Shown here in pieces: positions 1-64,000 of a DNA stretch of 64,000 nt. Made by a program: the position numbers and the translations under genes. The notes beneath the pieces were generated by a model, which was not told where the DNA came from, made no database searches, and saw only the letters and a list, made by a program, of their open reading frames with translations. Each line of letters starts with the position of its first letter. Position 1 is the first letter of the stretch. Where the stretch lies: positions 28,148 to 92,147 of the forward strand of contig JBEKMY010000005.1 in NCBI GenBank assembly GCA_049523355.1, in the 5' to 3' direction. The DNA comes from Smithella sp. GTDB taxonomy: Bacteria > Desulfobacterota > Syntrophia > Syntrophales > Smithellaceae.

Positions 1-3000
1 CAAATATTTACGGGAATGTCAGATACTCTGGAAATTTTCGCAGATTTGGCGGGAAAATCAGCTCCGGTTCAATTAATCCAACTCAGGAATGATCTTGCAG
101 CGGCTATTTTCTCCAAACCGTCCACCCTCATGGAAATTAAATTACATCTCGAACGATTGTCAACGATGGCAACGGATATGGATGCCCAGGTCAATGTTCT
201 TGACAGCGATCCCGGTGGTTCATTAAGTTTCTGGTCAAAAGCTTTCGCCAATCAATGCATGGCGGCCCTTGATGAATTGCGGTTTTTCGCATCCTGGATA
301 TTTGACCAGCGATTTTCCGGAATCATTCATAAAATATCAAAACTCAACGAAATGATGACTTTGAAGAATTTAACCCGTCTTGAAAAAGAATTGTTATCAG
401 CCATCGAAGAGCAGACGGGGGATGATCTGACTGCCAATGAACTTGCGCAGTTGGATGATCTTAAAAAAATAATATCAGACACAAGCCAGTGCGCCGCGAA
501 TATGATAACGGACATAGAATCACTGGCAAAGAAATGCGGCGATTTCACCCGGATAGACTACGATTTTCTATTTGATAAAGCGTCCAATCTGCTCACTATC
601 GGATACAACGTCAGTAATTGGCGGAGCGACACCAGTTTTTATGATTTGCTGGCAGCGGAAGCGAGATTCGGTAATTTCGTGGGAATCGCTCAGGGGAAAC
701 TGCCGCAGGAGAGCTGGTTCGCTCTGGGAAGACTGCTTACAACCGCCGGAGGGAAGCCTGTTCTTGTATCGTGGAGCGGTTCAATGTTCGAATATCTGAT
801 GCCTCTTCTGGTAATGCCGACATACGAAAATTCTCTGCTCGACCAGACTTATAAGGCGGCTGTGGCCATGCATATCGAATACGGGAAAAAGCACTCGGTT
901 CCATGGGGCATATCGGAATCAGGCTACAACGCCTTTGACAGCCATCTCAATTATCAGTATCGCGCCTTCGGTGTGCCCGGACTGGGCATTAAACGAGGAT
1001 TAGCAGAGGATATGGTCATCGCTCCCTATGCCTCTACTCTGGCGTTGATGGTGGAACCGGAAGAAGCGTGCCTGAATCTGGAAAGACTTGCGCAAGCGGG
1101 CTTTGAAGGCAGATTCGGTTTCTATGAAGCGATTGATTACACGCCATCGCGTCTGACGCGAGGCCAATCAAATGCCGTGGTTCATTCCTTCATGGCGCAT
1201 CATCAGGGCATGATCCTGCTGGCGCTGGCCTATTTGCTGCTGGATAAACCGATGCAAAAACTATTCGAATCGGAACCATTATTCCAGTCGGCGATGTTGC
1301 TGCTCCAGGAGAAGGTTCCCCAGGCTATCTCTTATTACGCTTCACCTCCCGAACTTGCCGTCTCACGCAAGGAACCTGCCGGGATGGAAAGTCCGGTGCG
1401 CGTTTTCAACACACCCGACACGACCATTCCGGAAGTACAACTGCTTTCGAACGGCAGATATCATATTATGCTGACTAATGCCGGCGGCGGTTACAGCCGC
1501 TGGAAAGATATCGCCTTAACCCGTTTTCGGGAAGACAGCACCTGCGATAACTCCGGAATTTTTTGTTATCTCCGCGATGTGAAGAGCGGCGAAGTCTGGT
1601 CGACAACGTATCAGCCCACTCTCAGGCTACCTCTGCGTTACGAAGCTATTTTCTCGGATGGCCGGGTGGAATTTCGTCGCCGGGACAATGATTTCGACGT
1701 ACATACGGAAATCGTTGTCTCGCCGGAAGATGATATCGAACTTCGCCGGACTACGATAACAAATCACTCGCGTTCGCGAAGAACCATTGACATCACAAGT
1801 TACGCGGAGGTCGTCATCGCCAACCCTGCCGCCGACAAAATTCATCCGGCGTTTTCCAATCTTTTTGTTCAGACCGAAATCATCGAACAGCGCCGGGCTA
1901 TCGTCTGCACCCGCAGGCCGCGTTCCGAAGACGAAAAGACTTACTGGATGTTTCACTTGATGGCCGTGCATGGGACGAACATCGAACAGGTTTCCTATGA
2001 AACCGACCGGACGCGTTTTATCGGCAGAGGAAATACTGTTAATGATCCGCAGGCCATGGGTTCTCCTACCGATCTTTTTGGAACTCTCTCCGACAGCCAG
2101 GGTTCGGTGCTTGATCCGATTGTCTCCATCATGTCCAGAATAACGCTTGACCCGGAACAATCGGCTACAGTTGATATGGTTTTTGGAATTAATGAAACCA
2201 GAGATGCCGCCTTAATCATGGTTGATAAATATCAGGACAGGCGTATGGCGGATCGTGTTTTTGATATGGCATGGACGCAGAGTCAGGTTCTGTTGAGGCA
2301 AATCAATACCACGGAGGCCGACGCGCAGCTTTACTGCCACATTGCCAGTTCGCTGATTTATCCAAATGACTCCATGCGCGCCAATGCCAGTATTATAACC
2401 GAGAATCGCCGTGGACAATCAGGTCTCTGGGGTTACGCCATTTCCGGCGATTTACCGATTGTACTGTTGAAGATTGCCGAGCAGTCTCATATCGACCTGG
2501 TGCGTCAGCTTATTCATGCCCACACATACTGGCGATTAAAAGGATTAGCCGTGGATCTCGTAATCTGGAATGAAGATTATGCGGGATATAGGCAGATTCT
2601 GCATGATCAAATTATGGGACTCATTGCCTCAGGCATCGTCGTGGTAGACTTGAAAGATCAGCCCGGTGGAATTTTTGTCAGGTCCTCGGACCAGATATCG
2701 GAAGAAGACCGCATCCTGATTCAAACTGTGGCTCACGTTATTATCTCCGGCAGCAGCGGGAAACTTGCAAACCAGGCCAAACAGCGCGTCGGCTTAAAAA
2801 TAGCTGTTCCCCGCCTGATACCCAGCCGCACCCACCGCCCGGCGCTTACGCCAACAGCCGCTGTACCGCGTCATGACCTGTTGTTCTTTAATGGTCTTGG
2901 CGGATTCACCCCCGATGGGCGTGAGTATATCATTTCCACTTCACAGACTCAGATAACGCCGGCCCCGTGGGTTAATGTGCTGGCAAACCGCATGTTCGGC

Positions 3001-5271
3001 ACGGTAATTTCAGAAAGCGGTATGGCTTACACCTGGGCGGAAAATGCCCATGAGTTCCGTCTTACGCCATGGCACAATGATCCGGTAAGCGATAAGAGTG
3101 GAGAAGCCTTTTACATCCGTGACGATGAGCGCGGCCACTTCTGGTCGCCTATGCCGCTGCCCAGACGAGGGGCTACCCCTTACGTCACCCGGCACGGTTT
3201 TGGCTACAGTGTTTTCGAGCATACGGAACGCGGCATCTATTCAGAAGTTCTGGTTTACGTGGCTCCGGACTCGGCCGTTAAATTCACCGTCTTGAAAATA
3301 AAAAATAATACTGGACAATCGCGCCGTCTTTCCATCACTGGATACACTGAATGGGTTCTGGGTGACATCAGAACGAAAACCGCCATGCATATCATTACAG
3401 ACATTGATCAACAAAGCGGCGCTATCTTAGCGCGTAACCCCTACAACATGGAATTTCCCAACCGGGTTGCTTTCTTTAACACCGATGCGTTAACGCGAAC
3501 TTTCAGCGGCAATCGCACGGAATTTCTGGGTCGTAATGGCACGCTTCAGGATCCGGCAGTCATGAAACGTTTACACCTCTCCGGCAAAGTCGGAGCCGGG
3601 TTGGATCCCTGCGCCGCAATCCAGGTTCCTTTCGATCTGGTTGATGGAGAGGAAAAAGAAATCGTCTTCATTCTGGGATTGGGACAAAATCCAAGTGAAG
3701 CCAGAAAACTCGCGCAACTCTTCAGCGATTCCACAGCAGCCGAAAACGCCATCAACGCGGTGCGGCAATACTGGGATCATATCCTTGATACCGTACAGAT
3801 AAAAACACCTGATCCGTCTCTTAATGTGCTGGCAAATGGCTGGCTTTTATACCAGACACTGGCTTGCCGGATCTGGGCACGAACCGGATATTATCAATCG
3901 GGCGGCGCTATCGGCTTCCGCGATCAGTTGCAGGATGTAATGGCGCTTATGCATGCCGAGCCGAACTTTGCGCGTGAACAACTGCTTCTCTGCGCGTCGC
4001 GCCAATTTGAGGCAGGAGATGTTCAGCATTGGTGGCATCCTCCTCTTGGCCGTGGTGTGCGCACACAATGTTCCGACGATTATCTCTGGCTGCCCCTCAC
4101 CGCCTGCTACTATATATCAGGAACCGGTGATGGCAGCATATTGGATGAATCCATTTCCTTCATTAATGACCGTCCGGTAAACATAGAAGAGGATTCATAT
4201 TACGATTTGCCCGCCCGGTCTTCCGAAACGGCCAGTTTGTATGATCATTGCGTAAGAGCTATCAGGAGAGGTCTCCGTTTTGGCGAGCACGGACTTCCGC
4301 TAATGGGCTCAGGAGACTGGAACGACAGCATGAACATGGTCGGTATAAAAGGAAAGGGTGAGAGTGTCTGGCTCGGATTCTTCCTTTATGAGGTCCTTAC
4401 GCAATTTGCAAAAATCGCCGATCTTCGCGGAGATACATCTTTTGGCGAACTTTGCCGAAGGGAAGCGTCACAATTACGTCTGAATATCGAGCAGCACGGA
4501 TGGGACGGTTTGTGGTACCTGCGCGCTTACTTCGATAACGGTAACGTTCTAGGATCGGTTAAAAACCAGGAATGCCGTATTGATTCGATCGTCCAGAGTT
4601 GGGCCGTTTTATCCGGAGCGGGAAATGGCCGTCATTCGCGTCTGGCCATGGAAGCGCTGAGTCAACATCTCATTCGCAGAGATATTGGAATCGTCCAGCT
4701 TCTGGACCCGCCATTCGACAAGTCCGGTTTAAATCCAGGTTATATCAAGGGATATGTCCCCGGAGTAAGAGAGAACGGCGGACAATATACCCACGGAGCC
4801 ATTTGGGCGGCTATGGCGTTTGCGGCGCTGCGGGATAATCGGCGCGCATGGGAAATTATGACGATGATCAACCCGATAAACCATACGAGTTCTCCTGAGG
4901 CGATAGCAACCTATAAAGTTGAGCCGTATGTTGTCGCGGCCGATATATACGCGCTTGTGCCGCATGCCGGCCGCGGTGGATGGACATGGTACACCGGCTC
5001 TGCGGGCTGGATGTACCGGTTGATCGTGGAATCTCTTCTGGGACTAAAGCGAGAGGGGAATAAACTGAGATTCATGCCGTGTCTGCCTGCGGACTGGAAT
5101 GGATTCGGACTCCATTACCGGTATGGAAAAACAATCTATCACATTGCCGTTTCACGCGCAGACGAAAGAAAAATCGCAATGATAGTAACCATTGACGGAG
5201 AAGAACAAATAGAAAAAACGATTCCTCTTGTTGATGACGGGAAGGAACATAAGGTCGAAGTGTTAATCTGA
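1..5271 (+). CDS. Cyclic beta-1,2-glucan synthase-like protein, C-terminal ~1750 aa with GH94 (cellobiose/glucan phosphorylase-type) domain; the 5' end lies outside the window
   Basis: The frame is open from nt 1, with no stop before the first ATG at 16. ORF 16..5271 carries the motifs SGGAIGFRDQLQD and GDVQHWWHPPLGRGVRTQCSDDYLWLP, typical of NdvB/ChvB-type GH94 C-terminal halves. Confidence 0.8.
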   Translation, partial: QIFTGMSDTLEIFADLAGKSAPVQLIQLRNDLAAAIFSKPSTLMEIKLHLERLSTMATDMDAQVNVLDSDPGGSLSFWSKAFANQCMAALDELRFFASWIFDQRFSGIIHKISKLNEMMTLKNLTRLEKELLSAIEEQTGDDLTANELAQLDDLKKIISDTSQCAANMITDIESLAKKCGDFTRIDYDFLFDKASNLLTIGYNVSNWRSDTSFYDLLAAEARFGNFVGIAQGKLPQESWFALGRLLTTAGGKPVLVSWSGSMFEYLMPLLVMPTYENSLLDQTYKAAVAMHIEYGKKHSVPWGISESGYNAFDSHLNYQYRAFGVPGLGIKRGLAEDMVIAPYASTLALMVEPEEACLNLERLAQAGFEGRFGFYEAIDYTPSRLTRGQSNAVVHSFMAHHQGMILLALAYLLLDKPMQKLFESEPLFQSAMLLLQEKVPQAISYYASPPELAVSRKEPAGMESPVRVFNTPDTTIPEVQLLSNGRYHIMLTNAGGGYSRWKDIALTRFREDSTCDNSGIFCYLRDVKSGEVWSTTYQPTLRLPLRYEAIFSDGRVEFRRRDNDFDVHTEIVVSPEDDIELRRTTITNHSRSRRTIDITSYAEVVIANPAADKIHPAFSNLFVQTEIIEQRRAIVCTRRPRSEDEKTYWMFHLMAVHGTNIEQVSYETDRTRFIGRGNTVNDPQAMGSPTDLFGTLSDSQGSVLDPIVSIMSRITLDPEQSATVDMVFGINETRDAALIMVDKYQDRRMADRVFDMAWTQSQVLLRQINTTEADAQLYCHIASSLIYPNDSMRANASIITENRRGQSGLWGYAISGDLPIVLLKIAEQSHIDLVRQLIHAHTYWRLKGLAVDLVIWNEDYAGYRQILHDQIMGLIASGIVVVDLKDQPGGIFVRSSDQISEEDRILIQTVAHVIISGSSGKLANQAKQRVGLKIAVPRLIPSRTHRPALTPTAAVPRHDLLFFNGLGGFTPDGREYIISTSQTQITPAPWVNVLANRMFGTVISESGMAYTWAENAHEFRLTPWHNDPVSDKSGEAFYIRDDERGHFWSPMPLPRRGATPYVTRHGFGYSVFEHTERGIYSEVLVYVAPDSAVKFTVLKIKNNTGQSRRLSITGYTEWVLGDIRTKTAMHIITDIDQQSGAILARNPYNMEFPNRVAFFNTDALTRTFSGNRTEFLGRNGTLQDPAVMKRLHLSGKVGAGLDPCAAIQVPFDLVDGEEKEIVFILGLGQNPSEARKLAQLFSDSTAAENAINAVRQYWDHILDTVQIKTPDPSLNVLANGWLLYQTLACRIWARTGYYQSGGAIGFRDQLQDVMALMHAEPNFAREQLLLCASRQFEAGDVQHWWHPPLGRGVRTQCSDDYLWLPLTACYYISGTGDGSILDESISFINDRPVNIEEDSYYDLPARSSETASLYDHCVRAIRRGLRFGEHGLPLMGSGDWNDSMNMVGIKGKGESVWLGFFLYEVLTQFAKIADLRGDTSFGELCRREASQLRLNIEQHGWDGLWYLRAYFDNGNVLGSVKNQECRIDSIVQSWAVLSGAGNGRHSRLAMEALSQHLIRRDIGIVQLLDPPFDKSGLNPGYIKGYVPGVRENGGQYTHGAIWAAMAFAALRDNRRAWEIMTMINPINHTSSPEAIATYKVEPYVVAADIYALVPHAGRGGWTWYTGSAGWMYRLIVESLLGLKREGNKLRFMPCLPADWNGFGLHYRYGKTIYHIAVSRADERKIAMIVTIDGEEQIEKTIPLVDDGKEHKVEVLI

Positions 5272-5781
5272 TCTTTGGGGCTGTTGACTGGGTGCGCATT
5301 CCCGCAAGGGAGTTGCAATAATGAATAATAATATTCCTTGCCGGTAAAAGCCGAAAGGCTTTTACAAAACGCTCATCTGCTGTGTTGCGCTGCAAACCAT
5401 ACCGCTCAACGTATATCCATATACGCCTCGCAGTTCGGTTTTTGGGCGCCTTGCATATGAACATTTTTGAACAGCCCACGCTGTCAATGATAAATCTTGG
5501 GTGTCATTCCCCAGCGAGACTCGAAAATCCGGAAATTATTAGATCGTAGGGTGGATGAAATCCCGATATAATCGGGACGCATCCACAGAATGTTTGAATA
5601 AAGGTGGAACCGCTATACTTGTTCCACCTTACAGTACTTTCTTCGGCTAACTTTGCCGGCGATGGCTTTCGCTCTATATGGTTGAGTCTTTTAGACTCGG
5701 TCATGCAGTAAGTTCTGAAAATTTGTAAGGACTAATATCAAGTCGGATTCAAAGGATAAAGAGGCGGCTTGGTATCTTATG

Positions 5782-7088
5782 CTAGCCTTCCTGCGTCTCC
5801 ACACGGGACAGATTCTGGAAACTCGTATATTTATCCACGAAAGCAAGTTTAACAGTGTCGGTGGGACCGTTTCTTTGTTTCGCGATAATAATTTCCGCGA
5901 TGCCTTTTTCCGTATTTTCTTCCGATTTGTTATACACTTCGTCACGATAAATAAAAGCAATTGCGGGCGTCGGTTAGTACGGGTTTCCACTTGGCGGTTG
6001 AGCTGTGAGAGGGCGACAACCGGCACATTGAGTTCTTTAGCCAGAGCCTTCAGGGAACGGCTTATTTCCGATATTTCCTGTTCGCGTGAATCGCGATTAT
6101 TTCCTGAACGCATCAGTTGAATGTAGTCTACAACAATCAATCCGAGTCCCGAATCGGCTTTAAGTCTGCGTGACTTGGCCTTCATTTCCAAAACGGTAAT
6201 AGCGGCAGTATCATCAATGAAAAGAGGCGCGTCGGACAGACGGCCGGCAGCAGTCGTCAGTTTCGGCCAATCGGTTTCGCCCAGAAAACCTTTTCTTAAA
6301 CGCTGCGAGTCCACCTTGGCTTCAGAGGCCAGCAGTCTAAAAGCAAGCTGTTCCTTTGACATTTCCAGAGAAAAAACAGCGACAGGGATCTGACCCTCCA
6401 TTGCCGCATGCAGGCCGATGTTCAGGGCAAAAGCCGTCTTACCCATGCTGGGACGGCCGGCAATAATGATCAGTTCGGATTTCTGCAGGCCGGAAGTTAA
6501 ATCATCAATTTTTTCAAAACCCGTCGGCACTCCGGTAATCAGTTCTTTGCGGGCATAGAGATCTTCAATTGACCTGAAACTGTCTTTGACAATTTCCCTT
6601 ATCGGGGAAAAGGCCGGACGCACTTTATTCTCGGAAATTTCAAAAATGCTGTGCTCGGCTTTATCCAGGATATCATCAACATCGGAACCCGTTTCATAGC
6701 AACTGCCTATAATTTCGGTTGCCGAAGTGATTAGCCCGCGGAGAATCGCTTTTTCCTTTACAATCTTGGCATAGTTAGCGACGTTGGCGGCAGAGGGAAC
6801 ATTATCCACCAAAGAAGAAATATATAACTGTCCGCCGACCGAATCCAGCATATTTTTGCCTTTGAGGGCATTGCTTAAAGTAATAAGATCGACCGGCTCG
6901 TTTCTTTCGGAGAGTTCGATGATGATGCTAAAAAGTTTCCGGTGAGCTTCACTGTAAAAATCACCGGGAGATAGAATTTCGAGCACGCTGTTAATAGCGT
7001 TATTTTCCAACAGGATACTGCCCAGTATCGACTGTTCAGCTTCGATATTCTGCGGTGGAAGCTTATGTATTGACAGGTCCATGCTCAT
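5782..7088 (-). pseudogene. dnaB: Replicative DNA helicase DnaB with a disrupted frame near nt 5956: a conserved motif block is missing and the C-terminus lies in another frame
   Basis: ORF 5691..7088 has the DnaB N-domain, Walker A GRPSMGKT, Walker B LIVVDYIQLM and [19 protein letters not shown], followed by a nonsense Lys/Arg-rich tail. Hand translation of a shifted frame from 5955 down to stop 5782-5784 gives the canonical end [57 protein letters not shown]. The ~17-aa block SDLRESGxIEQDADxxM expected between the two parts is absent. Confidence 0.7.
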
Positions 7089-7090
7089 TA

Positions 7091-7540
7091 TTATTCGCCG
7101 ACAACCTTTAAATTGATTTCCGTTTCCACATCATGTGTCAACTTGATTTTAATTTTAAATTCGCCTAACGATTTTATATGTTCGCCATGTTCATGCACAA
7201 TCATTTTTCTATTAATGTCATAGCCTTTTTCTTTAAGCGCCGTTTCTATGTCCTTGACCGACACGGAACCGAAAAGCTTATCCTGATCGCCGACTTTACG
7301 GGCCATTGTTATAGTGACTTTAGACAAAACATCTGCCAGTTCCCGAGCGGACTTGTGCTCTTTTTCCGCCTTGCGCAGAATATTTCTTTTTTCATGTTCA
7401 AAGACTTTTATGTTTTTCTCGTCAGCTTCGGCAGCCAATCCTTTCGGAATCAAAAAATTGCGGGCGTACCCGTCATTAGCTTTAACTAAATCTCCGGCCT
7501 TACCCAAAGAAGGCACGTTCTGCTTCAGAATTACTTTCAT
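7091..7540 (-). CDS. rplI: 50S ribosomal protein L9
   Basis: N-terminus MKVILKQNVPSLGKAGDLVKANDGYARNFLIPKGLA is the classic L9 signature. It lies 3 nt upstream of dnaB, as in many bacteria. Confidence 0.95.
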   Translation of the reverse strand: MKVILKQNVPSLGKAGDLVKANDGYARNFLIPKGLAAEADEKNIKVFEHEKRNILRKAEKEHKSARELADVLSKVTITMARKVGDQDKLFGSVSVKDIETALKEKGYDINRKMIVHEHGEHIKSLGEFKIKIKLTHDVETEINLKVVGE

Positions 7541-7576
7541 GAAAATCCTCCGTTTGTAAAAAAAGTGATGAAAAAA

Positions 7577-8560
7577 TTAATCTGTTGTCTGATCTTTTTG
7601 AAAAAACTTCCTGAAATCAATCCAAATATCAAATAACCCGACTGTTGCTAAAGGTATCATAAGAATTTGTTGGACTGCAATTAAAAAATAGAAAAGATAT
7701 CGAAAAAAAAGGGGCACGTTTTTACTCTGAAAAAAGAAGCTAACAATAGCAAGGCCTTGCAGTAAATATATAAAACACATAACCAGAAATACATTATTAC
7801 TGAAGAAATTTATGTCATTATGTGGTACGAAGAAGAGTGCGCCCGAGGCGATAAAAATCCAGATCATTAAATCAGGTGCCTTCCAACGGGCAAGCGCTGT
7901 AAACTTCGGAAAGATGATTCCGGCTTTACCCAAATAATTTTTCCCCAGAAGAAAATTTATCCAAATGATCATTGATGCCGATATGATAACGATTGACGGA
8001 AATATTTGAGTAATGCCGCTTATCATGTTCTTTTCATTATCTTTTATAAAGTTAATATCTTCCGCTTTTAAAGGAAACTGGCTGTAGAGTTTCACATTTT
8101 CTGCAATTGTCGCGGCGATATACTTTTTTACAAGCATCCATGGATTGGCAGAAAGAACGAACCCATCGTAAATGAAATAGAAACAAATCACGGCAACAAT
8201 AAAAATGACCGGATAAACAATTGTTTTTTCAACGGAAACATTTCGAATAGCACATTGTGCCATAAATAGTCCGGCTACGCCCATTGTAAAAACGGCGATA
8301 ACGGGCGCATTGGGACCCAAAAACATCGCCGGAAATAAAAGCAGTGAAAAAGAGATTAAGAATGCCGCGGCGGTTTTATTTATACCATTAACAATGCCGT
8401 TAAAAAATAAAAGCATGGGCAGAACAAGAAGAAAAAGCGACCCGATTACGGGAATAAAAAACGCTGCGAAAATAAAACAAGAAATAATCAGCAGGAGTTT
8501 TGAAAAAGGATTATTGGGAAATGGTATGCTGAATTTTTTCAAAGACGATAACCTGCTCAA
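7577..8560 (-). CDS. Polytopic membrane protein, DUF2232/YybS-like
   Basis: 327 aa with about 8-9 hydrophobic segments. Its position between rpsR and rplI matches the yybS position in Firmicutes-type clusters. The start codon is TTG in the ORF track, so the start is uncertain. Confidence 0.6.
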   Translation of the reverse strand: MSRLSSLKKFSIPFPNNPFSKLLLIISCFIFAAFFIPVIGSLFLLVLPMLLFFNGIVNGINKTAAAFLISFSLLLFPAMFLGPNAPVIAVFTMGVAGLFMAQCAIRNVSVEKTIVYPVIFIVAVICFYFIYDGFVLSANPWMLVKKYIAATIAENVKLYSQFPLKAEDINFIKDNEKNMISGITQIFPSIVIISASMIIWINFLLGKNYLGKAGIIFPKFTALARWKAPDLMIWIFIASGALFFVPHNDINFFSNNVFLVMCFIYLLQGLAIVSFFFQSKNVPLFFRYLFYFLIAVQQILMIPLATVGLFDIWIDFRKFFQKDQTTD

Positions 8561-8768
8561 AGCCTGATACCTTTATACAACCACATTTGACTGATAGCAA
8601 TCCAATAAAAAATGGTAACGCCATATCAATAGACGTTACCTTATCGATCATTTACTTAAAGACTAATTTTGAACCAATGCAAATTGTATAAAACAACCAT
8701 CCGGAGAAATGATAAAATTAACCGGCTTTTTATTCCTGGAAAGAAACGGACAAGCCGGTTTATTTACT

Positions 8769-9038
8769 TTATTTCCCGTCAGCGGTAATAAAAGGCATAA
8801 TCGCGATCATCCGGGCGCGTTTTATTGCTACGGCCAATTCCCTCTGGTGAGAAGCGCAATTGCCTGTTATCCTGCGCGGCATAATCTTTCCGCGTTCGGT
8901 CACAAAATTATTGAGAATCGCACTGTTTTTATAATCAATTTTTATATTGGAATCCGTGCAAAAACGGCAAAATTTCTTTCTATGAAAAAACTTTTTCTGG
9001 GGATACCGATTTGGCCTTTCTCCGTTTTGTGCTTCCAT
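8769..9038 (-). CDS. rpsR: 30S ribosomal protein S18
   Basis: The S18 signature is CRFCTD..IDYKN...[33 protein letters not shown]. Confidence 0.95.
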
Positions 9039-9041
9039 TGT

Positions 9042-9521
9042 TTATTCCCCTTTCGTTGAGATTTCTTCTTTGTTATAAATTTTCTTAGGTGCGGAAGAGG
9101 AAGGCTTTGCTTCGCCGGATCCTGCCGGGCTAATAGTCTTTCCTTCAGAGCCGGCGGATTCAATTTCAACACGCGCCTGGGTGCGTTTTGCCTCCGCCTC
9201 CGCAGCTTCCTTTTCAATACCTTCCCGAGTGGACGCTCCCTCCTTTTTCACTGTCATGAATTTAAGGATGCGGTCGTCAATTTTATAAGTTCTTTCAATT
9301 TCCGCGACGATAGCGCCATCACCTGCAAAATCTATAAGAAAATAATACCCGTCTTTTTGCTTTTTGATTTCATAGGCAAGATGTCTTTTACCCCATCTTT
9401 CTATTTTGGCAATAACACCTTTGCGGTCGGTAATGATTGTCTGGCTGCGGTCTATTAACGCGGTAATGTCGTCATCATTCAAATTAGCGATGACGATAGC
9501 TACAACTTCGTATCTTTGCAA
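9042..9521 (-). CDS. rpsF: 30S ribosomal protein S6 with an acidic/Ala-Lys-rich C-terminal extension
   Basis: MQRYEVVAIV...ERWGKRHLAYEIKK..GYYFL is S6-like. The start is TTG, preceded by AAGGAG. The gene lies directly upstream of rpsR. Confidence 0.9.
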   Translation of the reverse strand: MQRYEVVAIVIANLNDDDITALIDRSQTIITDRKGVIAKIERWGKRHLAYEIKKQKDGYYFLIDFAGDGAIVAEIERTYKIDDRILKFMTVKKEGASTREGIEKEAAEAEAKRTQARVEIESAGSEGKTISPAGSGEAKPSSSAPKKIYNKEEISTKGE

Positions 9522-9851
9522 AATGTTCTCCTTTCGGCTCTAAAGCCCATGATGTTCACAGGCAAGGAGTCTTAAATTAGTAGTGGTGGCTTCTATCTCA
9601 AACTCAAACAGAAATCAAGGACTTTTATTATGGACGGAATAATATTAAAGTCTGGCAAAACTATGCCCCGGAATAAAACAAATAAATGGTAATAACTCAT
9701 TTGAATTAAACGGTTTTTTCCAAAATAGGCGTTAAATTAGCAACAGATGCCTTTTCATTTTGCAAGAAATCCAACGAAGACACGCCTGTAAGGCGCAACG
9801 AAGAAAAACAAACATGCGACAGGATCGGCGCCATGCAAAAGACAGGCGGCA

Positions 9852-10826
9852 TTACATTGCTTTTTTCCCTCTTTTAATAAATTTTCCGGCAAAGCGGGCG
9901 ATGCGCCGGTAAAGCGGAAGAGAAGAACTTATTTTTCCGAGAGACTCACGGGCGGCCGCCTCTCCCATTTTGACCAAATCACCGGCCCGGCTGAAATCCA
10001 TCCAGTGGAGATCTCCTACCACAGGGCGGATAATGACGTCAGCTTCCTTGAGTTCAGAAGCTTCCAGCGCATTGGCTGTAATTTCTCCCGCCCGGTATAA
10101 AACATCCTTAGCTGTTTCGATCTCGACAGATGCCGACGGAGCGCGATCGACTATCACAGCAATGACAACGTCGGCTCCGGCCTCACGCGTTGTGCGAATG
10201 GGAACGATACTCGTAATGCCGCCGTCAGCCAGAAGCCAATCTCCATGACGCACAGGAGCTACAGCTCCCGGAACCGAGCAACTCGCCAGCACAGCCTGAC
10301 GAAGGGATCCTTCGGAAAAGACAATTTTTTCACCGGTTATCAGATCAGTGGATACGGCACGAAAAGGAATTTTTGTTTCACGAATATCAATTTCCGGAAG
10401 AAAATAATTAATCAAAGATTGAAAATCATTTAAGGGAAGTATGGATGGCCTGAAAAAGGCTTGAGCAAACCAGTAGCGATTCATGACATATGTTTTCGCC
10501 TTATTAAAGAAACTTTTGTTTTCCTGCGAAAACGCCATGCCGATTGACTTGATGGTTGAAGTGTTAAATTCGGGACTCCGGAGATAGGCTTCAATTTTAT
10601 CCTGAATTTCCCGGGGCGATTGGCCGCTTGCGTAAGCGCCGCCTATCAACGCTCCGGCGCTTGTTCCCACAATCAGGTCAATATCAATACCTTCCTCTTC
10701 CAGAACATTGAGGACACCAATATGGGAAAAGCCGCGGACACCGCCGCCGCCGAGGGCGAGACCAACTTTTTCCCCTGTCCATTTCATAATATGCCTGCTA
10801 TCATTTATATGACTAACGCTGATCAA
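9852..10826 (-). CDS. Patatin-like phospholipase (RssA-like)
   Basis: Patatin motifs are GGGGVRGFSHIGV (oxyanion hole), GTSAGA (nucleophile Ser) and ADGG (Asp dyad). The true start may be the internal MKWTGEK near 10787. Confidence 0.85.
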   Translation of the reverse strand: MISVSHINDSRHIMKWTGEKVGLALGGGGVRGFSHIGVLNVLEEEGIDIDLIVGTSAGALIGGAYASGQSPREIQDKIEAYLRSPEFNTSTIKSIGMAFSQENKSFFNKAKTYVMNRYWFAQAFFRPSILPLNDFQSLINYFLPEIDIRETKIPFRAVSTDLITGEKIVFSEGSLRQAVLASCSVPGAVAPVRHGDWLLADGGITSIVPIRTTREAGADVVIAVIVDRAPSASVEIETAKDVLYRAGEITANALEASELKEADVIIRPVVGDLHWMDFSRAGDLVKMGEAAARESLGKISSSLPLYRRIARFAGKFIKRGKKAM

Positions 10827-11024
10827 TCCGGATTCGCATTTATTATGACTTTACTTTCATTCCGGCATGACTTTTATTTTTGTTCCGGCCGCGGGGAGAA
10901 ATCCTCTTTCACTGATAAGCGCAAATCCAAATTTATTGCAACTTTTTTTAACGCCACCTCCGCGTGTCAATCCAAACCAGCCGCCGACGGTTGAGAAATC
11001 TCAAGATTTTTACAGGCTCCTTCC

Positions 11025-11375
11025 TCAAGCCTCCGGTTTCAGACGCAGTTTTTCCAGCATTTTGCCCGCGTGAGGGGCAATGGAATGAAAAGCTTTTAAT
11101 TGATCGCAGGCGTAATTTGCGCACGCGGCACAGGTACTCACTTTTTTATCCATGCCGCAGGCTCTGATGCCGCAGACGCGGCAGTGACCGATGAGTCGCC
11201 CGTTTGTCGGGAGACATCCATCGCAATTGGCATCCTGAGGCTTCATGTCTATACCGTACTGTTTTGACCAGAGTTTTGCAACATCTTCCCTGGCATTATC
11301 ATCATCGGCCTGTGTGGCAAGATAGACCGGACATTTTGAACAAATAATTCCGCAGTAAGCTATCATTGTTTCCAT
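11025..11375 (-). CDS. Cys-rich DUF3795-like metal-binding protein
   Basis: The N-terminal CGIICSKCPVY and several further CxxC/CxC pairs match the pattern I associate with DUF3795. Confidence 0.6.
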   Translation of the reverse strand: METMIAYCGIICSKCPVYLATQADDDNAREDVAKLWSKQYGIDMKPQDANCDGCLPTNGRLIGHCRVCGIRACGMDKKVSTCAACANYACDQLKAFHSIAPHAGKMLEKLRLKPEA

Positions 11376-11460
11376 CAGAATTTCCTTCCCCTATTTTTAT
11401 CACATCTAAAGAATACAAAATTGCTGCCGGGTAAAACATCCGTAGCCATTACCGGTAAAA

Positions 11461-12186
11461 TTATCCCATAATGCCCTCTTCGGCAAAACTGTAAAAAGCA
11501 TCATCACCTATAATGATGTGGTCCAGCACCTTGATATCCATGAGTTTGCACGCAGCGGTAAGTTCTTGCGTAAATTTTTTATCCTCGTGGCTGGGCGATA
11601 TATTCGCGCTGGGATGATTGTGAACGCAGATAATCGCCGCCGCGAATTTTTGCAACGCTGAATGAACGATTTCCCGCACAATCGGCATGGCATGGTTGAC
11701 CGTGCCCGTAGCCGCTTCGCTGATCTCAATTATTTTATTGTTGCTGTTGAGACAGATAACTTTAAAAACTTCCGTCTTGAGATCGCGCATTTGCGGCATG
11801 ATGATATTGACGATATCCCGGGCGGAAATAATCTTTGGCTTGCTTACGAGAATTTCAACTTCACGAAAGCGCCGCCCGATTTCGAGAGCGGCGTGAATTT
11901 GCGCGATTTTAGCCGGTCCCAATCCCTTAAATTCTTTCCATTCGCGCGTATCGGTATGGTTCATATTGCGGAAGGTGCCAAACTTATCAATAATCCGGCG
12001 CGCCAGATCAATGGCGCTTGCGCCCCTCACTCCGGTGCGCAAAAGGATTGCCAGAAGCTCCGAATTGCTCAACGCTCCCGCTCCTTTCTTAAGAAGCTTT
12101 TCCCTGGGGCGGTCGTCAGCGGGCCAGGATTTTATTCCGGATTTTTTATTTTCTTCGGTCACCATAACGTCATTCCCTTCGATCAC
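11461..12186 (-). CDS. radC: RadC-family JAB/MPN domain protein (UPF0758)
   Basis: DRPREKLLKKGAGALSNSELLAILLRTG is the HhH N-domain, and HNHPS...PS..D is the JAMM-like motif. Confidence 0.9.
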   Translation of the reverse strand: MIEGNDVMVTEENKKSGIKSWPADDRPREKLLKKGAGALSNSELLAILLRTGVRGASAIDLARRIIDKFGTFRNMNHTDTREWKEFKGLGPAKIAQIHAALEIGRRFREVEILVSKPKIISARDIVNIIMPQMRDLKTEVFKVICLNSNNKIIEISEAATGTVNHAMPIVREIVHSALQKFAAAIICVHNHPSANISPSHEDKKFTQELTAACKLMDIKVLDHIIIGDDAFYSFAEEGIMG

Positions 12187-12457
12187 TAATTTGCCGGAAT
12201 CCCGCCTTTGAAACTGTTTTTAAGGAATGACGAAAGCAACAGATCATCCGCCGAAAATTCTTTCTGCCAATGGAGTAAACCGGCAAGACTTTATTTCCCG
12301 GCTAAATGGCTGTCTGGGATCGGAAACCGGGCAGTCTTTCATTACTTATTTCTGCACATGGCGCCAACTTGGTCTGGGGATGTCTTTGCGCTAATGATTG
12401 TCATCTGAACCTGTATGGAAAATCGCAGATGCTGCGCTTCCATAATTTTTATGCTCC

Positions 12458-14923
12458 TTATGCGGTCATTTCCTTTTTCTTAATTGTTTTGTCAATATGA
12501 ACTAATTTTTTCTTTTTCATCAAAGTAACAGGATTACTCTTTTTTAACGGTGATTTGACTGATTTTTTCTTCTTGATCGGCTCCAGGGCCAACCTTACCA
12601 CATCCATCATATCCGTAAGGAATTTAAACGAAATGCTTTTTTGCACATTTGCCGGGAGATCATCAATATCCTTCCGGTTCCATGCGGGCAGCAGAATGGT
12701 TGTGATTCCCGCCCGGTAAGCCGCCAGGACTTTTTCCTTGATGCCGCCAACCGGAAGCACAGCGCCGCGCAGTGTGATTTCTCCGGTCATAGCCAGATGC
12801 TTTTTAACCTTGCGGTTGGTCAGAAGCGACACAAGCGCCGTTAACATCGTGACCCCGGCCGACGGACCATCCTTGGGAATCGCGCCCGCCGGTATATGGA
12901 TGTGAATATCCAGTTCGTCAAAGAATTCCGGTTTCACGCCAAGGTCTCTGGCATTGGTGCGGATGAAACTCAATGCCGCAGACGCCGACTCTTTCATGAC
13001 ATCGCCCAGTTGTCCGGTGAGCGTGAGCCCTTTCCTGCCCTTCATGGCTGTGGCTTCAATAAAAAGCATATCGCCGCCAACCGGCGTCCAGGCCAGGCCG
13101 ATGGCAATGCCGGGTTTGGTAATGCGCGCGTCAATATCGGTCAGAACGCGCTCCGTCCCCAGGTACCTGTGAATATCCTTATCCGTCAGCGTTTTGGATT
13201 TTATGGTATTCTCGGCAATCTGAGCCGCCACGCCGCGGCATGCGTTGGCAATTTCTCTCTCCAAATTGCGCACGCCCGCTTCGCGCGTGTAACCGGCGAT
13301 AATTTTATTGAGCGCTTTGGCGGTCAATTTAAACTGCTCGGCAGTCAGTCCGTTTTCCGTCAATTGCCTCGGGATTAAATACCGTTCGGCAATTTTAACT
13401 TTTTCTTCCTGTGTGTAACCGGTCAACTCAATAACTTCCAGTCTGTCGAGCAGCGCGGGAGGAATGGAATCTGTTATATTGGCCGTAGTGATAAACATGA
13501 CATTGGAAAGATCAAACGGCACATCCAGATAATGATCGGAAAATGTATTATTCTGTTGAGGGTCTAAAACCTCCAGCAGAGCCGATGAGGGATCGCCGCG
13601 AAAATCGCTGCCGACCTTATCTATTTCATCAAGCATGAACACGGGATTGTTCGATTCCGCGCGCCGCAGACTCTGAATAATCCGTCCTGGCAAAGCGCCG
13701 ATGTATGTTCGGCGATGACCGCGAATTTCGGCTTCATCGCGCACACCGCCCAGTGATATGCGCGCAAATTTGCGTCCAAGGGCGCGGGCTATGGAATGCC
13801 CAAGCGATGTTTTTCCCGTGCCCGGAGGTCCCACAAAGCAGAGAATCGGACCCTTGGAATCCGGTTTGAGTTTGCGCACGGATAGATATTCTATAATGCG
13901 TTTCTTTGGTTTGTTCAGACCATAATGATCTTCATCCAGAATCTCGCGCGCTTTGGCGATATCCAGATTATCCATGGTGGATTCATGCCAGGGGAGCGCC
14001 GTCATCCAATCCAGATAAGTTGAAGCGACCGTGTATTCCGCCGAAGAGGGACTCATAAGGGACAAACGCTGCAGTTCTCTTAATGCTTCTTTTTTGGCTT
14101 CTTCGGGCAGATTTTTCTCCTCGATTTTTTTCCGGTATTCTTCTGTCTCCACTACGTTTTCTTCAGTTTCGCCCAGTTCCTGCCTGATGGCTTTCATTTG
14201 CTGGCGCAAATAATAATCACGCTGGCTTTTATCAATATCATCCTTCACTTTGCTCTCTATTTTGTTGCCAAGTTCCAGAACATCCATCTGGTGATTGACC
14301 AGATGGGTCAGCTCTTTAAGGCGCTCTTTCACATCGGCAATATCGAGCACTTTTTGTTTTTCTTCCAATGGAGCGTTGATAATTGAAGCGATCAAATCGG
14401 CCAGAGTGCCGGCTTCGGCGACGGATTTGGCCATAGGGCCGAACTCCGGCGGCAAAAAAGGCGAGAGTTTTAATATGCGGTCAAACAACGACAGCAGGTT
14501 GGACATCAACGCTTCCGTTTCCAGATCCTTGACGTCATGCTCCTCAATCAATTTAATGCGCGCCTGCTGATAAGGTTTGCCTTCGATAATTTCTTCTATC
14601 GAAAAACGGCTGACGCCCTGTAAAAGCATCTGCGTGTGGTTTTCCGCGGTTTTAGCCATCTTCATAATCACAGCGCAGGTACCCACCTGATGCAGATCAT
14701 CTTTCGTATACTGTTTCGGTTTGTCCGGTTCTCTTTTAGACATGATCAGACCAACCAGACGGTCTCCTGTCATTGCTTCATCCACCAGCATTGAGGCGGT
14801 GCCTGTAACCTCAAGCGGAATCATGGTTTTGGGAAACACGATCACATTATGTAATGGAAGAATGGGAATCACTTCCGGTATATTATAAGTATTTTTATTT
14901 TCTGGGACGCCTTGTTCCGTCAT
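12458..14923 (-). CDS. lon: ATP-dependent Lon protease (LonA) with a Lys-rich C-terminal tail
   Basis: The LON N-domain starts [13 protein letters not shown]. Walker A is GPPGTGKTS, and the protease Ser motif is [11 protein letters not shown]. Length is 821 aa. Confidence 0.95.
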
Positions 14924-14969
14924 GATTACCTCCGGGTATAGTCGTTAGGAATGAATCTACCGCAATTCG

Positions 14970-15410
14970 CTACTTTTTTGAACCGATTGAGACGCGATGC
15001 GATAAGCTGGCCGGCAGCTTATTCATCCTCACCATTAATATGCCGTCGGCGTAAGAAGCCACCGCTGACTTTGCGTCCACAGGCGCGGGCAAAACAACGT
15101 TCCTCTCGAAATGTCCGTGAAGAATTTCCGCCTGACAGTAACGCGCGTTATGTAAAAGATGAATCGCTTTACGAATACCGGCGATTCTAATTTGTTTTCT
15201 GTCCACCTCGATATGCAAATCATCTTTGTTGAGTCCCGCCATATCAGCCAACACAATAACTTCATCGACCGATTCATAAACATCAACATTGGGACGCCAG
15301 ATGCATTTGTAATTCTTGAAGGCCGGCCGCACCAAATGAAAAATCTCATCCGCAACTTTCTGAAATTCATCCTCAAAATTACTGCTGAAATTAATTTTTA
15401 TGTAAGTCAT
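14970..15410 (-). CDS. Small heat-shock protein, Hsp20/alpha-crystallin family
   Basis: The alpha-crystallin core is DVYESVDEVIVLADMAGLNKDDLHIEVDRKQIRIAG...F.R...LP..VD......A.Y.DGIL. The gene sits immediately upstream of lon on the same strand. Confidence 0.85.
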   Translation of the reverse strand: MTYIKINFSSNFEDEFQKVADEIFHLVRPAFKNYKCIWRPNVDVYESVDEVIVLADMAGLNKDDLHIEVDRKQIRIAGIRKAIHLLHNARYCQAEILHGHFERNVVLPAPVDAKSAVASYADGILMVRMNKLPASLSHRVSIGSKK

Positions 15411-15447
15411 TTCCCACGCCTCTTGAATCAGTTCTTATGTTCATTTG

Positions 15448-15476
15448 ATTATAATAACTCTATGACGACTTGTAAA
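15448..15476 (-). promoter_or_regulatory. Candidate sigma70 promoter for hsp20-lon: TTTACA-17 nt-TATAAT on the minus strand
   Basis: The reverse complement reads TTTACAagtcgtcatagagttatTATAAT, about 40 nt upstream of the hsp20 start codon. Confidence 0.45.
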
Positions 15477-15577
15477 TACCTCTTTGGAAAATATTTATAT
15501 TTTGAATAAATTCTATATTTGAACTGAATCTATCACAAATAATCCGTATGAACATCTCATTTCTGAATAATTACAGT

Positions 15578-15874
15578 TCATGAAAGTAATTTATTCAACG
15601 AAACGCCGCTGCGGATATTTTTGAAAATAACCACGTCAGGTGAATTTACATGACTTCTTTTAAGCCACGCGGTTATCGGAGGAACAACCTCATCTACGTT
15701 ATTGGTCATAACCAGATGTTGTGTGTTTTTTAACAACAGGTATTTCTTTTTGCCTGTCAGACGGTTGAAAATATTCTCAACCATGCTTGAGGAAATATAA
15801 ATCTTTTTCGGCGTGAATAAGCATAATAGCACCGTAGCTTCATCGGAACATGCATTGGCTGAATTTGTCTTCAT
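15578..15874 (-). other. Short ORF resembling only the C-terminal ~70 aa of an alpha/beta hydrolase; possible gene remnant
   Basis: ...LFTPKKIYISSSMVENIFNRLTGKKKYLLLKNTQHLVMTNNVDEVVPPITAWLK resembles the P.L.I.G..D....../..GH....E.P..v...i..fl end of alpha/beta hydrolases. The nucleophile-containing N-terminal two-thirds is missing. Confidence 0.3.
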
Positions 15875-16170
15875 TTTTCAATTAGCATTAAATCATAGAA
15901 TGAAGATAGCCGCCTTCTATTTTTGACAGGAATTTCTTTATTTGTGATGGATATACAAAGAAGTGTGCTGCATGTCAATAAAATATCAATTATATAATAT
16001 TACAGCAGATTTAATTAATTACAGCCATTTGAATTATATTTATGTTTTTATTGAACTTTACTAAGAATTGTTTTAGACTCCCGGTCAAATATTGTGATCC
16101 GGTATATTTTCTATAATAACCCGCCCGAAATTACTTTTCAGCGCGAATATAATAGAAGGAGTCTTTTTTT

Positions 16171-17976
16171 ATGCACACATTTACATTGGACAAGCCTGAT
16201 AATCTGGTTGATTGGTGGGCTCAAAGCGTAAACAAGTTTGCCGAGAGAAAACTCTTCGGCACGAAAAACAAACACGGTGTCTACGAATGGGTGACCTATA
16301 AAGAAATCGGCAGCCGCATTGATAATCTGCGTGCCGGACTTACCCAACTGGGGATCGGCAAAGAAAATGTTGTCGGCATAATCGCGAATAACCGTCTTGA
16401 GTGGCCTATTGTGAGTTTTGCCACATGGGGATGCCTTGCCCGTTTCGTCCCCATGTACGAAGCGGAACTGGTCCAAGTATGGAAATACATCATTGCCGAT
16501 AGCGGGATAAAAGTCCTCTTCGTTTCAAAACCGGAAATATATGAAAAAATAAAAGATTTCCCGAAAGATATTCCCACGCTTAAACACATTATTATCATCG
16601 AATCCGAGACCGAGGCCGAGAATTCGATGGCCGCACTCGAAAAGAAAGGATCGGCCAAACCCGTTGCATGGCAGAGTCCGGCTGCCGAAGATGTGGCCGA
16701 ACTTATCTATACATCGGGAACAACCGGCAATCCCAAAGGCGTTTTATTGATGCATATGAACTTTACCAGCAATTCACATGCCGGTCTCAAACTGTATCCG
16801 GAACTTTATGAAAATGAAGTCGTTTCTCTGACTATTCTGCCCTGGGCTCATACTTTTGGACAAACTGCCGAGTTGTTCGCCATTATCCGTCTGGGCGGCG
16901 CGATGGGCATGATTGAAAGTACCAAAACAATTGTCAATGACATCGTTGAGATCAAACCAACCTTTATCGTTGCCGTCCCTACAGTCTTCAACCGTATTTA
17001 CGACGGCCTGTGGAATAAAATGAATAAGGAGGGAGGGGTGGCCAAAGCTCTTTTTGTAATGGGCGTCGAAGCGGCCAAGAAGAAACGCGAACTCGCGGAA
17101 AAAGGCCGGTCCGATTTTATGACCAATATCAAATTCAAGGTCGCGGATAAAATTGTCTTCAAGAAGATCAGAGAACGTCTGGGCGGCAGAATGCTGGGTT
17201 CCATGACCGGCAGCGCGGCAATGAATGTTGAAATATCCAAATTCTTCTTCGATATCGGCATTCCCATTTATGACTGTTACGGGCTCACAGAAACATCGCC
17301 GGGTATCACAATGAATAGCTCCCAGGCCTATCGGATAGGCAGCGTCGGCAGGGCAATTGAAAAAGTCAAGGTCGTCATTGATAATTCCGTGGTTGAGGAA
17401 GGAGCAACAGACGGCGAGATCATTGCTTACGGACCAAACGTCATGAAAGGATATCACAACAGGCCGGATGATACCAAAGCCGCCCTTACACCGGATGGAG
17501 GTTTCCGCACCGGAGACCGCGGACGACTGGATAAAGACGGATACCTTTTCATTACCGGCCGCATTAAAGAACAGTATAAACTGGAAAATGGCAAATTCTG
17601 CTTCCCTGTTTCACTGGAAGAAAATATTTGTCTGAGTTCTTTTGTTCAGCAGGCTTTAGTTTACGGAACCGGCCGGCCATACAATATCTGCATCATCGTT
17701 CCGGATTTTGATGTTCTGCTGGACTACGTCAAAGAAAAAGGACTGCCGACGGATACCAAAACGCTGGTTGCGCGCCAGGATATTATCGATATGATCGGTG
17801 AATCCGTTACCAGGCAACTAAAGGGTAAATTCGGCGGTTACGAAATTCCGAAAAAGTTCCTGCTTCTTTCTGAACCGTTCAGTCTGGATAACGGCATGTT
17901 GACACAGACGATGAAACTCAAACGTAAGGTTGTTCTGGACAAATTAAATGATCGGATTGAAGCGCTTTATAAATAA
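16171..17976 (+). CDS. Long-chain acyl-CoA ligase (AMP-forming, FadD-like)
   Basis: The AMP-binding signature is IYTSGTTGNPKGV, with further motifs YGLTETS, TGD.G..D.DGY..I.GR.K and a C-terminal LTQTMKLKR. Confidence 0.9.
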   Translation: MHTFTLDKPDNLVDWWAQSVNKFAERKLFGTKNKHGVYEWVTYKEIGSRIDNLRAGLTQLGIGKENVVGIIANNRLEWPIVSFATWGCLARFVPMYEAELVQVWKYIIADSGIKVLFVSKPEIYEKIKDFPKDIPTLKHIIIIESETEAENSMAALEKKGSAKPVAWQSPAAEDVAELIYTSGTTGNPKGVLLMHMNFTSNSHAGLKLYPELYENEVVSLTILPWAHTFGQTAELFAIIRLGGAMGMIESTKTIVNDIVEIKPTFIVAVPTVFNRIYDGLWNKMNKEGGVAKALFVMGVEAAKKKRELAEKGRSDFMTNIKFKVADKIVFKKIRERLGGRMLGSMTGSAAMNVEISKFFFDIGIPIYDCYGLTETSPGITMNSSQAYRIGSVGRAIEKVKVVIDNSVVEEGATDGEIIAYGPNVMKGYHNRPDDTKAALTPDGGFRTGDRGRLDKDGYLFITGRIKEQYKLENGKFCFPVSLEENICLSSFVQQALVYGTGRPYNICIIVPDFDVLLDYVKEKGLPTDTKTLVARQDIIDMIGESVTRQLKGKFGGYEIPKKFLLLSEPFSLDNGMLTQTMKLKRKVVLDKLNDRIEALYK

Positions 17977-17996
17977 TATTTTACAGGCTTGAAAAT

Positions 17997-18038
17997 AAAT
18001 TCCCCTGTTTGACCGAGCCGGCTCTAACAGGGGAATTT
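17997..18038. terminator. Bidirectional stem-loop between the convergent acyl-CoA ligase and MBL genes
   Basis: AAATTCCCCTGT (17997-18008) pairs with ACAGGGGAATTT (18027-18038), a 12-bp perfect stem. An inner GAGCCGGCTC palindrome sits in the loop, and the flanks are A/T-rich. Confidence 0.6.
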
Positions 18039-18859
18039 CAGTCTATCCGGTCAGGCCGCATCCCGTAAAAAATACTGTCAATCGTATTCTGCTTGGAATA
18101 ATGGCCTCCCGTGACCAGGTTCCATGCGTCTTCTTTTCCCAGAATTTTTTTCCTGATTTTTTCAGGCGGCAGGCCTTTTTCACGCAAATTTATAACACGA
18201 TCACGCAGCTTTTCCATTTTTGAAATTTTTTTCAACAGGGCTTCCCTGCCGTTTTCCACCGCGCCTTTAAGATTGCAGAACACTGTTTTAATGTCCAGTT
18301 GAGACAATGTCTTTAGCGTCTCCAAAATCTGCATATAATTTTCGTCCTGCCTCAGATATATAAAATTCGTTCCGCAAAAAAGATCTCCGGTAAAAAGCCA
18401 TTTTTTATCAGGCTCATATAAGCATATGTGATCTTCGGTATGTCCAGGTGTTTGGATGATTTTAAAATGATAATTACCGGCATCGATACCCTCGCCGATA
18501 GCCGTCCCTTTCGATTTTTTGGGCCAATTCCAGACGATTCGCTGATACAGGCGTAACTTATTCAGGCGCGGATTTTCCAGATATGGAAGCGCCGCCAAAT
18601 GGGCGTATATTGGTATTCCAAACAGATCCTGAATATCTCTGTTGTTGCCAATGTGGTCCTCGTGGTGATGGGTGTTGACAATCTTCGCTATGGTTCTTCC
18701 CTTTAACGCGGACAAAAACTGTTTACCCACTCGATTGGTACCGGTGTCAATAAGCGTGTCGCCAACTAAAAACGCTTGAACCGGATATAAAAGGAATCCC
18801 ATGGGAGATCGTCCCATGTAAAAAAGAGTTACCGAGTCATTCTCCGAGATTTTCAGCAC
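18038..18859 (-). CDS. Metallo-beta-lactamase-fold hydrolase
   Basis: The HxHxDH motif is NTHHHEDHIGN, with a downstream TPGHTEDH. The gene lies downstream of, and on the same strand as, the Fur-family gene. Confidence 0.85.
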   Translation of the reverse strand: MLKISENDSVTLFYMGRSPMGFLLYPVQAFLVGDTLIDTGTNRVGKQFLSALKGRTIAKIVNTHHHEDHIGNNRDIQDLFGIPIYAHLAALPYLENPRLNKLRLYQRIVWNWPKKSKGTAIGEGIDAGNYHFKIIQTPGHTEDHICLYEPDKKWLFTGDLFCGTNFIYLRQDENYMQILETLKTLSQLDIKTVFCNLKGAVENGREALLKKISKMEKLRDRVINLREKGLPPEKIRKKILGKEDAWNLVTGGHYSKQNTIDSIFYGMRPDRID

Positions 18860-18941
18860 TTAATCTTATTCGTAGTATTACTTTTTCTATATGTTATTTT
18901 AACATATTACGATGATTCAATTTCATCACTTCTTCTCTTAT

Positions 18942-19376
18942 TCAAAATCCTATGGTGCGAACAGCTTCGCAATTTTTACATACCCCTTTAAGATTGATAT
19001 TAACTGTATCAACACGATGCCCTTCCACGTTCTTTTTGATTTGCAGATTATCTACCGAAATGGACGCATCATAAACAATATCGTAAACATTACCGCAGAC
19101 CCGGCAATGGAAATGATCATGAGAATTCATGCAAATATCGAACCTCATCTTATTCGGGTCTATATCCAACTCCTTTAGCATTCCCGCTTCCACAAATTTT
19201 GATAAGTTATTGTAGACAGTCGTAAGAGAAATAGCCGGATATTCTTTTAATAATTCATTATGAACTTCTTCTGCGGTGGGATGAGTCTGTTTTTTTCTCA
19301 GAAGTTTTAAAATAGCGAGGCGCTGCGGTGTTACTTTTAAGCCATTATTCAAAATATCCATTTGTAATTTATTCAC
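18942..19376 (-). CDS. Fur-family metalloregulator (Fur/PerR/Zur-type)
   Basis: TPQRLAILKLL....HPTAEEV is the winged helix. The metal sites are HDHFHCRVCGNVYD and a C-terminal CKNCE. A GTG start is preceded by AAGGGA. Confidence 0.85.
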   Translation of the reverse strand: MNKLQMDILNNGLKVTPQRLAILKLLRKKQTHPTAEEVHNELLKEYPAISLTTVYNNLSKFVEAGMLKELDIDPNKMRFDICMNSHDHFHCRVCGNVYDIVYDASISVDNLQIKKNVEGHRVDTVNINLKGVCKNCEAVRTIGF

Positions 19377-19388
19377 AATGATCCCTTT

Positions 19389-19419
19389 CTACAAGGTAAT
19401 AATAATTATTACTTTGTAG
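19389..19419. promoter_or_regulatory. 31-bp near-perfect palindrome with a Fur-family 7-1-7-like core, overlapping the predicted transcription start of the Fur-family gene
   Basis: CTACAAGGTAATAATAATTATTACTTTGTAG pairs 14 of 15 arm positions. The core TAATAATaATTATTA differs by one base per half-site from the B. subtilis PerR (TTATAATnATTATAA) and Fur (TGATAATnATTATCA) boxes. Confidence 0.55.
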
Positions 19420-19422
19420 AAA

Positions 19423-19439
19423 AAGCAAAATACAGGCCA
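19423..19439 (-). promoter_or_regulatory. Sigma54 (-24/-12) promoter candidate upstream of the Fur-family gene
   Basis: The reverse complement is TGGCCTGTATTTTGCTT, against the consensus TGGCACG-N4-TTGCW. GG and GC are at the correct 10-nt spacing, about 50 nt upstream of the GTG start. Confidence 0.6.
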
Positions 19440-19521
19440 AAAATACGCCATTCGATAGATATATATATCATTATGATATGATTATATATTTACTGATGGT
19501 ATTGCCTGATGATCGTTTTAA

Positions 19522-19560
19522 AATACTACCATATACAGTAAATCTACGATATATAGTGGA
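19522..19560. promoter_or_regulatory. Candidate upstream activator sequence (two ~14-nt repeats) ~85-120 bp upstream of the sigma54 promoter
   Basis: AATACTACCATATACAGTAAATCTACGATATATAGTGGA matches 34327-34365 at 33 of 39 positions, at the same distance from the second sigma54 promoter. It contains ACTrTATATsGTAG twice when read on the minus strand. Confidence 0.4.
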
Positions 19561-19584
19561 ATTTCATGGAATTGGTTTATTTGA

Positions 19585-21186
19585 TTATGAACTCTTTTTT
19601 AAATGTATGCCTAACTTCTGCATACGTCCCCTGAGGGTGTTTGGGTGTAATCCGAGAAGAATCGCAGCCCCTTTTGAACCCTCTATCCTCCAATTCGCTT
19701 TCTCCAGAATTTTGAGTATGTGATTTTTTTCTACTTCAGCAAGATTAGTAATGAACTTTCCTTCAGATACGTGTGGTCCGGAATCATCGAGTTTCTCCGC
19801 AAGATAGAGGCTGGTCTCCGTCGCAGTAATGACGGATCTCTCAATGATGTGTTCCAATTCCCTTACATTACCCGGCCAGGAATATGACATAAGTTCCATC
19901 ATGGTATGCTTCGGAACAATCTTGATCTCCTTCTGCATCTTCCTGCAGAACTGTGTCACGAAATGCTTTACCAGAAAAGGAATATCATCATTGCGCTCCC
20001 TTAAGGGGGGCATTGTGATGGGAAAAACATTCAGGCGATAGTAAAGATCCTGCCGGAAACGCCCCTTTGACACTTCTTCTTTAAGATTCCTGCTTGTAAG
20101 GGCAAGAATGCGAGCATCAACCTTGATGGTTTTCGGAGAACCAAGCCGTTCGAATTCCCCGTCCTGTATGGCTCTTAAGAGTTTTGCCTGCAGATCCAGC
20201 GGCAGTTCCGTAATCTCATCAAGAACGAGTGTTCCTTTATCGGCGAGTTCAAAACGGCCAATCTGCATTTCAGTAGAACCGGTATATGCGCCCTTTTCCC
20301 GTCCAAACAATTCGCTTTCGATCAGATTCGGCGTAAGGGCGGCGCAGTTAACGGTCACCATTCTATTTTTTTTCCGGTTACTCAGTTCGTGAATGGTGCG
20401 GGCAATAACTCCCTTTCCTGTTCCCGTTTCTCCAAGAATAAGCGCGACAGAATCCGTTGGCGCAACCTGTTCCATCCTGGAATAAACAAGCCGCATCACC
20501 GCGGATTTTCCAATTATCCCCTCGTAGGTGCACTCTTTTTTAGTCTCATTCCGGAGAGGAAAATCGCCTAACTGAATCTGCTCGTCCAACCGTTGTGCAT
20601 CTATCACGCCTGTTTTATACTTTTCCTCCATGCTTTTGCGGTAAAAGGCGCCGGTAATGATCTCTCCTATCAGTTTCAGCATGGGAATAAGATCAGATGG
20701 AATTTTTCTTTCCTGCTTAATGGTTGTAAACGTCATGCCCGCGATGACCTTGCCGGCAATATGGTATGGGATTACAATATTCGATTTTGTTCCTACTAAC
20801 CGGAAACGCTCTTTATCCTTTGCTGCTTCCGGAGGCAAATCATCAAGACAGCTCAGAGATATGCAACTACCACTCACTACAGCCCTCTTGAAAACCCATG
20901 GGAAATCTTTGTAGCTAAGCCCGTGAGGAAGTGCCGGTAATCCAGGAACAACATACTGGTATTTCCACTTCATATGAGAATCGTCCTCTGAAACTTCCCA
21001 GAAAGCGCAACGGTCAAAATCCAGACACTCAACGATTTGCTTTAATGACTGCGTAATTTTTTCATCGATTTCAGAGACAGGCGCATTGGCGAACCCGGTT
21101 GAAAATTCTAATATCAATTTTTCGAATCCGGGAAACCGCTCCGGTCCTGTATTTATTAGAGAAGAATTTGATTTTTTGTTTTTCAT
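19585..21186 (-). CDS. Sigma54-dependent transcriptional activator (GAF sensor - AAA+ - Fis-type HTH), with no receiver domain
   Basis: Walker A is GETGTGKGVIA. ESELFGREKGAYTGS is the GAFTGA-loop variant. The C-terminal HTH is GSKGAAILLGLHPNTLRGRMQKLGI. The N-terminal ~190 aa are GAF-like. Confidence 0.9.
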   Translation of the reverse strand: MKNKKSNSSLINTGPERFPGFEKLILEFSTGFANAPVSEIDEKITQSLKQIVECLDFDRCAFWEVSEDDSHMKWKYQYVVPGLPALPHGLSYKDFPWVFKRAVVSGSCISLSCLDDLPPEAAKDKERFRLVGTKSNIVIPYHIAGKVIAGMTFTTIKQERKIPSDLIPMLKLIGEIITGAFYRKSMEEKYKTGVIDAQRLDEQIQLGDFPLRNETKKECTYEGIIGKSAVMRLVYSRMEQVAPTDSVALILGETGTGKGVIARTIHELSNRKKNRMVTVNCAALTPNLIESELFGREKGAYTGSTEMQIGRFELADKGTLVLDEITELPLDLQAKLLRAIQDGEFERLGSPKTIKVDARILALTSRNLKEEVSKGRFRQDLYYRLNVFPITMPPLRERNDDIPFLVKHFVTQFCRKMQKEIKIVPKHTMMELMSYSWPGNVRELEHIIERSVITATETSLYLAEKLDDSGPHVSEGKFITNLAEVEKNHILKILEKANWRIEGSKGAAILLGLHPNTLRGRMQKLGIHLKKSS

Positions 21187-21468
21187 GTTAAGAGATTGAA
21201 AACACTTTTCATTTGATGATCTATATCTCTAATGAAAATAAATGTCAACTTTTGTTAGAACAAGGATCATCGCATGAAATTTCTACACGCAAAAAAGCAA
21301 CAACAACTTAACTTTACTTTGTTATGTTATTATTTTAACATTCGCATCTTTTTTTTTGCTTGAACGTATAGATATGAACATATCTATACACATATTTATG
21401 AACAAGATATAAACAGTATTGCAAAAAATTTTTATATCTGATTTGTTGCTGATTGGGCCGCTTCCACT

Positions 21469-24400
21469 TCAATGTCCCTGATTTTCTGCTTCACGTAAAT
21501 TATTCCCATTGAGCCATTTGGCAGCTTCGCTAACCGAGTTCTGGTCGAACTTCATGCGGAAACGGATAAAAGGCCCCTGAGCGGTGTAATCTGAAGCGGA
21601 AAAATCTCTATCTTTAAAACCGGTTATATTATAGCCAATACTCACCCAGACATTTTGCATCAAATTATAGCCGGCAGATATTCCGTTGGAGTAATCAAAT
21701 TGTGACGAATTCCATGAATGCAGAATGCTGCTGTCTAACCCGATATCCCAATCCTTGTTAATATCGTAGCGTCCTTCTATTCCGATGAGATCCGTATAGC
21801 CGATATAATCACTGCTGTCTATTTGTTCTTGCACGTACTTAGCGCCATAATGCAGCGAAATCTGTAGATCTTTTTGGGGATTATAGTTAATCATCAGATT
21901 GTCAACGAGTCTCCATGAATTATAATCGGAGCTGCCGCTTCCGCTTAGATCATCAATAATAAAATCCAGACGGTTTAACGCAATCCATTGTGTCTGCGGG
22001 GGGCGATACACAAGGCCCTGACGCAGATCGATTTTAAAGGTATTGGGACCCGAAGTATCGGAGGTCTGGAAGAGCTGAAGGCGTCCCGACACTGCCCAAC
22101 TGCTGTCAACTTCTTTAACAACACCGCTCATCAAACTCCACTTGTTTTCACTGTCCGCCAGACGTAATTCCAGACGGTTATCCCATGTCAGCTTTTTGAT
22201 CTGATAGGTTGCGCCGACGGAAGCAGCGGTAAAATCCTCGCTGATAGCCGTCGCTGTCTGGACACTGCCCGAGACAGGAGACACATTCGTGTTGAACTGG
22301 TAGTGCTCATTATTGGCTACTGTCTGACTGCGTTCCAATCCGGCATCCGCCTTCCAGGCATCGTTGATCTTCCAGCTCTGCTTAAGTCCGACATCGGCAA
22401 AGACACGGTCATCATTCTCATCGAACGCCCTGTTTACCGTGCTGCTTAAAGTAGCTCCATCCCAGAGAGATGTACGCATGCCCAGTCTGGTATTCTGTGT
22501 GTTGGTGCCATTGCCCCAGGTAAATTCCTGAGCGGCCAGCAGGGTGAGGGTTTTGGATACCGCGTATTCCGCTCCCAGAGCAGTACGGGTGGGAAAATCG
22601 CTGTTGTTGTTATTTATGATAGATTGGGCGTGATCCAGTGTCAAAGTCAGACGATCATTGAGCGTCTTGAGCCTGCCACCCAAAGTAATCTGGTCTGACT
22701 CCTCGTTACTGCCATCCGTCAGTTGGTCACTCGCGTGCAATAAGCCTACAGACGCGCTATATTCTTTTGTAGTATAACCCAGTTTGCCTTCGGCTACATC
22801 CCGCGTCGCATCGGTCAGCAGGTTGTCCTGGCGATAGATATCTGCGCTGACGTTTAGAGTATCATTGAAACGATAGGCGCCTTCAACACCTGCTTTACGT
22901 GTGCCTGCCTCGCTGCCCGGCTGCTGTCCCAGCCCAAAACCGGGTTCCTGTTCACGGAAATAGACCTTCACGTCAAATAGTTTGGTATTGTGGGTCAATT
23001 CCGCCAGAAAAGCGCCGCCGCTGTGGTTGTAGGAACTGTCGGAAGCTGCTCCTGAATAGTCGCTGTAAGCATATTCTGCGCGGAGTTTTGTATTCTGATC
23101 CAGTTTTAAAGTTGCATCCGTCCCGTAAAGATTGCCGCTTTGATCGCCATCCCCTTCATGAATATAAGTTACGCCGGCCTTCAGTTTATTATCTAATAGT
23201 TTGACGCCTGCACGGCCTCCATAAGTATAATCATTGTTGTTGCCTGTGGATATGGTTTCATATTCAGCGACAATTATAGTCGGATTAAGGTTCTGGTCCC
23301 TGCTGTAAACAGGTGCCTTAAAGAGAATCGTACCGGCATCGTAATCAATGGAATAATCCGTAAAACTGCTCATGGATTGGGATGAAATAACCACCTCACT
23401 GTGGAAACGATCTCTGACTTCGATAGTAACTTTGTCCGAGTTGGGCACGATGGGATGGTGGGAAAGCCGGTAAATGCCGGAAGTGCCATCGCCGGGAATT
23501 TCATCCCTTGAATAAAGTTGATCGGTCTGGCTTGCAAAAGCATTAAGCTCATAGTTCTTGCTCTGCATTTCCGTTTTAAAGCCGGTCATGCTGCGGCTAT
23601 AGCGAGAAAGTTCCGTCATGGTCAGACCCGTGTTAAAATCGCCGAACATGGCGTAAAACTGTTCTCTCTCAATCTTAATGTACAATTTATTGGTGCTGGC
23701 CGCGTCGTATTTCTGCGCGGAGGCATCCCCGTAAAGCGTGAAATTGGTTTCGGGATTGATCGTCTGGAACAATCCGCTGCCGTTGTTTTCTTTTACCTTG
23801 GCAGAATCATAGGCTATTGTCAGCAGCCATTTACCTTTTATCTGACCCTTGGCAAAGAAGGCGACACGGCCATCCTTGTAGTAATTTTCATCAACATTGG
23901 CGTTCTGCAGATTTTCCATGTTGCCCGAAACGGTATTATAACCGGCAGTTCCTTCGGCCAGACCGACTAATATCCAATCCCTCATTTTGGGATTAGCATA
24001 CGTTTCCGCTTCAACGGTGACATTATTGTAGCCGAGAACAACCCGATAGAGGCCGGTATTGTTAACCGGCGCAAACAGGACTTCTCCCTCCCTGCTCATC
24101 TGAACATGCGGATGGCTGCCGGCGGCAGGCGGCGCCGCAAAAATATCAGGTTTTTTTAACGGAGACAGCGTGCCTTCGCGAATTTCCAGTTCCGTTCCGG
24201 CAGGGATAAGAGTGCCGTCGGCGTCATAGAGTTCAAGATGAAGTTTTACAGGTGTCTTACCGTCGGCAACATTTCCCTCGGCCGATTTCAGCCGGATGGA
24301 AACAATTGCTCCGCTACGTTTCACGGAGATTGCTTGTTTGAACCGGACATTGCCAAAGGGGTCAATGCCCTGAAACACAACAACATGATTTCCTGTCTTT

Positions 24401-27400
24401 CCAAAATCAACGCCGATATAGCTGTAAATCGTCTTATCCGCTTTTTTATCCTTCATCGTGAAACCGATACGATCTTCCGAAACCTCTTTATCGTCAATCA
24501 GCAGGCGCGGAGTCAGTTTGGAACTAAGACAGGCACGAATGCCGTTTATGCTGTTTATCAGAATATCTTTGTCACTCGGATAAAGTATCCCTTCGGGATC
24601 ATTGATTGTCGGCTCAGACTCTTCCGGATTGGTAGCAGCCGAAGCGCCTTGCGCTGCCGAACCCGATTTGTCAGACGCAGTCACACCGGTTGGAGGTTCA
24701 GCTTTAATCGTCGCGTGGCCTTCGGATGCGGAAAGTGAATGATCTCCATTATCCTTTACTTTCTGATCAGCCTCGGGAGAGACAGGAATAACTTTCCCTG
24801 CCGTTTTCGTTTCCGCCCGCATCTGGCCGCTTTGTTCCTTAACAACATTCAAACTCGACTTGTCCACAACACGGCTGGAAGAAATGCGCAATTCGACACG
24901 CCTGTTTAGCGCCTTGCCTTCTGCAGTGCGATTATCTGCAATCGGATTTTCGCTCCCCTTCCCTTCAATAAATAGTTTTTCAGGAGGAAGATGAAGTTTG
25001 TCCATCAGATAACGGCCGACGCTTTTTGCACGCGCCAGAGAAAGCGCCTGATTGTCCGCATACTCACTACGATGACTCTCAGCGATAAGAACGTTATCCG
25101 TGTATCCGGTCACCTGGATTTTTTCCACACGCAAACCGGACAATACTATTGCCAGTTCATCCAGTTTTTTATAGTCTTCAGCGCTCAATTCAGCGCCCCG
25201 CACCGGAAAGTGCGGATGTAATACGATATCGGGCATCTTAGATACTTCAACTTTCTTGTCAAGCTGCAAAACTGTTTCCGCCGGAGGCGTCAGCACTTCC
25301 GCTTTTCCGTCGCCGTCCGCGGCCAGATAAGCCTTTGTTACAAGCTCTCCGGCTTTAATATCGGCAGACGGCATCGCCCGGAATGTAATTTCGTGACGCC
25401 AGCCCGCAGGCAGATCATTGAGCTTGAATACCAGTTGGTCTTTTTCCTGCTGCACCTGCTGCAGAGGGTCGGCAAGGGCAACGCCATCCATCATGCTGCT
25501 GCCCTTCTTGTAAATCACGCCCTGAGGCAGTGTAATGTTTAGTCTTGCCGCGACGAGGGGCAAATCGCTGCCTTTCATAGAAACCTTGTAGGCAATATTT
25601 TCTTTCTCCAGTTGATTGGCCATCTCCAGAACAATTTCACCTTTTACCGGTTCAGGAGCGGCCCGTTTTATAGATGATTTCTTTTTGCGTATATGAAAAT
25701 CCGTGCGCCAGATGACGCCGCCCTTAATTTCGACAAACTGCGAAAATGCCTGCCCGGCAAAACGGGTGTTTTGAGTGCAGGCAAAGGGTTCGTAACCTTC
25801 CGGCAGTGAATCCAAATCCATCTGAACCACATGTGTTCCGGCACGCACTCCTTCAAAATGAAACATACCCTTCTTATCGCTGATAACAAAAGAGCCGTCC
25901 TCCATATATATCCGCACGCCCTCGACGCCGTTGGGTCCGTCACCTGTTTTTTCGTTGCATTCTCCTGTGGAAACACGCCCCATCAGGAATGATTTGGTTT
26001 TCATAAGATCGTCTGTGATAGTAACCGTTACGCTGGCATTGTTTGATTTTAATCCGTTACCGGCGCCGGCAATCGCGTTGTTGGTCGCGTTGCCGAGGCG
26101 TGTTCCGACAGTTACTTCCACCACATAATCTATCGTGACGGAGATTCCTGCCGCCAGAACGCCGACATTAAAAGTAAGCGTTCGGCCATCGGCTGAAATA
26201 AACGGATCGGCTATGGAAACGCCATTTAATTTTGCCGACCCACTGCGATATCTGAAACCGATAGGTAGAGTATCCGTAACCTGAACACCGGCCAGGGCAA
26301 CTGACTTGCTGTTATTGGTGAGTGTCAGCTCGTAGAGAATAAAATCACCCTGTCCCGCGGAGCTCTTATTGGCGGTCTTCTGAAGCCAGAGACCTGAGGC
26401 GGACGGATCAATGGGAATATCAATATGAATAGCCGGACCGGGATTAAGGGTAAATACCTCTCCACGGGAACCGGTAACGATAGCAAATGGCGCGCCGGGT
26501 AGCGACTGAATGGCTGTGGTCGCTACGGTGCTGGGGAAAGTGTATCCGGTCGGCGGAACAACCGTAAATTTATAGCTGCCGGACGGTATGAACGGGAATT
26601 GGTAGCCTCCCGGCGGGAATGAATATAGATTCCCGCTGCTGTCTTTCGCTGAACCGCCGCTGGTAATGGTTGACGGGAAAGTACTGACCCCGTCGTTGCC
26701 GAAAACAGTAGCCGGTAATCCCGTGGCAGTATTAATAATAGTAATGGCGGCTCCATTGACCGGCAGGCCGCTTTGAGTATCAAGCACGTGGCCGAAAGGA
26801 TCGACCGCCACTGTTGAGACCGCCTTGTAGTTATTATTATTAGAATCAACATAAGTAACGTAAATAGTATCTCCGTCCTTGACGGAAAGACTGCCATTAT
26901 ATAAAGTGGCCGCGGCGCTTGTTGTTGGCAGATAACCGGCGAACACACCGGTATTCGGACCGGTTTCGGTCAGGCTTACAATCTCGATATCACCGGTTGA
27001 CGGATCGGTGACTGTAACAAAAATTGTCTCGGCCACATTAGGATTCAAGTTCTGGTCGGGAGATGTCACAACAATAAAAAGCGGTTCTCCCTGATGTATT
27101 TGTGTGGTCGAACTCAGCGGCACAGGCTGGCTTAAGTTAATAGGGGTACTTGTTCCCACCGGAAGCGGTGCAGGCAGAGCGACTAGCGGACCAGTGGCGC
27201 TGCCGGACCTATAGGAGGTTGTAGCTACATTGACATTGTCGGCACCCGAAAGCCCGGGCGAATATGTCATGATTTGCACAGTAGAAGGAGCAGGGATCAC
27301 AACCGTGACGGTCACCGAAGATGTTGCCGTCATTCCCTGCGCGTAATTAAGACTCGCATTGTTGACGATTGTATTCCCTTGAACAGGAGTAAGACATAGA

Positions 27401-27618
27401 GCCGCGGAAGGAACAAAGAACAAAGCAAATACAGCCAGCCCCAACGCGACCGTTGTAATATTGCGAAAACAGGAACAAAGCAAATTCAGGCCGGAACTAA
27501 ACCCGGAACTAAACAAGGAAAGACCTCTGCCGCGCCCCGTTAAAGGCGAGCGGACGGGTTTTCCGGCCATCAGGCCGGAAAACCCGCTGTTTAGTTTTTG
27601 TATCCAGTTCAAAATCAT
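21469..27618 (-). CDS. Giant (2049 aa) outer-membrane protein: Ig-like DUF11/Cna-B-type repeats, an internal OmpA-like peptidoglycan-binding domain and a ~840-aa C-terminal predicted beta-barrel
   Basis: The protein has a hydrophobic signal-like N-terminus. A DUF11-type repeat reads KTANKSSAGQGDFILYELTLTNNS...VTDTLPIGFRY. Cna-B/CarboxypepD_reg-like segments are DTQSGLPVNGAAITIINTATG...GSYKFTVVPPTGYTFPS and VEGVRIYMEDGSFVISDKKGMFHFEGVRAGTHVV. The OmpA motif VTGYTDN...NQALSLARAKSVGRYL...NRRVELRI lies at about nt 24880-25220 and is followed by a low-complexity linker. About nt 21469-23990 is a Tyr/Gly/Asp/Asn-rich stretch of alternating hydrophobicity ending GPFIRFRMKF. Confidence 0.75.
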   Translation of the reverse strand: MILNWIQKLNSGFSGLMAGKPVRSPLTGRGRGLSLFSSGFSSGLNLLCSCFRNITTVALGLAVFALFFVPSAALCLTPVQGNTIVNNASLNYAQGMTATSSVTVTVVIPAPSTVQIMTYSPGLSGADNVNVATTSYRSGSATGPLVALPAPLPVGTSTPINLSQPVPLSSTTQIHQGEPLFIVVTSPDQNLNPNVAETIFVTVTDPSTGDIEIVSLTETGPNTGVFAGYLPTTSAAATLYNGSLSVKDGDTIYVTYVDSNNNNYKAVSTVAVDPFGHVLDTQSGLPVNGAAITIINTATGLPATVFGNDGVSTFPSTITSGGSAKDSSGNLYSFPPGGYQFPFIPSGSYKFTVVPPTGYTFPSTVATTAIQSLPGAPFAIVTGSRGEVFTLNPGPAIHIDIPIDPSASGLWLQKTANKSSAGQGDFILYELTLTNNSKSVALAGVQVTDTLPIGFRYRSGSAKLNGVSIADPFISADGRTLTFNVGVLAAGISVTIDYVVEVTVGTRLGNATNNAIAGAGNGLKSNNASVTVTITDDLMKTKSFLMGRVSTGECNEKTGDGPNGVEGVRIYMEDGSFVISDKKGMFHFEGVRAGTHVVQMDLDSLPEGYEPFACTQNTRFAGQAFSQFVEIKGGVIWRTDFHIRKKKSSIKRAAPEPVKGEIVLEMANQLEKENIAYKVSMKGSDLPLVAARLNITLPQGVIYKKGSSMMDGVALADPLQQVQQEKDQLVFKLNDLPAGWRHEITFRAMPSADIKAGELVTKAYLAADGDGKAEVLTPPAETVLQLDKKVEVSKMPDIVLHPHFPVRGAELSAEDYKKLDELAIVLSGLRVEKIQVTGYTDNVLIAESHRSEYADNQALSLARAKSVGRYLMDKLHLPPEKLFIEGKGSENPIADNRTAEGKALNRRVELRISSSRVVDKSSLNVVKEQSGQMRAETKTAGKVIPVSPEADQKVKDNGDHSLSASEGHATIKAEPPTGVTASDKSGSAAQGASAATNPEESEPTINDPEGILYPSDKDILINSINGIRACLSSKLTPRLLIDDKEVSEDRIGFTMKDKKADKTIYSYIGVDFGKTGNHVVVFQGIDPFGNVRFKQAISVKRSGAIVSIRLKSAEGNVADGKTPVKLHLELYDADGTLIPAGTELEIREGTLSPLKKPDIFAAPPAAGSHPHVQMSREGEVLFAPVNNTGLYRVVLGYNNVTVEAETYANPKMRDWILVGLAEGTAGYNTVSGNMENLQNANVDENYYKDGRVAFFAKGQIKGKWLLTIAYDSAKVKENNGSGLFQTINPETNFTLYGDASAQKYDAASTNKLYIKIEREQFYAMFGDFNTGLTMTELSRYSRSMTGFKTEMQSKNYELNAFASQTDQLYSRDEIPGDGTSGIYRLSHHPIVPNSDKVTIEVRDRFHSEVVISSQSMSSFTDYSIDYDAGTILFKAPVYSRDQNLNPTIIVAEYETISTGNNNDYTYGGRAGVKLLDNKLKAGVTYIHEGDGDQSGNLYGTDATLKLDQNTKLRAEYAYSDYSGAASDSSYNHSGGAFLAELTHNTKLFDVKVYFREQEPGFGLGQQPGSEAGTRKAGVEGAYRFNDTLNVSADIYRQDNLLTDATRDVAEGKLGYTTKEYSASVGLLHASDQLTDGSNEESDQITLGGRLKTLNDRLTLTLDHAQSIINNNNSDFPTRTALGAEYAVSKTLTLLAAQEFTWGNGTNTQNTRLGMRTSLWDGATLSSTVNRAFDENDDRVFADVGLKQSWKINDAWKADAGLERSQTVANNEHYQFNTNVSPVSGSVQTATAISEDFTAASVGATYQIKKLTWDNRLELRLADSENKWSLMSGVVKEVDSSWAVSGRLQLFQTSDTSGPNTFKIDLRQGLVYRPPQTQWIALNRLDFIIDDLSGSGSSDYNSWRLVDNLMINYNPQKDLQISLHYGAKYVQEQIDSSDYIGYTDLIGIEGRYDINKDWDIGLDSSILHSWNSSQFDYSNGISAGYNLMQNVWVSIGYNITGFKDRDFSASDYTAQGPFIRFRMKFDQNSVSEAAKWLNGNNLREAENQGH

Positions 27619-27641
27619 CGCTTCAGCTTTGATCCCGTCAA

Positions 27642-28838
27642 TTAGTTGTTAAGAGTCACCCGGTATAAAACAAGCTCACTCTTATTGGCGGGAATTGTTC
27701 CTCCTGCCGAACTCGTCGCTCCCGTGCCTATATACACGGTCAGTGTGGGTGCGGAGTAATTAGCCGCGCCCGTTCCATTAGCCGTCAAATAAGAAGTGGC
27801 GCCGGAATCGCTTACATAAGTCACATCTGTGCTGCCTGGATATGCGCCTTTCGTGAAAGCGACGTAAGATGTCGGCAGGGAATCCGTGACAACGGAAGCC
27901 GAAACCGATCCCGTCGCGCTTGAATTGGTCGCGACCAGAACATATTCCAGAACATCACCCGGTTTTGCCGTAACTCCCGCCGAGTAATAATTGGTGGAAT
28001 TATAAACATAGGGCGTCCCTGTACCGCTGGCCGTGGATACATTGCGGACATACTTGGTCAGAGTTGCCACACCGCTGGTAAAGGTGTTCAAAACCGCGAG
28101 GGGAGAAGTAGCCGTAACCGACGGATTAGTAGCTGATGCAATGGTCACCTTATCTGAAACCGTTACGTCGGTTCCGGATGAAGTTATCGTCCCGGGAGTG
28201 ACAGTGGTTGTAATAACCTTCTGTTCGGCCACTAACACGCCTGCGCCGGGAGCACCGCCACTCAGACCCTGATTCAGCGTGATGGTGGAAGTGCCGCTGG
28301 CATTGTCGCTGATTGCGAGAACAGTTCTTACATCCCCGTTGATCACCACCGTGGAGCCGACCACGATACCGTTGAGATTGTTGTTGGCTACGCCATCGGA
28401 TGGAACATTTATAACCGTAGCCGAAGATCCGGCAGTGGTAACGGTCCCGCCGAGCGACACAGTGGCAGCGGTTGGACTTGCCCCAGGGGTGCCGGTATTG
28501 GTGTTGGTGGAACCGGAGACCGCCGCGGTAATATTATAAGTATCCGGACCGTTGGCCGTCCCGGTTACAGTATAACTGTCGGTCAGGGTCGCGGTGCCAC
28601 TGTATGAAGTAGTCTGCGCTGTTCCCGCGACAATGTTCGGCGCGGAAGGAACCAGGACTACTGTAACAGAGACACTCGCCGTGGCTGTCTTAGTACCGGT
28701 ACCATCATTATAAGACAGTGTGGCATTGTTGATAATCTGAGTGTTGGCTGCCAGGTTGGCCCAGGCTGAAGCTGCCCAGAAAAAAGCAAACAACAAACTA
28801 ATAAAAATGTAACAACAGGTTATTTTATAAATCTTCAT
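27642..28838 (-). CDS. Secreted Thr/Ser/Gly/Ala/Val-rich DUF11-type protein (398 aa), putative fibre/shaft subunit
   Basis: The signal peptide ends ...AASAWA|NLAANT. The mature part has no Cys, Met, Trp or His. A DUF11-like C-terminal domain reads KPGDVLEYVLVATNSS...VTDSLPTSYV...ELVLYRVTLNN*. It is a paralogue of the 385-aa protein, sharing NGxDTY and both N- and C-terminal motifs. Confidence 0.8.
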   Translation of the reverse strand: MKIYKITCCYIFISLLFAFFWAASAWANLAANTQIINNATLSYNDGTGTKTATASVSVTVVLVPSAPNIVAGTAQTTSYSGTATLTDSYTVTGTANGPDTYNITAAVSGSTNTNTGTPGASPTAATVSLGGTVTTAGSSATVINVPSDGVANNNLNGIVVGSTVVINGDVRTVLAISDNASGTSTITLNQGLSGGAPGAGVLVAEQKVITTTVTPGTITSSGTDVTVSDKVTIASATNPSVTATSPLAVLNTFTSGVATLTKYVRNVSTASGTGTPYVYNSTNYYSAGVTAKPGDVLEYVLVATNSSATGSVSASVVTDSLPTSYVAFTKGAYPGSTDVTYVSDSGATSYLTANGTGAANYSAPTLTVYIGTGATSSAGGTIPANKSELVLYRVTLNN

Positions 28839-28873
28839 ATCTATTTTGATCCTTTTTTATTTTCCCCGGAAAA

Positions 28874-28899
28874 CTGAAGCGGCGTACTTGCCGCTTCAG
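28874..28899 (-). terminator. 10-bp perfect stem-loop between the two shaft-subunit genes; possible partial terminator or attenuator
   Basis: CTGAAGCGGC-gtactt-GCCGCTTCAG. On the minus strand it is followed by TTTTCCGGGG, a short U-tract. It lies 16 nt after the stop of the 385-aa gene. Confidence 0.4.
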
Positions 28900-28914
28900 T
28901 TCCGGTTCAGATTG

Positions 28915-30072
28915 TTAATTTACCGTCACCTGGTATGTTATAGTGGCAGATGAGTTGGCCGGTAAAATACCTGTGGCTAATGCCCCCGCGGTACGGCTGG
29001 TGTTGTTGTCAATCAGTAATCCGGGGGTAATCAGAGGAGAGGTAGCTCCATCGCCGTGAACGGTAATGCTGTTCAAAAGGGTCGAGCTGGCGACATATGT
29101 CGTATATGCCGGCACAGGATCAATCACAGTAACGTTGGTAACCTGCGCGACGGGATGGGGATTTGTAACTACAATCGTGTAGGTAAGCACAGTACCAGGG
29201 ATTATCCCGGTAGTAGGACTTACTGTTTTTGTTATTGTCGCCTTCGGCGAAGACACGGTGGTTGTAACGCCTGTTGTAACCAGCGCTGATCCGCCCGAAG
29301 CCGCCTCGGTAATGGTGAAGAAGGTACTGTAAGTTCCATCTGTTCCGGGTGTGGTTGGTGTGCCCGCAGTCAGCGCCGCCGTCAGGGCAGCGGTCTTGTA
29401 TTCACCAACCTGGGTACCGGCGGCAACACTACCCGCTGTAATGGCCGTTCCACTGATCAAAGTCAGGGTCAGGGTAGCGGGAACTTCAGGTATCAGTGCG
29501 CCGGTGCCAGCATTGGTGGAGGCCGCAGAGCCAGCAGCAATGCCCGTCACCGTATATGTGCTGGCTCCAATCTGTACGGTGGAGGTATTTACCGTTAATT
29601 GGGAGGTAGTGCCGAAAGGAACTTGAATGGTTCCGGCTCCCGACGCACCAACCGTGATACCACCCCAAAGGTTAACACTGGCTGTAACAGATGTTGCCGT
29701 CGCAGCCCCTACATTTGTTGCAGTATTGTTCAGGAGCGACGTACTGTAAGTATCATAACCATTGCTGTTGGACGCGACTTTATAGACATAAGTCACGGCG
29801 CCTCCGGCGACTGTAGTCTGACCAACCGGGTTGGTAACCGTCGGCTGAGCACCCACTGTGTTAACTGTTACGCTGACATTAGCGGTCGCAAAGAGCACGG
29901 TCGTACCTGACGTGTAGTTCACCATGACCGTGTTGTAAATGGTCGCGCCGCCGCTTGTTCTGGCCTGAGCTGCCTGCGGCAGTGCAAAGGCCAACAACGC
30001 CAGTACCGCAAAACCGGTAATAAACGTTCTGATTGCTGTTGATCTGATTCTACTAAATTTCTTTTCCATCAT
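28915..30072 (-). CDS. Secreted Thr/Ser/Gly/Ala/Val-rich DUF11-type protein (385 aa), putative major fibre subunit
   Basis: A strong RBS (AAGGAGGA) precedes the start. The signal peptide ends ...LPQAAQA|RTSGG, and the mature part has no Cys. The C-terminal DUF11 domain reads TKTVSPTTGIIPGTVLTYTIVVTN...VIDPVPAYTTYV...SATITYQVTVN*. Confidence 0.8.
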   Translation of the reverse strand: MMEKKFSRIRSTAIRTFITGFAVLALLAFALPQAAQARTSGGATIYNTVMVNYTSGTTVLFATANVSVTVNTVGAQPTVTNPVGQTTVAGGAVTYVYKVASNSNGYDTYSTSLLNNTATNVGAATATSVTASVNLWGGITVGASGAGTIQVPFGTTSQLTVNTSTVQIGASTYTVTGIAAGSAASTNAGTGALIPEVPATLTLTLISGTAITAGSVAAGTQVGEYKTAALTAALTAGTPTTPGTDGTYSTFFTITEAASGGSALVTTGVTTTVSSPKATITKTVSPTTGIIPGTVLTYTIVVTNPHPVAQVTNVTVIDPVPAYTTYVASSTLLNSITVHGDGATSPLITPGLLIDNNTSRTAGALATGILPANSSATITYQVTVN

Positions 30073-30130
30073 ACTTCCTCCTTAAATAGTTTTGTTTTTA
30101 AATTTTTATAAATACTCGAAATATTCTCTT

Positions 30131-30607
30131 TTATTTCGTTTGCACCTGAAAACCGACCTGACCTTTACCGTGAGCAGGAACCACATTGACCGTCCAGCGG
30201 ATATGGGTGTATTGTTCCGGAGATGCGGTCTTTTTTTCCATCTTGCCGTTTACTTTGACCTCGTAGGTAAGCAGAGAAGGCTTCTTAAAGGTCTTGCCAC
30301 CGTCAATGGAAAAGGTTATTTCCGCGTTATCACCAAAGGCACTGCCGGGAATATAGACAGATCCTTTTGGTATCGGATCATCCAGAAAAGAGTTTGTCGC
30401 CTCCTTATCGCCGGAGTTAACGTAATTGATCGTGTAAAAAATCACGTCTCCAGGATTAACCTTGTCAGCGGCAACCCTCTTTGTAACCTTGTTTACAGTT
30501 ACCTCTTTTTCCGCCTTCATGTGTACTGTAATGAGTGCTTCGGCAAAAACCTGCACTGAAAACAGCAGCAAAATCAGCGCTATCAACAATGGAATAAATT
30601 TTTTCAT
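30131..30607 (-). CDS. Small secreted Lys-rich single DUF11-like domain protein (158 aa)
   Basis: A strong RBS (AAGGAGGA) precedes the start. The signal peptide is MKKFIPLLIALILLLFSVQVFA|EA. The DUF11 core reads VNPGDVIFYTINYVNSGDKEATNSFLDDPIPKGSVYIPGS, and the protein ends GQVGFQVQTK*. Confidence 0.75.
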   Translation of the reverse strand: MKKFIPLLIALILLLFSVQVFAEALITVHMKAEKEVTVNKVTKRVAADKVNPGDVIFYTINYVNSGDKEATNSFLDDPIPKGSVYIPGSAFGDNAEITFSIDGGKTFKKPSLLTYEVKVNGKMEKKTASPEQYTHIRWTVNVVPAHGKGQVGFQVQTK

Positions 30608-30728
30608 TTCATCCTCCTTTTTTCTTTTTTAAAATTGTTCTTGTTAAAAATATGTCCTCTCTTTTACGCTTTCTTTATATTTCATATCAAAAACAGCATC
30701 GAAACCGCTTCCAACGCAATTTTTGCAG

Positions 30729-33695
30729 TCAATTTACCGTCACCTGGAAGACTATTGTGGCAACTCCGCCTGACGGTAAAGTACCGCTCGCCGCGACCGC
30801 TGCAGCACGACCGCTGTTGTTGTCAATCAGTAATCCTGCAATCAGCGGTAAGGTAGAGCCATCGCCGGCCACAGTAATACCGTTCAATCTGGTAGAATTA
30901 GCCACATATGTGGTGTAAGCGGGCAAGTGATCAATCGCAGTAGCGTTTGTCGCTGTTCCGGCGCCGGTATTGGTAATAGTTATCGTATAGGTAAGAACCT
31001 GCCCGGGATTGACGGGACTGGGGCTGGCCGATTTAACAACGGTCAGTGCCGCCGGCAAAGTTACCGACATCGAGGCATATCCGGTATCGCTGACCGTCCC
31101 TTCAGTACCTTCAGTTGCTGTGACACTGATAGACCAGTTGCCTGCGGGGTAAGACGATAATACTTGAAATGCGTAGTCGTATGTTTTCGTCAGGCTCGTC
31201 AGGCTCGCCGGGTAGTAGGTCATTGCAGCGGCAGAGACAATTGTGGTGCCGCTGGGATTCTTGATCGTTATTGTCGGAATATTGACGATATCATAGCTGC
31301 CGAAGGGGTCGCTGACCACCGCACGGATGTAAACCGTGGTGCCGGACGCAACCGAGGATACAATGCTTCCGCCGGGATAAGCAGCACTATACAGGCTGAT
31401 GCTGTTAACATTGATGACATTTTGAGATGGCAGACTCACATATGAATTGTTCGTACCGCTCATTGGATAAACGATAACATTGCGAGTTCCGTTACCGGTA
31501 CTCTGGTTAATGACAGTGAGCTGCCAACTATTACCAGTGGCACAAGTCATGGGGAGCGTTGCAGTTCCATTCGCAGCAGTTAAGGTAAAATTGTATGCAT
31601 TTACTGCTGTAGACATATTGGTTTCAGTCACGTTCCCAGAACTCAGATATGTGCCGGTCGCCGAAGAACAGGCCAGACGAACTTCAACATTGCGGGTTGC
31701 AGTTGCATCGGAGGCCAGATATAGTGTTACCGGAACTGAAGCATTGATTGTTACGTTTGAAGCCAATACCGGATTTTCTGCCGACGTATATGACCCGCCG
31801 GTTTTAGCCAGGGTTTGGGTACCTGTCAATCCCGTTGGTTTTGTGCGGGATAGTTTCCATGTTGGCGTTGACGTGCCGTCATACAAATAGAGTAATTTGG
31901 TTCCCGTACCGGCTGCCGTCCCGCCAACCGTGACCACCGGTGCAACAAGCGTTACAACCGCGCCATTGGGGTTGGTGACGGTAGCGGTATTGTTGATGGC
32001 GGTGCCCGGTGTGTCCGTACTGACAATGGTTGCAGTATAAACAATCGTCACGGAACCATTGGCGGGAATACTGATGCCTGTAGCGCTTAAAGCACCCGCA
32101 CTGTAAGAGCATGTTGCTCCTGACGGACAACCGGTTATGGTTTGGCCTGTCAGATTGGTGGTGTCGATGGTGTCGGCGACAGAGATGCCGCTGGTCGCGA
32201 GTCCGCCGTTTTCATTCAAGGTGATGGTATATTGCAGGGTATCACCGGCCGCATAATTGCTGCCGGTGAGGTCGGTAACCGTTTTAGTGGAAGTTGAAAG
32301 GTTATTTACGGGAACGGTTACCGTTGCGCTGTTGTTGTTGGGATTGTAGTCGGTGACCGAACCGGGGATGACAAGACTCGCTGTGTTGCTGAGCTGGGCT
32401 GGTGCCGGCGCGCTAACGGTACCGGTTATGGTGTAAGTCACCGAACCGCCATAAGGCAGGTTGGCGGTAGTGTTCAGGGCGTTACCGGAGCCGGAAGCAG
32501 CTCCGCAGCTTGTACCCGATGGCGAACCGGCAACAACGGCACAGGTCCAGGCAACGCCTGTAATATTTGTCGGGACATTGTCTGTGATTCCCACACCGGT
32601 GGCAGTAATGTTGTTGGGACCGTAGTTGATCGCGGTAAGGGTATAAGTGATCGGACTGCCTATGGTTGCGGTGGCAACAGATGCCGTCTTGGTGATGCCC
32701 AGATCTATGGAGGTGCTCGTGCCCTGATTGGTCACCAGCAGATTGCGGATTTCATGATAGTTGGTGGAACCGCCGGTACTTGCGGCATAACCGACCATCA
32801 ATGACTGTGAGGTGGAAATCGCGGGAAGCAGCGCGCCGTTAATCATCTGGACAGGAGTTGTATTATAACCAAACTGGATCCAGACATTAGCAGTCGGATT
32901 CGGCGCAGGACTGATCTGGATTATAACTTTACGATAGTTTGCGCTGGTCTGGACCGGCCGGGTTGCCCCGTTGTACCAAAGTGATCCGTTGTTGGCAGAC
33001 GTTGCAATCCAGGGATAAGAGGTGGTACCCTGAGTCGAGCCGATGGCACCATTGCCGAAGCCAACAACGGAGCCGCGAATTGTTACCGTATTGGCTTGTA
33101 AACTATTGCCGAGGTATCGTCCCTCGCAGCCGTAAGCGAAGTTGCCGTACTCGTCGACGCCGATCCCTACGTATCCTCCAGTGATCCCTGGCACGGTAGT
33201 GGCGGGTGGGTTGCAAGTTGCCGTGGAGAGCTTTTGCGCGTAACCGAGAGACCCGCCGAATGCGCCGATAACGAAACCTGGACCTGGACTTGGTACCCCT
33301 GCGTCAAAAAGGTATACACTGTAGCCGTCCGCTCCGCTGCCTCCCCAGGTGGCATAGTCGAACTGGACAAGAAGACCCTGGCTCAGGTCGAAGGGTGTGA
33401 TATTGTAAGCATAGCCGGTCTGGTTGCCCGAGTTGTTGGTGAGTCGCAGCCATCCCGAACCTACCGGGTCGATAGTGCCATTGCCTGTCAGGAGGGATGA
33501 AGTAGGATTGCCGCCTAATACCCAGTTGGTTTGATCTGTACCTGTCATAGGGGCATTTATAATTATGTAGCCGTACGATACACCGCTGCATATAAGCCAA
33601 ATAGCCATGGCCATAAGCAAAAGAGGAATGCTCCGCCGGAAGTTCAGGCTTGCACAGGTTTTATCAATCAGTTTTTTCCGGTAATAAAGAATCAT
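30729..33695 (-). CDS. Secreted 988-aa protein: an N-terminal L-type-lectin/LamG-like domain followed by several DUF11 repeats; putative tip adhesin
   Basis: The signal-like segment is IPLLLMAMAIWLICSGVSYG. The lectin-like block reads GSGWLRLTNNSGNQTGYAYN...LLVQFDYATWGGSGADGYSVYLFD. DUF11 repeats include ITKTASVATATIGSPITYTLTAINYGPNN...ITDNVP and TKTVTDL..AGDTLQYTITLNENG. The C-terminal domain is ~55-60% identical (by eye) to that of the 385-aa protein and ends ATIVFQVTVN*. Confidence 0.8.
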   Translation of the reverse strand: MILYYRKKLIDKTCASLNFRRSIPLLLMAMAIWLICSGVSYGYIIINAPMTGTDQTNWVLGGNPTSSLLTGNGTIDPVGSGWLRLTNNSGNQTGYAYNITPFDLSQGLLVQFDYATWGGSGADGYSVYLFDAGVPSPGPGFVIGAFGGSLGYAQKLSTATCNPPATTVPGITGGYVGIGVDEYGNFAYGCEGRYLGNSLQANTVTIRGSVVGFGNGAIGSTQGTTSYPWIATSANNGSLWYNGATRPVQTSANYRKVIIQISPAPNPTANVWIQFGYNTTPVQMINGALLPAISTSQSLMVGYAASTGGSTNYHEIRNLLVTNQGTSTSIDLGITKTASVATATIGSPITYTLTAINYGPNNITATGVGITDNVPTNITGVAWTCAVVAGSPSGTSCGAASGSGNALNTTANLPYGGSVTYTITGTVSAPAPAQLSNTASLVIPGSVTDYNPNNNSATVTVPVNNLSTSTKTVTDLTGSNYAAGDTLQYTITLNENGGLATSGISVADTIDTTNLTGQTITGCPSGATCSYSAGALSATGISIPANGSVTIVYTATIVSTDTPGTAINNTATVTNPNGAVVTLVAPVVTVGGTAAGTGTKLLYLYDGTSTPTWKLSRTKPTGLTGTQTLAKTGGSYTSAENPVLASNVTINASVPVTLYLASDATATRNVEVRLACSSATGTYLSSGNVTETNMSTAVNAYNFTLTAANGTATLPMTCATGNSWQLTVINQSTGNGTRNVIVYPMSGTNNSYVSLPSQNVINVNSISLYSAAYPGGSIVSSVASGTTVYIRAVVSDPFGSYDIVNIPTITIKNPSGTTIVSAAAMTYYPASLTSLTKTYDYAFQVLSSYPAGNWSISVTATEGTEGTVSDTGYASMSVTLPAALTVVKSASPSPVNPGQVLTYTITITNTGAGTATNATAIDHLPAYTTYVANSTRLNGITVAGDGSTLPLIAGLLIDNNSGRAAAVAASGTLPSGGVATIVFQVTVN

Positions 33696-33974
33696 TATAA
33701 CACCGATAAAAATGCTCTTTTTGTTTATGCGAAGTTATTTCCGCCCTTGATATCTTATATTCAAGGGCATCTGACTTCTTAAAAAAACACTTTGGTAACC
33801 CGTCCGTCCAGTTATTGCTTTTAAAGAAGAGGAGTGGGGGAAAGAACCTGAGCAGTTAAAAAACAATTTCGGATACGTGGCTTTGCGTCGCCGGATTACT
33901 CCGGGTTTGCCTTTATCAGTGTTCGTTTGATTTATATTTTTTCTTAATAAATCAGTTTATCTTGTTTCCTCCGG

Positions 33975-34218
33975 AAAACAAAAAAAGCCGCTCTTTAAAA
34001 AAAGAGTGGCTTTCTTTTTTTTCGAAAAAATACTTTTCGATTTTATAGGTTTGTTCTATAATTAACACTATAACAACACTACCTTTACTAGTACTTTTAC
34101 ATATATTCTCAACATATGAATTTGTCAAGTTTTTTTTCATATAAACGCATAACATCATTGGGGAATAATAATTCTTTTTCATAATGACCATTTCCTATCA
34201 ACTAATAATTATTACTGT
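33975..34218 (-). ncRNA. Candidate ~230-nt sigma54-dependent transcript: an sRNA, or a terminated leader upstream of the surface-protein locus
   Basis: The region is bounded by the -24/-12 promoter at 34229-34245 (transcription start expected near 34218) and the intrinsic terminator at 33986-34022. It is AT-rich. The only ORF (79 aa, 33952..34191) is low-complexity and reads through the terminator stem. Confidence 0.35.
33986..34022. terminator. Intrinsic terminator hairpin with T-tracts on both strands
   Basis: AGCCGCTCTTT-aaaa-AAAGAGTGGCT has an 11-bp stem with one G:U pair (plus strand) or A:C mismatch (minus strand). It is followed by TTCTTTTTTTT on the plus strand and TTTTTTTGTTTT on the minus strand. 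Confidence 0.6.
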
Positions 34219-34225
34219 CTGATAG
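34195..34225. promoter_or_regulatory. Second copy of the Fur-box-like palindrome (core TAATAATTATTACT), just downstream of the second sigma54 promoter
   Basis: CTATCAACTAATAATTATTACTGTCTGATAG contains the same 14-nt core as 19400-19413. Its outer arms CTATCA/TGATAG replace CTACAA/TTGTAG of copy 1. Confidence 0.5.
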
Positions 34226-34228
34226 TAA

Positions 34229-34245
34229 AAGCAATATGCGGGCCA
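34229..34245 (-). promoter_or_regulatory. Sigma54 (-24/-12) promoter candidate, second copy
   Basis: The reverse complement is TGGCCCGCATATTGCTT, with GG and GC at consensus spacing and a TTGCT -12 element. Confidence 0.6.
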
Positions 34246-34326
34246 AAACATTTGGACTCCTGCAATAATATCTATCATCTCTGAATAATTACACTTTTTA
34301 AATAAAATATCTTATGTTTGTTGAAA

Positions 34327-34366
34327 TAATACTACTGTATATAGTAAATCCACGAAATATGGTGGA
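34327..34366. promoter_or_regulatory. Second copy of the candidate upstream activator sequence
   Basis: AATACTACTGTATATAGTAAATCCACGAAATATGGTGGA matches 19522-19560 at 33 of 39 positions and sits at the same ~85-120 bp distance from the -24 element. Confidence 0.4.
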
Positions 34367-34991
34367 GAGTTTTCTATGCCATCCAGGAATCATCACCTAA
34401 ATGCCAATAGTAATAATTCTAACCTTATCGGTAAAAAATGGGACTTATATACTTGACTCTCTTTATAAATTGCTTCTTGTTTGTAGAAAATTAAATTATA
34501 GTTGCATTGGCCGATATTTTGTCAGGTGATCTCCTGAATATTGTTTATGTAATCTTAAACTTGTAACCTGACGCCTTGAATTTAAGCAATCTGTATGCCA
34601 CAGATATTAATTATAAAAACATTATCATTAATGATACTATTTAGCTTATAAAATCAATCACATGTGATTTAAACATTTGTTTAAAATATAAATAACAGTA
34701 TTTAATCATTAAAAGAAAGCGGGAATTTTCACAAAAAACAGGTTAATTTTACAAATGAATGTTTTGCGAAAACAGTTGTAAGCATTGCGGAGGGGTTCAT
34801 CATTACAAAGAAATTCATCATGAATTGACGGAAGAAGAAACGAAACAAATCTCTAGTAGAAATGAAATGATAATGTATGGGTATAATATTAGAAATTAAC
34901 ATAATACGCTTAGCACGAGGCTAAAAAAGACTAATTTCTTCATTCAACCTCCAAACAGAGGAAGTAAAGTATATAATTCCCTAAAAAATTC

Positions 34992-35023
34992 TTGACTTGT
35001 TAAAATAACACCGTTATTTTAAC
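34992..35023 (+). promoter_or_regulatory. Sigma70-type promoter (TTGACT-17 nt-TATTTT) overlapped by a perfect 11-3-11 palindrome; candidate TetR operator
   Basis: TTGACT lies at 34992-34997. GTTAAAATAAC-acc-GTTATTTTAAC lies at 34999-35023. An AAGGAG RBS and the TetR-gene ATG (35053) follow. Confidence 0.5.
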
Positions 35024-35052
35024 GTCGCTATTTTAAAGATAAGGAGCCGCTA

Positions 35053-35724
35053 ATGCCCAAAGCGCCCATGACGAAAGAAGAAATAGAAGATACCCGGGAA
35101 CGTATTTTAGATACAGCTCTTGACATCATCATTAAAGACGGATTTAACAATCTAAGCATACGTAAAATAGCCTCCCGTTTAGGCGTTACTGCCACAACTA
35201 TTTATAATTACTATACCAATAAGGATGAACTTAATCTGATGATCCGGATACGCGGGTTTGAGAAGCTCCATGACCTGCTTATAGAAAGATCAGCTCCATT
35301 TAACAATATCGAAGGGCAATTGAGGGCCATGATTCGCGGTTATGTTGAATTCGGCCTGACCCACCCCAGTTACTACGATATAATGTTCAATCTGCACACG
35401 CCTAAATATCTAGACTACGTGGGCACCGATATAGAACCTCTCGCCTATAATGAAAAACAGAACGCATTGAAGTGTTTTTCTCTTTTTATCGAACATATCG
35501 GCGCCTATATAAATGTTACCCAAGAGAAAAAAGATCAGTTCGTGGTGTACCTGCTGGTTAAATTCTGGTCTGATCTTCATGGCCTCGTCACGCTATGCAA
35601 CAGCCGGTTATTTCATGAAGTGCTGGACAACGTGGAGACCTTTATAGAGAAACGAACCTCGGACATGATAGAATATATTGTGCGGCTCAAAGAACGTCTC
35701 GATAAAGGAGAGGCGCTGTTTTAA
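35053..35724 (+). CDS. TetR/AcrR-family transcriptional regulator
   Basis: The N-terminal HTH is ILDTALDIIIKDGFNNLSIRKIASRLGVTATTIYNYYTNKDEL. Length is 223 aa. Confidence 0.9.
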   Translation: MPKAPMTKEEIEDTRERILDTALDIIIKDGFNNLSIRKIASRLGVTATTIYNYYTNKDELNLMIRIRGFEKLHDLLIERSAPFNNIEGQLRAMIRGYVEFGLTHPSYYDIMFNLHTPKYLDYVGTDIEPLAYNEKQNALKCFSLFIEHIGAYINVTQEKKDQFVVYLLVKFWSDLHGLVTLCNSRLFHEVLDNVETFIEKRTSDMIEYIVRLKERLDKGEALF

Positions 35725-35779
35725 ACATAGGCGATAAGAGAATTATTAAATTTTTTATTTTAATTTGGAGATAAAACAC

Positions 35780-38743
35780 ATGCAAGATGCCCAAAAAAGT
35801 TTTACGAATACACTGGCCAATCTGTTTTTTAAATTCTTCGCCTTTAATTTCAACACGCGTCCGTCATTAAATAAATATCTGAGGTGCGATGACGGCCCTC
35901 TCAATTTCACGTTTGGCATAAAAACAGAAAACGGCAGTGTTGAACAAGCCATATGCTTTGAAAACGGCAAGGTCAGCGTATTGAATAAATTTCCGGAAAA
36001 ACTGGACTCGCAGCTTATATTTGTCGATGAAAACGCGGTCAAAGAAGCGGCCACACAGCCTCCCAACAGACTGATGCTGGCCTTGATGGAAAACAGAATA
36101 GTCATGCACGGCAACCTTGGTTATCTTCAACTGGTTAATTTTTATCTTTCGCTGCTTTTAAAACACATCCAGATCGTTAAACTGAAAAAAGAAACAAAAA
36201 TGGAGAATCGAAAATACGACGCCCAAGCGGCAGCAAAAAACAGCATTGACGGAAGATCATTGCGTCAACTCAAGGCCGGCTCTATTGATCCGGGCGTTAA
36301 GTTTTTGCCCGACCCCTATCTCGCGGAGTATTCCCTGAATGACTTTCCGAGAGTAAAGGATTTTCTGTACATCCATTTAAAGACCCGAGCGGCAATATGC
36401 CATGAGCGGGCCCAGATATTGACCGAATGGTACAGAGAGAATGGATTTGAAACCGATAAAAACGGGAAACCATTCGTTGCCGAACTCCGTCAGGCCCAGG
36501 CATTCAAATATCTGATGGAAAATAAAAAACCGATTATCAGAAACAATGATCTTATTGCCGGAACAAGTACCACCAAAGAAATTGGCGTTATCATCTATCC
36601 CGACGCGCACGGCACCATGATCTGGGGAGAACTGGTCACCGCGCCCTTCAGGCCGCTCAACCCCTATGATGTCGATCCTGAGACGATTGATGTTCTTCAC
36701 AACAAGGTATTTCCTTTCTGGCTTGGACGTAATTTTCGTCAATGGGTGAGAGACAATAAGGGTTATCCAACCTGTCAGAAACTCGACGAGCGCTTCGCCG
36801 CCTGTTTCTTATGGAAAACCGTCGCGCTGTCTCACACCATCTTAAATTATCCTGAAATATTAAACCTTGGCACAAATGGCATCATGGCAAATATAGATAA
36901 GGAACTAAGCAACACGCCGGAATCCGAACGGCAAAAGCACGATACGCTCCGGGCAATGAAAATCAGCCTTGAGGGAATAAATGCCTATGCGGAAAATCTT
37001 TCGATAGAAGCCCAGCGATTGGCAAAACGGGAAATGAAACCTGAACGCAAAAAGGAATTGCTTCATCTGAAGGATATCTGCCGTCGTGTTCCCCTGAATC
37101 CCTGCGTCACACTCGATGAAGCCGTGAATGCCATGTGGATAATGTGGATAGGCGTGCACATGGAAAACACAAACGCCGGATTCTCACTCGGACGGCTGGA
37201 TCAGTGGCTTCAACCTTATTTTGCGGCCGACATGGAAAAACTGACAAATAAAAAGGAGAGACAGGAATATATAAAGCACGCCATCGAACTTATCGGCTGC
37301 TTTTATATGCGTTGCACGGATCATCTGCCATTAATACCGGACATTGGCAACTATTTGTTCGGCGGCAGTTCCTCCGATCAGGCTATTACGCTAGGCGGAG
37401 TGACGCCGGGAGGTGAAGACGCGGTCAATGATATGACTTATATCTTTCTGAAAGTTACGGAAATGCTCTCCATCCGCGACCCCAATGTCAACGCCCGTTA
37501 CAATAACGGGAAAAACAGCGACACTTATTTAAAACGTCTCTGTGAAGTCAATTTAAATACCACAGCGACCCCTTCGATTCATAATGACGAGGCGGTCATG
37601 GCATCACTGGCTGAATTCAACTATCCTGCAGAGCATCTGCGGGACTGGTCAGCGACCGGTTGCGTGGAACCCACGCTCTCCGGCCGCCACATCGGTCACA
37701 CCAACTGCATGATGTTCAATATGGTGGCAGCCCTCGAAATGGCTCTCAATAACGGGCGGCACCCGTTGATGCGATGGGATTTGGGCCCAAAAACCGGCGA
37801 TGTCAGAACCGGAGACTTTCAGGATTATGAATCGTTCTTTAACGCGTTTGCGACACAGCTTCGATATCTGGCCGGCCAGACATGCCAATACAACAATTTT
37901 CTGGGCGAGGCTCATCAGGCCATCCGCCCGACCCCTTTTATCTCTTCCCTGATAGAAGGTTCGCTGAAAAACGGCAAAGACGTCACAAAAGGAGGCGCTC
38001 TTTACAACTCGTCAGGAACCGCGTGCATTGGCCTTGCCGACATCACCGATTCACTGATGGCTATTAAAAAATTTGTGTTTGAAGATAAAAAAGTTTCTTT
38101 CAGCGAACTACTAAATGCGGTTAACACCAACTTTAAAAACGATCCGGCCCTGCTTGCCTTAATCAAAAACAAGGCCCCGCTGTTCGGTTCCGGTAACCCC
38201 GAAGCTCTGGCGACAGCCAATCAGGTAGCAAAACTTGCCCATGACTGTTTTGGAGAACACGCCAATTACCGCGGCGGCCGATATACAGCGGGGTTCTGGT
38301 CCATGTCCAACCATGTGGCTTTCGGCACGTTGACAGGAGCGCTTCCTTCAGGACGGCTGGCCGGCAAAGCATTTACACCGGGACTGACGCCAGAAGCGCA
38401 CGCGTCCAAAAGCATTTTAGATAACATCCGTGATGTCGCCAAACTGGAGCCGAAAAACCTGAACAACAATATTGCCTTCAATGTGAAAGTTGTGCCCGGG
38501 GCGCATGAGACACATCAGGAAACCGTGGATAACATCTATTCATACGTGAAGACATACTGCAACCTCGGCGGCATGCAGATACAACTGAATGTCGTATCGT
38601 CAAAAACACTCAGAGACGCCATGGAACATCCCCAGAATTATCAGAATCTGCTTGTCAGGATATCAGGTTATAACGCCTACTTCGTGACTCTCAACAAAGA
38701 CATGCAGACAGAATTAATCGAAAGGGCGGAGTTCGGCATATGA
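35780..38743 (+). CDS. Glycyl-radical enzyme (PFL2/glycerol-dehydratase-like clade) with an N-terminal ~130-aa SCP2-like extension
   Basis: The Gly-radical motif is LLVRISGYNAYFVTL, near the C-terminus. The thiyl-Cys loop is WSATGCVEPTLSG (Cys-x-Glu). The N-terminal region NFTFGIKTENGSVEQAICFENGKVSV...DSQLIFVDENA...LMLALMENRIVMHGNLGYLQLVNFYL resembles SCP2 sterol-carrier folds. The start is chosen at ATG 35780, 9 nt after GGAG; the ORF track begins at TTG 35765. Confidence 0.85.
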   Translation: MQDAQKSFTNTLANLFFKFFAFNFNTRPSLNKYLRCDDGPLNFTFGIKTENGSVEQAICFENGKVSVLNKFPEKLDSQLIFVDENAVKEAATQPPNRLMLALMENRIVMHGNLGYLQLVNFYLSLLLKHIQIVKLKKETKMENRKYDAQAAAKNSIDGRSLRQLKAGSIDPGVKFLPDPYLAEYSLNDFPRVKDFLYIHLKTRAAICHERAQILTEWYRENGFETDKNGKPFVAELRQAQAFKYLMENKKPIIRNNDLIAGTSTTKEIGVIIYPDAHGTMIWGELVTAPFRPLNPYDVDPETIDVLHNKVFPFWLGRNFRQWVRDNKGYPTCQKLDERFAACFLWKTVALSHTILNYPEILNLGTNGIMANIDKELSNTPESERQKHDTLRAMKISLEGINAYAENLSIEAQRLAKREMKPERKKELLHLKDICRRVPLNPCVTLDEAVNAMWIMWIGVHMENTNAGFSLGRLDQWLQPYFAADMEKLTNKKERQEYIKHAIELIGCFYMRCTDHLPLIPDIGNYLFGGSSSDQAITLGGVTPGGEDAVNDMTYIFLKVTEMLSIRDPNVNARYNNGKNSDTYLKRLCEVNLNTTATPSIHNDEAVMASLAEFNYPAEHLRDWSATGCVEPTLSGRHIGHTNCMMFNMVAALEMALNNGRHPLMRWDLGPKTGDVRTGDFQDYESFFNAFATQLRYLAGQTCQYNNFLGEAHQAIRPTPFISSLIEGSLKNGKDVTKGGALYNSSGTACIGLADITDSLMAIKKFVFEDKKVSFSELLNAVNTNFKNDPALLALIKNKAPLFGSGNPEALATANQVAKLAHDCFGEHANYRGGRYTAGFWSMSNHVAFGTLTGALPSGRLAGKAFTPGLTPEAHASKSILDNIRDVAKLEPKNLNNNIAFNVKVVPGAHETHQETVDNIYSYVKTYCNLGGMQIQLNVVSSKTLRDAMEHPQNYQNLLVRISGYNAYFVTLNKDMQTELIERAEFGI

Positions 38744-38835
38744 TACCAATTCGCTTGTACTTGCCACTTTGCAGGTGGCAACTTCAAATCGAAATGGTAT
38801 AAATTTATCGGAGCTATCCGAAATAACATTTACTT

Positions 38836-39771
38836 ATGACACAAAACGAAACTAGAGCTCCTTTAATTCTTGAAATCAAAGGCAACAGCCTTGATGACGG
38901 ACCGGGCATACGGTCTGTGGTGTTCTACAAAGGATGTCCCCTTTCCTGCGTGTGGTGTCACAACCCTGAGAGCGAAAAGGCCGTGGTTGAAATCGCCTTC
39001 GACGCCAAATTGTGCGTTGATTGCGGCGCCTGCCGCGATATTTGTCCGGCAGGCGCGCTTAAGCGCGACAATCGTTTTTATATTAACAGAAGCAAATGCA
39101 CTCTTTGTTTTTTATGCGTTGAGGCCTGTCCGTCCGGAGCGTTGGACAGAGTTGGCAAGACATTGTCCGTTGACAACATTATTAACAAGATTCAGCTCGA
39201 CAAACCATTTTTCGACACATCAGGAGGCGGCGTTACTCTGTCCGGAGGAGAGCCCACCCTGTATATGGAATTCACATCCCGGCTTCTGAAGACTCTCAAA
39301 CGGCACAACATTAACACGCTTCTGGAAACCTGCGGTTATTTTGATCCCGGCAGGTTTATGGACACGCTCTATCCGTATCTTGACATAATTTATTTTGACA
39401 TCAAACTCATCGACAGCATTGCCCATAAAAAATATTGCGGCCTACCCAACGAAAGAATACTGGATAATTTTAAACAGATTTCCAGCACAGTAAAAAAAGA
39501 CAATAAAATACTTCTTCCGAGGACGCCGCTTATTCCTGATATTACCGATACGGAAGCAAACATCAGCGGAATCGCGGCGTTTCTAAAAAACCTTAATATT
39601 ACCGAAGCCGCCCTGCTTGCGTATAATCCTTTATGGCACGAAAAAAGCGATAAAATCGGGGTGGACGATCCATATAAAAAAAACAAAACTATGACTTCCT
39701 TTTCGGAGAACTCCATCGTGAAGCGATGCAAAGACATATTCGCGAACGCCGGTATTAAAAGTTCGGCGTGA
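38836..39771 (+). CDS. Glycyl-radical enzyme activase (radical SAM, with two auxiliary ferredoxin-type clusters)
   Basis: The radical-SAM motif is GCPLSCVWCHNPE. The two auxiliary cluster motifs are CVDCGACRDICPAG and CTLCFLCVEACPSG, and the SAM-binding motif is GGVTLSGGEP. Confidence 0.9.
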   Translation: MTQNETRAPLILEIKGNSLDDGPGIRSVVFYKGCPLSCVWCHNPESEKAVVEIAFDAKLCVDCGACRDICPAGALKRDNRFYINRSKCTLCFLCVEACPSGALDRVGKTLSVDNIINKIQLDKPFFDTSGGGVTLSGGEPTLYMEFTSRLLKTLKRHNINTLLETCGYFDPGRFMDTLYPYLDIIYFDIKLIDSIAHKKYCGLPNERILDNFKQISSTVKKDNKILLPRTPLIPDITDTEANISGIAAFLKNLNITEAALLAYNPLWHEKSDKIGVDDPYKKNKTMTSFSENSIVKRCKDIFANAGIKSSA

Positions 39772-39860
39772 ACCGGGATATGAGCCGGCAATTATAAAGC
39801 TTACGGCTTGCAGCAAATTAAAAAATCTATCGACAAAAAATTAATGAAATGAGGAGAAAC

Positions 39861-40694
39861 ATGATGGCCTTCTTTTCCAACAAACTCGCCTTTATTACCG
39901 GAGGATCAAGCGGCATCGGCCTGGAAACGGCAAAGTTACTGGCATCGCAGGGATGCAGTCTGGTTCTGATTGCCCGAGGGAAGCCCCTGCTGGATAAAGC
40001 ATGTCAGGACATCGTGGCGTGCATGGATAAAACTTCCCAGAGTGTCAACACCATATCCATTGATGTGGCGGACAACAACGACGTACGGCAAAAAATCAGC
40101 GCCGCTGTCGAACGGTTCGGCATTCCCGACATATTGATAAACAGCGCGGGCGTCGGTTCGGGAGATTATTTTGAAAATATTTCCTATGACCGGTTTGACA
40201 GATCAATGAAAATAAATGTGTACGGCACCCGAAACACCATCAGCGCCGTACTCCCTTTTATGAAACAAAAAGGCGGCGGCCATATCGTCAACATTTCTTC
40301 CATGGCGGGACTGATCGGCATGTTCGGCTATTCTTTGTACAGCGCAACGAAATACGCCCTCGTGGGGTTTTCCGAATGCCTTCGCAGCGAACTAAAACTT
40401 TTTAATATTAAGGTCACGCTGATCTGTCCTCCGGAAGTCAAAACACCCTTTATCGAAGAAGAATCGAAAACGCTCCCGCCGGAGGGACGTGCCGTAAAAA
40501 TATTCGCCGGTTTATTGAAGCCCCGGACCGTGGCACAGGCGATTGTCCGCAGTATCAAAAGAAATAAATTTCTTGTCGTTCCGGGTATTGCCGCCAAATT
40601 TTTATATTTTCAACACCGCATCAGCAACGGTTTTTTCACACGTACGCCCTCAGACTGGATTGTAAAATTTGTTGCCCGGCGGTCAAGGAAATAG
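39861..40694 (+). CDS. Short-chain dehydrogenase/reductase (classical SDR; resembles 3-ketosphinganine-reductase-like members)
   Basis: Motifs are ITGGSSGIGLETA, NSAG and the catalytic YSATK. The start is chosen at ATG 39861, 4 nt after AGGAG; the ORF track starts at 39849. Confidence 0.85.
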   Translation: MMAFFSNKLAFITGGSSGIGLETAKLLASQGCSLVLIARGKPLLDKACQDIVACMDKTSQSVNTISIDVADNNDVRQKISAAVERFGIPDILINSAGVGSGDYFENISYDRFDRSMKINVYGTRNTISAVLPFMKQKGGGHIVNISSMAGLIGMFGYSLYSATKYALVGFSECLRSELKLFNIKVTLICPPEVKTPFIEEESKTLPPEGRAVKIFAGLLKPRTVAQAIVRSIKRNKFLVVPGIAAKFLYFQHRISNGFFTRTPSDWIVKFVARRSRK

Positions 40695-40703
40695 AAATCG
40701 AAA

Positions 40704-41036
40704 TCATGCCCATCCTTCAGCCGCCAGCGCGTCGTGCAATTCATCAGGGTGGTGGCGGCACCGGAATTCAAGGCGGCTGGACTCGTTGTGCGCTTTGCTG
40801 TAAGGCAACCCTTTTGTCATGCGGTTGCGTTCGTGCAACTCATGCAACAGCACAAACCCCCTTTCCTTCTCCTCTATATCGTTGTCAATCCAGACCTCGT
40901 TCTTCGGAACGAATTCATAAACGTGGTCATGACCTCCGGTGGTGAAATCAATATCGAATACACTTCGCACCAGCCGGTCATTGACAATCCATACGCTTAC
41001 ACCATCCTCCAGTTTCTTCCATAAGCTTTCGTGCAC
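40704..41036 (-). CDS. Hypothetical protein (110 aa), second copy of a repeated ~90-aa domain; possibly the distal part of a decayed two-domain gene
   Basis: VWIVNDRLVRSVFDIDFTTGGHDHVYEFVPKNEVWIDN...FVLLHELHERNRM is clearly paralogous to the frame at 41094-41384. It has a GTG start without a recognisable RBS, and it is in the same frame as the upstream copy's TGA. Confidence 0.45.
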   Translation of the reverse strand: MHESLWKKLEDGVSVWIVNDRLVRSVFDIDFTTGGHDHVYEFVPKNEVWIDNDIEEKERGFVLLHELHERNRMTKGLPYSKAHNESSRLEFRCRHHPDELHDALAAEGWA

Positions 41037-41093
41037 CGCGTTAGCATCAGGAAGGTCTTTCCCGCGATGTGTCAGTTTGCGGACATCTCCGGC

Positions 41094-41418
41094 TCACCGC
41101 CTTACTTTGCGTTCAACCAGATCGGCCTGTGTAATTGCGTCGTCATATGACGCGCCTTTCGCCATGAGATCATGTTCCACCAGTAAGTGATCGATGAAGA
41201 AGACGTGTTCATCAGGCTTTGCTTCCCGGTCAAGCCAGAACTCATTTTTGGGTATGTAATGATATCTGTAGTGCTGGCCGAAGTTCGTGAATTCTTCGTC
41301 GATGTGGCCGCGAATGTATGCGCCATCTACTATCCAGACCTGATAATCACCCCGTGTTTCATCCTTCTTCAGATACGGTGGTTTAAGCTTCTCTGCCGTA
41401 GTATTTTCTCTTTGTCAT
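41094..41418 (-). pseudogene. First copy of the repeated domain, lacking an in-frame start: ATG 41418 opens an 11-codon frame that stops, and the homologous frame continues shifted by one nt
   Basis: Hand translation gives MTKRKYYGREA* in one frame. The neighbouring frame gives ...KPPYLKKDETRGDYQVWIVDGAYIRGHIDEEFTNFGQHYRYHYIPKNEFWLDREAKPDEHVFFIDHLLVEHDLMAKGASYDDAITQADLVERKVRR* (stop TGA 41094-41096). Confidence 0.5.
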
Positions 41419-41543
41419 AAGATTTTTGGCTATGCCGCGCCGCTTTTTAGTGCCGGCTTAAGGCAAGTTGTTAAATTTCGTTTTTAGATTGAAGGAAATG
41501 ACTTAAACCGTCATCTAAACCATTGGGAACGATAAGCCACCCA

Positions 41544-41657
41544 TCAACTAAAAATAAGAATCGGAACTGTGGCGATAATTCCCCACATCAAAGGCAGAAT
41601 CAAATCGGCGATCACTCCGAGCACGATAAACAATCCCCGGAATATCTTACGCTCCAT
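41544..41657 (-). CDS. Candidate 37-aa single-pass membrane peptide immediately downstream of the P-type ATPase
   Basis: Hand translation gives MERKIFRGLFIVLGVIADLILPLMWGIIATVPILIFS*. The ATG lies 12 nt after the ATPase stop, with AGG 8 nt upstream. It is below the ORF-track length cut-off. Confidence 0.3.
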   Translation of the reverse strand: MERKIFRGLFIVLGVIADLILPLMWGIIATVPILIFS

Positions 41658-41668
41658 ATATAGAACCT

Positions 41669-44191
41669 TTAATGATCTACTTTGCGGTAAAATATTCTCT
41701 TAACCACTTCTGCCATAAATATATAAAGCATGACAATAAGACCCATCATCAATAGAAATGATACCGGCAGTAATGCAAAACCGAATATATAGCCCAACGG
41801 TGTAAAAGGCAGAACAAGAGTGGCCGCAACGATAATGATTGTGGCTATCACCAAATATTTTCCCGGACGGCTCTTAAAGAATGGCCTCCTGCTGCGAATG
41901 ACCAGAACGATAAGTGAAGCGGAAACAACTGATTCCATAAACCAGCCTGTTTGAAACTGCGCCTGTGTGGCATGCAGAATCCATATTAATACGCCGAAAG
42001 TCATGTAATCAAAAATAGAACTGACCAGGCCAAAGGTAATCATGAATTTTTTTATAAAAGCGATATCCCACCTGCGGGGCTTGTCAACCATTTCACTATC
42101 TACATTATCCGCGGCTATGGTCATTTCCGGAAAATCCGTCATCAGATTCGTCAAAAGTATCTGTTTGGGCAACAGGGGAAGAAAAGACAAAAACAGAGAA
42201 GCGCCGGCCATACTGAACATGTTCCCGAAATTAGCGCTGGTGGCCATAAAGACGTACTTCAGGGTATTGGCAAAGGTCGTCCTCCCTTCTCTCACCCCCT
42301 GCACTAAAACAGCAAGATCCTTTTCCATAAGTACTATATCGGCCGATTCCTTGGCTACATCCGCCGCCGTATCCACCGAAATGCCAACGTCCGCGGCATG
42401 AAGGGCTGAAGCATCATTAATTCCGTCCCCCATATATCCTACGACATGCCCCGCCTTCCTCAGCGCCAGAATAATTCGTTCTTTCTGGTTGGGTTCTATT
42501 TCCGCGAAAACATCCGTTTCCACCACTTTCCGTAAGAGGGCCGCATCGCTTATTTCATGTATTTCACTTCCGGAAAGAATTTTAGCCTCAGGCATCCCGA
42601 TATCATGGCTCACTTTGGCGGCAACAAGGCGGTTATCCCCCGTAACGATTTTCAGAGAAACACCAAGCTGTTTGAGATTAGCGATTGTTTCAGCAATTCC
42701 TTTTTTGGGCGGATCAAAGAAAAGAAGAAACCCGAGAAATATCATGTCGCGCTCAAGATCTTTATGAATAACAGATTCCACGCCCATATCCTTGTAAGCC
42801 AGACCGAGCAGGCGAAATCCCTGAGAGCTGAGCATTTCGAATCTCTGCTGGATCTGCTGCATGACCGAGGCTACGGCCACATTATCTCCCCCGGGAGTTT
42901 CAGCCAATGCACAAATGGAAAGGATATTGGGAATTGTTCCTTTCGTCACCATCAAATACCTGCTGTCTTTTTCAACCAGAATACTCAACCGCTTACGAAT
43001 AAAATCGTAAGGCACTTCATCCGCTTTTTTGTATCCGGAGATATCCTGCTGTTTGTAAGACAGAATTGCTTCATCAAGAGGATTGGTAAATCCCTGTTGA
43101 AAAAAAGCGTTCATGTACGCATGAAAGAATATTCTGTCACTTGGATTACCCTCGAGATCTAATGCCGAATTCATCGTTACTTTGCCTTCGGTCAGGGTTC
43201 CCGTCTTATCCGAGCACAGCACATCCATACTCCCGAAATTCTCAATTGCAGCCAGTCGCTTAACAATGACTCTTTGCGCGGCCATCTTTTTTGCGCCATG
43301 GGCCAGGTTAATGCTGATGATTGCCGGCAGCAGTTGTGGCGTCAGCCCAACGGCCAGAGCCAGCGAAAAAAGAAACGATTCCAAAACCGGTTTGTGGAAA
43401 AAAACATTGATCGCAAATACTATGACAACCAATGCTAAGGTAACTTCGAGCAGGAAGTATCCGAACTGCTGGATGCCGCGTTCAAACTCAGTTTCCTGAG
43501 GCCTTAACTTAAGCCTTTCGGATATTTTTCCGAATTCCGCCTGCTGTCCTGTGAAAACCACAACTGCCTTGCCTGTGCCACTGATGACATGAGTTCCCAT
43601 AAAGACGCAATTGGTGCGTCCGCTAAGCGGCGTTTCTGCCGGCAATAACCCGGCCGCCTTCTCGACAGGGTACGTTTCGCCGGTCAGAGTTGCTTCATCA
43701 ACAAAGAAATCCTTTGATTCAATAATCAGACCATCGGCCGGAATGGCATCTCCGGCATGCAATATAATAATATCTCCCGGCACAACATCTTCAAGAACAA
43801 TATCTGCCGTTTTCCCGTCACGAAAAACGGCAGTTTTGATACTGACGATGGCCAGTAACTTGTTGACAGCATCAACGGCGCCGCGTTCCTGCCAAAATCC
43901 CAAAAGGCCGCTGATCAAAACGATAAAAAGAATAATAACAGCATCTATGGGGTCTTGAAGGAAAAAAGACAACCCTGCGGCAAAAACAAGAGTCAGGATA
44001 ATAGGACTCTTGAACTGAGCAAGCAGCAGGGAAAGCGTATCTGATCTTTTGGGAGGCTTCAGCAGATTAGCGCCGTAGTCCATCAGACGCTGCTTGGCCT
44101 CCGGGCTGCTTAATCCTTCCGGCCTCGTGCAAAGCCCGGTCAGCAAGTCACTTTGAGTTACGCTCCAGTATGCGGGTGGTTGTTTAATCAT
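41669..44191 (-). CDS. mgtA: P-type ATPase, MgtA-like (type IIIB Mg2+-importing family)
   Basis: The phosphorylation site is CSDKTGTLT. Further motifs are TGE (LTGETYP), KIVTGDN and MGDGINDASAL. Length is 840 aa with about 10 TM segments. The Mg specificity is inferred from overall resemblance only. Confidence 0.75.
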   Translation of the reverse strand: MIKQPPAYWSVTQSDLLTGLCTRPEGLSSPEAKQRLMDYGANLLKPPKRSDTLSLLLAQFKSPIILTLVFAAGLSFFLQDPIDAVIILFIVLISGLLGFWQERGAVDAVNKLLAIVSIKTAVFRDGKTADIVLEDVVPGDIIILHAGDAIPADGLIIESKDFFVDEATLTGETYPVEKAAGLLPAETPLSGRTNCVFMGTHVISGTGKAVVVFTGQQAEFGKISERLKLRPQETEFERGIQQFGYFLLEVTLALVVIVFAINVFFHKPVLESFLFSLALAVGLTPQLLPAIISINLAHGAKKMAAQRVIVKRLAAIENFGSMDVLCSDKTGTLTEGKVTMNSALDLEGNPSDRIFFHAYMNAFFQQGFTNPLDEAILSYKQQDISGYKKADEVPYDFIRKRLSILVEKDSRYLMVTKGTIPNILSICALAETPGGDNVAVASVMQQIQQRFEMLSSQGFRLLGLAYKDMGVESVIHKDLERDMIFLGFLLFFDPPKKGIAETIANLKQLGVSLKIVTGDNRLVAAKVSHDIGMPEAKILSGSEIHEISDAALLRKVVETDVFAEIEPNQKERIILALRKAGHVVGYMGDGINDASALHAADVGISVDTAADVAKESADIVLMEKDLAVLVQGVREGRTTFANTLKYVFMATSANFGNMFSMAGASLFLSFLPLLPKQILLTNLMTDFPEMTIAADNVDSEMVDKPRRWDIAFIKKFMITFGLVSSIFDYMTFGVLIWILHATQAQFQTGWFMESVVSASLIVLVIRSRRPFFKSRPGKYLVIATIIIVAATLVLPFTPLGYIFGFALLPVSFLLMMGLIVMLYIFMAEVVKRIFYRKVDH

Positions 44192-44612
44192 ATCAGCGTA
44201 CGGTAATGCGTTATATCAATCGTCGGGTCTGTTTATACCTGAGATTAGTATTTATTTTTAATATTCTCAGGAGAAGGGGCTCATGTGTTGGCAAATACCC
44301 TTCAGAAACACTTCTGTTCTTAATGATAAGTGTACTAACGTCTATAAACCGGCTTTTTTCACAAGTTTTAATAAAATGTTGTTTTTTTCAAAACAAAGAT
44401 AGGGAATTTCCCTTTGTAAGTCAATTATTTTCTCTTACGAAATTTTGCATCGATATGCGATGATAAAGCGCACGGGTAATGTATTTTTAAGCAGAATGAG
44501 ATTCTTCATATTGTTACCAAAACAAGTCTTAACAAAGTTATGACCATTATTTTTTAGAATCTTGTTTATTTGTTGCATTATCCGGCGGATTTAATTACAA
44601 TCTATTATAACA

Positions 44613-46778
44613 TTGCGTAAATCCTATGATTTGGAGAGCACAGTGGACAATAAAAACAGATACGATATTAAATACCTGTTTGAACCTCAAAGCATTGCCG
44701 TTATCGGCGCTTCACAGGACAAAAAGAAGATCGGCTATGCCATATTTAACAATATAATTTCCGGCGGATATAAGGGGAAAGTATTCCCCATAAGTCCTAA
44801 GGGCGGCGATATTGACGGGCATAAAGTATTTACTGATGTTCTGGAAGTCCCGGATGATATTGATTGCGCGTCAATTGTGATTCCGTCGGGTCTTGTAAAG
44901 AACGCGGTAAAAAACTGCGCTCAAAAGAAAGTCAAATTCATTCAGATCATAACTTCCGGATTTTCAGAGATTGGAAATGTCCGGGAAGAAAACGAGATTG
45001 CTGAAATTGCCAAAGCAGCGGGAACGCGCATCGTGGGCCCGAATATGTTTGGTCTCTACTCCTCGGCAGCGTCGCTAAACGCCACTTTCTCCGCTGACAG
45101 AATAAATCCGGGCCATGTTGCCATACTCACGCAAAGCGGCGCGCTGGGAATCGCGATGATCGCAAAAAGCTCCATTGCCAACATGGGACTTTCCACCATC
45201 ATCTCGATCGGGAACAAATGCGATGTTGATGAAGCCGACCTTCTTGATTATCTCATCCATAATGACAATACAAAAGTTATTTTTATATATATTGAAGGCG
45301 TAAAGAAGGGGGAGCGGCTGATCGAAACCCTAAAGGCTGCCACCGGTAAAAAACCTGTTATCGTCATAAAGTCTGGAAAATCGAAAAGAGGAGCACAGGC
45401 CGCCGCTTCGCACACGGGATCGCTGGCGGGCTCGGATGAAATATTCGATGCTATCATGAAACAGTGCGGGGTACTCCGGGCCGAATGCCTTGGGGACGCA
45501 TTCAACTGGTGCCAATTCATGATTTCGACCACTGCTCCCAAAAACTACAACAGCGTGATAGTGACGAACGGAGGAGGCGTAGGGGTTATGGCTACCGACG
45601 CGTGCGAAAAGTACGGAGTTCCATTATATGATAATCAATCCGCGTTAAAGAACCTCTATGATGCTGTTACACCTTCGTTCGGATCAACAAAAAATCCTAT
45701 CGATCTTACAGGAACGGCCGACGCGACGGATTACACGCGCGCCCTTTCAATCGCGGCCGAGTCCGGAGAAATGGGTTCCACAATCGGGCTTTACTGCGAA
45801 ACAGCGATTATGGATTCCAGTAATCTCTCTCAGATGATAACCGATACTTACACGATCCATAAGAAAAGCGGCAAATCCATCAGCTATGCTCTGATTGGCG
45901 GTGCGCAGGTTGAAGGCGCTATAGAGTCTCTGAGAACCGCCAGCATTCCTGTTTTTAACGATGTGGAGCAGGCCGTGTCGTGCATCGGAGCATTCTATAG
46001 ATACTACAAATATATCGATGAAGTATCTTATAAATTTGATGAATACGAAGTAGACGTAATGGCGATCAATAAGATTATAGACGGAGCATTAAAGGACGGG
46101 AGAACCTTTTTTCTTGCAAACGAGGGAGCGGCTTTAATGCGGATTGCGGGCATTGCAATTCCGCAAAGCAGAATCGCACATAATATAGACGAGGCGGTGA
46201 AGTTCGCCGAAGAGATCGGATACCCGGTCGTGATGAAGATTGTATCGAAAGACATTTTACATAAGAGCGATGCGGGCGGGGTTTTACTGGACATTGATAA
46301 CAAAAAGGAAGTTATTGATGGTTATGAAGTGATCATGCATAAATGCAGGGAGTATAAAACCAACGCTGTTATTGAGGGCATTGAAGTCACCGAGATGGCA
46401 AAGAAGGGCGTTGAGCTTATTGTCGGCGCGAGGAGAGATCCGTCATTCGGCCCGGTCGTCATGTGCGGGCTCGGAGGCATTTATGTGGAAGTAATGAAGG
46501 ATATATCGTTTCGGGCTATCCCCATAAACCGCGGCACCGCGCTTTCCATGCTCGAAGAAATCAGATCTTATCCGTTGCTTCTCGGCGCGAGAGGAGAGGA
46601 GAAGAAGGACATTGAGGCTGTTATAGATATAATCATTAAAATAAGTTCCATTATTAAAAAATGTGAAAGGATTACTGATATAGAAATAAATCCTGTAGTT
46701 GTGTATGATATTAAAAACGGCCTCAAGGCTTTAGACGCGAGGATTTTGATTAGCAAACCGAAGGAGAATATACAATGA
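44613..46778 (+). CDS. ADP-forming acyl/acetyl-CoA synthetase (fused alpha-beta; CoA-binding, succinyl-CoA-synthetase-like and ATP-grasp domains)
   Basis: LFEPQSIAVIGAS is the CoA-binding Rossmann fold. GPNMFG...SQSGALG are ligase-CoA motifs. The C-terminal ATP-grasp reads GYPVVMKIVS.DILHKSDAGGV. The likely true start is GTG 44643, 5 nt after GGAGAG. Confidence 0.85.
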   Translation: MRKSYDLESTVDNKNRYDIKYLFEPQSIAVIGASQDKKKIGYAIFNNIISGGYKGKVFPISPKGGDIDGHKVFTDVLEVPDDIDCASIVIPSGLVKNAVKNCAQKKVKFIQIITSGFSEIGNVREENEIAEIAKAAGTRIVGPNMFGLYSSAASLNATFSADRINPGHVAILTQSGALGIAMIAKSSIANMGLSTIISIGNKCDVDEADLLDYLIHNDNTKVIFIYIEGVKKGERLIETLKAATGKKPVIVIKSGKSKRGAQAAASHTGSLAGSDEIFDAIMKQCGVLRAECLGDAFNWCQFMISTTAPKNYNSVIVTNGGGVGVMATDACEKYGVPLYDNQSALKNLYDAVTPSFGSTKNPIDLTGTADATDYTRALSIAAESGEMGSTIGLYCETAIMDSSNLSQMITDTYTIHKKSGKSISYALIGGAQVEGAIESLRTASIPVFNDVEQAVSCIGAFYRYYKYIDEVSYKFDEYEVDVMAINKIIDGALKDGRTFFLANEGAALMRIAGIAIPQSRIAHNIDEAVKFAEEIGYPVVMKIVSKDILHKSDAGGVLLDIDNKKEVIDGYEVIMHKCREYKTNAVIEGIEVTEMAKKGVELIVGARRDPSFGPVVMCGLGGIYVEVMKDISFRAIPINRGTALSMLEEIRSYPLLLGARGEEKKDIEAVIDIIIKISSIIKKCERITDIEINPVVVYDIKNGLKALDARILISKPKENIQ

Positions 46779-47842
46779 AAAAAATAGTTGTTTCTTCAAT
46801 CAGAAGCAATGCCGGCAAAACAAGCATCATCGCGGGAATAATCTCTTCGCAAAAAGATAAGAAATTCGCTTACGCCAAGCCGTTGGGTGACAGATTGATC
46901 TATCGCAGAAAACGAAGCTGGGATTACGACGCGAGTTTAATGGTCAGTCTTCTTGAGCGCGAAGGCGAATTGGAAAGCCACTATGAGAAGATTACGCTCG
47001 GCTTTGACCATTCCAAACTAAGATACATGTACGATCAGGAAGGTATAAAGACAGCTCTTTCCGATATCGTAACAAATATCGGAGGCAAAAACGATGTGCT
47101 CCTTATTGAAGGCGGAAAAGACTTTTCGTGCGGAGCGTACGTCAATCTTGATCCGGTATCCATTGCAAAATATATTGACGGCACGCTCGTAATTGTCGTG
47201 AGCGGCGACAACGATTCCATTATTGATGATATCAAATTCATTGAAAAATATATGAAGATAATAGACGCCGATTTCGGCGGCGTTATCATCAACAAGGTAA
47301 CCGATGTTGAAGCATTTGAGAATTTCTTTGCACCGAGTATAAAAGAGATGGGCATTAATATTATCGGCGTTATCCCTTATGAAGCGCAATTAACCTACTT
47401 TACGCTTGATTTTCTGGCGGAAAAGCTCTTCGCCAGAGTGCTTACCGGTGAAGAACACCTTAAAAAAGTCGTTAAGAGTATAATCATCGGCGCACCGTCC
47501 GATACCTGCCCTGATACTGATCCGCTTTTTACCAAACAGTGCGTAAGCAGGGAAAATCAATTGATGATAACCGGCGGCGAAAGAAGCGATATGATACTTG
47601 CGGCTCTGGAACGGGACACCATCGGTATTATACTCACCAACGATATCGTTCCGCATCATCATATCATTTCCAGAGCTAAAGAGAAAGGCATACCTATCCT
47701 TCTTGTAAACATGGACACGTTCATAACCGCCAAGACTATTGACGATATGGAAGCTCTGCTCAAAAAAGACGATACGGAGAAAATTGAGCTTTTGTCTGAG
47801 TTGATTGAAAAATATACGCGTATAAAAGACTTCCTGACATAG
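46775..47842 (+). CDS. Pta-N-terminal-like protein (P-loop/BioD-like domain plus DRTGG domain) without a phosphotransacetylase catalytic domain
   Basis: The N-terminus is MKKIVVSSIRSNAGKTSIIAGI. The DRTGG-type motif is LMITGGERSDMILAAL...IGIILTN. The start overlaps the upstream stop (ATGA). Confidence 0.65.
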   Translation: MKKIVVSSIRSNAGKTSIIAGIISSQKDKKFAYAKPLGDRLIYRRKRSWDYDASLMVSLLEREGELESHYEKITLGFDHSKLRYMYDQEGIKTALSDIVTNIGGKNDVLLIEGGKDFSCGAYVNLDPVSIAKYIDGTLVIVVSGDNDSIIDDIKFIEKYMKIIDADFGGVIINKVTDVEAFENFFAPSIKEMGINIIGVIPYEAQLTYFTLDFLAEKLFARVLTGEEHLKKVVKSIIIGAPSDTCPDTDPLFTKQCVSRENQLMITGGERSDMILAALERDTIGIILTNDIVPHHHIISRAKEKGIPILLVNMDTFITAKTIDDMEALLKKDDTEKIELLSELIEKYTRIKDFLT

Positions 47843-47889
47843 ATGACCGGCAACCCTGCAAGATAAATCCACCAAGAATACCCGATATT

Positions 47890-48891
47890 TTATTCTTTAA
47901 CCAGCGTCCATGTTTTATCGGGATTGTACAATTTCATCTTCTGAACTTTTTTTACCGTGTCTGGTCCGAGATTCTTCTCGTAAACCTTTCCCTGTTGATT
48001 GACAATAAAAGTCATCACCCCCGATTTGCCCCAGTTCGAGGGAAATGCCACCAACGCAAATCCTCCAACCATGTTGCCATTTATGATGTAATTATAGCTG
48101 CCCCCCGGCACTTTCTTTCCCTGTGCTGTCAGTATCTTGAAATAATAGCCATGAAAAGGCGATGGTTCGGATTCCTTGAAAGCAGCCCTATTCTTTTTGT
48201 AGCCCTCATGCCACGCCTGTGCCACAAGCTCACCAAGGGGACTCCTTTCCTGGCCCGGCCTGGATCTCCAGAAAAGACCATTCCTCTTACCGGGATCGCT
48301 CCGTAGTTTCTGCGCATACGCAAATATACCGTCGCCATCCCAGTCCTTAAGCACATACTCGCGCTGCGCCTTGACGTAGACGTGGCAGACCAGAATGGCC
48401 GTAAGTTCATTTTCCCCGATGCGGCGGTTTAGAATCTCTTCTTTACCTGCCTGGGTATCGAAGAACCATTTATCATCATGTTTTACTATGGGAACGGGAA
48501 ACGGCCAATTCTCTTTGCCGATGTGAAGGATCACTTTCGAATCATTTTCTCTTACAAGATTGCTGTTCTCATCGAGGTGTTTGGCAAATTCAACAAATTC
48601 GTCAGCATCCTGCACTTCATCGCCAGAACGAAGGTCTTTCCCATATGGCCCGAATATCTGATCCAGCATGATTTTGTCATTTGCCTTAACAGCTTCTGTA
48701 AGCGCTTTTACGGCATCTTCGGGGGATAAGAACAGTTTCTGTGACGGTGCGGCGACTGCCGGCATATTCCATGTAAAAATCAACATCCCTATTACAAAAA
48801 GCGCAGCCATAAAAATCATTCTGCGCAATGAATGAAACGCTGAATTTTGCTGAATTGTCTTTGTCATATTTTCCTTCCTTTCCTTACTCAT
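47890..48891 (-). CDS. Secreted DUF2950-like protein
   Basis: It has a signal anchor followed by ...FLSPEDAVKALTEAVKANDKIMLDQIFGP... Pairing with a DUF3300 gene is the usual arrangement as I recall it. Confidence 0.55.
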   Translation of the reverse strand: MSKERKENMTKTIQQNSAFHSLRRMIFMAALFVIGMLIFTWNMPAVAAPSQKLFLSPEDAVKALTEAVKANDKIMLDQIFGPYGKDLRSGDEVQDADEFVEFAKHLDENSNLVRENDSKVILHIGKENWPFPVPIVKHDDKWFFDTQAGKEEILNRRIGENELTAILVCHVYVKAQREYVLKDWDGDGIFAYAQKLRSDPGKRNGLFWRSRPGQERSPLGELVAQAWHEGYKKNRAAFKESEPSPFHGYYFKILTAQGKKVPGGSYNYIINGNMVGGFALVAFPSNWGKSGVMTFIVNQQGKVYEKNLGPDTVKKVQKMKLYNPDKTWTLVKE

Positions 48892-48923
48892 TTATTCCGA
48901 GTTATCAGAAAATATAGTCTGTA

Positions 48924-50213
48924 TCACCGGTGCGATTTATCTCCGCCATTTCCCCTGGCCGCGGGAGCATTGCCTCCAGAGCCGCCTCCCCTTTCAGGAG
49001 CGCTTCTCTGTGCAGCAGGGGGAGTAGGGGGAGTATAGGAAGAACGCACCCTTTCGCTGCTCTGGCGACTGGTCTGGCCGCGGAGACTCTGTCCCGCGGC
49101 TTCACTGGCTTCTCTGTAACCGCCAAAGGTGACCGATGGTGTTCTGGGAGACCGGACAACCGCGCGGGCAGGACTGGTTTGCTGAGTTGGTCTGCTGACA
49201 CCGGGAGGTTGTTGTTCCGGCTGTTTATTGACATTCGGGATCGTTATGACCGGTTGTTTCCTGATATCCTGAGGAGTCGTCGCCAATTTTGAAGAACCGA
49301 AACCCTTTGGCAAAGACACGGCCGGCGCTGTTTTTACAGACCTCCCTCTGATTTCGGTCATCCGCGACTTCATACCCGCGCCGGTACTGACACCGGGGTG
49401 CGCCACCCGGAAGCTTTCAGGATTGCCGTGCGACGCATTGTGCTTCCAATTAGCGTTTATGTAAGCTTTGTTTTTGTTAATCGTTTCATTTCTCATATGG
49501 ACATAAGGTCTTGCGTGATTTACCCAACCGGGGCGGTTCCAGCCATGATAAATAATATGGTGGTGGCTCCAGTCAAAGTCCATGGTCAACCAGTCTCCGA
49601 TTATCAGACCGGGTCCAAACGTAATGAAAGGCGCTTCGTCAGAATCCCATCCCTGGGCATAGACATCTGAAGGATCATAAGACGGAATGTTGACATACTG
49701 CGGCTGGGCAGGAATGATCTCAATATAATCTCCCACAATTATTATAGTCTGCCAATTGTTACTTTCCAGATTGCCAGCGTTTCGGGCCTCCCATCTGAGC
49801 CTCTGGATGGACGCGGTTACATCTTCCGGCTGATTAAGAAAAGCATCTCCTATATCGGCGGTCCAGTCCCCATACTCAGTCATCATCTTCAGAATATCAG
49901 GATAGTGGGCAATAGCCTTGACGGAGTCGTCCCAGTTCTGCGTATCAATTTCTGATATCGCCCCGCCGCTTGTTTGCCAGTCATACGCGTCGGCAATTTC
50001 CTGCGGATACGTGGAAGCCGGCAGCATCTGGGCCAACAGAGGGTCAGGATAGAGGGCAATCGACGCGAAAAGGTTATCAAGTTCCTGATCAGTAAATAAT
50101 GGCGGAGATGCGGTGTATTGGTCATCGGCTAGAACATTAATTGACCCAAGAGTCAAAAGGAGAACAACAAAAATAAACAGACAATTTTTTATGCCGTTCC
50201 TCATCATAGTCAA
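48924..50213 (-). CDS. Secreted DUF3300-like protein with a Pro/Gly/Arg/Ser-rich C-terminal tail
   Basis: It has a signal peptide and the motif FTDQELDNLFASIALYPDPLLAQMLPASTYPQEIADA, characteristic of DUF3300. Confidence 0.65.
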   Translation of the reverse strand: MTMMRNGIKNCLFIFVVLLLTLGSINVLADDQYTASPPLFTDQELDNLFASIALYPDPLLAQMLPASTYPQEIADAYDWQTSGGAISEIDTQNWDDSVKAIAHYPDILKMMTEYGDWTADIGDAFLNQPEDVTASIQRLRWEARNAGNLESNNWQTIIIVGDYIEIIPAQPQYVNIPSYDPSDVYAQGWDSDEAPFITFGPGLIIGDWLTMDFDWSHHHIIYHGWNRPGWVNHARPYVHMRNETINKNKAYINANWKHNASHGNPESFRVAHPGVSTGAGMKSRMTEIRGRSVKTAPAVSLPKGFGSSKLATTPQDIRKQPVITIPNVNKQPEQQPPGVSRPTQQTSPARAVVRSPRTPSVTFGGYREASEAAGQSLRGQTSRQSSERVRSSYTPPTPPAAQRSAPERGGGSGGNAPAARGNGGDKSHR

Positions 50214-50281
50214 AACTCCTTCCTCCTTTTGCCTGGAGATTCCTCGTATATATCAGTTGCTCCTGAAAACAATTATGTCAA

Positions 50282-50309
50282 ATTATAGAACATCCGGAAA
50301 CAAAGTCAA
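50282..50309 (-). promoter_or_regulatory. Near-consensus sigma70 promoter for the DUF3300-DUF2950 pair
   Basis: The reverse complement reads TTGACTttgtttccggatgttcTATAAT (16-nt spacer), about 70 nt upstream of the start. An AAGGAGGAAGGAG RBS follows. Confidence 0.55.
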
Positions 50310-50529
50310 CCGGTATTAAATAAGAAAACGCAAACAGGATACTTCTTTCCTCACCATTTGAGTACGCAGAAAGTATCCTGTTTGTTCATACGTCTTTTGG
50401 GCCAAGTTGCAGTCAAAGGATGAGCTTCGGCAATAAGGAGGCTTGGGAAGGCGCATTACTGATACGTCTTGAGGACGTCAGCGACGCTGCCAGCAAAGTT
50501 AGCCAAAGGCTGCGGCTCGGTATTAGTTT

Positions 50530-51315
50530 TTACGACGCTGATAATCCACCATCCACGGGGAAAATACCGCCGGTAACGTAATTGGAAGCCCTGGATGCCA
50601 AAAAGACAGCCAGTCCCTTTATATCGTCCTCTTCTCCATACATCTTGAGCGGAATCGCGTTAACAGTCAAATCAAGGATTGGTTTCATTTCCGGCTTGAA
50701 CAAATGAGCCATCATATCGGTCTTGAAAAATCCAGGCGCTATACAGTTTACATAAATCTTGTACCGGGCTAATTTAGCAGCGAGCGTCTTGGTTAAACCC
50801 TCCACTGCGAACTTGGAAGGATTATAGGCCACGGCCGGATGCTCTTCTTCATTGGAACCGCGCGAACCGTAGATCGAAGAAACATTGATCATCTTGCCTC
50901 CGCCTTTTTCCTTCATGATCCGGGCAACCAACTGAGATAAAATCCAGACACCCCTGATATTGATGTCGAATACCTTTTCCCATTTATCCAGCGGGAAATC
51001 CAGCGTGGGCGCGCCCCAGGTAAATCCGGCATTGTTGACTAATATATCAATCGTGCCAAATTTATCCATGGTAGCCTTGACCAGATTTTCAATATCTTCC
51101 TTCTTGGCCAAATCGCACTTAACCGCCAGAGCCTTGATGCCCAACTTTTCGAGTTCCTGCACTTCTTTTTCCAGGTTCTCCAGCTTGCGTGAAGCAATCA
51201 CCAGATTAGAACCGGCTTCAGCCAGACCGGCAGCCATAAATTTACCAATGCCTCTTCCGCCGCCTGTAACGATGGCAACCTTGCCTTTTAAATCAAACAA
51301 ATCCTTTATATTCAT
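50530..51315 (-). CDS. Short-chain dehydrogenase/reductase (FabG/gluconate-5-dehydrogenase-like)
   Basis: Motifs are VTGGGRGIGKFMA, NNAG and Y..SK (YNPSKFAV). Confidence 0.85.
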   Translation of the reverse strand: MNIKDLFDLKGKVAIVTGGGRGIGKFMAAGLAEAGSNLVIASRKLENLEKEVQELEKLGIKALAVKCDLAKKEDIENLVKATMDKFGTIDILVNNAGFTWGAPTLDFPLDKWEKVFDINIRGVWILSQLVARIMKEKGGGKMINVSSIYGSRGSNEEEHPAVAYNPSKFAVEGLTKTLAAKLARYKIYVNCIAPGFFKTDMMAHLFKPEMKPILDLTVNAIPLKMYGEEDDIKGLAVFLASRASNYVTGGIFPVDGGLSAS

Positions 51316-51667
51316 TTTAAACTCCTTATGAAATGTAGTTATATCAATTCTGAATCAAAACGTTATTTTTGTTAGTATCGTTGTCAGCTCCTCGAACACG
51401 TATGCCATACGACCCATTGCCCGGAGCCTTGCTTAAGCAATATCATCTTTAATTTAGAAATGGTATTGGTATTTAGTTGCCCCATAAGTTTCAAACTTCG
51501 GAGGGTCTGTTTCTTAAGTGTCTGCTGTTTTTTAGAATTAATCGGAACTTCTTTTTCCATGGTAAGCATTTGAAGAGTAATTTTATGTATTTTAAAAAAT
51601 ATATATCAAAACATATGAGGGAATTTGCTAATGATCAATGGTATTCCCCAAAATTTACGGGATGATT

Positions 51668-51943
51668 CTATTCATCCTCACGATTAGCCGGAACAACCAG
51701 ATGGATATGACGCCTTGCGAGCATTAGAACGGGGGTGCTCCAGTCACGTCCGGATCCGTCAAGAGCGTTCAGTTCAGCATTCGCGAGCATGAGAAACTCT
51801 TGATCCTGACGGTTCAGGTAGTCGGAAAGATGGCTGCGATAACCCTCCAGAGGCAACGTTATGTCACCCTCTACCCTGTAACGGTCAGTCTCAACCACAA
51901 CTCTTTGATGTCTCACTTCTACGGCGGGCATCAGAGGCGCCAC
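51668..51943 (-). CDS. Hypothetical 91-aa protein
   Basis: The ORF has locally higher GC content. I can place no motif in it. Confidence 0.4.
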   Translation of the reverse strand: MAPLMPAVEVRHQRVVVETDRYRVEGDITLPLEGYRSHLSDYLNRQDQEFLMLANAELNALDGSGRDWSTPVLMLARRHIHLVVPANREDE

Positions 51944-52052
51944 CCCGGAAGAATTGCAGGTCCGTTATTAACCGATGAAAAAAAGACCGCTTGTTTGATA
52001 ACATATTGGTTATTCATGGCTAAAGTATAAAAAATTAGGACTTATATGTCAA

Positions 52053-52094
52053 TGAAATATTTATGGCGTGAAATATTTATGGCGAAATTATGGC
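52053..52094. repeat. Perfect tandem 16-mer (TGAAATATTTATGGCG x2) plus a partial third unit
   Basis: Positions 52053-52068 equal 52069-52084, followed by AAATTATGGC. The repeat is intergenic, ~110 nt upstream of the 91-aa ORF on the minus strand. Confidence 0.8.
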
Positions 52095-52282
52095 ATTCTG
52101 TATTGTTCATTGATATCAAGTTACGCGCAAACTGCCGCCTGACAGATGTCAGTTCGCAGTAGGATAAGAACTGTTTTTATCGCGTTCCTTTTGGGGTCGC
52201 GCCCGGATCAATGGATAACGATGCTTTAGGAAGGAGGTTCGGGCATCAGATAATTTGTCGTAATTTTATCATGAATAAATAA

Positions 52283-52311
52283 AAGGGGCGCGGCATAATC
52301 CGCAACCCCTT
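52283..52311 (-). terminator. Intrinsic terminator candidate downstream of the porin gene
   Basis: AAGGGGCGCGG...CCGCAACCCCTT forms the stem. On the minus strand it is followed by TTATTTATTCAT. Confidence 0.45.
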
Positions 52312-52422
52312 TAATTTCACCGGTATTTCATCGTCTATAATATTTCTATCAACCCGAATATTTCCCCGGAGGATCACTCCCCCGGGGTTTGAAGCTAACC
52401 ACTGGCAGTAACTTGCTTGCTC

Positions 52423-53913
52423 TTAGAAAGAAAGAGTAAGTTTGTTGATGATCATGAAATCATCGGTAACTTTGGCACCGCCGGCAAAGGCAGTATTCAT
52501 GCCCTTGAAATAATCACCGGCGAAGAAATAACCTGCGCCCAGCATATAGGACAGGTTGTTGGTGATTTTGTAAGTGCCGGTAACATCCATTTCCGTACCA
52601 TAGGTCTTGCCGGGAAAAGTGGCGACTGTGGTCGGACCTGTTGCAACAAATCCGTTCTGATCAGCCTCTGCGTAAGAAATTGAAGCCATGATATCCAACT
52701 GAGGAGTGGGTTTTACACCGCCCCTTAACTGACCGAACCACGCATTCATCATTTCGCCGTCAATCGGGTTGACATATGCGGAGCCGGGTCCATAGATGGC
52801 GCTGTGACCATATATGCCACCTGCCCAGTAGCCCAGGGTTTGAGTGTTGAACATAATCAAGCAGGGATTCCAATCCACACCGCCGCTAAATGGAGAAACT
52901 CCGCCTTCGAGTTTGCTGCCAAAGTCACTGGGATTTTGGCCCTCGACGTATGCAAAAGAGCCGCCGACATAGAATGTGCCGAAGTTCGCTGTGGCATCGA
53001 CAAATGCGGAAAGCGAACTTATGTTAATTGTATTACCACCGGCAAAGCCGGGACCGCCGTCAGCTTTCATAGCGTCACCAAACCAATACAGAGCTTCCGC
53101 CTGCAGAGCGACAGGACCAATCTTGGCCTTAACATAAGGGTCAATCACGTAAACATTTTGCAGGTAACCGTATGGAAATGGTGTAGTGGTAGCCCTATTT
53201 GTCGCGTTACGGGTCAAGAGGAAGAGAAGACCTGCCTCGCCGCCCTTGAAGTTATAAATACTTCCTATACGGTAAGAATTTGAGTCTGCATCGGTAAGGT
53301 ATCCATTGTTATAGATAGTCGAACTATAGGAACCGGCGGTAACAGCACTATAGCGTTGAGATACTTCTTTGCCATAATCAAACCCAAATAAAAATGGTCC
53401 AACCGGAACCATATACAGGATCTGGCCTGCGGGAGTTCCAGAGCCGAAGTCTGCCCACACTGTTCCCCATACATAATCCTCCTGGTAACCAATCCTGAAG
53501 AGGCCGACTGGTGAAGTGTACTCAATATATCCCAGTCTCATGGCGATGTTTTCGGTTTCCGCCCTTGTTCCCGCGGACTCGTTAAACATATAGTCCTGGT
53601 TTACTCCCCATGTATTGGACCTTGCTCCGCCCCAGATTCTTTCCATCGCGTCAAACTGGGTTACCAGTTTCAAGCAGGGAGATACAACAAAATCCGTGCC
53701 TACGCGCAGTCTCTGGAAAAAGAACGCTGTGCTGGGATTCTCTGATCCGGTTCTCCCAACCCAATTCTGGAAACCATCATCTAGTGAAATTTTATTTAAA
53801 TACAATCCGCCGACATAATATTCGGCCCCAACTTTAACGTCAACCGCGAAGGCTGACGCACTGAAGGCCATGACCAGCCCCAGCGACAACAATACCAACA
53901 AAAATCTCTTCAT
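52423..53913 (-). CDS. Outer-membrane beta-barrel protein (porin-like, ~496 aa)
   Basis: The start is chosen at ATG 53913, after GGAGGAaaaaa. The signal peptide is MKRFLLVLLSLGLVMAFSASAFA|VD. The sequence is Gly/Tyr/Asn-rich with alternating hydrophobicity and ends in the aromatic ...NKLTLSF*. Confidence 0.75.
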   Translation of the reverse strand: MKRFLLVLLSLGLVMAFSASAFAVDVKVGAEYYVGGLYLNKISLDDGFQNWVGRTGSENPSTAFFFQRLRVGTDFVVSPCLKLVTQFDAMERIWGGARSNTWGVNQDYMFNESAGTRAETENIAMRLGYIEYTSPVGLFRIGYQEDYVWGTVWADFGSGTPAGQILYMVPVGPFLFGFDYGKEVSQRYSAVTAGSYSSTIYNNGYLTDADSNSYRIGSIYNFKGGEAGLLFLLTRNATNRATTTPFPYGYLQNVYVIDPYVKAKIGPVALQAEALYWFGDAMKADGGPGFAGGNTINISSLSAFVDATANFGTFYVGGSFAYVEGQNPSDFGSKLEGGVSPFSGGVDWNPCLIMFNTQTLGYWAGGIYGHSAIYGPGSAYVNPIDGEMMNAWFGQLRGGVKPTPQLDIMASISYAEADQNGFVATGPTTVATFPGKTYGTEMDVTGTYKITNNLSYMLGAGYFFAGDYFKGMNTAFAGGAKVTDDFMIINKLTLSF

Positions 53914-54181
53914 TTTTTCCTCCTCATCATTCATAAGGTTAGAAATAATCACGTCTTTTTCTCATCATGAGCATTGAGCGAAAAAGACAACACTTCACCG
54001 TCTCCGTAAATCGGCATTTTCCCCAATCCTGATTGCACGATGCACGGTCTTAAAACTTTTATGATCTGGTCAGACTAGATTAGATTACTTTTTCCAATGG
54101 CTTTTACTCGACCCTCCTGTATTTCTTTTTCTTACAGCATTCATTTCTTTGATAACCCCACACAGATTTTCCCGTGGGACT

Positions 54182-54955
54182 TCATCGTCCAATCACATAC
54201 CGGTGCGGATCAACTTCCTCTCTGAGGATTTTCAGTTCGATTTCAGTCGGTGGCGCTGTTTCCGTTATCTTAGGCGCTTTGAGTAACTCAAATCCGCAGT
54301 TGTCCTGAACATCCTTCAGTGAATAGCCGGGATTGATGGAGATAATGCGCATCCGCTTGCTTTCCGGCTCGAAGTCCATCACAGCCATGTTAGTAAAAAC
54401 CTTGTAAGGCCCGGTTCCCGGGGGAAGTCCCGCCTCGTTCCGGCTGTTGCCGCCCTGAAGCCATCCCGGCGTGGTGATGAACTCGCACTTTTCCACAAAG
54501 CGTCTGGCATCCTGGACGGTCAAAACCATCATCTTCCAGCAGAAACTGCCGAAATCATTTGCTCCGCCGCTGCCGGGAAAACGAACCTTGGGCTTAGCGT
54601 GGGTTCCTCCAATATACGTAGAATTCAGGTTGCCATACATGTCGATCTGGGCGCCGCCCAGAAAGGTGTAATCGACATATCCCCTTTGACAGGTATCCAT
54701 AATGGCACCCATGGTAGAAACCATGACCGCCTTGTGACCCGCTCGTGAATCGCCTACGGAAATAGGCATCTCAGGCAGTTGCGGACTGATACTTCCGGCT
54801 TCAAACAGAATTGATAAGCTCGGCGAGTTCAGCTTCTGCGCCAGCATGGCCGCGGCACAGGGGGCGCCGGTACCCACGGCCAGCGTTGAGCCGTCCTCCA
54901 GTTCCCTTGCAGCGACACAGATCATCAGTTCCATGGCATTATATTGCAGTGTCAT
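54182..54955 (-). CDS. CoA-transferase family I, beta subunit (glutaconate/3-oxoacid CoA-transferase B-like)
   Basis: 257 aa. The N-terminal part is ELMICVAARELEDGSTLAVGTG.P, followed by ...SILFEAGSI. It overlaps the stop of the alpha subunit by 1 nt. Confidence 0.75.
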   Translation of the reverse strand: MTLQYNAMELMICVAARELEDGSTLAVGTGAPCAAAMLAQKLNSPSLSILFEAGSISPQLPEMPISVGDSRAGHKAVMVSTMGAIMDTCQRGYVDYTFLGGAQIDMYGNLNSTYIGGTHAKPKVRFPGSGGANDFGSFCWKMMVLTVQDARRFVEKCEFITTPGWLQGGNSRNEAGLPPGTGPYKVFTNMAVMDFEPESKRMRIISINPGYSLKDVQDNCGFELLKAPKITETAPPTEIELKILREEVDPHRYVIGR

Positions 54956-55953
54956 TAGTCAGCCTCCTTGTGCAGCAGGTGTTCAATCGTTCTGAGTTTG
55001 AGCATTTTTTCCATGCCGCCATTCTTGTTGATATACTCGTGATGATTTTTGCAGCTATAAATGTTTTTTTGTAAGAATTCCTTGAAGGCCACAGGGTCTT
55101 CCTCGACCTTCAACCACTCCTGTAAATGTTCTTCGTCGGAAAAGTACTCATAAACCATGTTGCCCGGATAGTTTCCAAAAGGCACTTCACAGACTGCATC
55201 GACAAGGAAATAGGGTATCGTCGTTTCCGTGGGACTTCTGCGTATCTCTTCGTTGGTAATCAGGCGTTCGCAGGTGATGATCAGCCGCTTGGAGGCCCGG
55301 GCCAGATCGTCGTCCGACTTCATGATGCCTCGGATCCGGGCATTCCCATAAACATCCGACTCGTGAACGTGGATGATGGCCACATCCGGGTAAAGTGCCG
55401 GTTGAAGGGCAAGTCTCTTGCCGGTATAGGGGCACTCAATGATCTTGCTGGCGCTGTATTCAAAGGTATCTGTGCCTAAAAGATTGCGCGTGGGTATGAA
55501 GGGAACGCCCATGGCGGCTGCTCGAAGCCTCGCCGAAAGGCTGTAATTCGTCCACTCGGTCACTCTAACCTTGCCGGTCTGCATGTATTTTCTGGCGCAG
55601 GGTGACAGCCCCCGTGCCTCCAGACCGACAATATAACCTGCATCCACTCGGTCAAACACTTCTCCCGCGCTCAGAATCTCGAAATCATGGGTGGTCGTAT
55701 GCCCTGCAAATCCCATGTGTTTGCGACCCTGTCTGAGAATCTCATGACAGGCGGCAATCGGGGCTCGATTTCCACCAAACCCTCCCAGCCCCAGATAGTC
55801 ACCGTCATGGACGAAGGTCTCGATGGCCTTTGTAAGCGGCATGACTTTGTTTATCATCTTCCTGGGTTTTCGCCGGAATATCTCTCTGGCATGATCCGGG
55901 TCAGGATCGGTAAACAACTCTCCGTTGCCTTCCTTAATAACGTTCATAGCCAT
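54955..55953 (-). CDS. CoA-transferase family I, alpha subunit (GctA-like)
   Basis: ...KVMPLTKAIETFVHDGDYLGLGGFGGNRAPIAACHEILRQGRK... is typical of GctA/AtoD-type subunits. The start is placed at MAMNVIK, after GAGGAG; the ORF track extends to 55989. Confidence 0.75.
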   Translation of the reverse strand: MAMNVIKEGNGELFTDPDPDHAREIFRRKPRKMINKVMPLTKAIETFVHDGDYLGLGGFGGNRAPIAACHEILRQGRKHMGFAGHTTTHDFEILSAGEVFDRVDAGYIVGLEARGLSPCARKYMQTGKVRVTEWTNYSLSARLRAAAMGVPFIPTRNLLGTDTFEYSASKIIECPYTGKRLALQPALYPDVAIIHVHESDVYGNARIRGIMKSDDDLARASKRLIITCERLITNEEIRRSPTETTIPYFLVDAVCEVPFGNYPGNMVYEYFSDEEHLQEWLKVEEDPVAFKEFLQKNIYSCKNHHEYINKNGGMEKMLKLRTIEHLLHKEAD

Positions 55954-56039
55954 GGGCTCCTCTTCATTAATCATCACTTGTGCTTTCATTGCTAGTTCTT
56001 CTTCCTTAAGTATTGTCTTATATTTTCCTGTATAAAGTT

Positions 56040-56879
56040 CTATAGCGTGAGCAGATCGATTCCGCCGGTAACCGGGATCACTGCTCCGGTAATGTATGAA
56101 GCCGCATCGGAGACCAGGAAAGCCACCACCTGGGCCACTTCTTCCGGACGGCCCAGGCGCTTGAGGGCAGTCCGTTTCGCAATGCGCTCAGTCATCCGTT
56201 CATCGTACAGTTTTACTGCTTCGGTGGCGATGAAACCCGGGCAGACTGTGTTGACTGTGATACCGTACCGGCCGGCCTCAATGGCCAGTGATTTGCTCAA
56301 CCCGATCAGCCCGGCTTTGGTCGCACCGTAGGATGGCTGCAGAGAAGCCCCCATAAGTGCCGCTACCGAGGAGATATTGATGATCCGGCCCCAGCCTTTA
56401 TGCACCATGCTTGACCACACTGCCTTGCTGCAGTTGTAAGCGCCAGTGAGATTCACCTTCAGATCGCGTTCCCAACGCTCAAGCTTCTGCTCGTCAAATT
56501 TTCCCAGGTTGTCCATCACTGCAGCATTATTTACGAGTATATCAATAGGCCCAAGTTGGACTTCTATCGCTTGGACTACCCTTTTGATCTCTTCGTGGAC
56601 AGTCACATCGAGCTTCATGGCGACGCTTTTTGACCCCATTGCCTGAATCTCCTGAACTGTTTGCAATGTTTTGACTTCACCGGACTGTGAAAAATGTCCG
56701 GCCAGTATGCTGTATTCACTCAACGCCTTGGCATCATATTCGGCGTCCTCAATCAAAAGATCCGTTACCGCAACAGCCGCACCAGCCTGCCCCAGCGCCA
56801 GAGCAATGGCTCTTCCCAAGCCGCGGGAAGCACCTGTCACCAGGGCTACCTTCCCTTCAAGATTCATCAATATCGGCAT
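56040..56879 (-). CDS. Short-chain dehydrogenase/reductase (SDR 1 of 3 in tandem)
   Basis: Motifs are VTGASRGLGRAIA, NNAA and YGATK. The start is set at MPILMNLEGK to avoid overlap with the upstream SDR. Confidence 0.85.
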   Translation of the reverse strand: MPILMNLEGKVALVTGASRGLGRAIALALGQAGAAVAVTDLLIEDAEYDAKALSEYSILAGHFSQSGEVKTLQTVQEIQAMGSKSVAMKLDVTVHEEIKRVVQAIEVQLGPIDILVNNAAVMDNLGKFDEQKLERWERDLKVNLTGAYNCSKAVWSSMVHKGWGRIINISSVAALMGASLQPSYGATKAGLIGLSKSLAIEAGRYGITVNTVCPGFIATEAVKLYDERMTERIAKRTALKRLGRPEEVAQVVAFLVSDAASYITGAVIPVTGGIDLLTL

Positions 56880-56890
56880 ATCATTTTCTC

Positions 56891-57688
56891 TCAGTGGAAT
56901 ACTGCCCCTCCGCATACATTTATGGCCTGACCGGTGATGCCCTTAGCATCATCGGAGGCCAGGAACACTGCCATAACGGCGATCTCCTGCACTTCAAGGA
57001 ACCGGTTCTGAAGACACTTGGCCTTCCCCATTGCAATCACCTGTTCCCTGGTCATATGGTACTGATCGGCTATCTGCTCTATTGCGCCTCCCGACCCCAG
57101 CACCAGATCGGTGGCCACGATGCCCGGGCAGATGGCATTGACGGTTATCTGCGGGTATCCGGCCATAGCTGCCTCGTGGGCCACGGTTCTGGTCATGCCC
57201 ACCAGCGCATGCTTGGCCGCGGTGTAGGAGCTGTTCTGAATGCTCGCCTGCTTGGCCTGAATGGATGCCATGGTAATGATCCTTCCCCATCCCTGCTCCA
57301 TAATCTTGGGGAGAAAGGCCTTGGTGCAGTTGTAGTTGCCGAAGAGATGCACCTCGATGGTCCTTCGCCAGTCGCCATCATCGGCCTCCCAGATGTTGGC
57401 GCGGTGGCCCTCGACGCCGGCATTGTTCACGAGGATATGGATTTTTCCGAATGCGTCCATGGTTTTCTCAACACCCTTGTTCACATCCGCAGGATTGGTT
57501 ACATCCATAACCGTTGTGATCGCCTTGCCTCCGTGCTTGATAATTTCATCGGCAATAGTTTTAGCGGACCCGGCATCGATATCGGCAACAACTACATCCG
57601 CGCCCTCTTCCGCAAAGGCCAGACAAATGGCGCGTCCTATGCCATTTCCACCACCAGTAACAACCGCAACCTTATCTTTCAATCGCAT
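56891..57688 (-). CDS. Short-chain dehydrogenase/reductase (SDR 2 of 3)
   Basis: Motifs are VTGGGNGIGRAIC, NNAG and YTAAK. The ATG at 57688 lies 7 nt after AGAGGTG. Confidence 0.85.
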   Translation of the reverse strand: MRLKDKVAVVTGGGNGIGRAICLAFAEEGADVVVADIDAGSAKTIADEIIKHGGKAITTVMDVTNPADVNKGVEKTMDAFGKIHILVNNAGVEGHRANIWEADDGDWRRTIEVHLFGNYNCTKAFLPKIMEQGWGRIITMASIQAKQASIQNSSYTAAKHALVGMTRTVAHEAAMAGYPQITVNAICPGIVATDLVLGSGGAIEQIADQYHMTREQVIAMGKAKCLQNRFLEVQEIAVMAVFLASDDAKGITGQAINVCGGAVFH

Positions 57689-57879
57689 GTTCAAACACCT
57701 CTATGTTTTTCATCAAACATCCGTTTCTATGTATACGCCTGCCATGTTTTTACATTCTTTTCGAAGAACTCAAGTTCATGACCAGGGAAATATTGAGCAT
57801 TTTCTTCACTTTACTTTTTTCACGCATTTTCATTGGACCTCCCTTTTTGTGAAACAGATCCATTTTAAATGTCCTTTGA

Positions 57880-58677
57880 TTAATAAAATGCAGTGCCTCC
57901 GCATACATTGATGGCCTGACCCGTTATGCCCCTGGCCGCGTCGGAAGCAAGATAAACAACCATATCTGCGATTTCGTCCGGTTCAATAAGTCGTTTTAAC
58001 AAAGATACCTGGGGAAGTTGTTTAGTAAGAACGATTTCTCTTGTCGTGCCTGTAATCCTGGCAACTTCATCCAGAAGCCCGCCTTTCTCGGTCACCATCT
58101 CAGTATTGCCCACGCCCGGACAAATTGCGTTGACGGTGATTTCAGTTAGACCCAGAAGGCTAAGCTCCATAGCCAGTGTTCTGGTTATACCGACAATGCC
58201 GTGCTTGGAGGCGCAATAAGCAGAACTTGTCGGGCTGCCGTTTTTACCGGAAACTGAAGATAAATTTATGACGCGCCCTTTGCCGTTTTTAATGATTAAA
58301 GGCAATACCGCTTTGGTCATATTATATGTTCCAATTAAATTGACCTCGATGGTTTTTCGCCAGTCGTTATCATCCGCCTCCCAAAGAAAAGACCGTTTTG
58401 GTAAAATACCGGCGTTATTCACCAGGATATCGATGCGTCCGAAAACTTCTATGGCTGTGTTGACCATATTTTTTATCTGTTCGGGAGAAGTAATATCTGC
58501 AATGAGTCCAATTGCCTTTTGACCCATTTGTTTAATTTCAGATGCTGTGCCTTCAATATCCTTCCCCATATCAACGGCAACAATCGTTGCGCCTTCCCTG
58601 GCAAGCGCCAACGCAATCGCCTTGCCGAAGCCTCTCTGCGCACCCGTAATCACCGCTACCTTATCTTTTAGTTTCAT
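57880..58677 (-). CDS. Short-chain dehydrogenase/reductase (SDR 3 of 3)
   Basis: Motifs are ITGAQRGFGKAIA, NNAG and YCASK. It is a close paralogue of SDR 2. Confidence 0.85.
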   Translation of the reverse strand: MKLKDKVAVITGAQRGFGKAIALALAREGATIVAVDMGKDIEGTASEIKQMGQKAIGLIADITSPEQIKNMVNTAIEVFGRIDILVNNAGILPKRSFLWEADDNDWRKTIEVNLIGTYNMTKAVLPLIIKNGKGRVINLSSVSGKNGSPTSSAYCASKHGIVGITRTLAMELSLLGLTEITVNAICPGVGNTEMVTEKGGLLDEVARITGTTREIVLTKQLPQVSLLKRLIEPDEIADMVVYLASDAARGITGQAINVCGGTAFY

Positions 58678-58738
58678 GAATTATTGTCCTCCTGATGTCC
58701 TTATCTTTTAGTTTCATAAATTATTGTCTCTTTATGTC
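58659..58738. repeat. Tandem ~40-bp duplication covering the start codon, first 7 codons and RBS region of SDR 3
   Basis: CCTTATCTTTTAGTTTCATgAATTATTGTC... (58659-58698) is repeated as CCTTATCTTTTAGTTTCATaAATTATTGTC... (58699-58738). The upstream copy opens an 18-codon ORF, MKLKDKDIRRTIIHETKR*. Confidence 0.85.
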
Positions 58739-58821
58739 CTTCTATTTTTTATCATCTCATAGGGTCCATAATCGTTCCACCTGCATATTCATCGCCGAAT
58801 TCTTCATCCACATTTGTTGCG

Positions 58822-59658
58822 TCACTCATAGTATACTGGCGCAAGTTCATATTTTCCTGGAAGACTGTGGTCGTGGAAGCTGACTATTTCAAGGTCGGGT
58901 TCGGCTTTGGCCAGATTGTGAAGCGTTTTAAGTGTTTCGAAGGCCAGGGGTTTTTCGTGGACGAGTTTTTGCATTAACCATGACTTGGGTGCCGGACCTT
59001 CCAGGTTTTCCGGGAAATAGACGGAGTCGCCGGGAAATAGGAACCTTCTTCCTGATGGCAGGTTGACAAATACTCCCGTTAACCCGTTAGAGTGACCCGG
59101 GAGATCAACTAAAATAAAACTGCCATCTCCAAACAAATCCAGCGAAGCGGGAAACCCGAGATATGATTTACCTGGAACCGTCAAAAATAAATCGATATCC
59201 AGTTTGGGGTTAACATCATACTGTTCACGAACGTAGGCATGCTTATGCGAATCCGCTGCAGTTGCCGCTTCCCACTCTTTCTTGTTTACAAAGTATTTGG
59301 CATTAGGGAAGTCGCGCATGCCGCCAGCGTGATCAAAGTGAAGATGAGACAAGATGCCGTATTTGACCGCTGCAGGGTCTAAACCCTTGGCCTGCAGCTG
59401 ATATATTAAGGGATCACGGCCCGCATCGAAAACCGTTTTCATGACACTACGGTTGAACCATGCACTGGCCTTATATTTGGGGCCCTTTAACTCTTGCTCA
59501 ATCCTGGTACCCATGCCAGTATCCAATAGAATTAAATCTCCGTTATGCTCAATTACAGCATTAAGAATGGGAAATCGAACACGTTTCCAAGACTGTCCTT
59601 TGACAAAAAGCCCCTTAGGGATCGATGAAAAAGCGGTTGCGAAGAAGTACACTTTCAT
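58822..59658 (-). CDS. Metallo-beta-lactamase-fold hydrolase (lactonase/ring-hydrolase-like)
   Basis: The HxHxDH motif is SHLHFDHAGG, with a later PGHSNG. Length is 278 aa. Confidence 0.8.
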   Translation of the reverse strand: MKVYFFATAFSSIPKGLFVKGQSWKRVRFPILNAVIEHNGDLILLDTGMGTRIEQELKGPKYKASAWFNRSVMKTVFDAGRDPLIYQLQAKGLDPAAVKYGILSHLHFDHAGGMRDFPNAKYFVNKKEWEAATAADSHKHAYVREQYDVNPKLDIDLFLTVPGKSYLGFPASLDLFGDGSFILVDLPGHSNGLTGVFVNLPSGRRFLFPGDSVYFPENLEGPAPKSWLMQKLVHEKPLAFETLKTLHNLAKAEPDLEIVSFHDHSLPGKYELAPVYYE

Positions 59659-59682
59659 AATAGTTAACCCCCTTAAAATTTA

Positions 59683-59838
59683 GTGATTTAGCGACATTAA
59701 CGATAAGCCTAAGGAAATTTTAAGGCAAATCAAATGCGTTACCATAGTTGCGCCTTCCCTGGAAAGCGCCAACGCACTCGTCTTCCCAAACCATCTCTGA
59801 GCACCCGTAACCACCGCTACCTTATCTTTTAGTTTCAT
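59683..59838 (-). pseudogene. Remnant of an SDR 5' end: a duplicate of the SDR 3 start region
   Basis: 59741-59880 aligns with 58588-58698 plus 58737-58758. The hand-translated MKLKDKVAVVTGAQRWFGKTSALALSREGATMV... then diverges and stops after 52 codons. The Gly-rich motif is degraded (GAQRWFGK). Confidence 0.65.
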
Positions 59839-60046
59839 AAATTATTGCCATCCTGATGTCCTCCTCTTTTTTATCATCTCCTCTTTGGCGTCTCCCCCCT
59901 ATGTTCAGGGGGAGACGTGAGACTATGGAGAGAGATTTGAGAAGGGATCTACATGGAAAGAATGTTCTCCAAAGTATGGTTTCATAACTTGTAACGACCA
60001 ACCGCCCTCAGCACAGATATATAGGCACACTCATCATTTCGAACGC

Positions 60047-61411
60047 TTACCTAGGCGTACGTCCCTGCAAAGGCCGCCAGTTCTTTTCCATTATTCCCAG
60101 TTCTTTTTTCCACCACGGCCGATCAAGCGCCGGCATGGGCGCACGGATCATACCTTCAGGGATGAGGGACTCATCTTTCCTCCATGGCCCTATTTTTAAT
60201 TCGTCCATGGCATATTCACGGCCGAGATTAGGGTTATTGGGGCAGGCCGGGATTAGACCGGAAAGGCAGCGCATTGTACAGGTATTGCAACGTGTGCACC
60301 GCACAATATCTTTGGGCTTGCCCGCGGCTATCTTATTGACATATTCCGGGTCGCAGAGAATCTGCCTGCCAAGGGCCTGAATATCGTACTTTCCTTCAGC
60401 GATGTTCTGCTCAATCTTGACGGGATCATGCTGAGAAGCAACGATAACCGGGATCTTCAATGCTTTTTTAAAGGCCGCTCCATGTTCGGGGATATGCTTT
60501 GAGCGGTCCATATCCGTGACGAGGTGTCCGCCTTCTTCGTATCCGCCGCCATCCGACAGGCTAATGGCATCAATACCCAATGCCTCCAGATCCTTGGCCA
60601 CATCGATCATCTCTTCTTCGGTGAGGCCGCCCTGCATATGTTCTTCCGCGCTGATCCGGCAGGTAACAGCTATACCCGGGCATGCATAGCGGATCTGCTC
60701 GGCGACCTCCATGAGGAAACGCTTGCGGTTGCGCCATTCTCCGCCGTACATATCTGTGCGCTTATTACTAAACGGGGAGAGGAATTGATGCTCGAGATAA
60801 CCATGCGGGGCATGGATCTCGATGGCATCGAAACCAGCACAAACTGCCAATTGGCAGCTATTGGCAAATTCTTTCTGCTCTGCATGGATCTGATCGATGC
60901 TCATCTCATAAGTCTGCTGTCCGACGAGCCAGTGTCTCGGATGTTCAGCCATGCGAAAGCCATCATCGATGCCTTTGGGCATCTTGTCTAATGTTCCCTC
61001 ATAGGGCAGACCGGCAGTTGGCGCCGGGGCCAGCTTGTGATGATCACGGGAATGTCCCTGCCGGCCAAAACCGATGGTCATTTGGGCAGCGACCTTGGCC
61101 CCAAAATAATGTATCCTATCGACTAGCATTGCCAGACCTTGCATATGCCCCTGATGGAATAGATACGGGTTTCTGGGCCATATGAATTCCGAGGCAAGTC
61201 GGGTGCCCATGATTGCACCCGTGTGGATCAAGCCTGTCCCGCCCTTGGCGCGGGCAGCGAAATACGCAATCATCTGTTCAGTGCACTCACCCTCCACCCC
61301 TGACATGGTCTCGTTCATCGGCGCCATGGTGATCCGGTTCTTCAACTCCACCGGGCCTATTTTAATTGGCTTGAAAATATTTTCGAACTGCTTCTTTCCT
61401 TCTGATGACAT
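60047..61411 (-). CDS. Old-yellow-enzyme-family flavin oxidoreductase with a FadH-type [4Fe-4S] Cys motif, lacking the C-terminal FAD/NAD(P)H domain (OYE 1)
   Basis: RITMAPMN marks the TIM-barrel FMN fold (HAPHGYLEHQFLSP). The Cys motif is CTRCNTCTMRC....ACPNNP. Length is ~454 aa. The start is set at MSSEGKK, after GGGGGG; the ORF track extends to 61459. Confidence 0.8.
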   Translation of the reverse strand: MSSEGKKQFENIFKPIKIGPVELKNRITMAPMNETMSGVEGECTEQMIAYFAARAKGGTGLIHTGAIMGTRLASEFIWPRNPYLFHQGHMQGLAMLVDRIHYFGAKVAAQMTIGFGRQGHSRDHHKLAPAPTAGLPYEGTLDKMPKGIDDGFRMAEHPRHWLVGQQTYEMSIDQIHAEQKEFANSCQLAVCAGFDAIEIHAPHGYLEHQFLSPFSNKRTDMYGGEWRNRKRFLMEVAEQIRYACPGIAVTCRISAEEHMQGGLTEEEMIDVAKDLEALGIDAISLSDGGGYEEGGHLVTDMDRSKHIPEHGAAFKKALKIPVIVASQHDPVKIEQNIAEGKYDIQALGRQILCDPEYVNKIAAGKPKDIVRCTRCNTCTMRCLSGLIPACPNNPNLGREYAMDELKIGPWRKDESLIPEGMIRAPMPALDRPWWKKELGIMEKNWRPLQGRTPR

Positions 61412-61494
61412 AACAATACCCCCCCTTTTATTTTTTTGGTGCATCATTACTGATCTCAAGCGGACTCACATCCACAGCAAAATATCGAAAACCT
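61382..61494. repeat. Copy 1 of a ~113-bp leader/gene-start repeat: the upstream region plus the first 9 codons of OYE 1
   Basis: It aligns with 63841-63953 at roughly 85-90% identity by eye, including the RBS, ATGTCATCAGAAGG and the upstream block GATCTCAAGCrGACTCACATCC. Confidence 0.85.
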
Positions 61495-62316
61495 TCACGC
61501 GCCGGGATTGAGCCATTTCCCTCCCCGGTATTTTTCCTGTATACTTCTCAGGGCGCCCCCAATCTTGTCGTATTCTATTTTTTTGGCAATGAGCCAGCGC
61601 GCATGACCCTCCTGTCCCTCTTCGCCAAATTCCGGATCAAAATAATAAAAGGCGAGCTTGCCTCCCTCCATTTTTGCTCGCGCGCGGCAGATACCACATT
61701 CCATTTCATTGTCCCTCAGGCGAAACAGGTCGCTACGGCAGCGGGGACAGCGGTCGGAGGCAACCGGTGTAGGTTCGGCGGTTGCCAGGGCGGTCGCCAT
61801 ACGTTCTATTTTTTCGTGAAAATCAGCTGCGACGGCAACCTCGCCTGGAAATGTCCCGATGAAAATTTCCAGATCAACGAGGTGAAGGTGCAGGGACATA
61901 AGTTGTGTGGCAAGCCCCGTGTCCGCATAGCCGCGATATTCTTCGCCGCCCATGGTTAGGGCAACGGCCATGGGTTTTTTGTTATAGAAGTCGCGATATT
62001 TCATTGCCTGTAATGCCCGGTCTGCGAACATTTTTACGATGCCCGCAGGTCCCAGGAAATAATTTGGCGCGGCGCAAATGACCGCGTCCGCTTCGTTGAT
62101 GCGAGCGAGGAGCCATTCAGTGTCGTCGCTGATTCTGCAGTGTCCACCCGGTAAGATGCAGGCAAAGCAACCCTTGCAGGGCTTGAGTGAAATATCAGGA
62201 AGGCGCACCAGCGAGAGTTCCCACCCGATTCCCAGCTTTTCGGCGACCGCTTTAGTGACGATCTCCGCGTTGCCGATCTTGCGCGCGGAAGCAATGATAC
62301 CCAACAGTTTTTTCAT
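61495..62316 (-). CDS. Iron-sulfur flavoprotein (Isf-like, flavodoxin/NADPH-dependent FMN-reductase fold) with a C-terminal zinc-ribbon-like extension
   Basis: The compact Cys motif is CKGCFACILPGGHC (CX2CX2CX6C), as in Isf proteins. The flavodoxin-like core is AAPNYFLGPAG, and the C-terminal motif is CPRCRS...CGIC. Confidence 0.7.
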   Translation of the reverse strand: MKKLLGIIASARKIGNAEIVTKAVAEKLGIGWELSLVRLPDISLKPCKGCFACILPGGHCRISDDTEWLLARINEADAVICAAPNYFLGPAGIVKMFADRALQAMKYRDFYNKKPMAVALTMGGEEYRGYADTGLATQLMSLHLHLVDLEIFIGTFPGEVAVAADFHEKIERMATALATAEPTPVASDRCPRCRSDLFRLRDNEMECGICRARAKMEGGKLAFYYFDPEFGEEGQEGHARWLIAKKIEYDKIGGALRSIQEKYRGGKWLNPGA

Positions 62317-62381
62317 ACAATCCTATTTTATCTAACATTCCCCATATCAAAATCATTAGGCTTAATACCTCTCCATGTATT

Positions 62382-62415
62382 AAAAGACGGGCGCTTCAGC
62401 AGCAGCCCGTCTTTT
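62382..62415 (-). terminator. Intrinsic terminator candidate after OYE 2
   Basis: AAAAGACGGGC-12 nt-GCCCGTCTTTT has an 11-bp stem. On the minus strand it is followed by TTTTAAT. Confidence 0.5.
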
Positions 62416-62429
62416 GGGGCTTTTGGAGG

Positions 62430-63821
62430 TTAAATTTGTTCCAGACCCTGGCATCTCTGGATAAACTTTTTAGACTTTCTATCAAAACCGTCATCTTTCC
62501 ACAGTTCGGGATAATATTCTTCAAACCCAGCGGTGGGATTAACAGAGCAGGTCATCCAGCAGGACTGAGTCAGGGCCATGTAGCACTGCTGGCAACGGGA
62601 ACATTTCACAATGTCTTTTTCTCTTCCCGCTTTCACCTTGGCCGGCCAGAAGGGATCGGCGATGGCTTGTCTGCCGAGTGAAATAATATCCGTTTTCCCA
62701 CTTGAAATCGCCTTGGCCGCTAATTCAGGAGTAATCCAGTTGGGAGTGATAACCGGCAGACCTCCGGAAGCCTTCTTAAATCCAGGCGCCCATACAGTGA
62801 AGTCATCTTCGCCGTCCGGCGCAAAAGCCTTATTCGGGTTTTCGTAACAGCCCTGGGAGACGTTAAAGAAATTAGCCCCGGCATCTGTAAACAATTTCAC
62901 GAACTGGCATGCTTCTTCATGAGACAGCCCGCCCGGCATACATTCATCCCCGGAGAGCCGGCAGCCAAGCGCTTTGTCCGGACCAACCTGGGCTCTTACC
63001 CGTTCAATAATGTCGGTAACTACCCGGCCCCTGTTCTCAAGACTGCCGCCATACTTATCCAGCCGCTGGTTGCTTTTAGGCGACAGGAATGCATGCAACA
63101 GATAGCCGTGCGGCGTATGGAGTTCAACAGCGTCATAACCTAATCTGAACGCATTCACTATCTGTTCGACCATAACGTCGACCATCTGTTCGATTTCATG
63201 GATTTCCAGTTGTCTCGGGGTTTCACCGATAAGTGTATGCGACATTGAAGGCATTTTGGTGGCTACTTCCTTCCTCATCGTGTCAAAGAGCTGTGCATAT
63301 ACTTCATCAGGCATTTTCTGGAATTCAGAGTAATCCCCCAGTGCGTCGATAATATCCGGGGAAAGTTTCTTTAACTGCTTTAACCAACCCTTATTGAAAT
63401 TTCTTAAATCTACTCGCACCGGTACTGACGAGGGGCCAGCTGCAGAAATTGTGCAATCTTCAATATCAGGATGTCCTTGCCGACCCCAGCCCGGGCTGAT
63501 CTGGGCACAGATTTTTGTTTTGTGATAGCTATGAACGATTTCAGTTATCCTGCTATGGAAGCGGTGATATCGCTGATTGTGCATGGACAGAGGATTAAAA
63601 GTATCGCATCCTCTCCATCGATAAGGATTGGCGACAATGCATTCGGTAATAAGCAAGCCAAATCCACCTTTGGCACGGGTAGCATACCAGGCATAGGTTT
63701 GTTCACTGGGGAACCCATAAGGTCCCGTATAACCCATGTTCATCGGTGACATGGCAATCCTGTTCTTTAACTCCACATTTCCAATACTAATAGGCTCAAA
63801 TAAGGCATTAATACTCATCAT
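62430..63821 (-). CDS. Old-yellow-enzyme-family flavin oxidoreductase with a FadH-type Cys motif, lacking the FAD/NAD(P)H domain (OYE 2)
   Basis: Motifs are RIAMSPMN and HTPHGYLLHAFLSP, with the Cys motif CSRCQQCYMALTQSCWMTCSVNP. Length is 463 aa, and a GGAGGG RBS precedes the start. Confidence 0.8.
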   Translation of the reverse strand: MMSINALFEPISIGNVELKNRIAMSPMNMGYTGPYGFPSEQTYAWYATRAKGGFGLLITECIVANPYRWRGCDTFNPLSMHNQRYHRFHSRITEIVHSYHKTKICAQISPGWGRQGHPDIEDCTISAAGPSSVPVRVDLRNFNKGWLKQLKKLSPDIIDALGDYSEFQKMPDEVYAQLFDTMRKEVATKMPSMSHTLIGETPRQLEIHEIEQMVDVMVEQIVNAFRLGYDAVELHTPHGYLLHAFLSPKSNQRLDKYGGSLENRGRVVTDIIERVRAQVGPDKALGCRLSGDECMPGGLSHEEACQFVKLFTDAGANFFNVSQGCYENPNKAFAPDGEDDFTVWAPGFKKASGGLPVITPNWITPELAAKAISSGKTDIISLGRQAIADPFWPAKVKAGREKDIVKCSRCQQCYMALTQSCWMTCSVNPTAGFEEYYPELWKDDGFDRKSKKFIQRCQGLEQI

Positions 63822-63840
63822 TCACCCTCCCATTATTTAT

Positions 63841-63953
63841 TCCGAACTGTTTTTTCCCTTCTGATGACATAACGCATACTCCCCCTTTTATTTTTTTGGC
63901 GCATCATTACTGATCTCAAGCAGACTCACATCCCCAGCAGAATGTCGAAAAAC
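63841..63953. repeat. Copy 2 of the ~113-bp leader/gene-start repeat, upstream of OYE 2; it opens a 20-codon uORF overlapping the OYE 2 start
   Basis: uORF 63808..63870 (minus strand) reads MSSEGKKQFGINNGRVNDEY*. Its first 9 codons equal the OYE 1 N-terminus. Confidence 0.8.
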
Positions 63954-64000
63954 GCTAAACAAGCCGACTTTTTATGAAACACTTTTCTTGATCATTTTTT

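Follow-up and report, generated by a model that had tools for sequence, protein, structure and literature searches.

A conserved five-gene operon of Smithella sp. may encode a surface fibre assembled from split CLIPPER domains

Five genes on the minus strand of the window (the whole 64,000-nucleotide stretch of Smithella sp. DNA that was analysed) are, in our reading of their sequences, an operon for a Sec-exported, outer-membrane-anchored surface fibre (pilus) built of split CLIPPER domains and probably locked covalently, an interpretation that we regard as reasonably likely though far from assured. With less confidence, and a little short of an even judgement, we propose that the cassette represents a widespread and so far undescribed Gram-negative pilus, in which a CLIPPER chain would be cut inside a domain, would polymerise in a defined order and would seal its own Lys-Asn junctions without sortase, chaperone or usher. 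A single giant protein would then serve as export pore, peptidoglycan tether and terminating donor, and each operon would contain several mutually specific tag/catcher pairs. A literature search yielded no paper describing such a system.

The proposed pilins would have a C-terminal CLIPPER domain in which the final two beta-strands are missing but the isopeptide Lys and the catalytic Asp are retained (the acceptor), and would start, after cleavage of the signal peptide, with a two-strand hairpin bearing the partner Asn (the donor). This hairpin would complete the C-terminal domain of the next subunit outward, i.e. by donor-strand complementation, and Lys and Asn would then probably form a spontaneous inter-subunit bond, like a natural SpyTag/SpyCatcher. 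The far end of the fibre would carry an acceptor-only cap, for which the lectin-like 988-aa adhesin and the minimal 158-aa protein are the two candidates, followed by a polymer of the 385-aa pilin, one 398-aa adaptor and the N-terminal hairpin of the 2049-aa protein. The latter would bind peptidoglycan via its OmpA domain and span the outer membrane with a barrel of ~32 strands, which may double as the export pore. Fibre length would depend on how much major pilin is made relative to adaptor and anchor; the pilin gene has a strong ribosome-binding site and a hairpin behind it.

An ORF check of the window recovered all five genes at the positions given by the initial annotation, every one of them on the minus strand. 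The 988-aa gene (30729-33695), the putative tip adhesin, encodes a signal peptide but no donor hairpin. Its lectin-like domain (32745-33488) is followed by complete CLIPPER domains, such as that at 32313-32705, and the C-terminus is a truncated acceptor domain (30732-31046; K in LTVVK, D in AIDHLP). Its DUF11 repeats, already recognised at first reading, are clear (DUF11/TIGR01451, 95.4 bits, E 4e-27, in three stretches; cut-offs of 24.6 bits for PF01345 and 24 for TIGR01451). By contrast, the lectin label given alongside them must be regarded as tentative, because the L-type lectin match is weak (23 bits against a cut-off of 78), although it covers positions 13-212 of the 215-position profile. 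The 158-aa gene (30131-30607), the presumed cap subunit, specifies a signal peptide and one truncated CLIPPER acceptor domain, in agreement with the single DUF11-like domain first assigned to it (31.8 bits, E 2e-7). In the 385-aa gene (28915-30072), the candidate major pilin and a TIGR01451 match (31.3 bits, cut-off 24), middle domains separate a donor hairpin (residues 43-70 = 29863-29946, with the invariant N47) from a truncated acceptor domain (residues 276-385 = 28918-29247, with the invariant K282 and D318). The 398-aa gene (27642-28838) likewise has a donor hairpin (residues 31-62 = 28653-28748, TQIINNATLSY) and an acceptor domain of a distinct class (27645-28076; K in ATLTKYVRN, D in VTDSLP); the protein has no family match in Pfam or NCBIfam and is tied in solely by homology to the other pilins. 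Both pilins lack Cys in their mature parts, as had been noted: the 385-aa protein has none, and the two of the 398-aa protein lie inside the signal peptide. The signal peptides end in AxA-like motifs and have no lipobox, and the RrgB isopeptide domain model TIGR04226 matches the 988- and 385-aa proteins weakly.

The giant 2049-aa gene (21469-27618) begins with a long leader that includes the signal peptide (27391-27618), followed by a donor hairpin (residues 80-105 = 27304-27381) and, among Ig-like domains, a complete CLIPPER domain with its own K-D-N triad (26011-26406; DUF11 at residues 412-530, 40.3 bits). An OmpA-like peptidoglycan-binding domain (24901-25209; PF00691 at residues 804-906, 64.9 bits against a cut-off of 27.2, E 9e-18) is matched over the same residues by OmpA and MotB chains in the PDB, and is absent from some homologues of the giant protein. 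Residues 1000-2049 have no Pfam match; their AlphaFold2 model (mean pLDDT 71) shows Ig-like domains, with two sandwiches at 23989-24591, and then the terminal barrel that had been predicted from the sequence (21553-23283), composed of ~31-32 long strands. A Foldseek comparison with solved structures gave generic matches only (TM-score at most 0.26), and the FimD usher appeared only among these generic barrels (query-normalised TM-score 0.18-0.19).

The cassette is not peculiar to Smithella. It was found in more than 20 loci of Desulfobacterota, Nitrospirota, Zetaproteobacteria and Gammaproteobacteria, among them the cultured Desulfosarcina widdelii, Geomonas silvestris, Geomobilimonas luticola and Geobacter sp. 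AOG1, with a conserved order of variable tip, 158-like protein, one to three pilins and giant barrel protein (retained in the loci L001, L003, L004 and L006-L025). This provides the co-occurrence that the initial annotation had proposed to look for. The giant protein family alone numbers more than 1,300 homologues among the scored candidates. Each cassette has two acceptor-only proteins (988 and 158 aa), while a single linear fibre needs only one. The gene of the 398 type is always the last before the giant gene; the 398-aa protein, initially taken together with the 385-aa protein as one of two shaft subunits, is better read as the probable adaptor to the anchor.

DUF11 is the Pfam "CLIPPER" domain, which has a CnaA-like fold with a Lys-Asp-Asn isopeptide triad (crystal structure 9IFR; PMC12617251). 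All three triad residues are kept in the 22 complete CLIPPER domains of these same proteins. The C-terminal domains of the 988-, 158-, 385- and 398-aa proteins possess Lys and Asp but miss the last two strands; they end before the strand with the Asn, which is found instead at the N-terminus of another protein. Indeed, the hairpins at the N-termini of the 385-, 398- and 2049-aa proteins correspond to the missing strands, Asn included. In 72 homologues of the 385-aa protein, with identities down to 43%, N47, K282 and D318 are invariant, and in the alignment of this family Asn, Lys and Asp coincide with the triad columns of complete domains. All members of the family end in ...[YF]x[VI]x[VI][NQD]-COOH and pilins and giant proteins from more than 20 loci share the N-terminal I-x-N hairpin, so the terminal motifs whose sharing was first seen in the window are not due to chance. 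Tips and 158-like proteins have an acceptor but no donor, and giant proteins a donor but no truncated domain; pairing of these orphan partners is therefore possible only in trans. The acceptor domains of the tips furthermore resemble the major pilin acceptor of their own locus (in the window, L006 and L017), and those of the 988- and 385-aa proteins are 58% identical, so that a hairpin fitting one should fit the other.

Profile-profile comparison of the acceptor families with a complete-domain model of 132 columns points in the same direction (aligned columns, with scores in brackets). The 385 acceptor alone covered columns 4-98 (89.0), which became 4-130 (96.9) with the real hairpin appended, 4-104 (90.1) with the reversed hairpin and 4-100 (89.2) with an unrelated 36-aa segment of the same protein. 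Similarly, the 398 acceptor extended from 16-98 (53.0) to 16-130 (67.3) with the hairpin of the giant protein and to 16-99 (53.3) with its reversed form, and the 158 acceptor from 9-62 (62.5) to 9-130 (77.2) with the hairpin of the first pilin and to 9-99 (65.8) with the reverse. The end of the model was thus reached only when a real hairpin was appended, a result that does not separate cis from trans within one pilin. Gains against Pfam models were small (2-3 bits), and with our own HMM they averaged only 1.6-3.4 bits over all pairs; on the 385-aa acceptor, the protein's own hairpin added 2.9 bits and that of the 398-aa protein 14 bits.

A natural fusion connects an acceptor with the hairpin of another protein. 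In L013 and L025 a pilin of the 398 type and the giant protein form one reading frame; the joint lies exactly at the hairpin of the giant protein, whose leader is deleted. Both fusions have replaced the acceptor Lys by Gln and the donor Asn by Ser; the Lys is kept in free-standing pilins of the 398 type, and in this lineage the fused protein has also lost the Asn of its own N-terminal donor. The two assemblies show one and the same evolutionary event. Synteny, orphan partners, profiles and fusion together support the earlier suggestion of a DUF11 chain divided into separate polypeptides that join head to tail, with a polarity of tip, shaft and anchor. The supposed cut between repeats, however, is not borne out, as it lies inside the CLIPPER domain, before the last two strands.

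The conserved acceptor Lys-Asp and donor Asn would probably constitute a covalent intermolecular isopeptide lock, a feature that is absent from the initial annotation. Alternatively, subunits could be joined by donor strands without any bond, and Lys, Asp and Asn would persist as structural relics of the parent fold. Chaperone-usher pili, which are very stable despite having no covalent links, make such a fibre conceivable, as do the oligomers of BsaA, which are SDS-stable even without their bond (PMC11580942). The triad is also not universal in the cassettes: the Asn position holds Ser, Ala or Asp in ~5 of 41 pilin donors and ~5 of 19 giant-protein donors (manual count), and among 158-like proteins the catalytic Asp is replaced in several and the Lys is missing from some acceptors. 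Nevertheless, we regard this alternative as unlikely. The three residues do not vary in the 385-aa family, Lys is kept in 38 of 40 tip and pilin acceptor domains (alignment read by eye) and the acid in about as many, and losses appear coupled: the acceptor without Lys in L014_18011 also lacks Asp, and the fused proteins of L013 and L025, being joined by their backbone, have lost both Lys and Asn. Moreover, the isopeptide bond is the only known role of the CLIPPER triad (PMC12617251).

The role of the 158-aa protein requires separate consideration. The initial annotation regarded it as an adaptor, which does not hold: the mature protein is a truncated acceptor domain without donor hairpin and therefore can only be an end cap. 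Instead of a structural cap it could be an assembly factor, a periplasmic chaperone-like protein or initiator that keeps hold of donor hairpins until they are exported. It is the best-conserved of the small components and has a homologue at all related loci, its ribosome-binding site is as strong as that of the major pilin, and a chaperone-free pathway must somehow block polymerisation in the periplasm. On the other hand, its chain stops, in structural terms, exactly where the pilin acceptors stop; Lys and an acidic residue are usually retained, so that a bound hairpin would be trapped covalently; and a related domain closes several tip proteins, which identifies that of the 158-aa protein as a domain of the tip type. 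We consider the function as assembly factor improbable, to about the same degree as a fibre without bonds, and retain the cap.

Upstream of the operon, a spacer of 1.36 kb contains two of the five sigma-54-type promoter matches in the window (1.42 expected by chance), both on the operon strand: TGGCATACAGATTGCT (34585..34600, minus) and TGGCCCGCATATTGCT (34230..34245, minus). Between these sites and the first gene lie a terminator-like hairpin with a T-run (33978..34013, minus) and, in the 5' leader with ~95 nt between it and the ATG that opens the 988-aa gene, a c-di-GMP-I riboswitch aptamer (33791..33921, minus), which had escaped the initial annotation and which RF01051 matches on the operon strand over the full length of the model with 53.7 bits (gathering score 35). 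The same class of riboswitch, whose ligand may be c-di-GMP or cGAMP, precedes the cassette in L001, L003, L004, L009, L015, L017 and L019. We suggest that this riboswitch controls expression of the operon, probably jointly with sigma-54, and such regulation fits a role in adhesion or aggregation. A sigma-54 enhancer-binding protein of 533 aa, encoded directly downstream of the giant gene (19585..21186, minus), is the probable regulator of the operon, and sigma-54 activators also adjoin the cassette in L003 and L023.

The translation signals and the stem-loop singled out at first reading are both present. Strong AAGGAGGA ribosome-binding sites precede the 158- and 385-aa genes, those of the other three genes being weak; a strong site is odd for a cap needed once per fibre. 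Behind the 385-aa gene, a hairpin of -29.6 kcal/mol (28866..28905, minus) with TTTT after it probably acts as a partial terminator, so that the adaptor and anchor genes are expressed less strongly. A strong ribosome-binding site together with a downstream hairpin is typical of major pilin genes, and this combination argues against a short complex of fixed composition, in which one tip, one or few pilins, one adaptor and one anchor would extend the giant protein by a few modules without any long homopolymer. Such a complex would agree with the presence of one to three different pilins per locus and with the much smaller gain of the 385-aa acceptor from its own hairpin than from that of the 398-aa protein, and it would dispense with the self-polymerisation that we infer for the 385-aa protein. 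However, the similarity of the 988- and 385-aa acceptors implies that one hairpin should suit both, and the loci with a single pilin (L009, L011 and L012) still keep tip, cap and anchor, which leads us to rate the short complex slightly lower still than the two preceding alternatives.

The AlphaFold2 monomer of the 385-aa protein is compact (pLDDT 91, pTM 0.75) and its hairpin is modelled with a pLDDT of 93-95, therefore docked somewhere in cis; a closed, circularly permuted domain would give the same result. That all five are separate surface or envelope proteins, each pilin hairpin completing the C-terminal domain of its own chain with an intramolecular bond and no polymer being formed, accords with this compact model and with profile tests that are blind to cis and trans within a pilin, but is the least probable of the alternatives, given tips and 158-like proteins without hairpin, giants without truncated domain, a fusion that brings together an acceptor and a hairpin from two different proteins, tip acceptors that track the pilin acceptor of their own locus, and the fact that monomer models of donor-strand pilins commonly self-complement, as described for TafA (PMC11821415).

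The proposed fibre would share several traits with chaperone-usher (type 1 / P) pili: Sec export, an incomplete Ig-like fold that would be completed by the N-terminal donor of the neighbour, an order of lectin-domain tip adhesin, adaptor, rod and terminator, operon features favouring the major subunit, and an outer-membrane barrel at the base. In contrast to these, it has no PapD-like chaperone and no homologue of the usher (PF00577; a 24-strand barrel with plug), its donor would be a two-strand hairpin completing a CnaA-type domain, the link would probably be covalent, and terminator and anchor would reside within the barrel protein itself, together with an OmpA domain. In line with the initial annotation, no chaperone, usher, sortase, type IV pilus, two-partner secretion, T9SS or curli gene occurs within ~13 kb, and related cassettes have no PapD-like chaperone gene (a separate chaperone-usher cluster is located further downstream in L003). 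Nor do the cassette proteins match, in Pfam, a 12- or 16-strand beta-domain or POTRA domain of Type V secretion.

Strand exchange followed by bond formation has a counterpart in BsaA of Clostridium perfringens (TasA family), where 'donor-strand exchange and lock' (PMC11580942) inserts an N-terminal donor strand into the neighbour and then forms a spontaneous Asn-acid-Lys bond without sortase. The donor Asn and the acceptor acid/Lys are conserved here in the same manner (72 sequences), but in a different fold: BsaA is TasA/camelysin-like, a type without Pfam or NCBIfam match in the cassette proteins, shows no sequence relationship, belongs to a single-membrane host, and lacks an outer-membrane anchor and a hierarchy of tip and adaptor. 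Threads of Sulfolobus acidocaldarius (PMC9715654) likewise combine head-to-tail donor strands with apparent inter-subunit isopeptide bonds, and a putative cap gene adjoins that of their main subunit; their bond, however, links the N-terminal amino group with an Asn at a distance of two subunits, in another fold and in an archaeon without outer membrane. The haloarchaeal tat-fimbriae 'tafi' (PMC11821415) are modelled with a LamG-like tip, adaptor, major subunit and membrane anchor connected by donor strands, yet they use Tat export, reversed polarity (the tip donates the first strand) and a transmembrane-helix anchor, and have no isopeptide triad.

Gram-positive sortase pili resemble the cassette in their CnaA/CnaB-type isopeptide-domain pilins and in being covalent polymers with tip, backbone and base, but here there is neither a nearby sortase gene nor LPXTG, the C-termini are free (...QVTVN / ...RVTLNN), and the link would come from the triad of the fold instead of a transpeptidase. 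CLIPPER (DUF11) fibrillar adhesins (PMC12617251) share the domain family and the Lys-Asp-Asn chemistry; the known ones are single long chains with intradomain bonds, whereas the split found here would serve ordered polymerisation. Engineered SpyTag/SpyCatcher is an isopeptide domain that reassembles and ligates in trans after being split, and the present split is natural. Finally, the Type V pili of Bacteroidota (Fim/Mfa) exemplify strand exchange in a Gram-negative without classical usher and possess anchor, shaft and tip, but they consist of protease-cleaved lipoproteins with a C-terminal, non-covalent donor, unlike the N-terminal donors without lipobox described here.

To our knowledge, covalent pili have so far been known from Gram-positives, where they are built by sortases. 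If the proposed mechanism is true, it would represent a new route of pilus assembly in Gram-negative bacteria that needs no dedicated enzyme or chaperone, and its donor hairpins and truncated domains could yield new mutually specific pairs for protein ligation. The presence of the cassette in four cultured species makes the hypothesis directly testable. Hosts of the giant protein family are sediment, syntrophic and iron-cycling bacteria, including Geobacter relatives, Smithella, Desulfosarcina, Nitrospirota and Zetaproteobacteria; since the c-di-GMP riboswitch links the system to attachment and aggregation, it is a candidate for contact with syntrophic partners or mineral surfaces.

All five open reading frames that the initial annotation had placed on the minus strand of the window (21469-33695), encoding proteins of 988, 158, 385, 398 and 2049 aa, were found at those positions. 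Family scans returned DUF11/TIGR01451 matches in the 988-, 158-, 385- and 2049-aa proteins, which bears out the DUF11 assignment for four of the five, together with an OmpA domain in the giant 2049-aa protein (residues 804-906) and no family match in the 398-aa protein. The proposed lectin domain of the 988-aa protein fares less well, as the L-type lectin profile is matched over nearly its full length but with 23 bits against a cut-off of 78, and the lectin-like region had no useful match in the Protein Data Bank. The mature 385- and 398-aa proteins indeed contain no Cys, strong ribosome-binding sites (AAGGAGGA) precede the 158- and 385-aa genes with weak sites at the other three, and the hairpin described 3' of the 385-aa gene is present (-29.6 kcal/mol, followed by TTTT). 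Up to about 13 kb away, the neighbouring genes code for Lon, RadC, a patatin-like protein, an acyl-CoA ligase, a sigma-54 activator, a TetR-type regulator and a glycyl-radical enzyme with its activase, and the reported lack of pilus machinery genes holds over this distance. The genes for the TetR-type regulator, the 992-aa glycyl-radical enzyme and the radical-SAM activase follow one another on the plus strand (window 35053-39771) and are apparently unrelated to the fibre operon. PADLOC matched solely the OmpA region.

DUF11, renamed "CLIPPER" in Pfam, has a CnaA-like Ig fold with a triad made up of a first-strand Lys, a catalytic Asp and an Asn in the next-to-last strand, in which an isopeptide bond joins Asn and Lys inside one domain (PMC12617251, PDB 9IFR). 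This triad is complete in 22 of 22 complete CLIPPER domains extracted from the cassette proteins themselves. In the 988-, 385-, 398- and 158-aa proteins, the C-terminal domain (in the following, the acceptor) possesses the Lys (LTVVK, ATITK, ATLTK) and the Asp (AIDHLP, VIDPVP, VTDSLP, LDDPIP) and stops at ...QVTVN-COOH, with neither the strand that bears the Asn nor the last strand. At their mature N-termini, the 385-, 398- and 2049-aa proteins each carry a hairpin of two strands (I-x-N-x-A-x-[VL]-x-Y, a turn, then ...VSVTV). These hairpins correspond to the two strands absent from the acceptors, Asn included, so the cut falls inside a domain. The original idea of a DUF11 chain cut into separate polypeptides is supported in its core, but its placement of the cut between repeats was wrong.

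The residues N47, K282 and D318 of the 385-aa protein are invariant in 72 homologues with identities down to 43%. By our reading of the alignment, Lys is present in 38 of the 40 tip (988-type) and pilin (385- and 398-type) acceptor domains from all loci, and an acidic residue (Asp or Glu) in a similar number; one open reading frame among the 40 lacks both Lys and Asp. Acceptor families were further compared with the complete-domain profile (132 columns) by profile-profile alignment, with the reversed hairpin as control. The 385 acceptor alone was aligned over columns 4-98 (score 89.0), with the real hairpin over 4-130 (96.9) and with the reversed one over 4-104 (90.1), while an unrelated 36-aa segment from the same protein gave 4-100 (89.2). 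Alignments of the 398-type acceptor ran from 16-98 (53.0) to 16-130 (67.3) when the giant-protein hairpin of the same locus was appended, as against 16-99 (53.3) for its reversal, and those of the 158 acceptor from 9-62 (62.5) to 9-130 (77.2) with the hairpin of the first pilin, as against 9-99 (65.8). Asn, Lys and Asp land on the triad columns in the 385-family alignment. The trend was the same, though less clear, with a simple HMM of our own (small average gains) and with Pfam models, where it was weak and in-silico acceptor plus donor constructs gained only 2-3 bits. Neither the 385-aa protein nor an acceptor plus donor construct matched the Protein Data Bank by sequence.

At least 171 homologues of the 385-aa protein exist, none of which bears a functional name. 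The suggested comparison across genomes, made through look-ups of genomic context and by scanning a single genome for each species, showed that the cassette recurs in more than 20 loci. The hosts comprise Desulfuromonadales, Geobacter sp. AOG1, Geomobilimonas luticola, Geomonas silvestris, Smithella, Syntrophaceae, Desulfosarcina widdelii, a Nitrospirae genome, Zetaproteobacteria and Pseudomonadales. Gene order is identical in every complete locus: a large variable protein (525-2095 aa; in some loci encoded downstream or on the opposite strand), a homologue of the 158-aa protein (156-240 aa), one to three pilins (353-499 aa each) and the giant protein (1637-2465 aa). Examples of a tip-like gene that lies 3' of the giant gene or else on the other strand are L004:18690-21638, L014:18011-20152 (minus strand), L020:19332-21080 (minus strand) and L024:15513-19640, the L014 copy having neither the acceptor Lys nor the Asp. 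For the C-terminal 1050 residues of the giant protein, the candidates scored include at least 1,386 homologues, some of which lack the OmpA domain. A partial protein from Smithella shares 92% identity with the giant protein, so that the window probably stems from a Smithella-like bacterium. Matches of the 158-aa protein to protein representatives are dominated by giant multi-repeat DUF11 proteins and are uninformative for family size.

A natural fusion occurs in a Syntrophaceae locus (L013, 11251-17430), where a 398-type pilin continues in frame into the giant protein within a single open reading frame of 2059 aa. The leader of the giant protein is deleted, and the junction lies exactly at the start of the hairpin (...ILILYRATVGN-ANQGNQIVSSARFSS...SSVTVTVV). 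The same fusion, broken by one frameshift, occurs in a locus from a different sample (L025, 6241-12736), the only further case that a search for pilin-anchor fusions returned. Both fusions have the acceptor Lys replaced by Gln and the hairpin Asn by Ser; the Lys is kept in free-standing 398-type pilins. The fusion point is the junction predicted by the split-domain model, with the partner residues relaxed once the backbone links both parts, in what amounts to a single evolutionary event, in a lineage where the N-terminal hairpin of the fused protein itself also has no Asn. Pfam did not detect the fused domain of L013. Both fusion loci also carry two tandem 158-like genes (L013 8819-9316 and 9501-9983; L025 3655-4131 and 4475-4951).

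An alternative is that each subunit is a closed monomer. When the 385-aa protein is modelled alone with AlphaFold2 (pLDDT 91), the hairpin docks in cis, which fits a closed monomer and the usual self-complementation artefact alike. Tips and 158-like proteins possess an acceptor and no hairpin, and giant proteins a hairpin and no truncated domain, so that pairing is possible for them only in trans. The 988-aa tip acceptor is 58% identical to the 385-aa pilin acceptor, and the tips of two other loci (L006 and L017) are matched best by the major pilin from the same locus, a likeness expected if both take the same hairpin. Membership in chaperone-usher, sortase or type V pili, type V secretion, curli or T9SS was rejected in each case because the defining parts are absent. 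The proposed cassette fibre would resemble chaperone-usher pili in polarity and hierarchy, and BsaA (PMC11580942) and archaeal threads (PMC9715654) in its combination of donor strands with a self-forming bond. It differs from chaperone-usher pili in having no chaperone and no usher, from sortase pili in having no sortase and no LPXTG signal, from BsaA in the lack of the TasA fold, and from type V pili in the lack of lipoprotein processing. A literature search found no paper describing this cassette. We consider a fibre of split domains moderately probable, a mechanism for which comparative and profile evidence argues. The observation in the initial annotation is confirmed and the core of its interpretation supported, while several details are revised.

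Within such a fibre, the 385-aa protein would be the major pilin, given its strong ribosome-binding site, the hairpin 3' of its gene and the acceptor type that it has in common with the tip. The 398-type gene is always the last pilin gene before the giant gene, has an acceptor class of its own and is fused to the giant gene in L013 and L025, which points to an adaptor accepting the giant-protein hairpin. The 158-aa protein had been proposed as adaptor, a role at odds with its structure: the mature protein starts a few residues ahead of the first strand of its sole domain, and no donor hairpin is present. Since several tip proteins also end in a related domain, it is probably a cap with an acceptor only, or perhaps an assembly factor. 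Each cassette encodes two acceptor-only proteins, and the 158-aa gene has a strong ribosome-binding site. Like chaperone-usher pili, the fibre could start from the cap and grow at its base; alternatively, it could start from the anchor and be completed by the cap.

The giant protein starts with a long leader and signal peptide, followed by the hairpin, a series of Ig-like domains over some 700 residues with a complete CLIPPER domain among them, the OmpA domain and a low-complexity linker. The AlphaFold2 model of residues 1000-2049 (pLDDT 71, pTM 0.52) then has two Ig-like sandwiches, a poorly modelled stretch with a small beta domain, and about 31-32 long antiparallel strands. In the window (27391-27618, minus strand) and in related loci L001-L021 the leader places about 40-110 residues ahead of the signal-peptide hydrophobic core; this unusually long, basic and loosely conserved extension is reminiscent of the long signal peptides that autotransporters have. 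A lipoprotein signal was rejected, as homologues have no Cys at the corresponding position. Near the C-terminus, the conserved ...GPF[IV]RFRxKF resembles, in our reading, a signal for insertion into the outer membrane. The barrel lies outside all Pfam models, and the suggested Foldseek comparison with the PDB gave only generic large barrels (LptD, MtrB, SprA, SlpA, ushers, TonB-dependent receptors; TM-score at most 0.26); the protein is not an usher homologue. The pilin model gave weak matches to Ig-like adhesins and pilins. As a guess, the barrel may double as export pore.

A c-di-GMP-I riboswitch that had gone unreported lies some 95 nt ahead of the first gene (window 33791-33921, minus strand; 53.7 bits against a gathering score of 35). 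A riboswitch of this class precedes the cassette in seven related Desulfobacterota loci and was absent from the three gammaproteobacterial loci tested. Upstream of it on the same strand are two sigma-54-type promoter matches (34230-34245 and 34585-34600) and, between these and the riboswitch, a terminator-like hairpin (33978-34013). Sigma-54 activator genes flank the cassette in the window, in L003 and in Desulfosarcina widdelii. A third sigma-54-type match (19424-19439, minus strand) lies just upstream of a Fur-like gene (18942-19376) and downstream of the sigma-54 activator gene. Downstream of the L003 cassette (19016-21143), a second riboswitch (c-di-GMP-I-GGC) is followed by SCPU and PapD_N genes, an arrangement suggestive of an archaic chaperone-usher cluster that is controlled in the same way. 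In the Nitrospirae locus (L024:3018-6875), a PilZ-domain gene and a GGDEF-EAL gene are situated just upstream of the cassette, and these would add a link to c-di-GMP.

Follow-up and report, generated by a model that had tools for sequence, protein, structure and literature searches.

What does a glycyl radical enzyme (GRE) do with a lipid-carrier domain at its N-terminus? The question arises from a 64,000-nucleotide stretch of DNA (the window) from a Smithella-like peat bacterium, in which four genes form an operon in the order TetR repressor, SCP2-GRE, activase and SDR (Table 1). The answer that we favour, with moderate confidence, is that the enzyme is a radical 1,2-eliminase acting on an amphiphilic substrate, under the control of a TetR protein that binds a conserved tandem-palindrome operator. 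Such an oxygen-sensitive enzyme would probably convert a greasy, alcohol-type substrate to an aldehyde or ketone, and this kind of substrate would be new to the superfamily.

Table 1. Features of the SCP2-GRE operon (positions in the window)
Feature	Position	Strand	Basis
Promoter and predicted TetR operator	34992..35031	+	Reading of the sequence, promoter scan
TetR-family repressor, 223 aa	35053..35724	+	Pfam, orthologues
Predicted SCP2-fold domain of GRE, residues ~1-127	35780..36160	+	Profile searches, AF2, Foldseek
Predicted helical/coil linker of GRE, residues ~128-185	36161..36334	+	AF2
GRE catalytic core, residues ~186-987	36335..38743	+	Pfam, alignment to 1r8w, Foldseek
Activase of the GRE, 311 aa, a radical SAM protein that has two additional ferredoxin-type cluster motifs	38836..39771	+	
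Classical SDR, ORF of 281 aa	39849..40694	+	Pfam adh_short

The open reading frame of the GRE covers 35765-38743 of the forward strand; its likely start is the ATG at 35780, with GGAG upstream, giving 987 aa. Both Pfam domains of the superfamily score far over their cut-offs, PFL-like (PF02901) at residues 201-849 with 586 bits and Gly_radical (PF01228) at residues 865-969 with 89 bits. The motif RISGYNAYF, in which Gly963 (nt 38666-38668) is the predicted radical glycine, occupies residues 960-968 and is unchanged throughout the SCP2-GRE family, and the Cys loop G627-C628-V629-E630-P631 is found at nt 37658-37672. These domains and motifs confirm the preliminary description of the locus, which had recognised a 987-aa GRE with RISGYNAYF and GCVEP. 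With a barrel, a glycine-radical domain and an activase encoded alongside, the protein is, as judged from its sequence, a member of the glycyl radical enzyme superfamily, and the radical itself is predicted.

The same description had proposed that an SCP2-like domain is fused to the N-terminus. The strings on which it relied, NFTFGIKTENGSVEQAICFENGKVSV and LMLALMENRIVMHGNLGYLQLVNFYLSLL, lie within GRE residues 41-129 and hence inside nt 35780-36200. PF02036 is the top Pfam match of this N-terminus, at 15-16 bits (E 0.013-0.03) and thus under the gathering cut-off of 21.3. Across the family it is matched by 15 out of 32 N-termini (E up to 1, best E 4.6e-6), and each other Pfam family by at most one of the 32. 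When a profile of the 32 N-termini was compared with the PDB, the top three matches were rabbit and human SCP2 (1c44, 1qnd and 2c0l, E about 0.003), and the alignment to 1c44 extended through the "GN" helix. Furthermore, a Foldseek search with an AF2 model of residues 1-160 (pLDDT 89, pTM 0.76) gave SCP2-fold chains at all ranks from 1 to 42, with a probability of 0.99-1.00 for ranks 1-41. These include UbiJ-SCP2 (6h6p, E 8e-6), SCP-2L (6z1w, 1ikt), the SCP2 proteins of yeast and insects and, from the alkylsulfatases SdsA1 (2cfu) and Pisa1 (2yhe), the C-terminal domain, which is SCP2-like. The domain spans residues ~8-126 and has, in the model and in both kinds of search, the alpha/beta arrangement of SCP2, that is, a five-stranded sheet covered by helices and ending in the "GN" helix. 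The first ~127 residues of the GRE are therefore an SCP2 lipid-carrier fold, with ligand binding predicted, and the proposed fusion is upheld by the family Pfam matches, the profile search and the fold searches.

In the AF2 model the domain is followed by helices at 128-141 and 148-157 and by coil onward to about 185. A full-length model (pLDDT 86, pTM 0.90) has the same order of strands and helices in the SCP2 domain. Solved GREs align to at most about 816-870 columns of this 987-residue model. Judged by the scores of the full-length model, the SCP2 domain is probably packed on the core; the packing is only probable because the core makes up about 80% of the chain.

How widespread is this architecture? 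The SCP2-GRE family comprises 97 protein clusters of about 985-1005 aa, in which the fusion is always kept; the N-terminus is 36-98% and the core 62-98% identical. We retrieved 80 genome loci from several phyla, the members being syntrophs and sulfate reducers (Smithella, Desulfobacterales, Desulfomonilia), Spirochaetota and rumen Clostridia. Among 1.84 billion representatives, the GRE-type SCP2 domain occurs solely at protein N-termini; full-length matches inspected for the domain were all GREs, and the remainder were mostly short fragments. A comparison of these loci shows that fusion, activase and repressor are conserved across a large uncharacterised family. In the searchable literature, including the June 2026 GRE review (PMC13450708), we found nothing on this family, and nothing relevant on GREs in connection with SCP2 or a sterol carrier, polyethylene glycol, ethers or ether lipids, or on SCP2 together with pyruvate formate lyase. 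No solved GRE has an SCP2 N-terminus, and the preliminary description likewise knew of no characterised GRE with such a fusion. For all PFL-like GREs that have been characterised, the substrates are small soluble molecules, or hydrocarbons that are added to fumarate (PMC13450708).

Next, we asked to which class of GREs the core belongs. Scored in bits against the NCBIfam models, the window GRE stays below the cut-off for HypD (412, cut-off 1100), HpsG (383, 1000), CutC (376, 1050), IAD (267, 1100), HPAD (193, 1150) and PFL (130, 994). The same is true of PRK09983, a model named formate C-acetyltransferase which we take to be of the E. coli PflD/YbiW type (369, cut-off 1109), and of the PFL2/glycerol dehydratase subfamily TIGR01774 (504, cut-off 678). 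Being under all equivalog cut-offs and under the generic PFL2-3 subfamily model, the enzyme falls outside the clades of known function. Among solved structures, the top sequence match (363 bits) is Archaeoglobus fulgidus PFL2 (2F3O). It has the His and the GCVE loop in common with the window GRE, as well as a GGxxxxQ loop that is small and polar, but is an archaeal protein of 776 aa without an SCP2 domain. Its own function is debated between glycerol dehydratase and alkylsuccinate synthase (PMC13450708, section 7). For the window GRE we rejected an X-succinate synthase, as small-subunit genes are absent nearby and the best BSS/MASS structures (183-215 bits) score far under the eliminases, and a decarboxylase, as the HPAD structure (128 bits) does so too. 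The 2025 limonene GRE, which is from Syntrophales and has an isoprenoid substrate, was considered as a counterpart and rejected, being an X-succinate synthase, which is a different class without CXE.

In an alignment to the B12-independent glycerol dehydratase (GD) of C. butyricum (1r8w), GD residues H164, C433 and E435 correspond to H352, C628 and E630, which are invariant in 38 family members, and Pro631 is nearly invariant. The loop G-C628-V-E630-P thus carries the Cys-x-Glu motif of eliminases and isomerases (PMC13450708, section 5.6), and His352, which aligns with GD His164, stands where the C-O cleavers have their general acid. The core has both the fold and the catalytic residues (Cys-x-Glu and His) of the diol dehydratases, the 1,2-eliminases that cleave C-O bonds. 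While these residues are kept, the pocket differs. GD H281/S282, Y339, D447 and Y640, which contact glycerol, align with A466/G467, D533 (within an invariant GGSSSDQ), N642 and W840, and the specificity residues, fixed from Clostridia to Desulfobacterota, are unlike those of GD, propanediol dehydratase, CutC or HpyG. The invariant pocket residues D533, H640 and N642 are polar and would suit a small polar substrate too, which counts against a lipid.

Compared as whole systems, the diol dehydratases (GD, 1R8W/1R9D; the 1,2-propanediol dehydratases, R. inulinivorans 5I2A/5I2G and also 9RCO) share with the window GRE the ten-stranded barrel (Foldseek E about 1e-52, TM 0.91-0.92 normalised to the target), the C-terminal radical glycine, the GCVE loop and the His164 equivalent, as well as a dedicated ferredoxin-domain activase and an aldehyde-handling partner enzyme. 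On the other hand, the nearest solved GREs are only 26-28% identical, the pocket is changed as described, about 185 extra N-terminal residues with the SCP2 fold are absent from every solved GRE, and the operon is under TetR instead of in pdu/dha-type regulons or microcompartments. A microcompartment-targeting role for the N-terminus was also considered and rejected, as shell-protein genes are absent from the Pfam-annotated gene clusters.

The neighbouring genes largely match their first description as TetR, activase and SDR. The activase has Radical_SAM and Fer4 domains (Pfam), reaches 278 bits with TIGR02494 (NCBIfam, cut-off 174) and adjoins the GRE in 70 of 88 loci. The SDR (adh_short, PF00106, 171 bits) has the TGGSSGIG and YSATK motifs of a classical SDR; its true start is probably the ATG at 39861 or 39864, downstream of GAGGAG, and tblastn matches start at 39864. 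Orthologues that are 60-68% identical lie 3' of the activase in relatives. We could not confirm that it resembles membrane-associated ketoreductases, since the protein has no membrane segment (top 19-residue hydropathy 1.28) and is a generic classical SDR. In most close relatives the module carries a second, extended SDR, which is absent from this window.

Only loci that offered 3 kb or more upstream and 4 kb or more downstream entered the neighbour counts. One or both SDRs occur in 26 of the 30 loci whose GRE is at least 66% identical, and in 7 loci the two are fused into one protein. At 62-65% GRE identity, a tungsten-type aldehyde oxidoreductase (AOR) and a polyferredoxin are present in 13 of 14 loci; in two Firmicutes loci (L069 and L086) the genes for activase, GRE, ferredoxin and AOR are co-directional and abut or overlap. 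In Mogibacterium and Anaerovoracaceae loci, an Fe-S aldo-keto reductase lies directly 3' of the GRE. TetR, GRE and activase thus stay together, and the fourth partner changes with the lineage. Since the partners are carbonyl oxidoreductases of three unrelated families, gene content points to a carbonyl compound as the product of the GRE; in 4 of the 30 closer loci, as in most of those from rumen Firmicutes, none of the neighbours is an obvious handler of carbonyls. The AOR clade also has MlaE, an AMP-dependent acyl-CoA ligase, a FadE-like acyl-CoA dehydrogenase and an RND pump nearby, and these neighbours make the hydrophobic substrate suggested in the preliminary description plausible. They all come from one clade of related, syntenic MAGs, however, and may for that reason reflect ancestry instead of function. 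An FGGY kinase and a GlpA-like flavoprotein, which could suggest glycerol as a co-product, are each limited to one lineage, and we gave them no weight.

The TetR protein exceeds the Pfam cut-offs for TetR_N (46 bits, cut-off 24) and TetR_C_33 (42 bits). It is present in 71 of 88 loci, and orthologues that are 59-70% identical are found directly upstream of the GRE in all five loci compared. The promoter has a -35 element TTGACT (34992-34997) and a -10-like hexamer TATTTT (35015-35020). Two TAACnnnGTTA-type sites stand here in tandem. The first, a perfect 11-bp inverted repeat, GTTAAAATAAC-ACC-GTTATTTTAAC (34999-35023), overlaps the -35/-10 region, and the second (35019-35031) is degenerate. 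In nearly all TetR-bearing loci, ATAAC(A/G)nnGTTA-n3-4-TAAC(A/G)nnGTTAT occurs directly 3' of TTGAC, and this footprint reaches 62% GRE identity and crosses phyla. An HTH protein with a palindrome at its own promoter is what is expected of the TetR family, and the phylogenetic footprint strengthens the earlier claim that the cluster has its own repressor and operator, the latter being a prediction from DNA sequence. TetR regulators typically have hydrophobic ligands.

How could the parts work together? In the mechanism that we propose, the activase would put the radical onto Gly963, Cys628 would take a hydrogen from the hydroxyl-bearing carbon, Glu630 would remove the proton of that hydroxyl and His352 would give a proton to the neighbouring oxygen leaving group (water or alkoxide), so that a carbonyl product, most likely an aldehyde, leaves. 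The SCP2 domain may grip the hydrophobic tail of the amphiphile, or pull the substrate from a membrane or micelle, and present the polar head to the active site. The SDR would then reduce or oxidise the product, a step that may be taken over in other lineages by the tungsten-type aldehyde:ferredoxin oxidoreductase or the aldo-keto reductase. TetR would occupy the tandem palindrome over the promoter until released by a hydrophobic ligand. Candidate substrates are long-chain 1,2-diols, 1-O-alkyl- or acyl-glycerols, sphingoid bases and alkoxyethanols.

Does the substrate have to be an amphiphile? SCP2 folds can have roles besides ligand delivery, and if the substrate were small and soluble in water (a diol or an amino alcohol, as for glycerol and propanediol dehydratase), the domain could be a structural, oligomerisation, membrane-tethering or activase-docking part. 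The core is as near to the propanediol and glycerol dehydratases as these are to each other (TM 0.92), the triad is kept, there are invariant polar residues in the pocket, and small-aldehyde pathways too have AOR and reductase partners. We nevertheless regard a small substrate as unlikely, given that all the glycerol-pocket positions named above are changed, that the GRE is under every equivalog cut-off and that microcompartment or propanediol/glycerol-utilisation genes are absent from the annotated loci. Moreover, fused SCP2 domains go with hydrophobic substrates in alkylsulfatases, MFE-2 and the UbiJ metabolon, and the usual ligands of TetR point the same way. It is more doubtful still that the operon is biosynthetic, with the GRE dehydrating the polar head of the cell's own membrane lipid and the SDR(s) reducing the aldehyde, so that a fatty alcohol results or a modified lipid, e.g. 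of the deoxy-glycerol or 1,3-diol type. The NAD(P)-dependent, reductase-type partners in the clade of the window would fit, as would the matches of the extended SDR to the Epimerase, 3-beta-HSD and NAD_binding_4 (fatty-acyl reductase) families, and the two-SDR fusions suggest successive steps on a single bound intermediate. A dedicated TetR over the promoter is, on the other hand, typical of inducible catabolic or detoxification operons, and elsewhere a GRE with an identical active site stands beside an oxidising AOR, an acyl-CoA ligase and an acyl-CoA dehydrogenase, which reads as catabolism.

Similarly improbable, in our view, is a reaction without net dehydration, that is, radical cleavage of a C-O (ether) or C-N bond or an isomerisation, as in YbiW/PflD/HplG or CutC; glyceryl or glycol ethers could lose a fatty alcohol in this way, and sphingoid bases could lose ammonia. 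The invariant Asp533 aligns with GD Tyr339 and with the Phe of CutC GYQPF (Phe395, which contacts the ammonium group of choline). Furthermore, some members have an EEP-family phosphoesterase as a neighbour (in 10 loci) or an amidohydrolase (in 1 locus). Both would fit head-group release, but these links are lineage-limited. The CXE motif is common to eliminases and isomerases (PMC13450708, sections 5.6-5.7). Against this reading, the His at the GD H164 position is common to diol dehydratases and A. fulgidus PFL2, whereas K. pneumoniae CutC has Asp and HpyG has Glu there; leaving groups as such are not distinguishable computationally.

Two further groups of known systems resemble the SCP2-GRE in part. 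In SdsA1/Pisa1, peroxisomal MFE-2 (SCP-2L), SCPx thiolase and UbiJ of the ubiquinone metabolon, an SCP2 fold likewise accompanies a catalytic unit, either fused to it or as its partner, and the SCP2 domains of these systems bind or recruit alkyl, acyl or isoprenoid chains. There, however, the domain is C-terminal or free-standing and its partners are hydrolases, beta-oxidation enzymes and hydroxylases, none of them radical, whereas in the window GRE it is N-terminal. The GRE isomerases YbiW/PflD, which are 1,5-anhydrohexitol-6-phosphate C-O lyases, share the CXE loop. Their radical beta-scission of a C-O (ether) bond beside a hydroxyl carbon is a precedent for ether cleavage by the GRE fold (PMC13450708), although they use sugar-phosphate substrates and are without a lipid domain.

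It is conceivable, but we would put little weight on it, that SCP2-GREs are the first lipid-acting GRE family, an O2-independent lyase/dehydratase that splits glyceryl-ether-type or sphingoid polar heads into an aldehyde and an alcohol or ammonia and so feeds beta-oxidation. The glyceryl ethers could be 1-O-alkylglycerols, lyso-ether lipids and possibly archaeal-type ethers. Cleavage of the ether bond in alkylglycerols is reported for one enzyme only, alkylglycerol monooxygenase, which depends on O2 and tetrahydrobiopterin (PMC9192799, PMC3617469). Because that enzyme needs O2, a lipid GRE would be the missing route of anoxic ether-lipid turnover in peat, sediments, digesters and the rumen, and radical 1,2-elimination would reach amphiphiles and lipids, a new substrate class for the GRE superfamily. 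The host groups of SCP2-GREs recycle lipids and necromass in peat, sediments, digesters and guts, so the reaction could matter to anoxic carbon turnover. The system is also tractable, with one enzyme, one activase and few candidate substrates; the TetR ligand should report on the substrate and the partner enzyme on the product.

Finally, a scan for intrinsic terminators and extra promoters within the operon gave none exceeding the shuffled background. Short metatranscriptome contigs, several of them with zero mismatches, match each of the four genes, and the matched stretches include nt 35928-36307 of the SCP2 part.

Four co-directional genes lie within 34990-40694 (+): those of a TetR-family regulator, a glycyl radical enzyme (GRE), its activating radical-SAM enzyme and a classical short-chain dehydrogenase/reductase (SDR). 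Since GAGGAG precedes ATG 39861/39864 and the matches of orthologues begin there, the SDR probably starts at one of these two codons. The features are listed in the table.

Features of the GRE operon and of other genes in the window
Feature	Position	Strand	Remark
-35 element	from 34992		TTGACT
-10 element	to 35020		TATTTT
TetR-family regulator	35053-35724	+	
GRE, 987 aa	35780-38743	+	start ATG 35780, GGAG ahead of it
PFL-like Pfam domain	GRE residues 201-849		
Cys loop	GRE residues 627-631		G627-C628-V629-E630-P631
Gly_radical Pfam domain	GRE residues 865-969		
Radical motif	around GRE Gly963		RISG963YNAYF
Stretches with pLDDT <50 (full-length model)	about 37367-37375, 38312-38386		GRE residues 530-532, 845-853, 861-869
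GRE-activating radical-SAM enzyme	38836-39771	+	TIGR02494, 278 bits (cut-off 174)
Classical SDR	39849-40694	+	
Two short ORFs	40704-41418	-	one of 110 aa (40704-41036), the other an upstream fragment
Magnesium-translocating P-type ATPase	41669-44191	-	TIGR01524, 816 bits (above cut-off)
Acyl-CoA synthetase	44613-46778	+	
DRTGG/AAA_26 protein	46775-47842	+	overlaps the synthetase
Classical SDRs	50530-51315, 56040-56915, 57880-58677	-	
Two-subunit CoA-transferase	54182-55989	-	
Possible fourth SDR	near 56.9-57.7 kb		tblastn match

The preliminary description had proposed an SCP2 domain at the N-terminus of the GRE, and the strings that it quoted fall within residues 41-129, which agrees with its coordinates. 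The top Pfam match of this N-terminus is PF02036 (SCP2), below the threshold (E 0.013-0.03, 15-16 bits vs 21.3). To gather relatives, we used the N-terminus as well as 1.84 billion representatives, which were scanned exhaustively. In an alignment of 32 diverse family N-termini, 15 matched SCP2 individually (best E 4.6e-6), and any other Pfam family was matched by at most one member. In the PDB, the N-terminal profile ranked sequences of rabbit and human SCP2 in the first three places (E about 0.003), and its alignment to them covers the terminal '...GN...' helix that had been pointed out. AlphaFold2 predicts residues 1-160 with confidence (pLDDT 89), and each of the first 42 Foldseek matches to this model is an SCP2-fold structure (UbiJ-SCP2, SCP-2L of MFE-2, fungal and insect SCP2, SCP2-like domains of alkylsulfatases). 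The proposed relationship is thus borne out by the Pfam matches of the family, the PDB profile search and the structural comparison, and the domain has the SCP2 fold. Its secondary structure is the same in the full-length model, where a pTM of 0.90 makes it likely, but not certain, that the domain is packed against the core. None of the solved GREs covers this N-terminal part of the protein.

No paper among 8.4 million full texts treats a GRE together with SCP2 in the relevant sense. A comprehensive review of June 2026 (PMC13450708) has no GRE with a lipid domain in its listing and points out that entire clades are still unvalidated. The enzyme is an eliminase-type GRE core in a previously undescribed architecture, and its probable substrate class is likewise undescribed.

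The fusion is fixed. The same architecture occurs in 97 clusters at 90% identity, all of about 980-1005 aa and all with GCVE(P/A)T and RISGYNAYF; identity to the GRE of the window is 36-98% for the N-termini and 62-98% for the cores. According to the exhaustive scan the domain is confined to protein N-termini, and the full-length matches that were inspected are all GREs; the matches other than these are mostly short fragments. Among the full-length matches there are more distant SCP2-GRE subfamilies, which differ in their active-site loops (protein matches P0109, P0145, P0191, P0214 and P0116). For example, their Cys loops read NGCVEPG or CGCTEPV, and GGSSSDQ is replaced in some by GGASSTQ or SGAPTATA. 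Because these loops differ, there may be an entire clade of SCP2-bearing GREs with differing specificities. In two other distant homologues of about 1000 aa, P0148 and P0177, neither the catalytic Cys (loops AGAAAPA, AGDGGPV) nor the radical Gly motif (now RVGACCARF, RSAGAGALF) is left; they may be pseudo-enzymes that retain the SCP2 domain.

With one genome per species scanned, 204 stretches encoding a relative of the GRE came up, and the best 80 loci were retrieved and examined. The hosts among these 80 of 204 are Smithella/Smithellaceae, Desulfobacterales, Desulfosudaceae, Desulfomonilia, Spirochaetota/Leptospirales, Bacteriovoracaceae, Myxococcota and Clostridia from the rumen or from digesters. 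As the best relative, from Smithella/Smithellaceae, is 92% identical, the window is Smithella-like; the DNA runs that hold its sequence are peat metagenomes.

Could the enzyme belong to a GRE family of known function? It scores under all NCBIfam equivalog cut-offs (HypD, HpsG/HpfG, CutC, a PRK09983 model, IAD, HPAD and PFL), and also under that of the generic PFL2-3 subfamily model. In structure it comes nearest to the propanediol and glycerol dehydratases, CutC and HypD, with an identity of only 26-28%. By sequence, the solved structure that matches best is A. fulgidus PFL2, an enzyme whose role is itself under debate.

Glycerol dehydratase (1R8W) served as the reference for aligning the core, and conservation was scored in 38 family members (57-100% identity, Clostridia to Desulfobacterota). 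His164 of the dehydratase corresponds to His352 of the GRE, Cys433/Glu435 to Cys628/Glu630, Tyr339 to Asp533 (in GGSSSDQ) and Tyr640 to Trp840, all of them invariant in the 38. His281/Ser282 is replaced by Ala466 (nearly invariant) and Gly467 (invariant), and Asp447 by Asn642 (nearly invariant). In the dehydratase, His281/Ser282, Tyr339, Asp447 and Tyr640 are pocket residues that contact glycerol. The equivalent of His352 is also found in diol dehydratases and A. fulgidus PFL2, whereas CutC of K. pneumoniae has Asp and HpyG has Glu. If the published mechanistic logic of enzymes with a Cys-x-Glu loop (PMC13450708, sections 5.6-5.7) is applied, the residues of the GRE fit hydrogen abstraction at a carbinol carbon, after which the adjacent carbon loses an oxygen leaving group. 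The only stretches of low pLDDT (see table) are invariant active-site loops, that is, the SSS of GGSSSDQ and the loop following FWSMSNH; conceivably these loops are mobile gates that let a bulky substrate pass.

ORFs were called and clustered in 88 loci, and partners were counted in the loci with enough flanking DNA. The regulator and activase form a conserved module (71/88 and 70/88 loci), and the further partner switches. At a GRE identity of at least 85%, a classical SDR is present in all six loci and an extended SDR in one; at 66-85% (24 loci), these numbers are 19 and 17. At 62-65% there is instead a divergent tungsten-type aldehyde oxidoreductase (AOR) with a polyferredoxin (13/14 loci), and below 62% an AOR is seen in one locus out of nine. 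In the window, as in its nearest relatives, the classical SDR stands alone beside the GRE. The extended SDR matches the Epimerase, 3-beta-HSD and NAD_binding_4 families. In seven loci (L001, L025, L028, L031, L032, L036 and L037; Desulforegula, Desulforapulum, Desulfatitalea and related MAGs) both SDRs are fused in an ORF of about 620-630 aa after the activase, a Rosetta-stone link suggesting that the pair may act in one pathway. Among the Firmicutes, L069 and L086 have activase, GRE, ferredoxin and AOR in one direction, abutting or overlapping. The place right after the GRE is taken by an AOR in L076 and L082, and in Mogibacterium and Anaerovoracaceae by an aldo-keto reductase that carries an Fe-S domain.

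Three unrelated families of carbonyl oxidoreductases thus occupy the same slot next to a GRE whose active site stays the same, which is the strongest argument for an aldehyde or ketone as the product. We consider it likely that the reaction is a 1,2-elimination yielding a carbonyl. With somewhat less assurance, we suppose that the substrate is amphiphilic or hydrophobic, that the SCP2 domain handles its tail and, on balance, that the role of the operon is catabolic. The 62-65% group also has an AMP-dependent acyl-CoA ligase (13), MlaE (13), an FGGY kinase (12), an EEP phosphoesterase (10) and a FadE-like acyl-CoA dehydrogenase (6). The lipid-flavoured ones among these neighbours (ligase, MlaE, dehydrogenase) support a hydrophobic substrate, with lesser weight because all come from one syntenic clade. 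A further hint of an amphiphilic substrate, from a single locus, is a transporter of the sodium/bile-acid symporter family (SBF) directly upstream of activase and GRE in a paralogous locus of a Smithella MAG (L072:5481-6851; GRE 60% identical). Candidates that match the proposed chemistry are long-chain 1,2-diols (expected product: fatty aldehyde), 1-O-alkyl- or acyl-glycerols (3-alkoxy-propanal, or fatty alcohol and hydroxyacetone), sphingoid bases (3-hydroxy-aldehyde and ammonia) and alkoxyethanols (acetaldehyde and alcohol).

The claim that the TetR regulator has its own operator held up as well. A perfect 11-bp inverted repeat, GTTAAAATAAC-ACC-GTTATTTTAAC, overlaps the -35 and -10 elements. 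The consensus across loci consists of two tandem palindromes, ATAAC(A/G)nnGTTA-n3-4-TAAC(A/G)nnGTTAT, immediately 3' of TTGAC, and is retained down to 62% GRE identity in several phyla. This predicted operator has the clear footprint of autoregulated repression by TetR. Short contigs from four metatranscriptomes map to all four genes, several with zero mismatch; they show presence in RNA libraries rather than expression level, and may include DNA carry-over.

The two short ORFs directly past the SDR are outside the conserved module. The P-type ATPase is convergent with the operon and, at other loci, has no connection with it. Fourteen loci drawn from both the SDR and AOR clades have an ADP-forming acyl-CoA synthetase (CoA_binding, Succ_CoA_lig, ATP-grasp_5; cluster 21) no more than about 5 kb from the SCP2-GRE; in the window, the protein overlapping it is without a Pta catalytic domain. 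Finally, a cluster at 50530-58677 (-) contains three or four further classical SDRs and the CoA-transferase.
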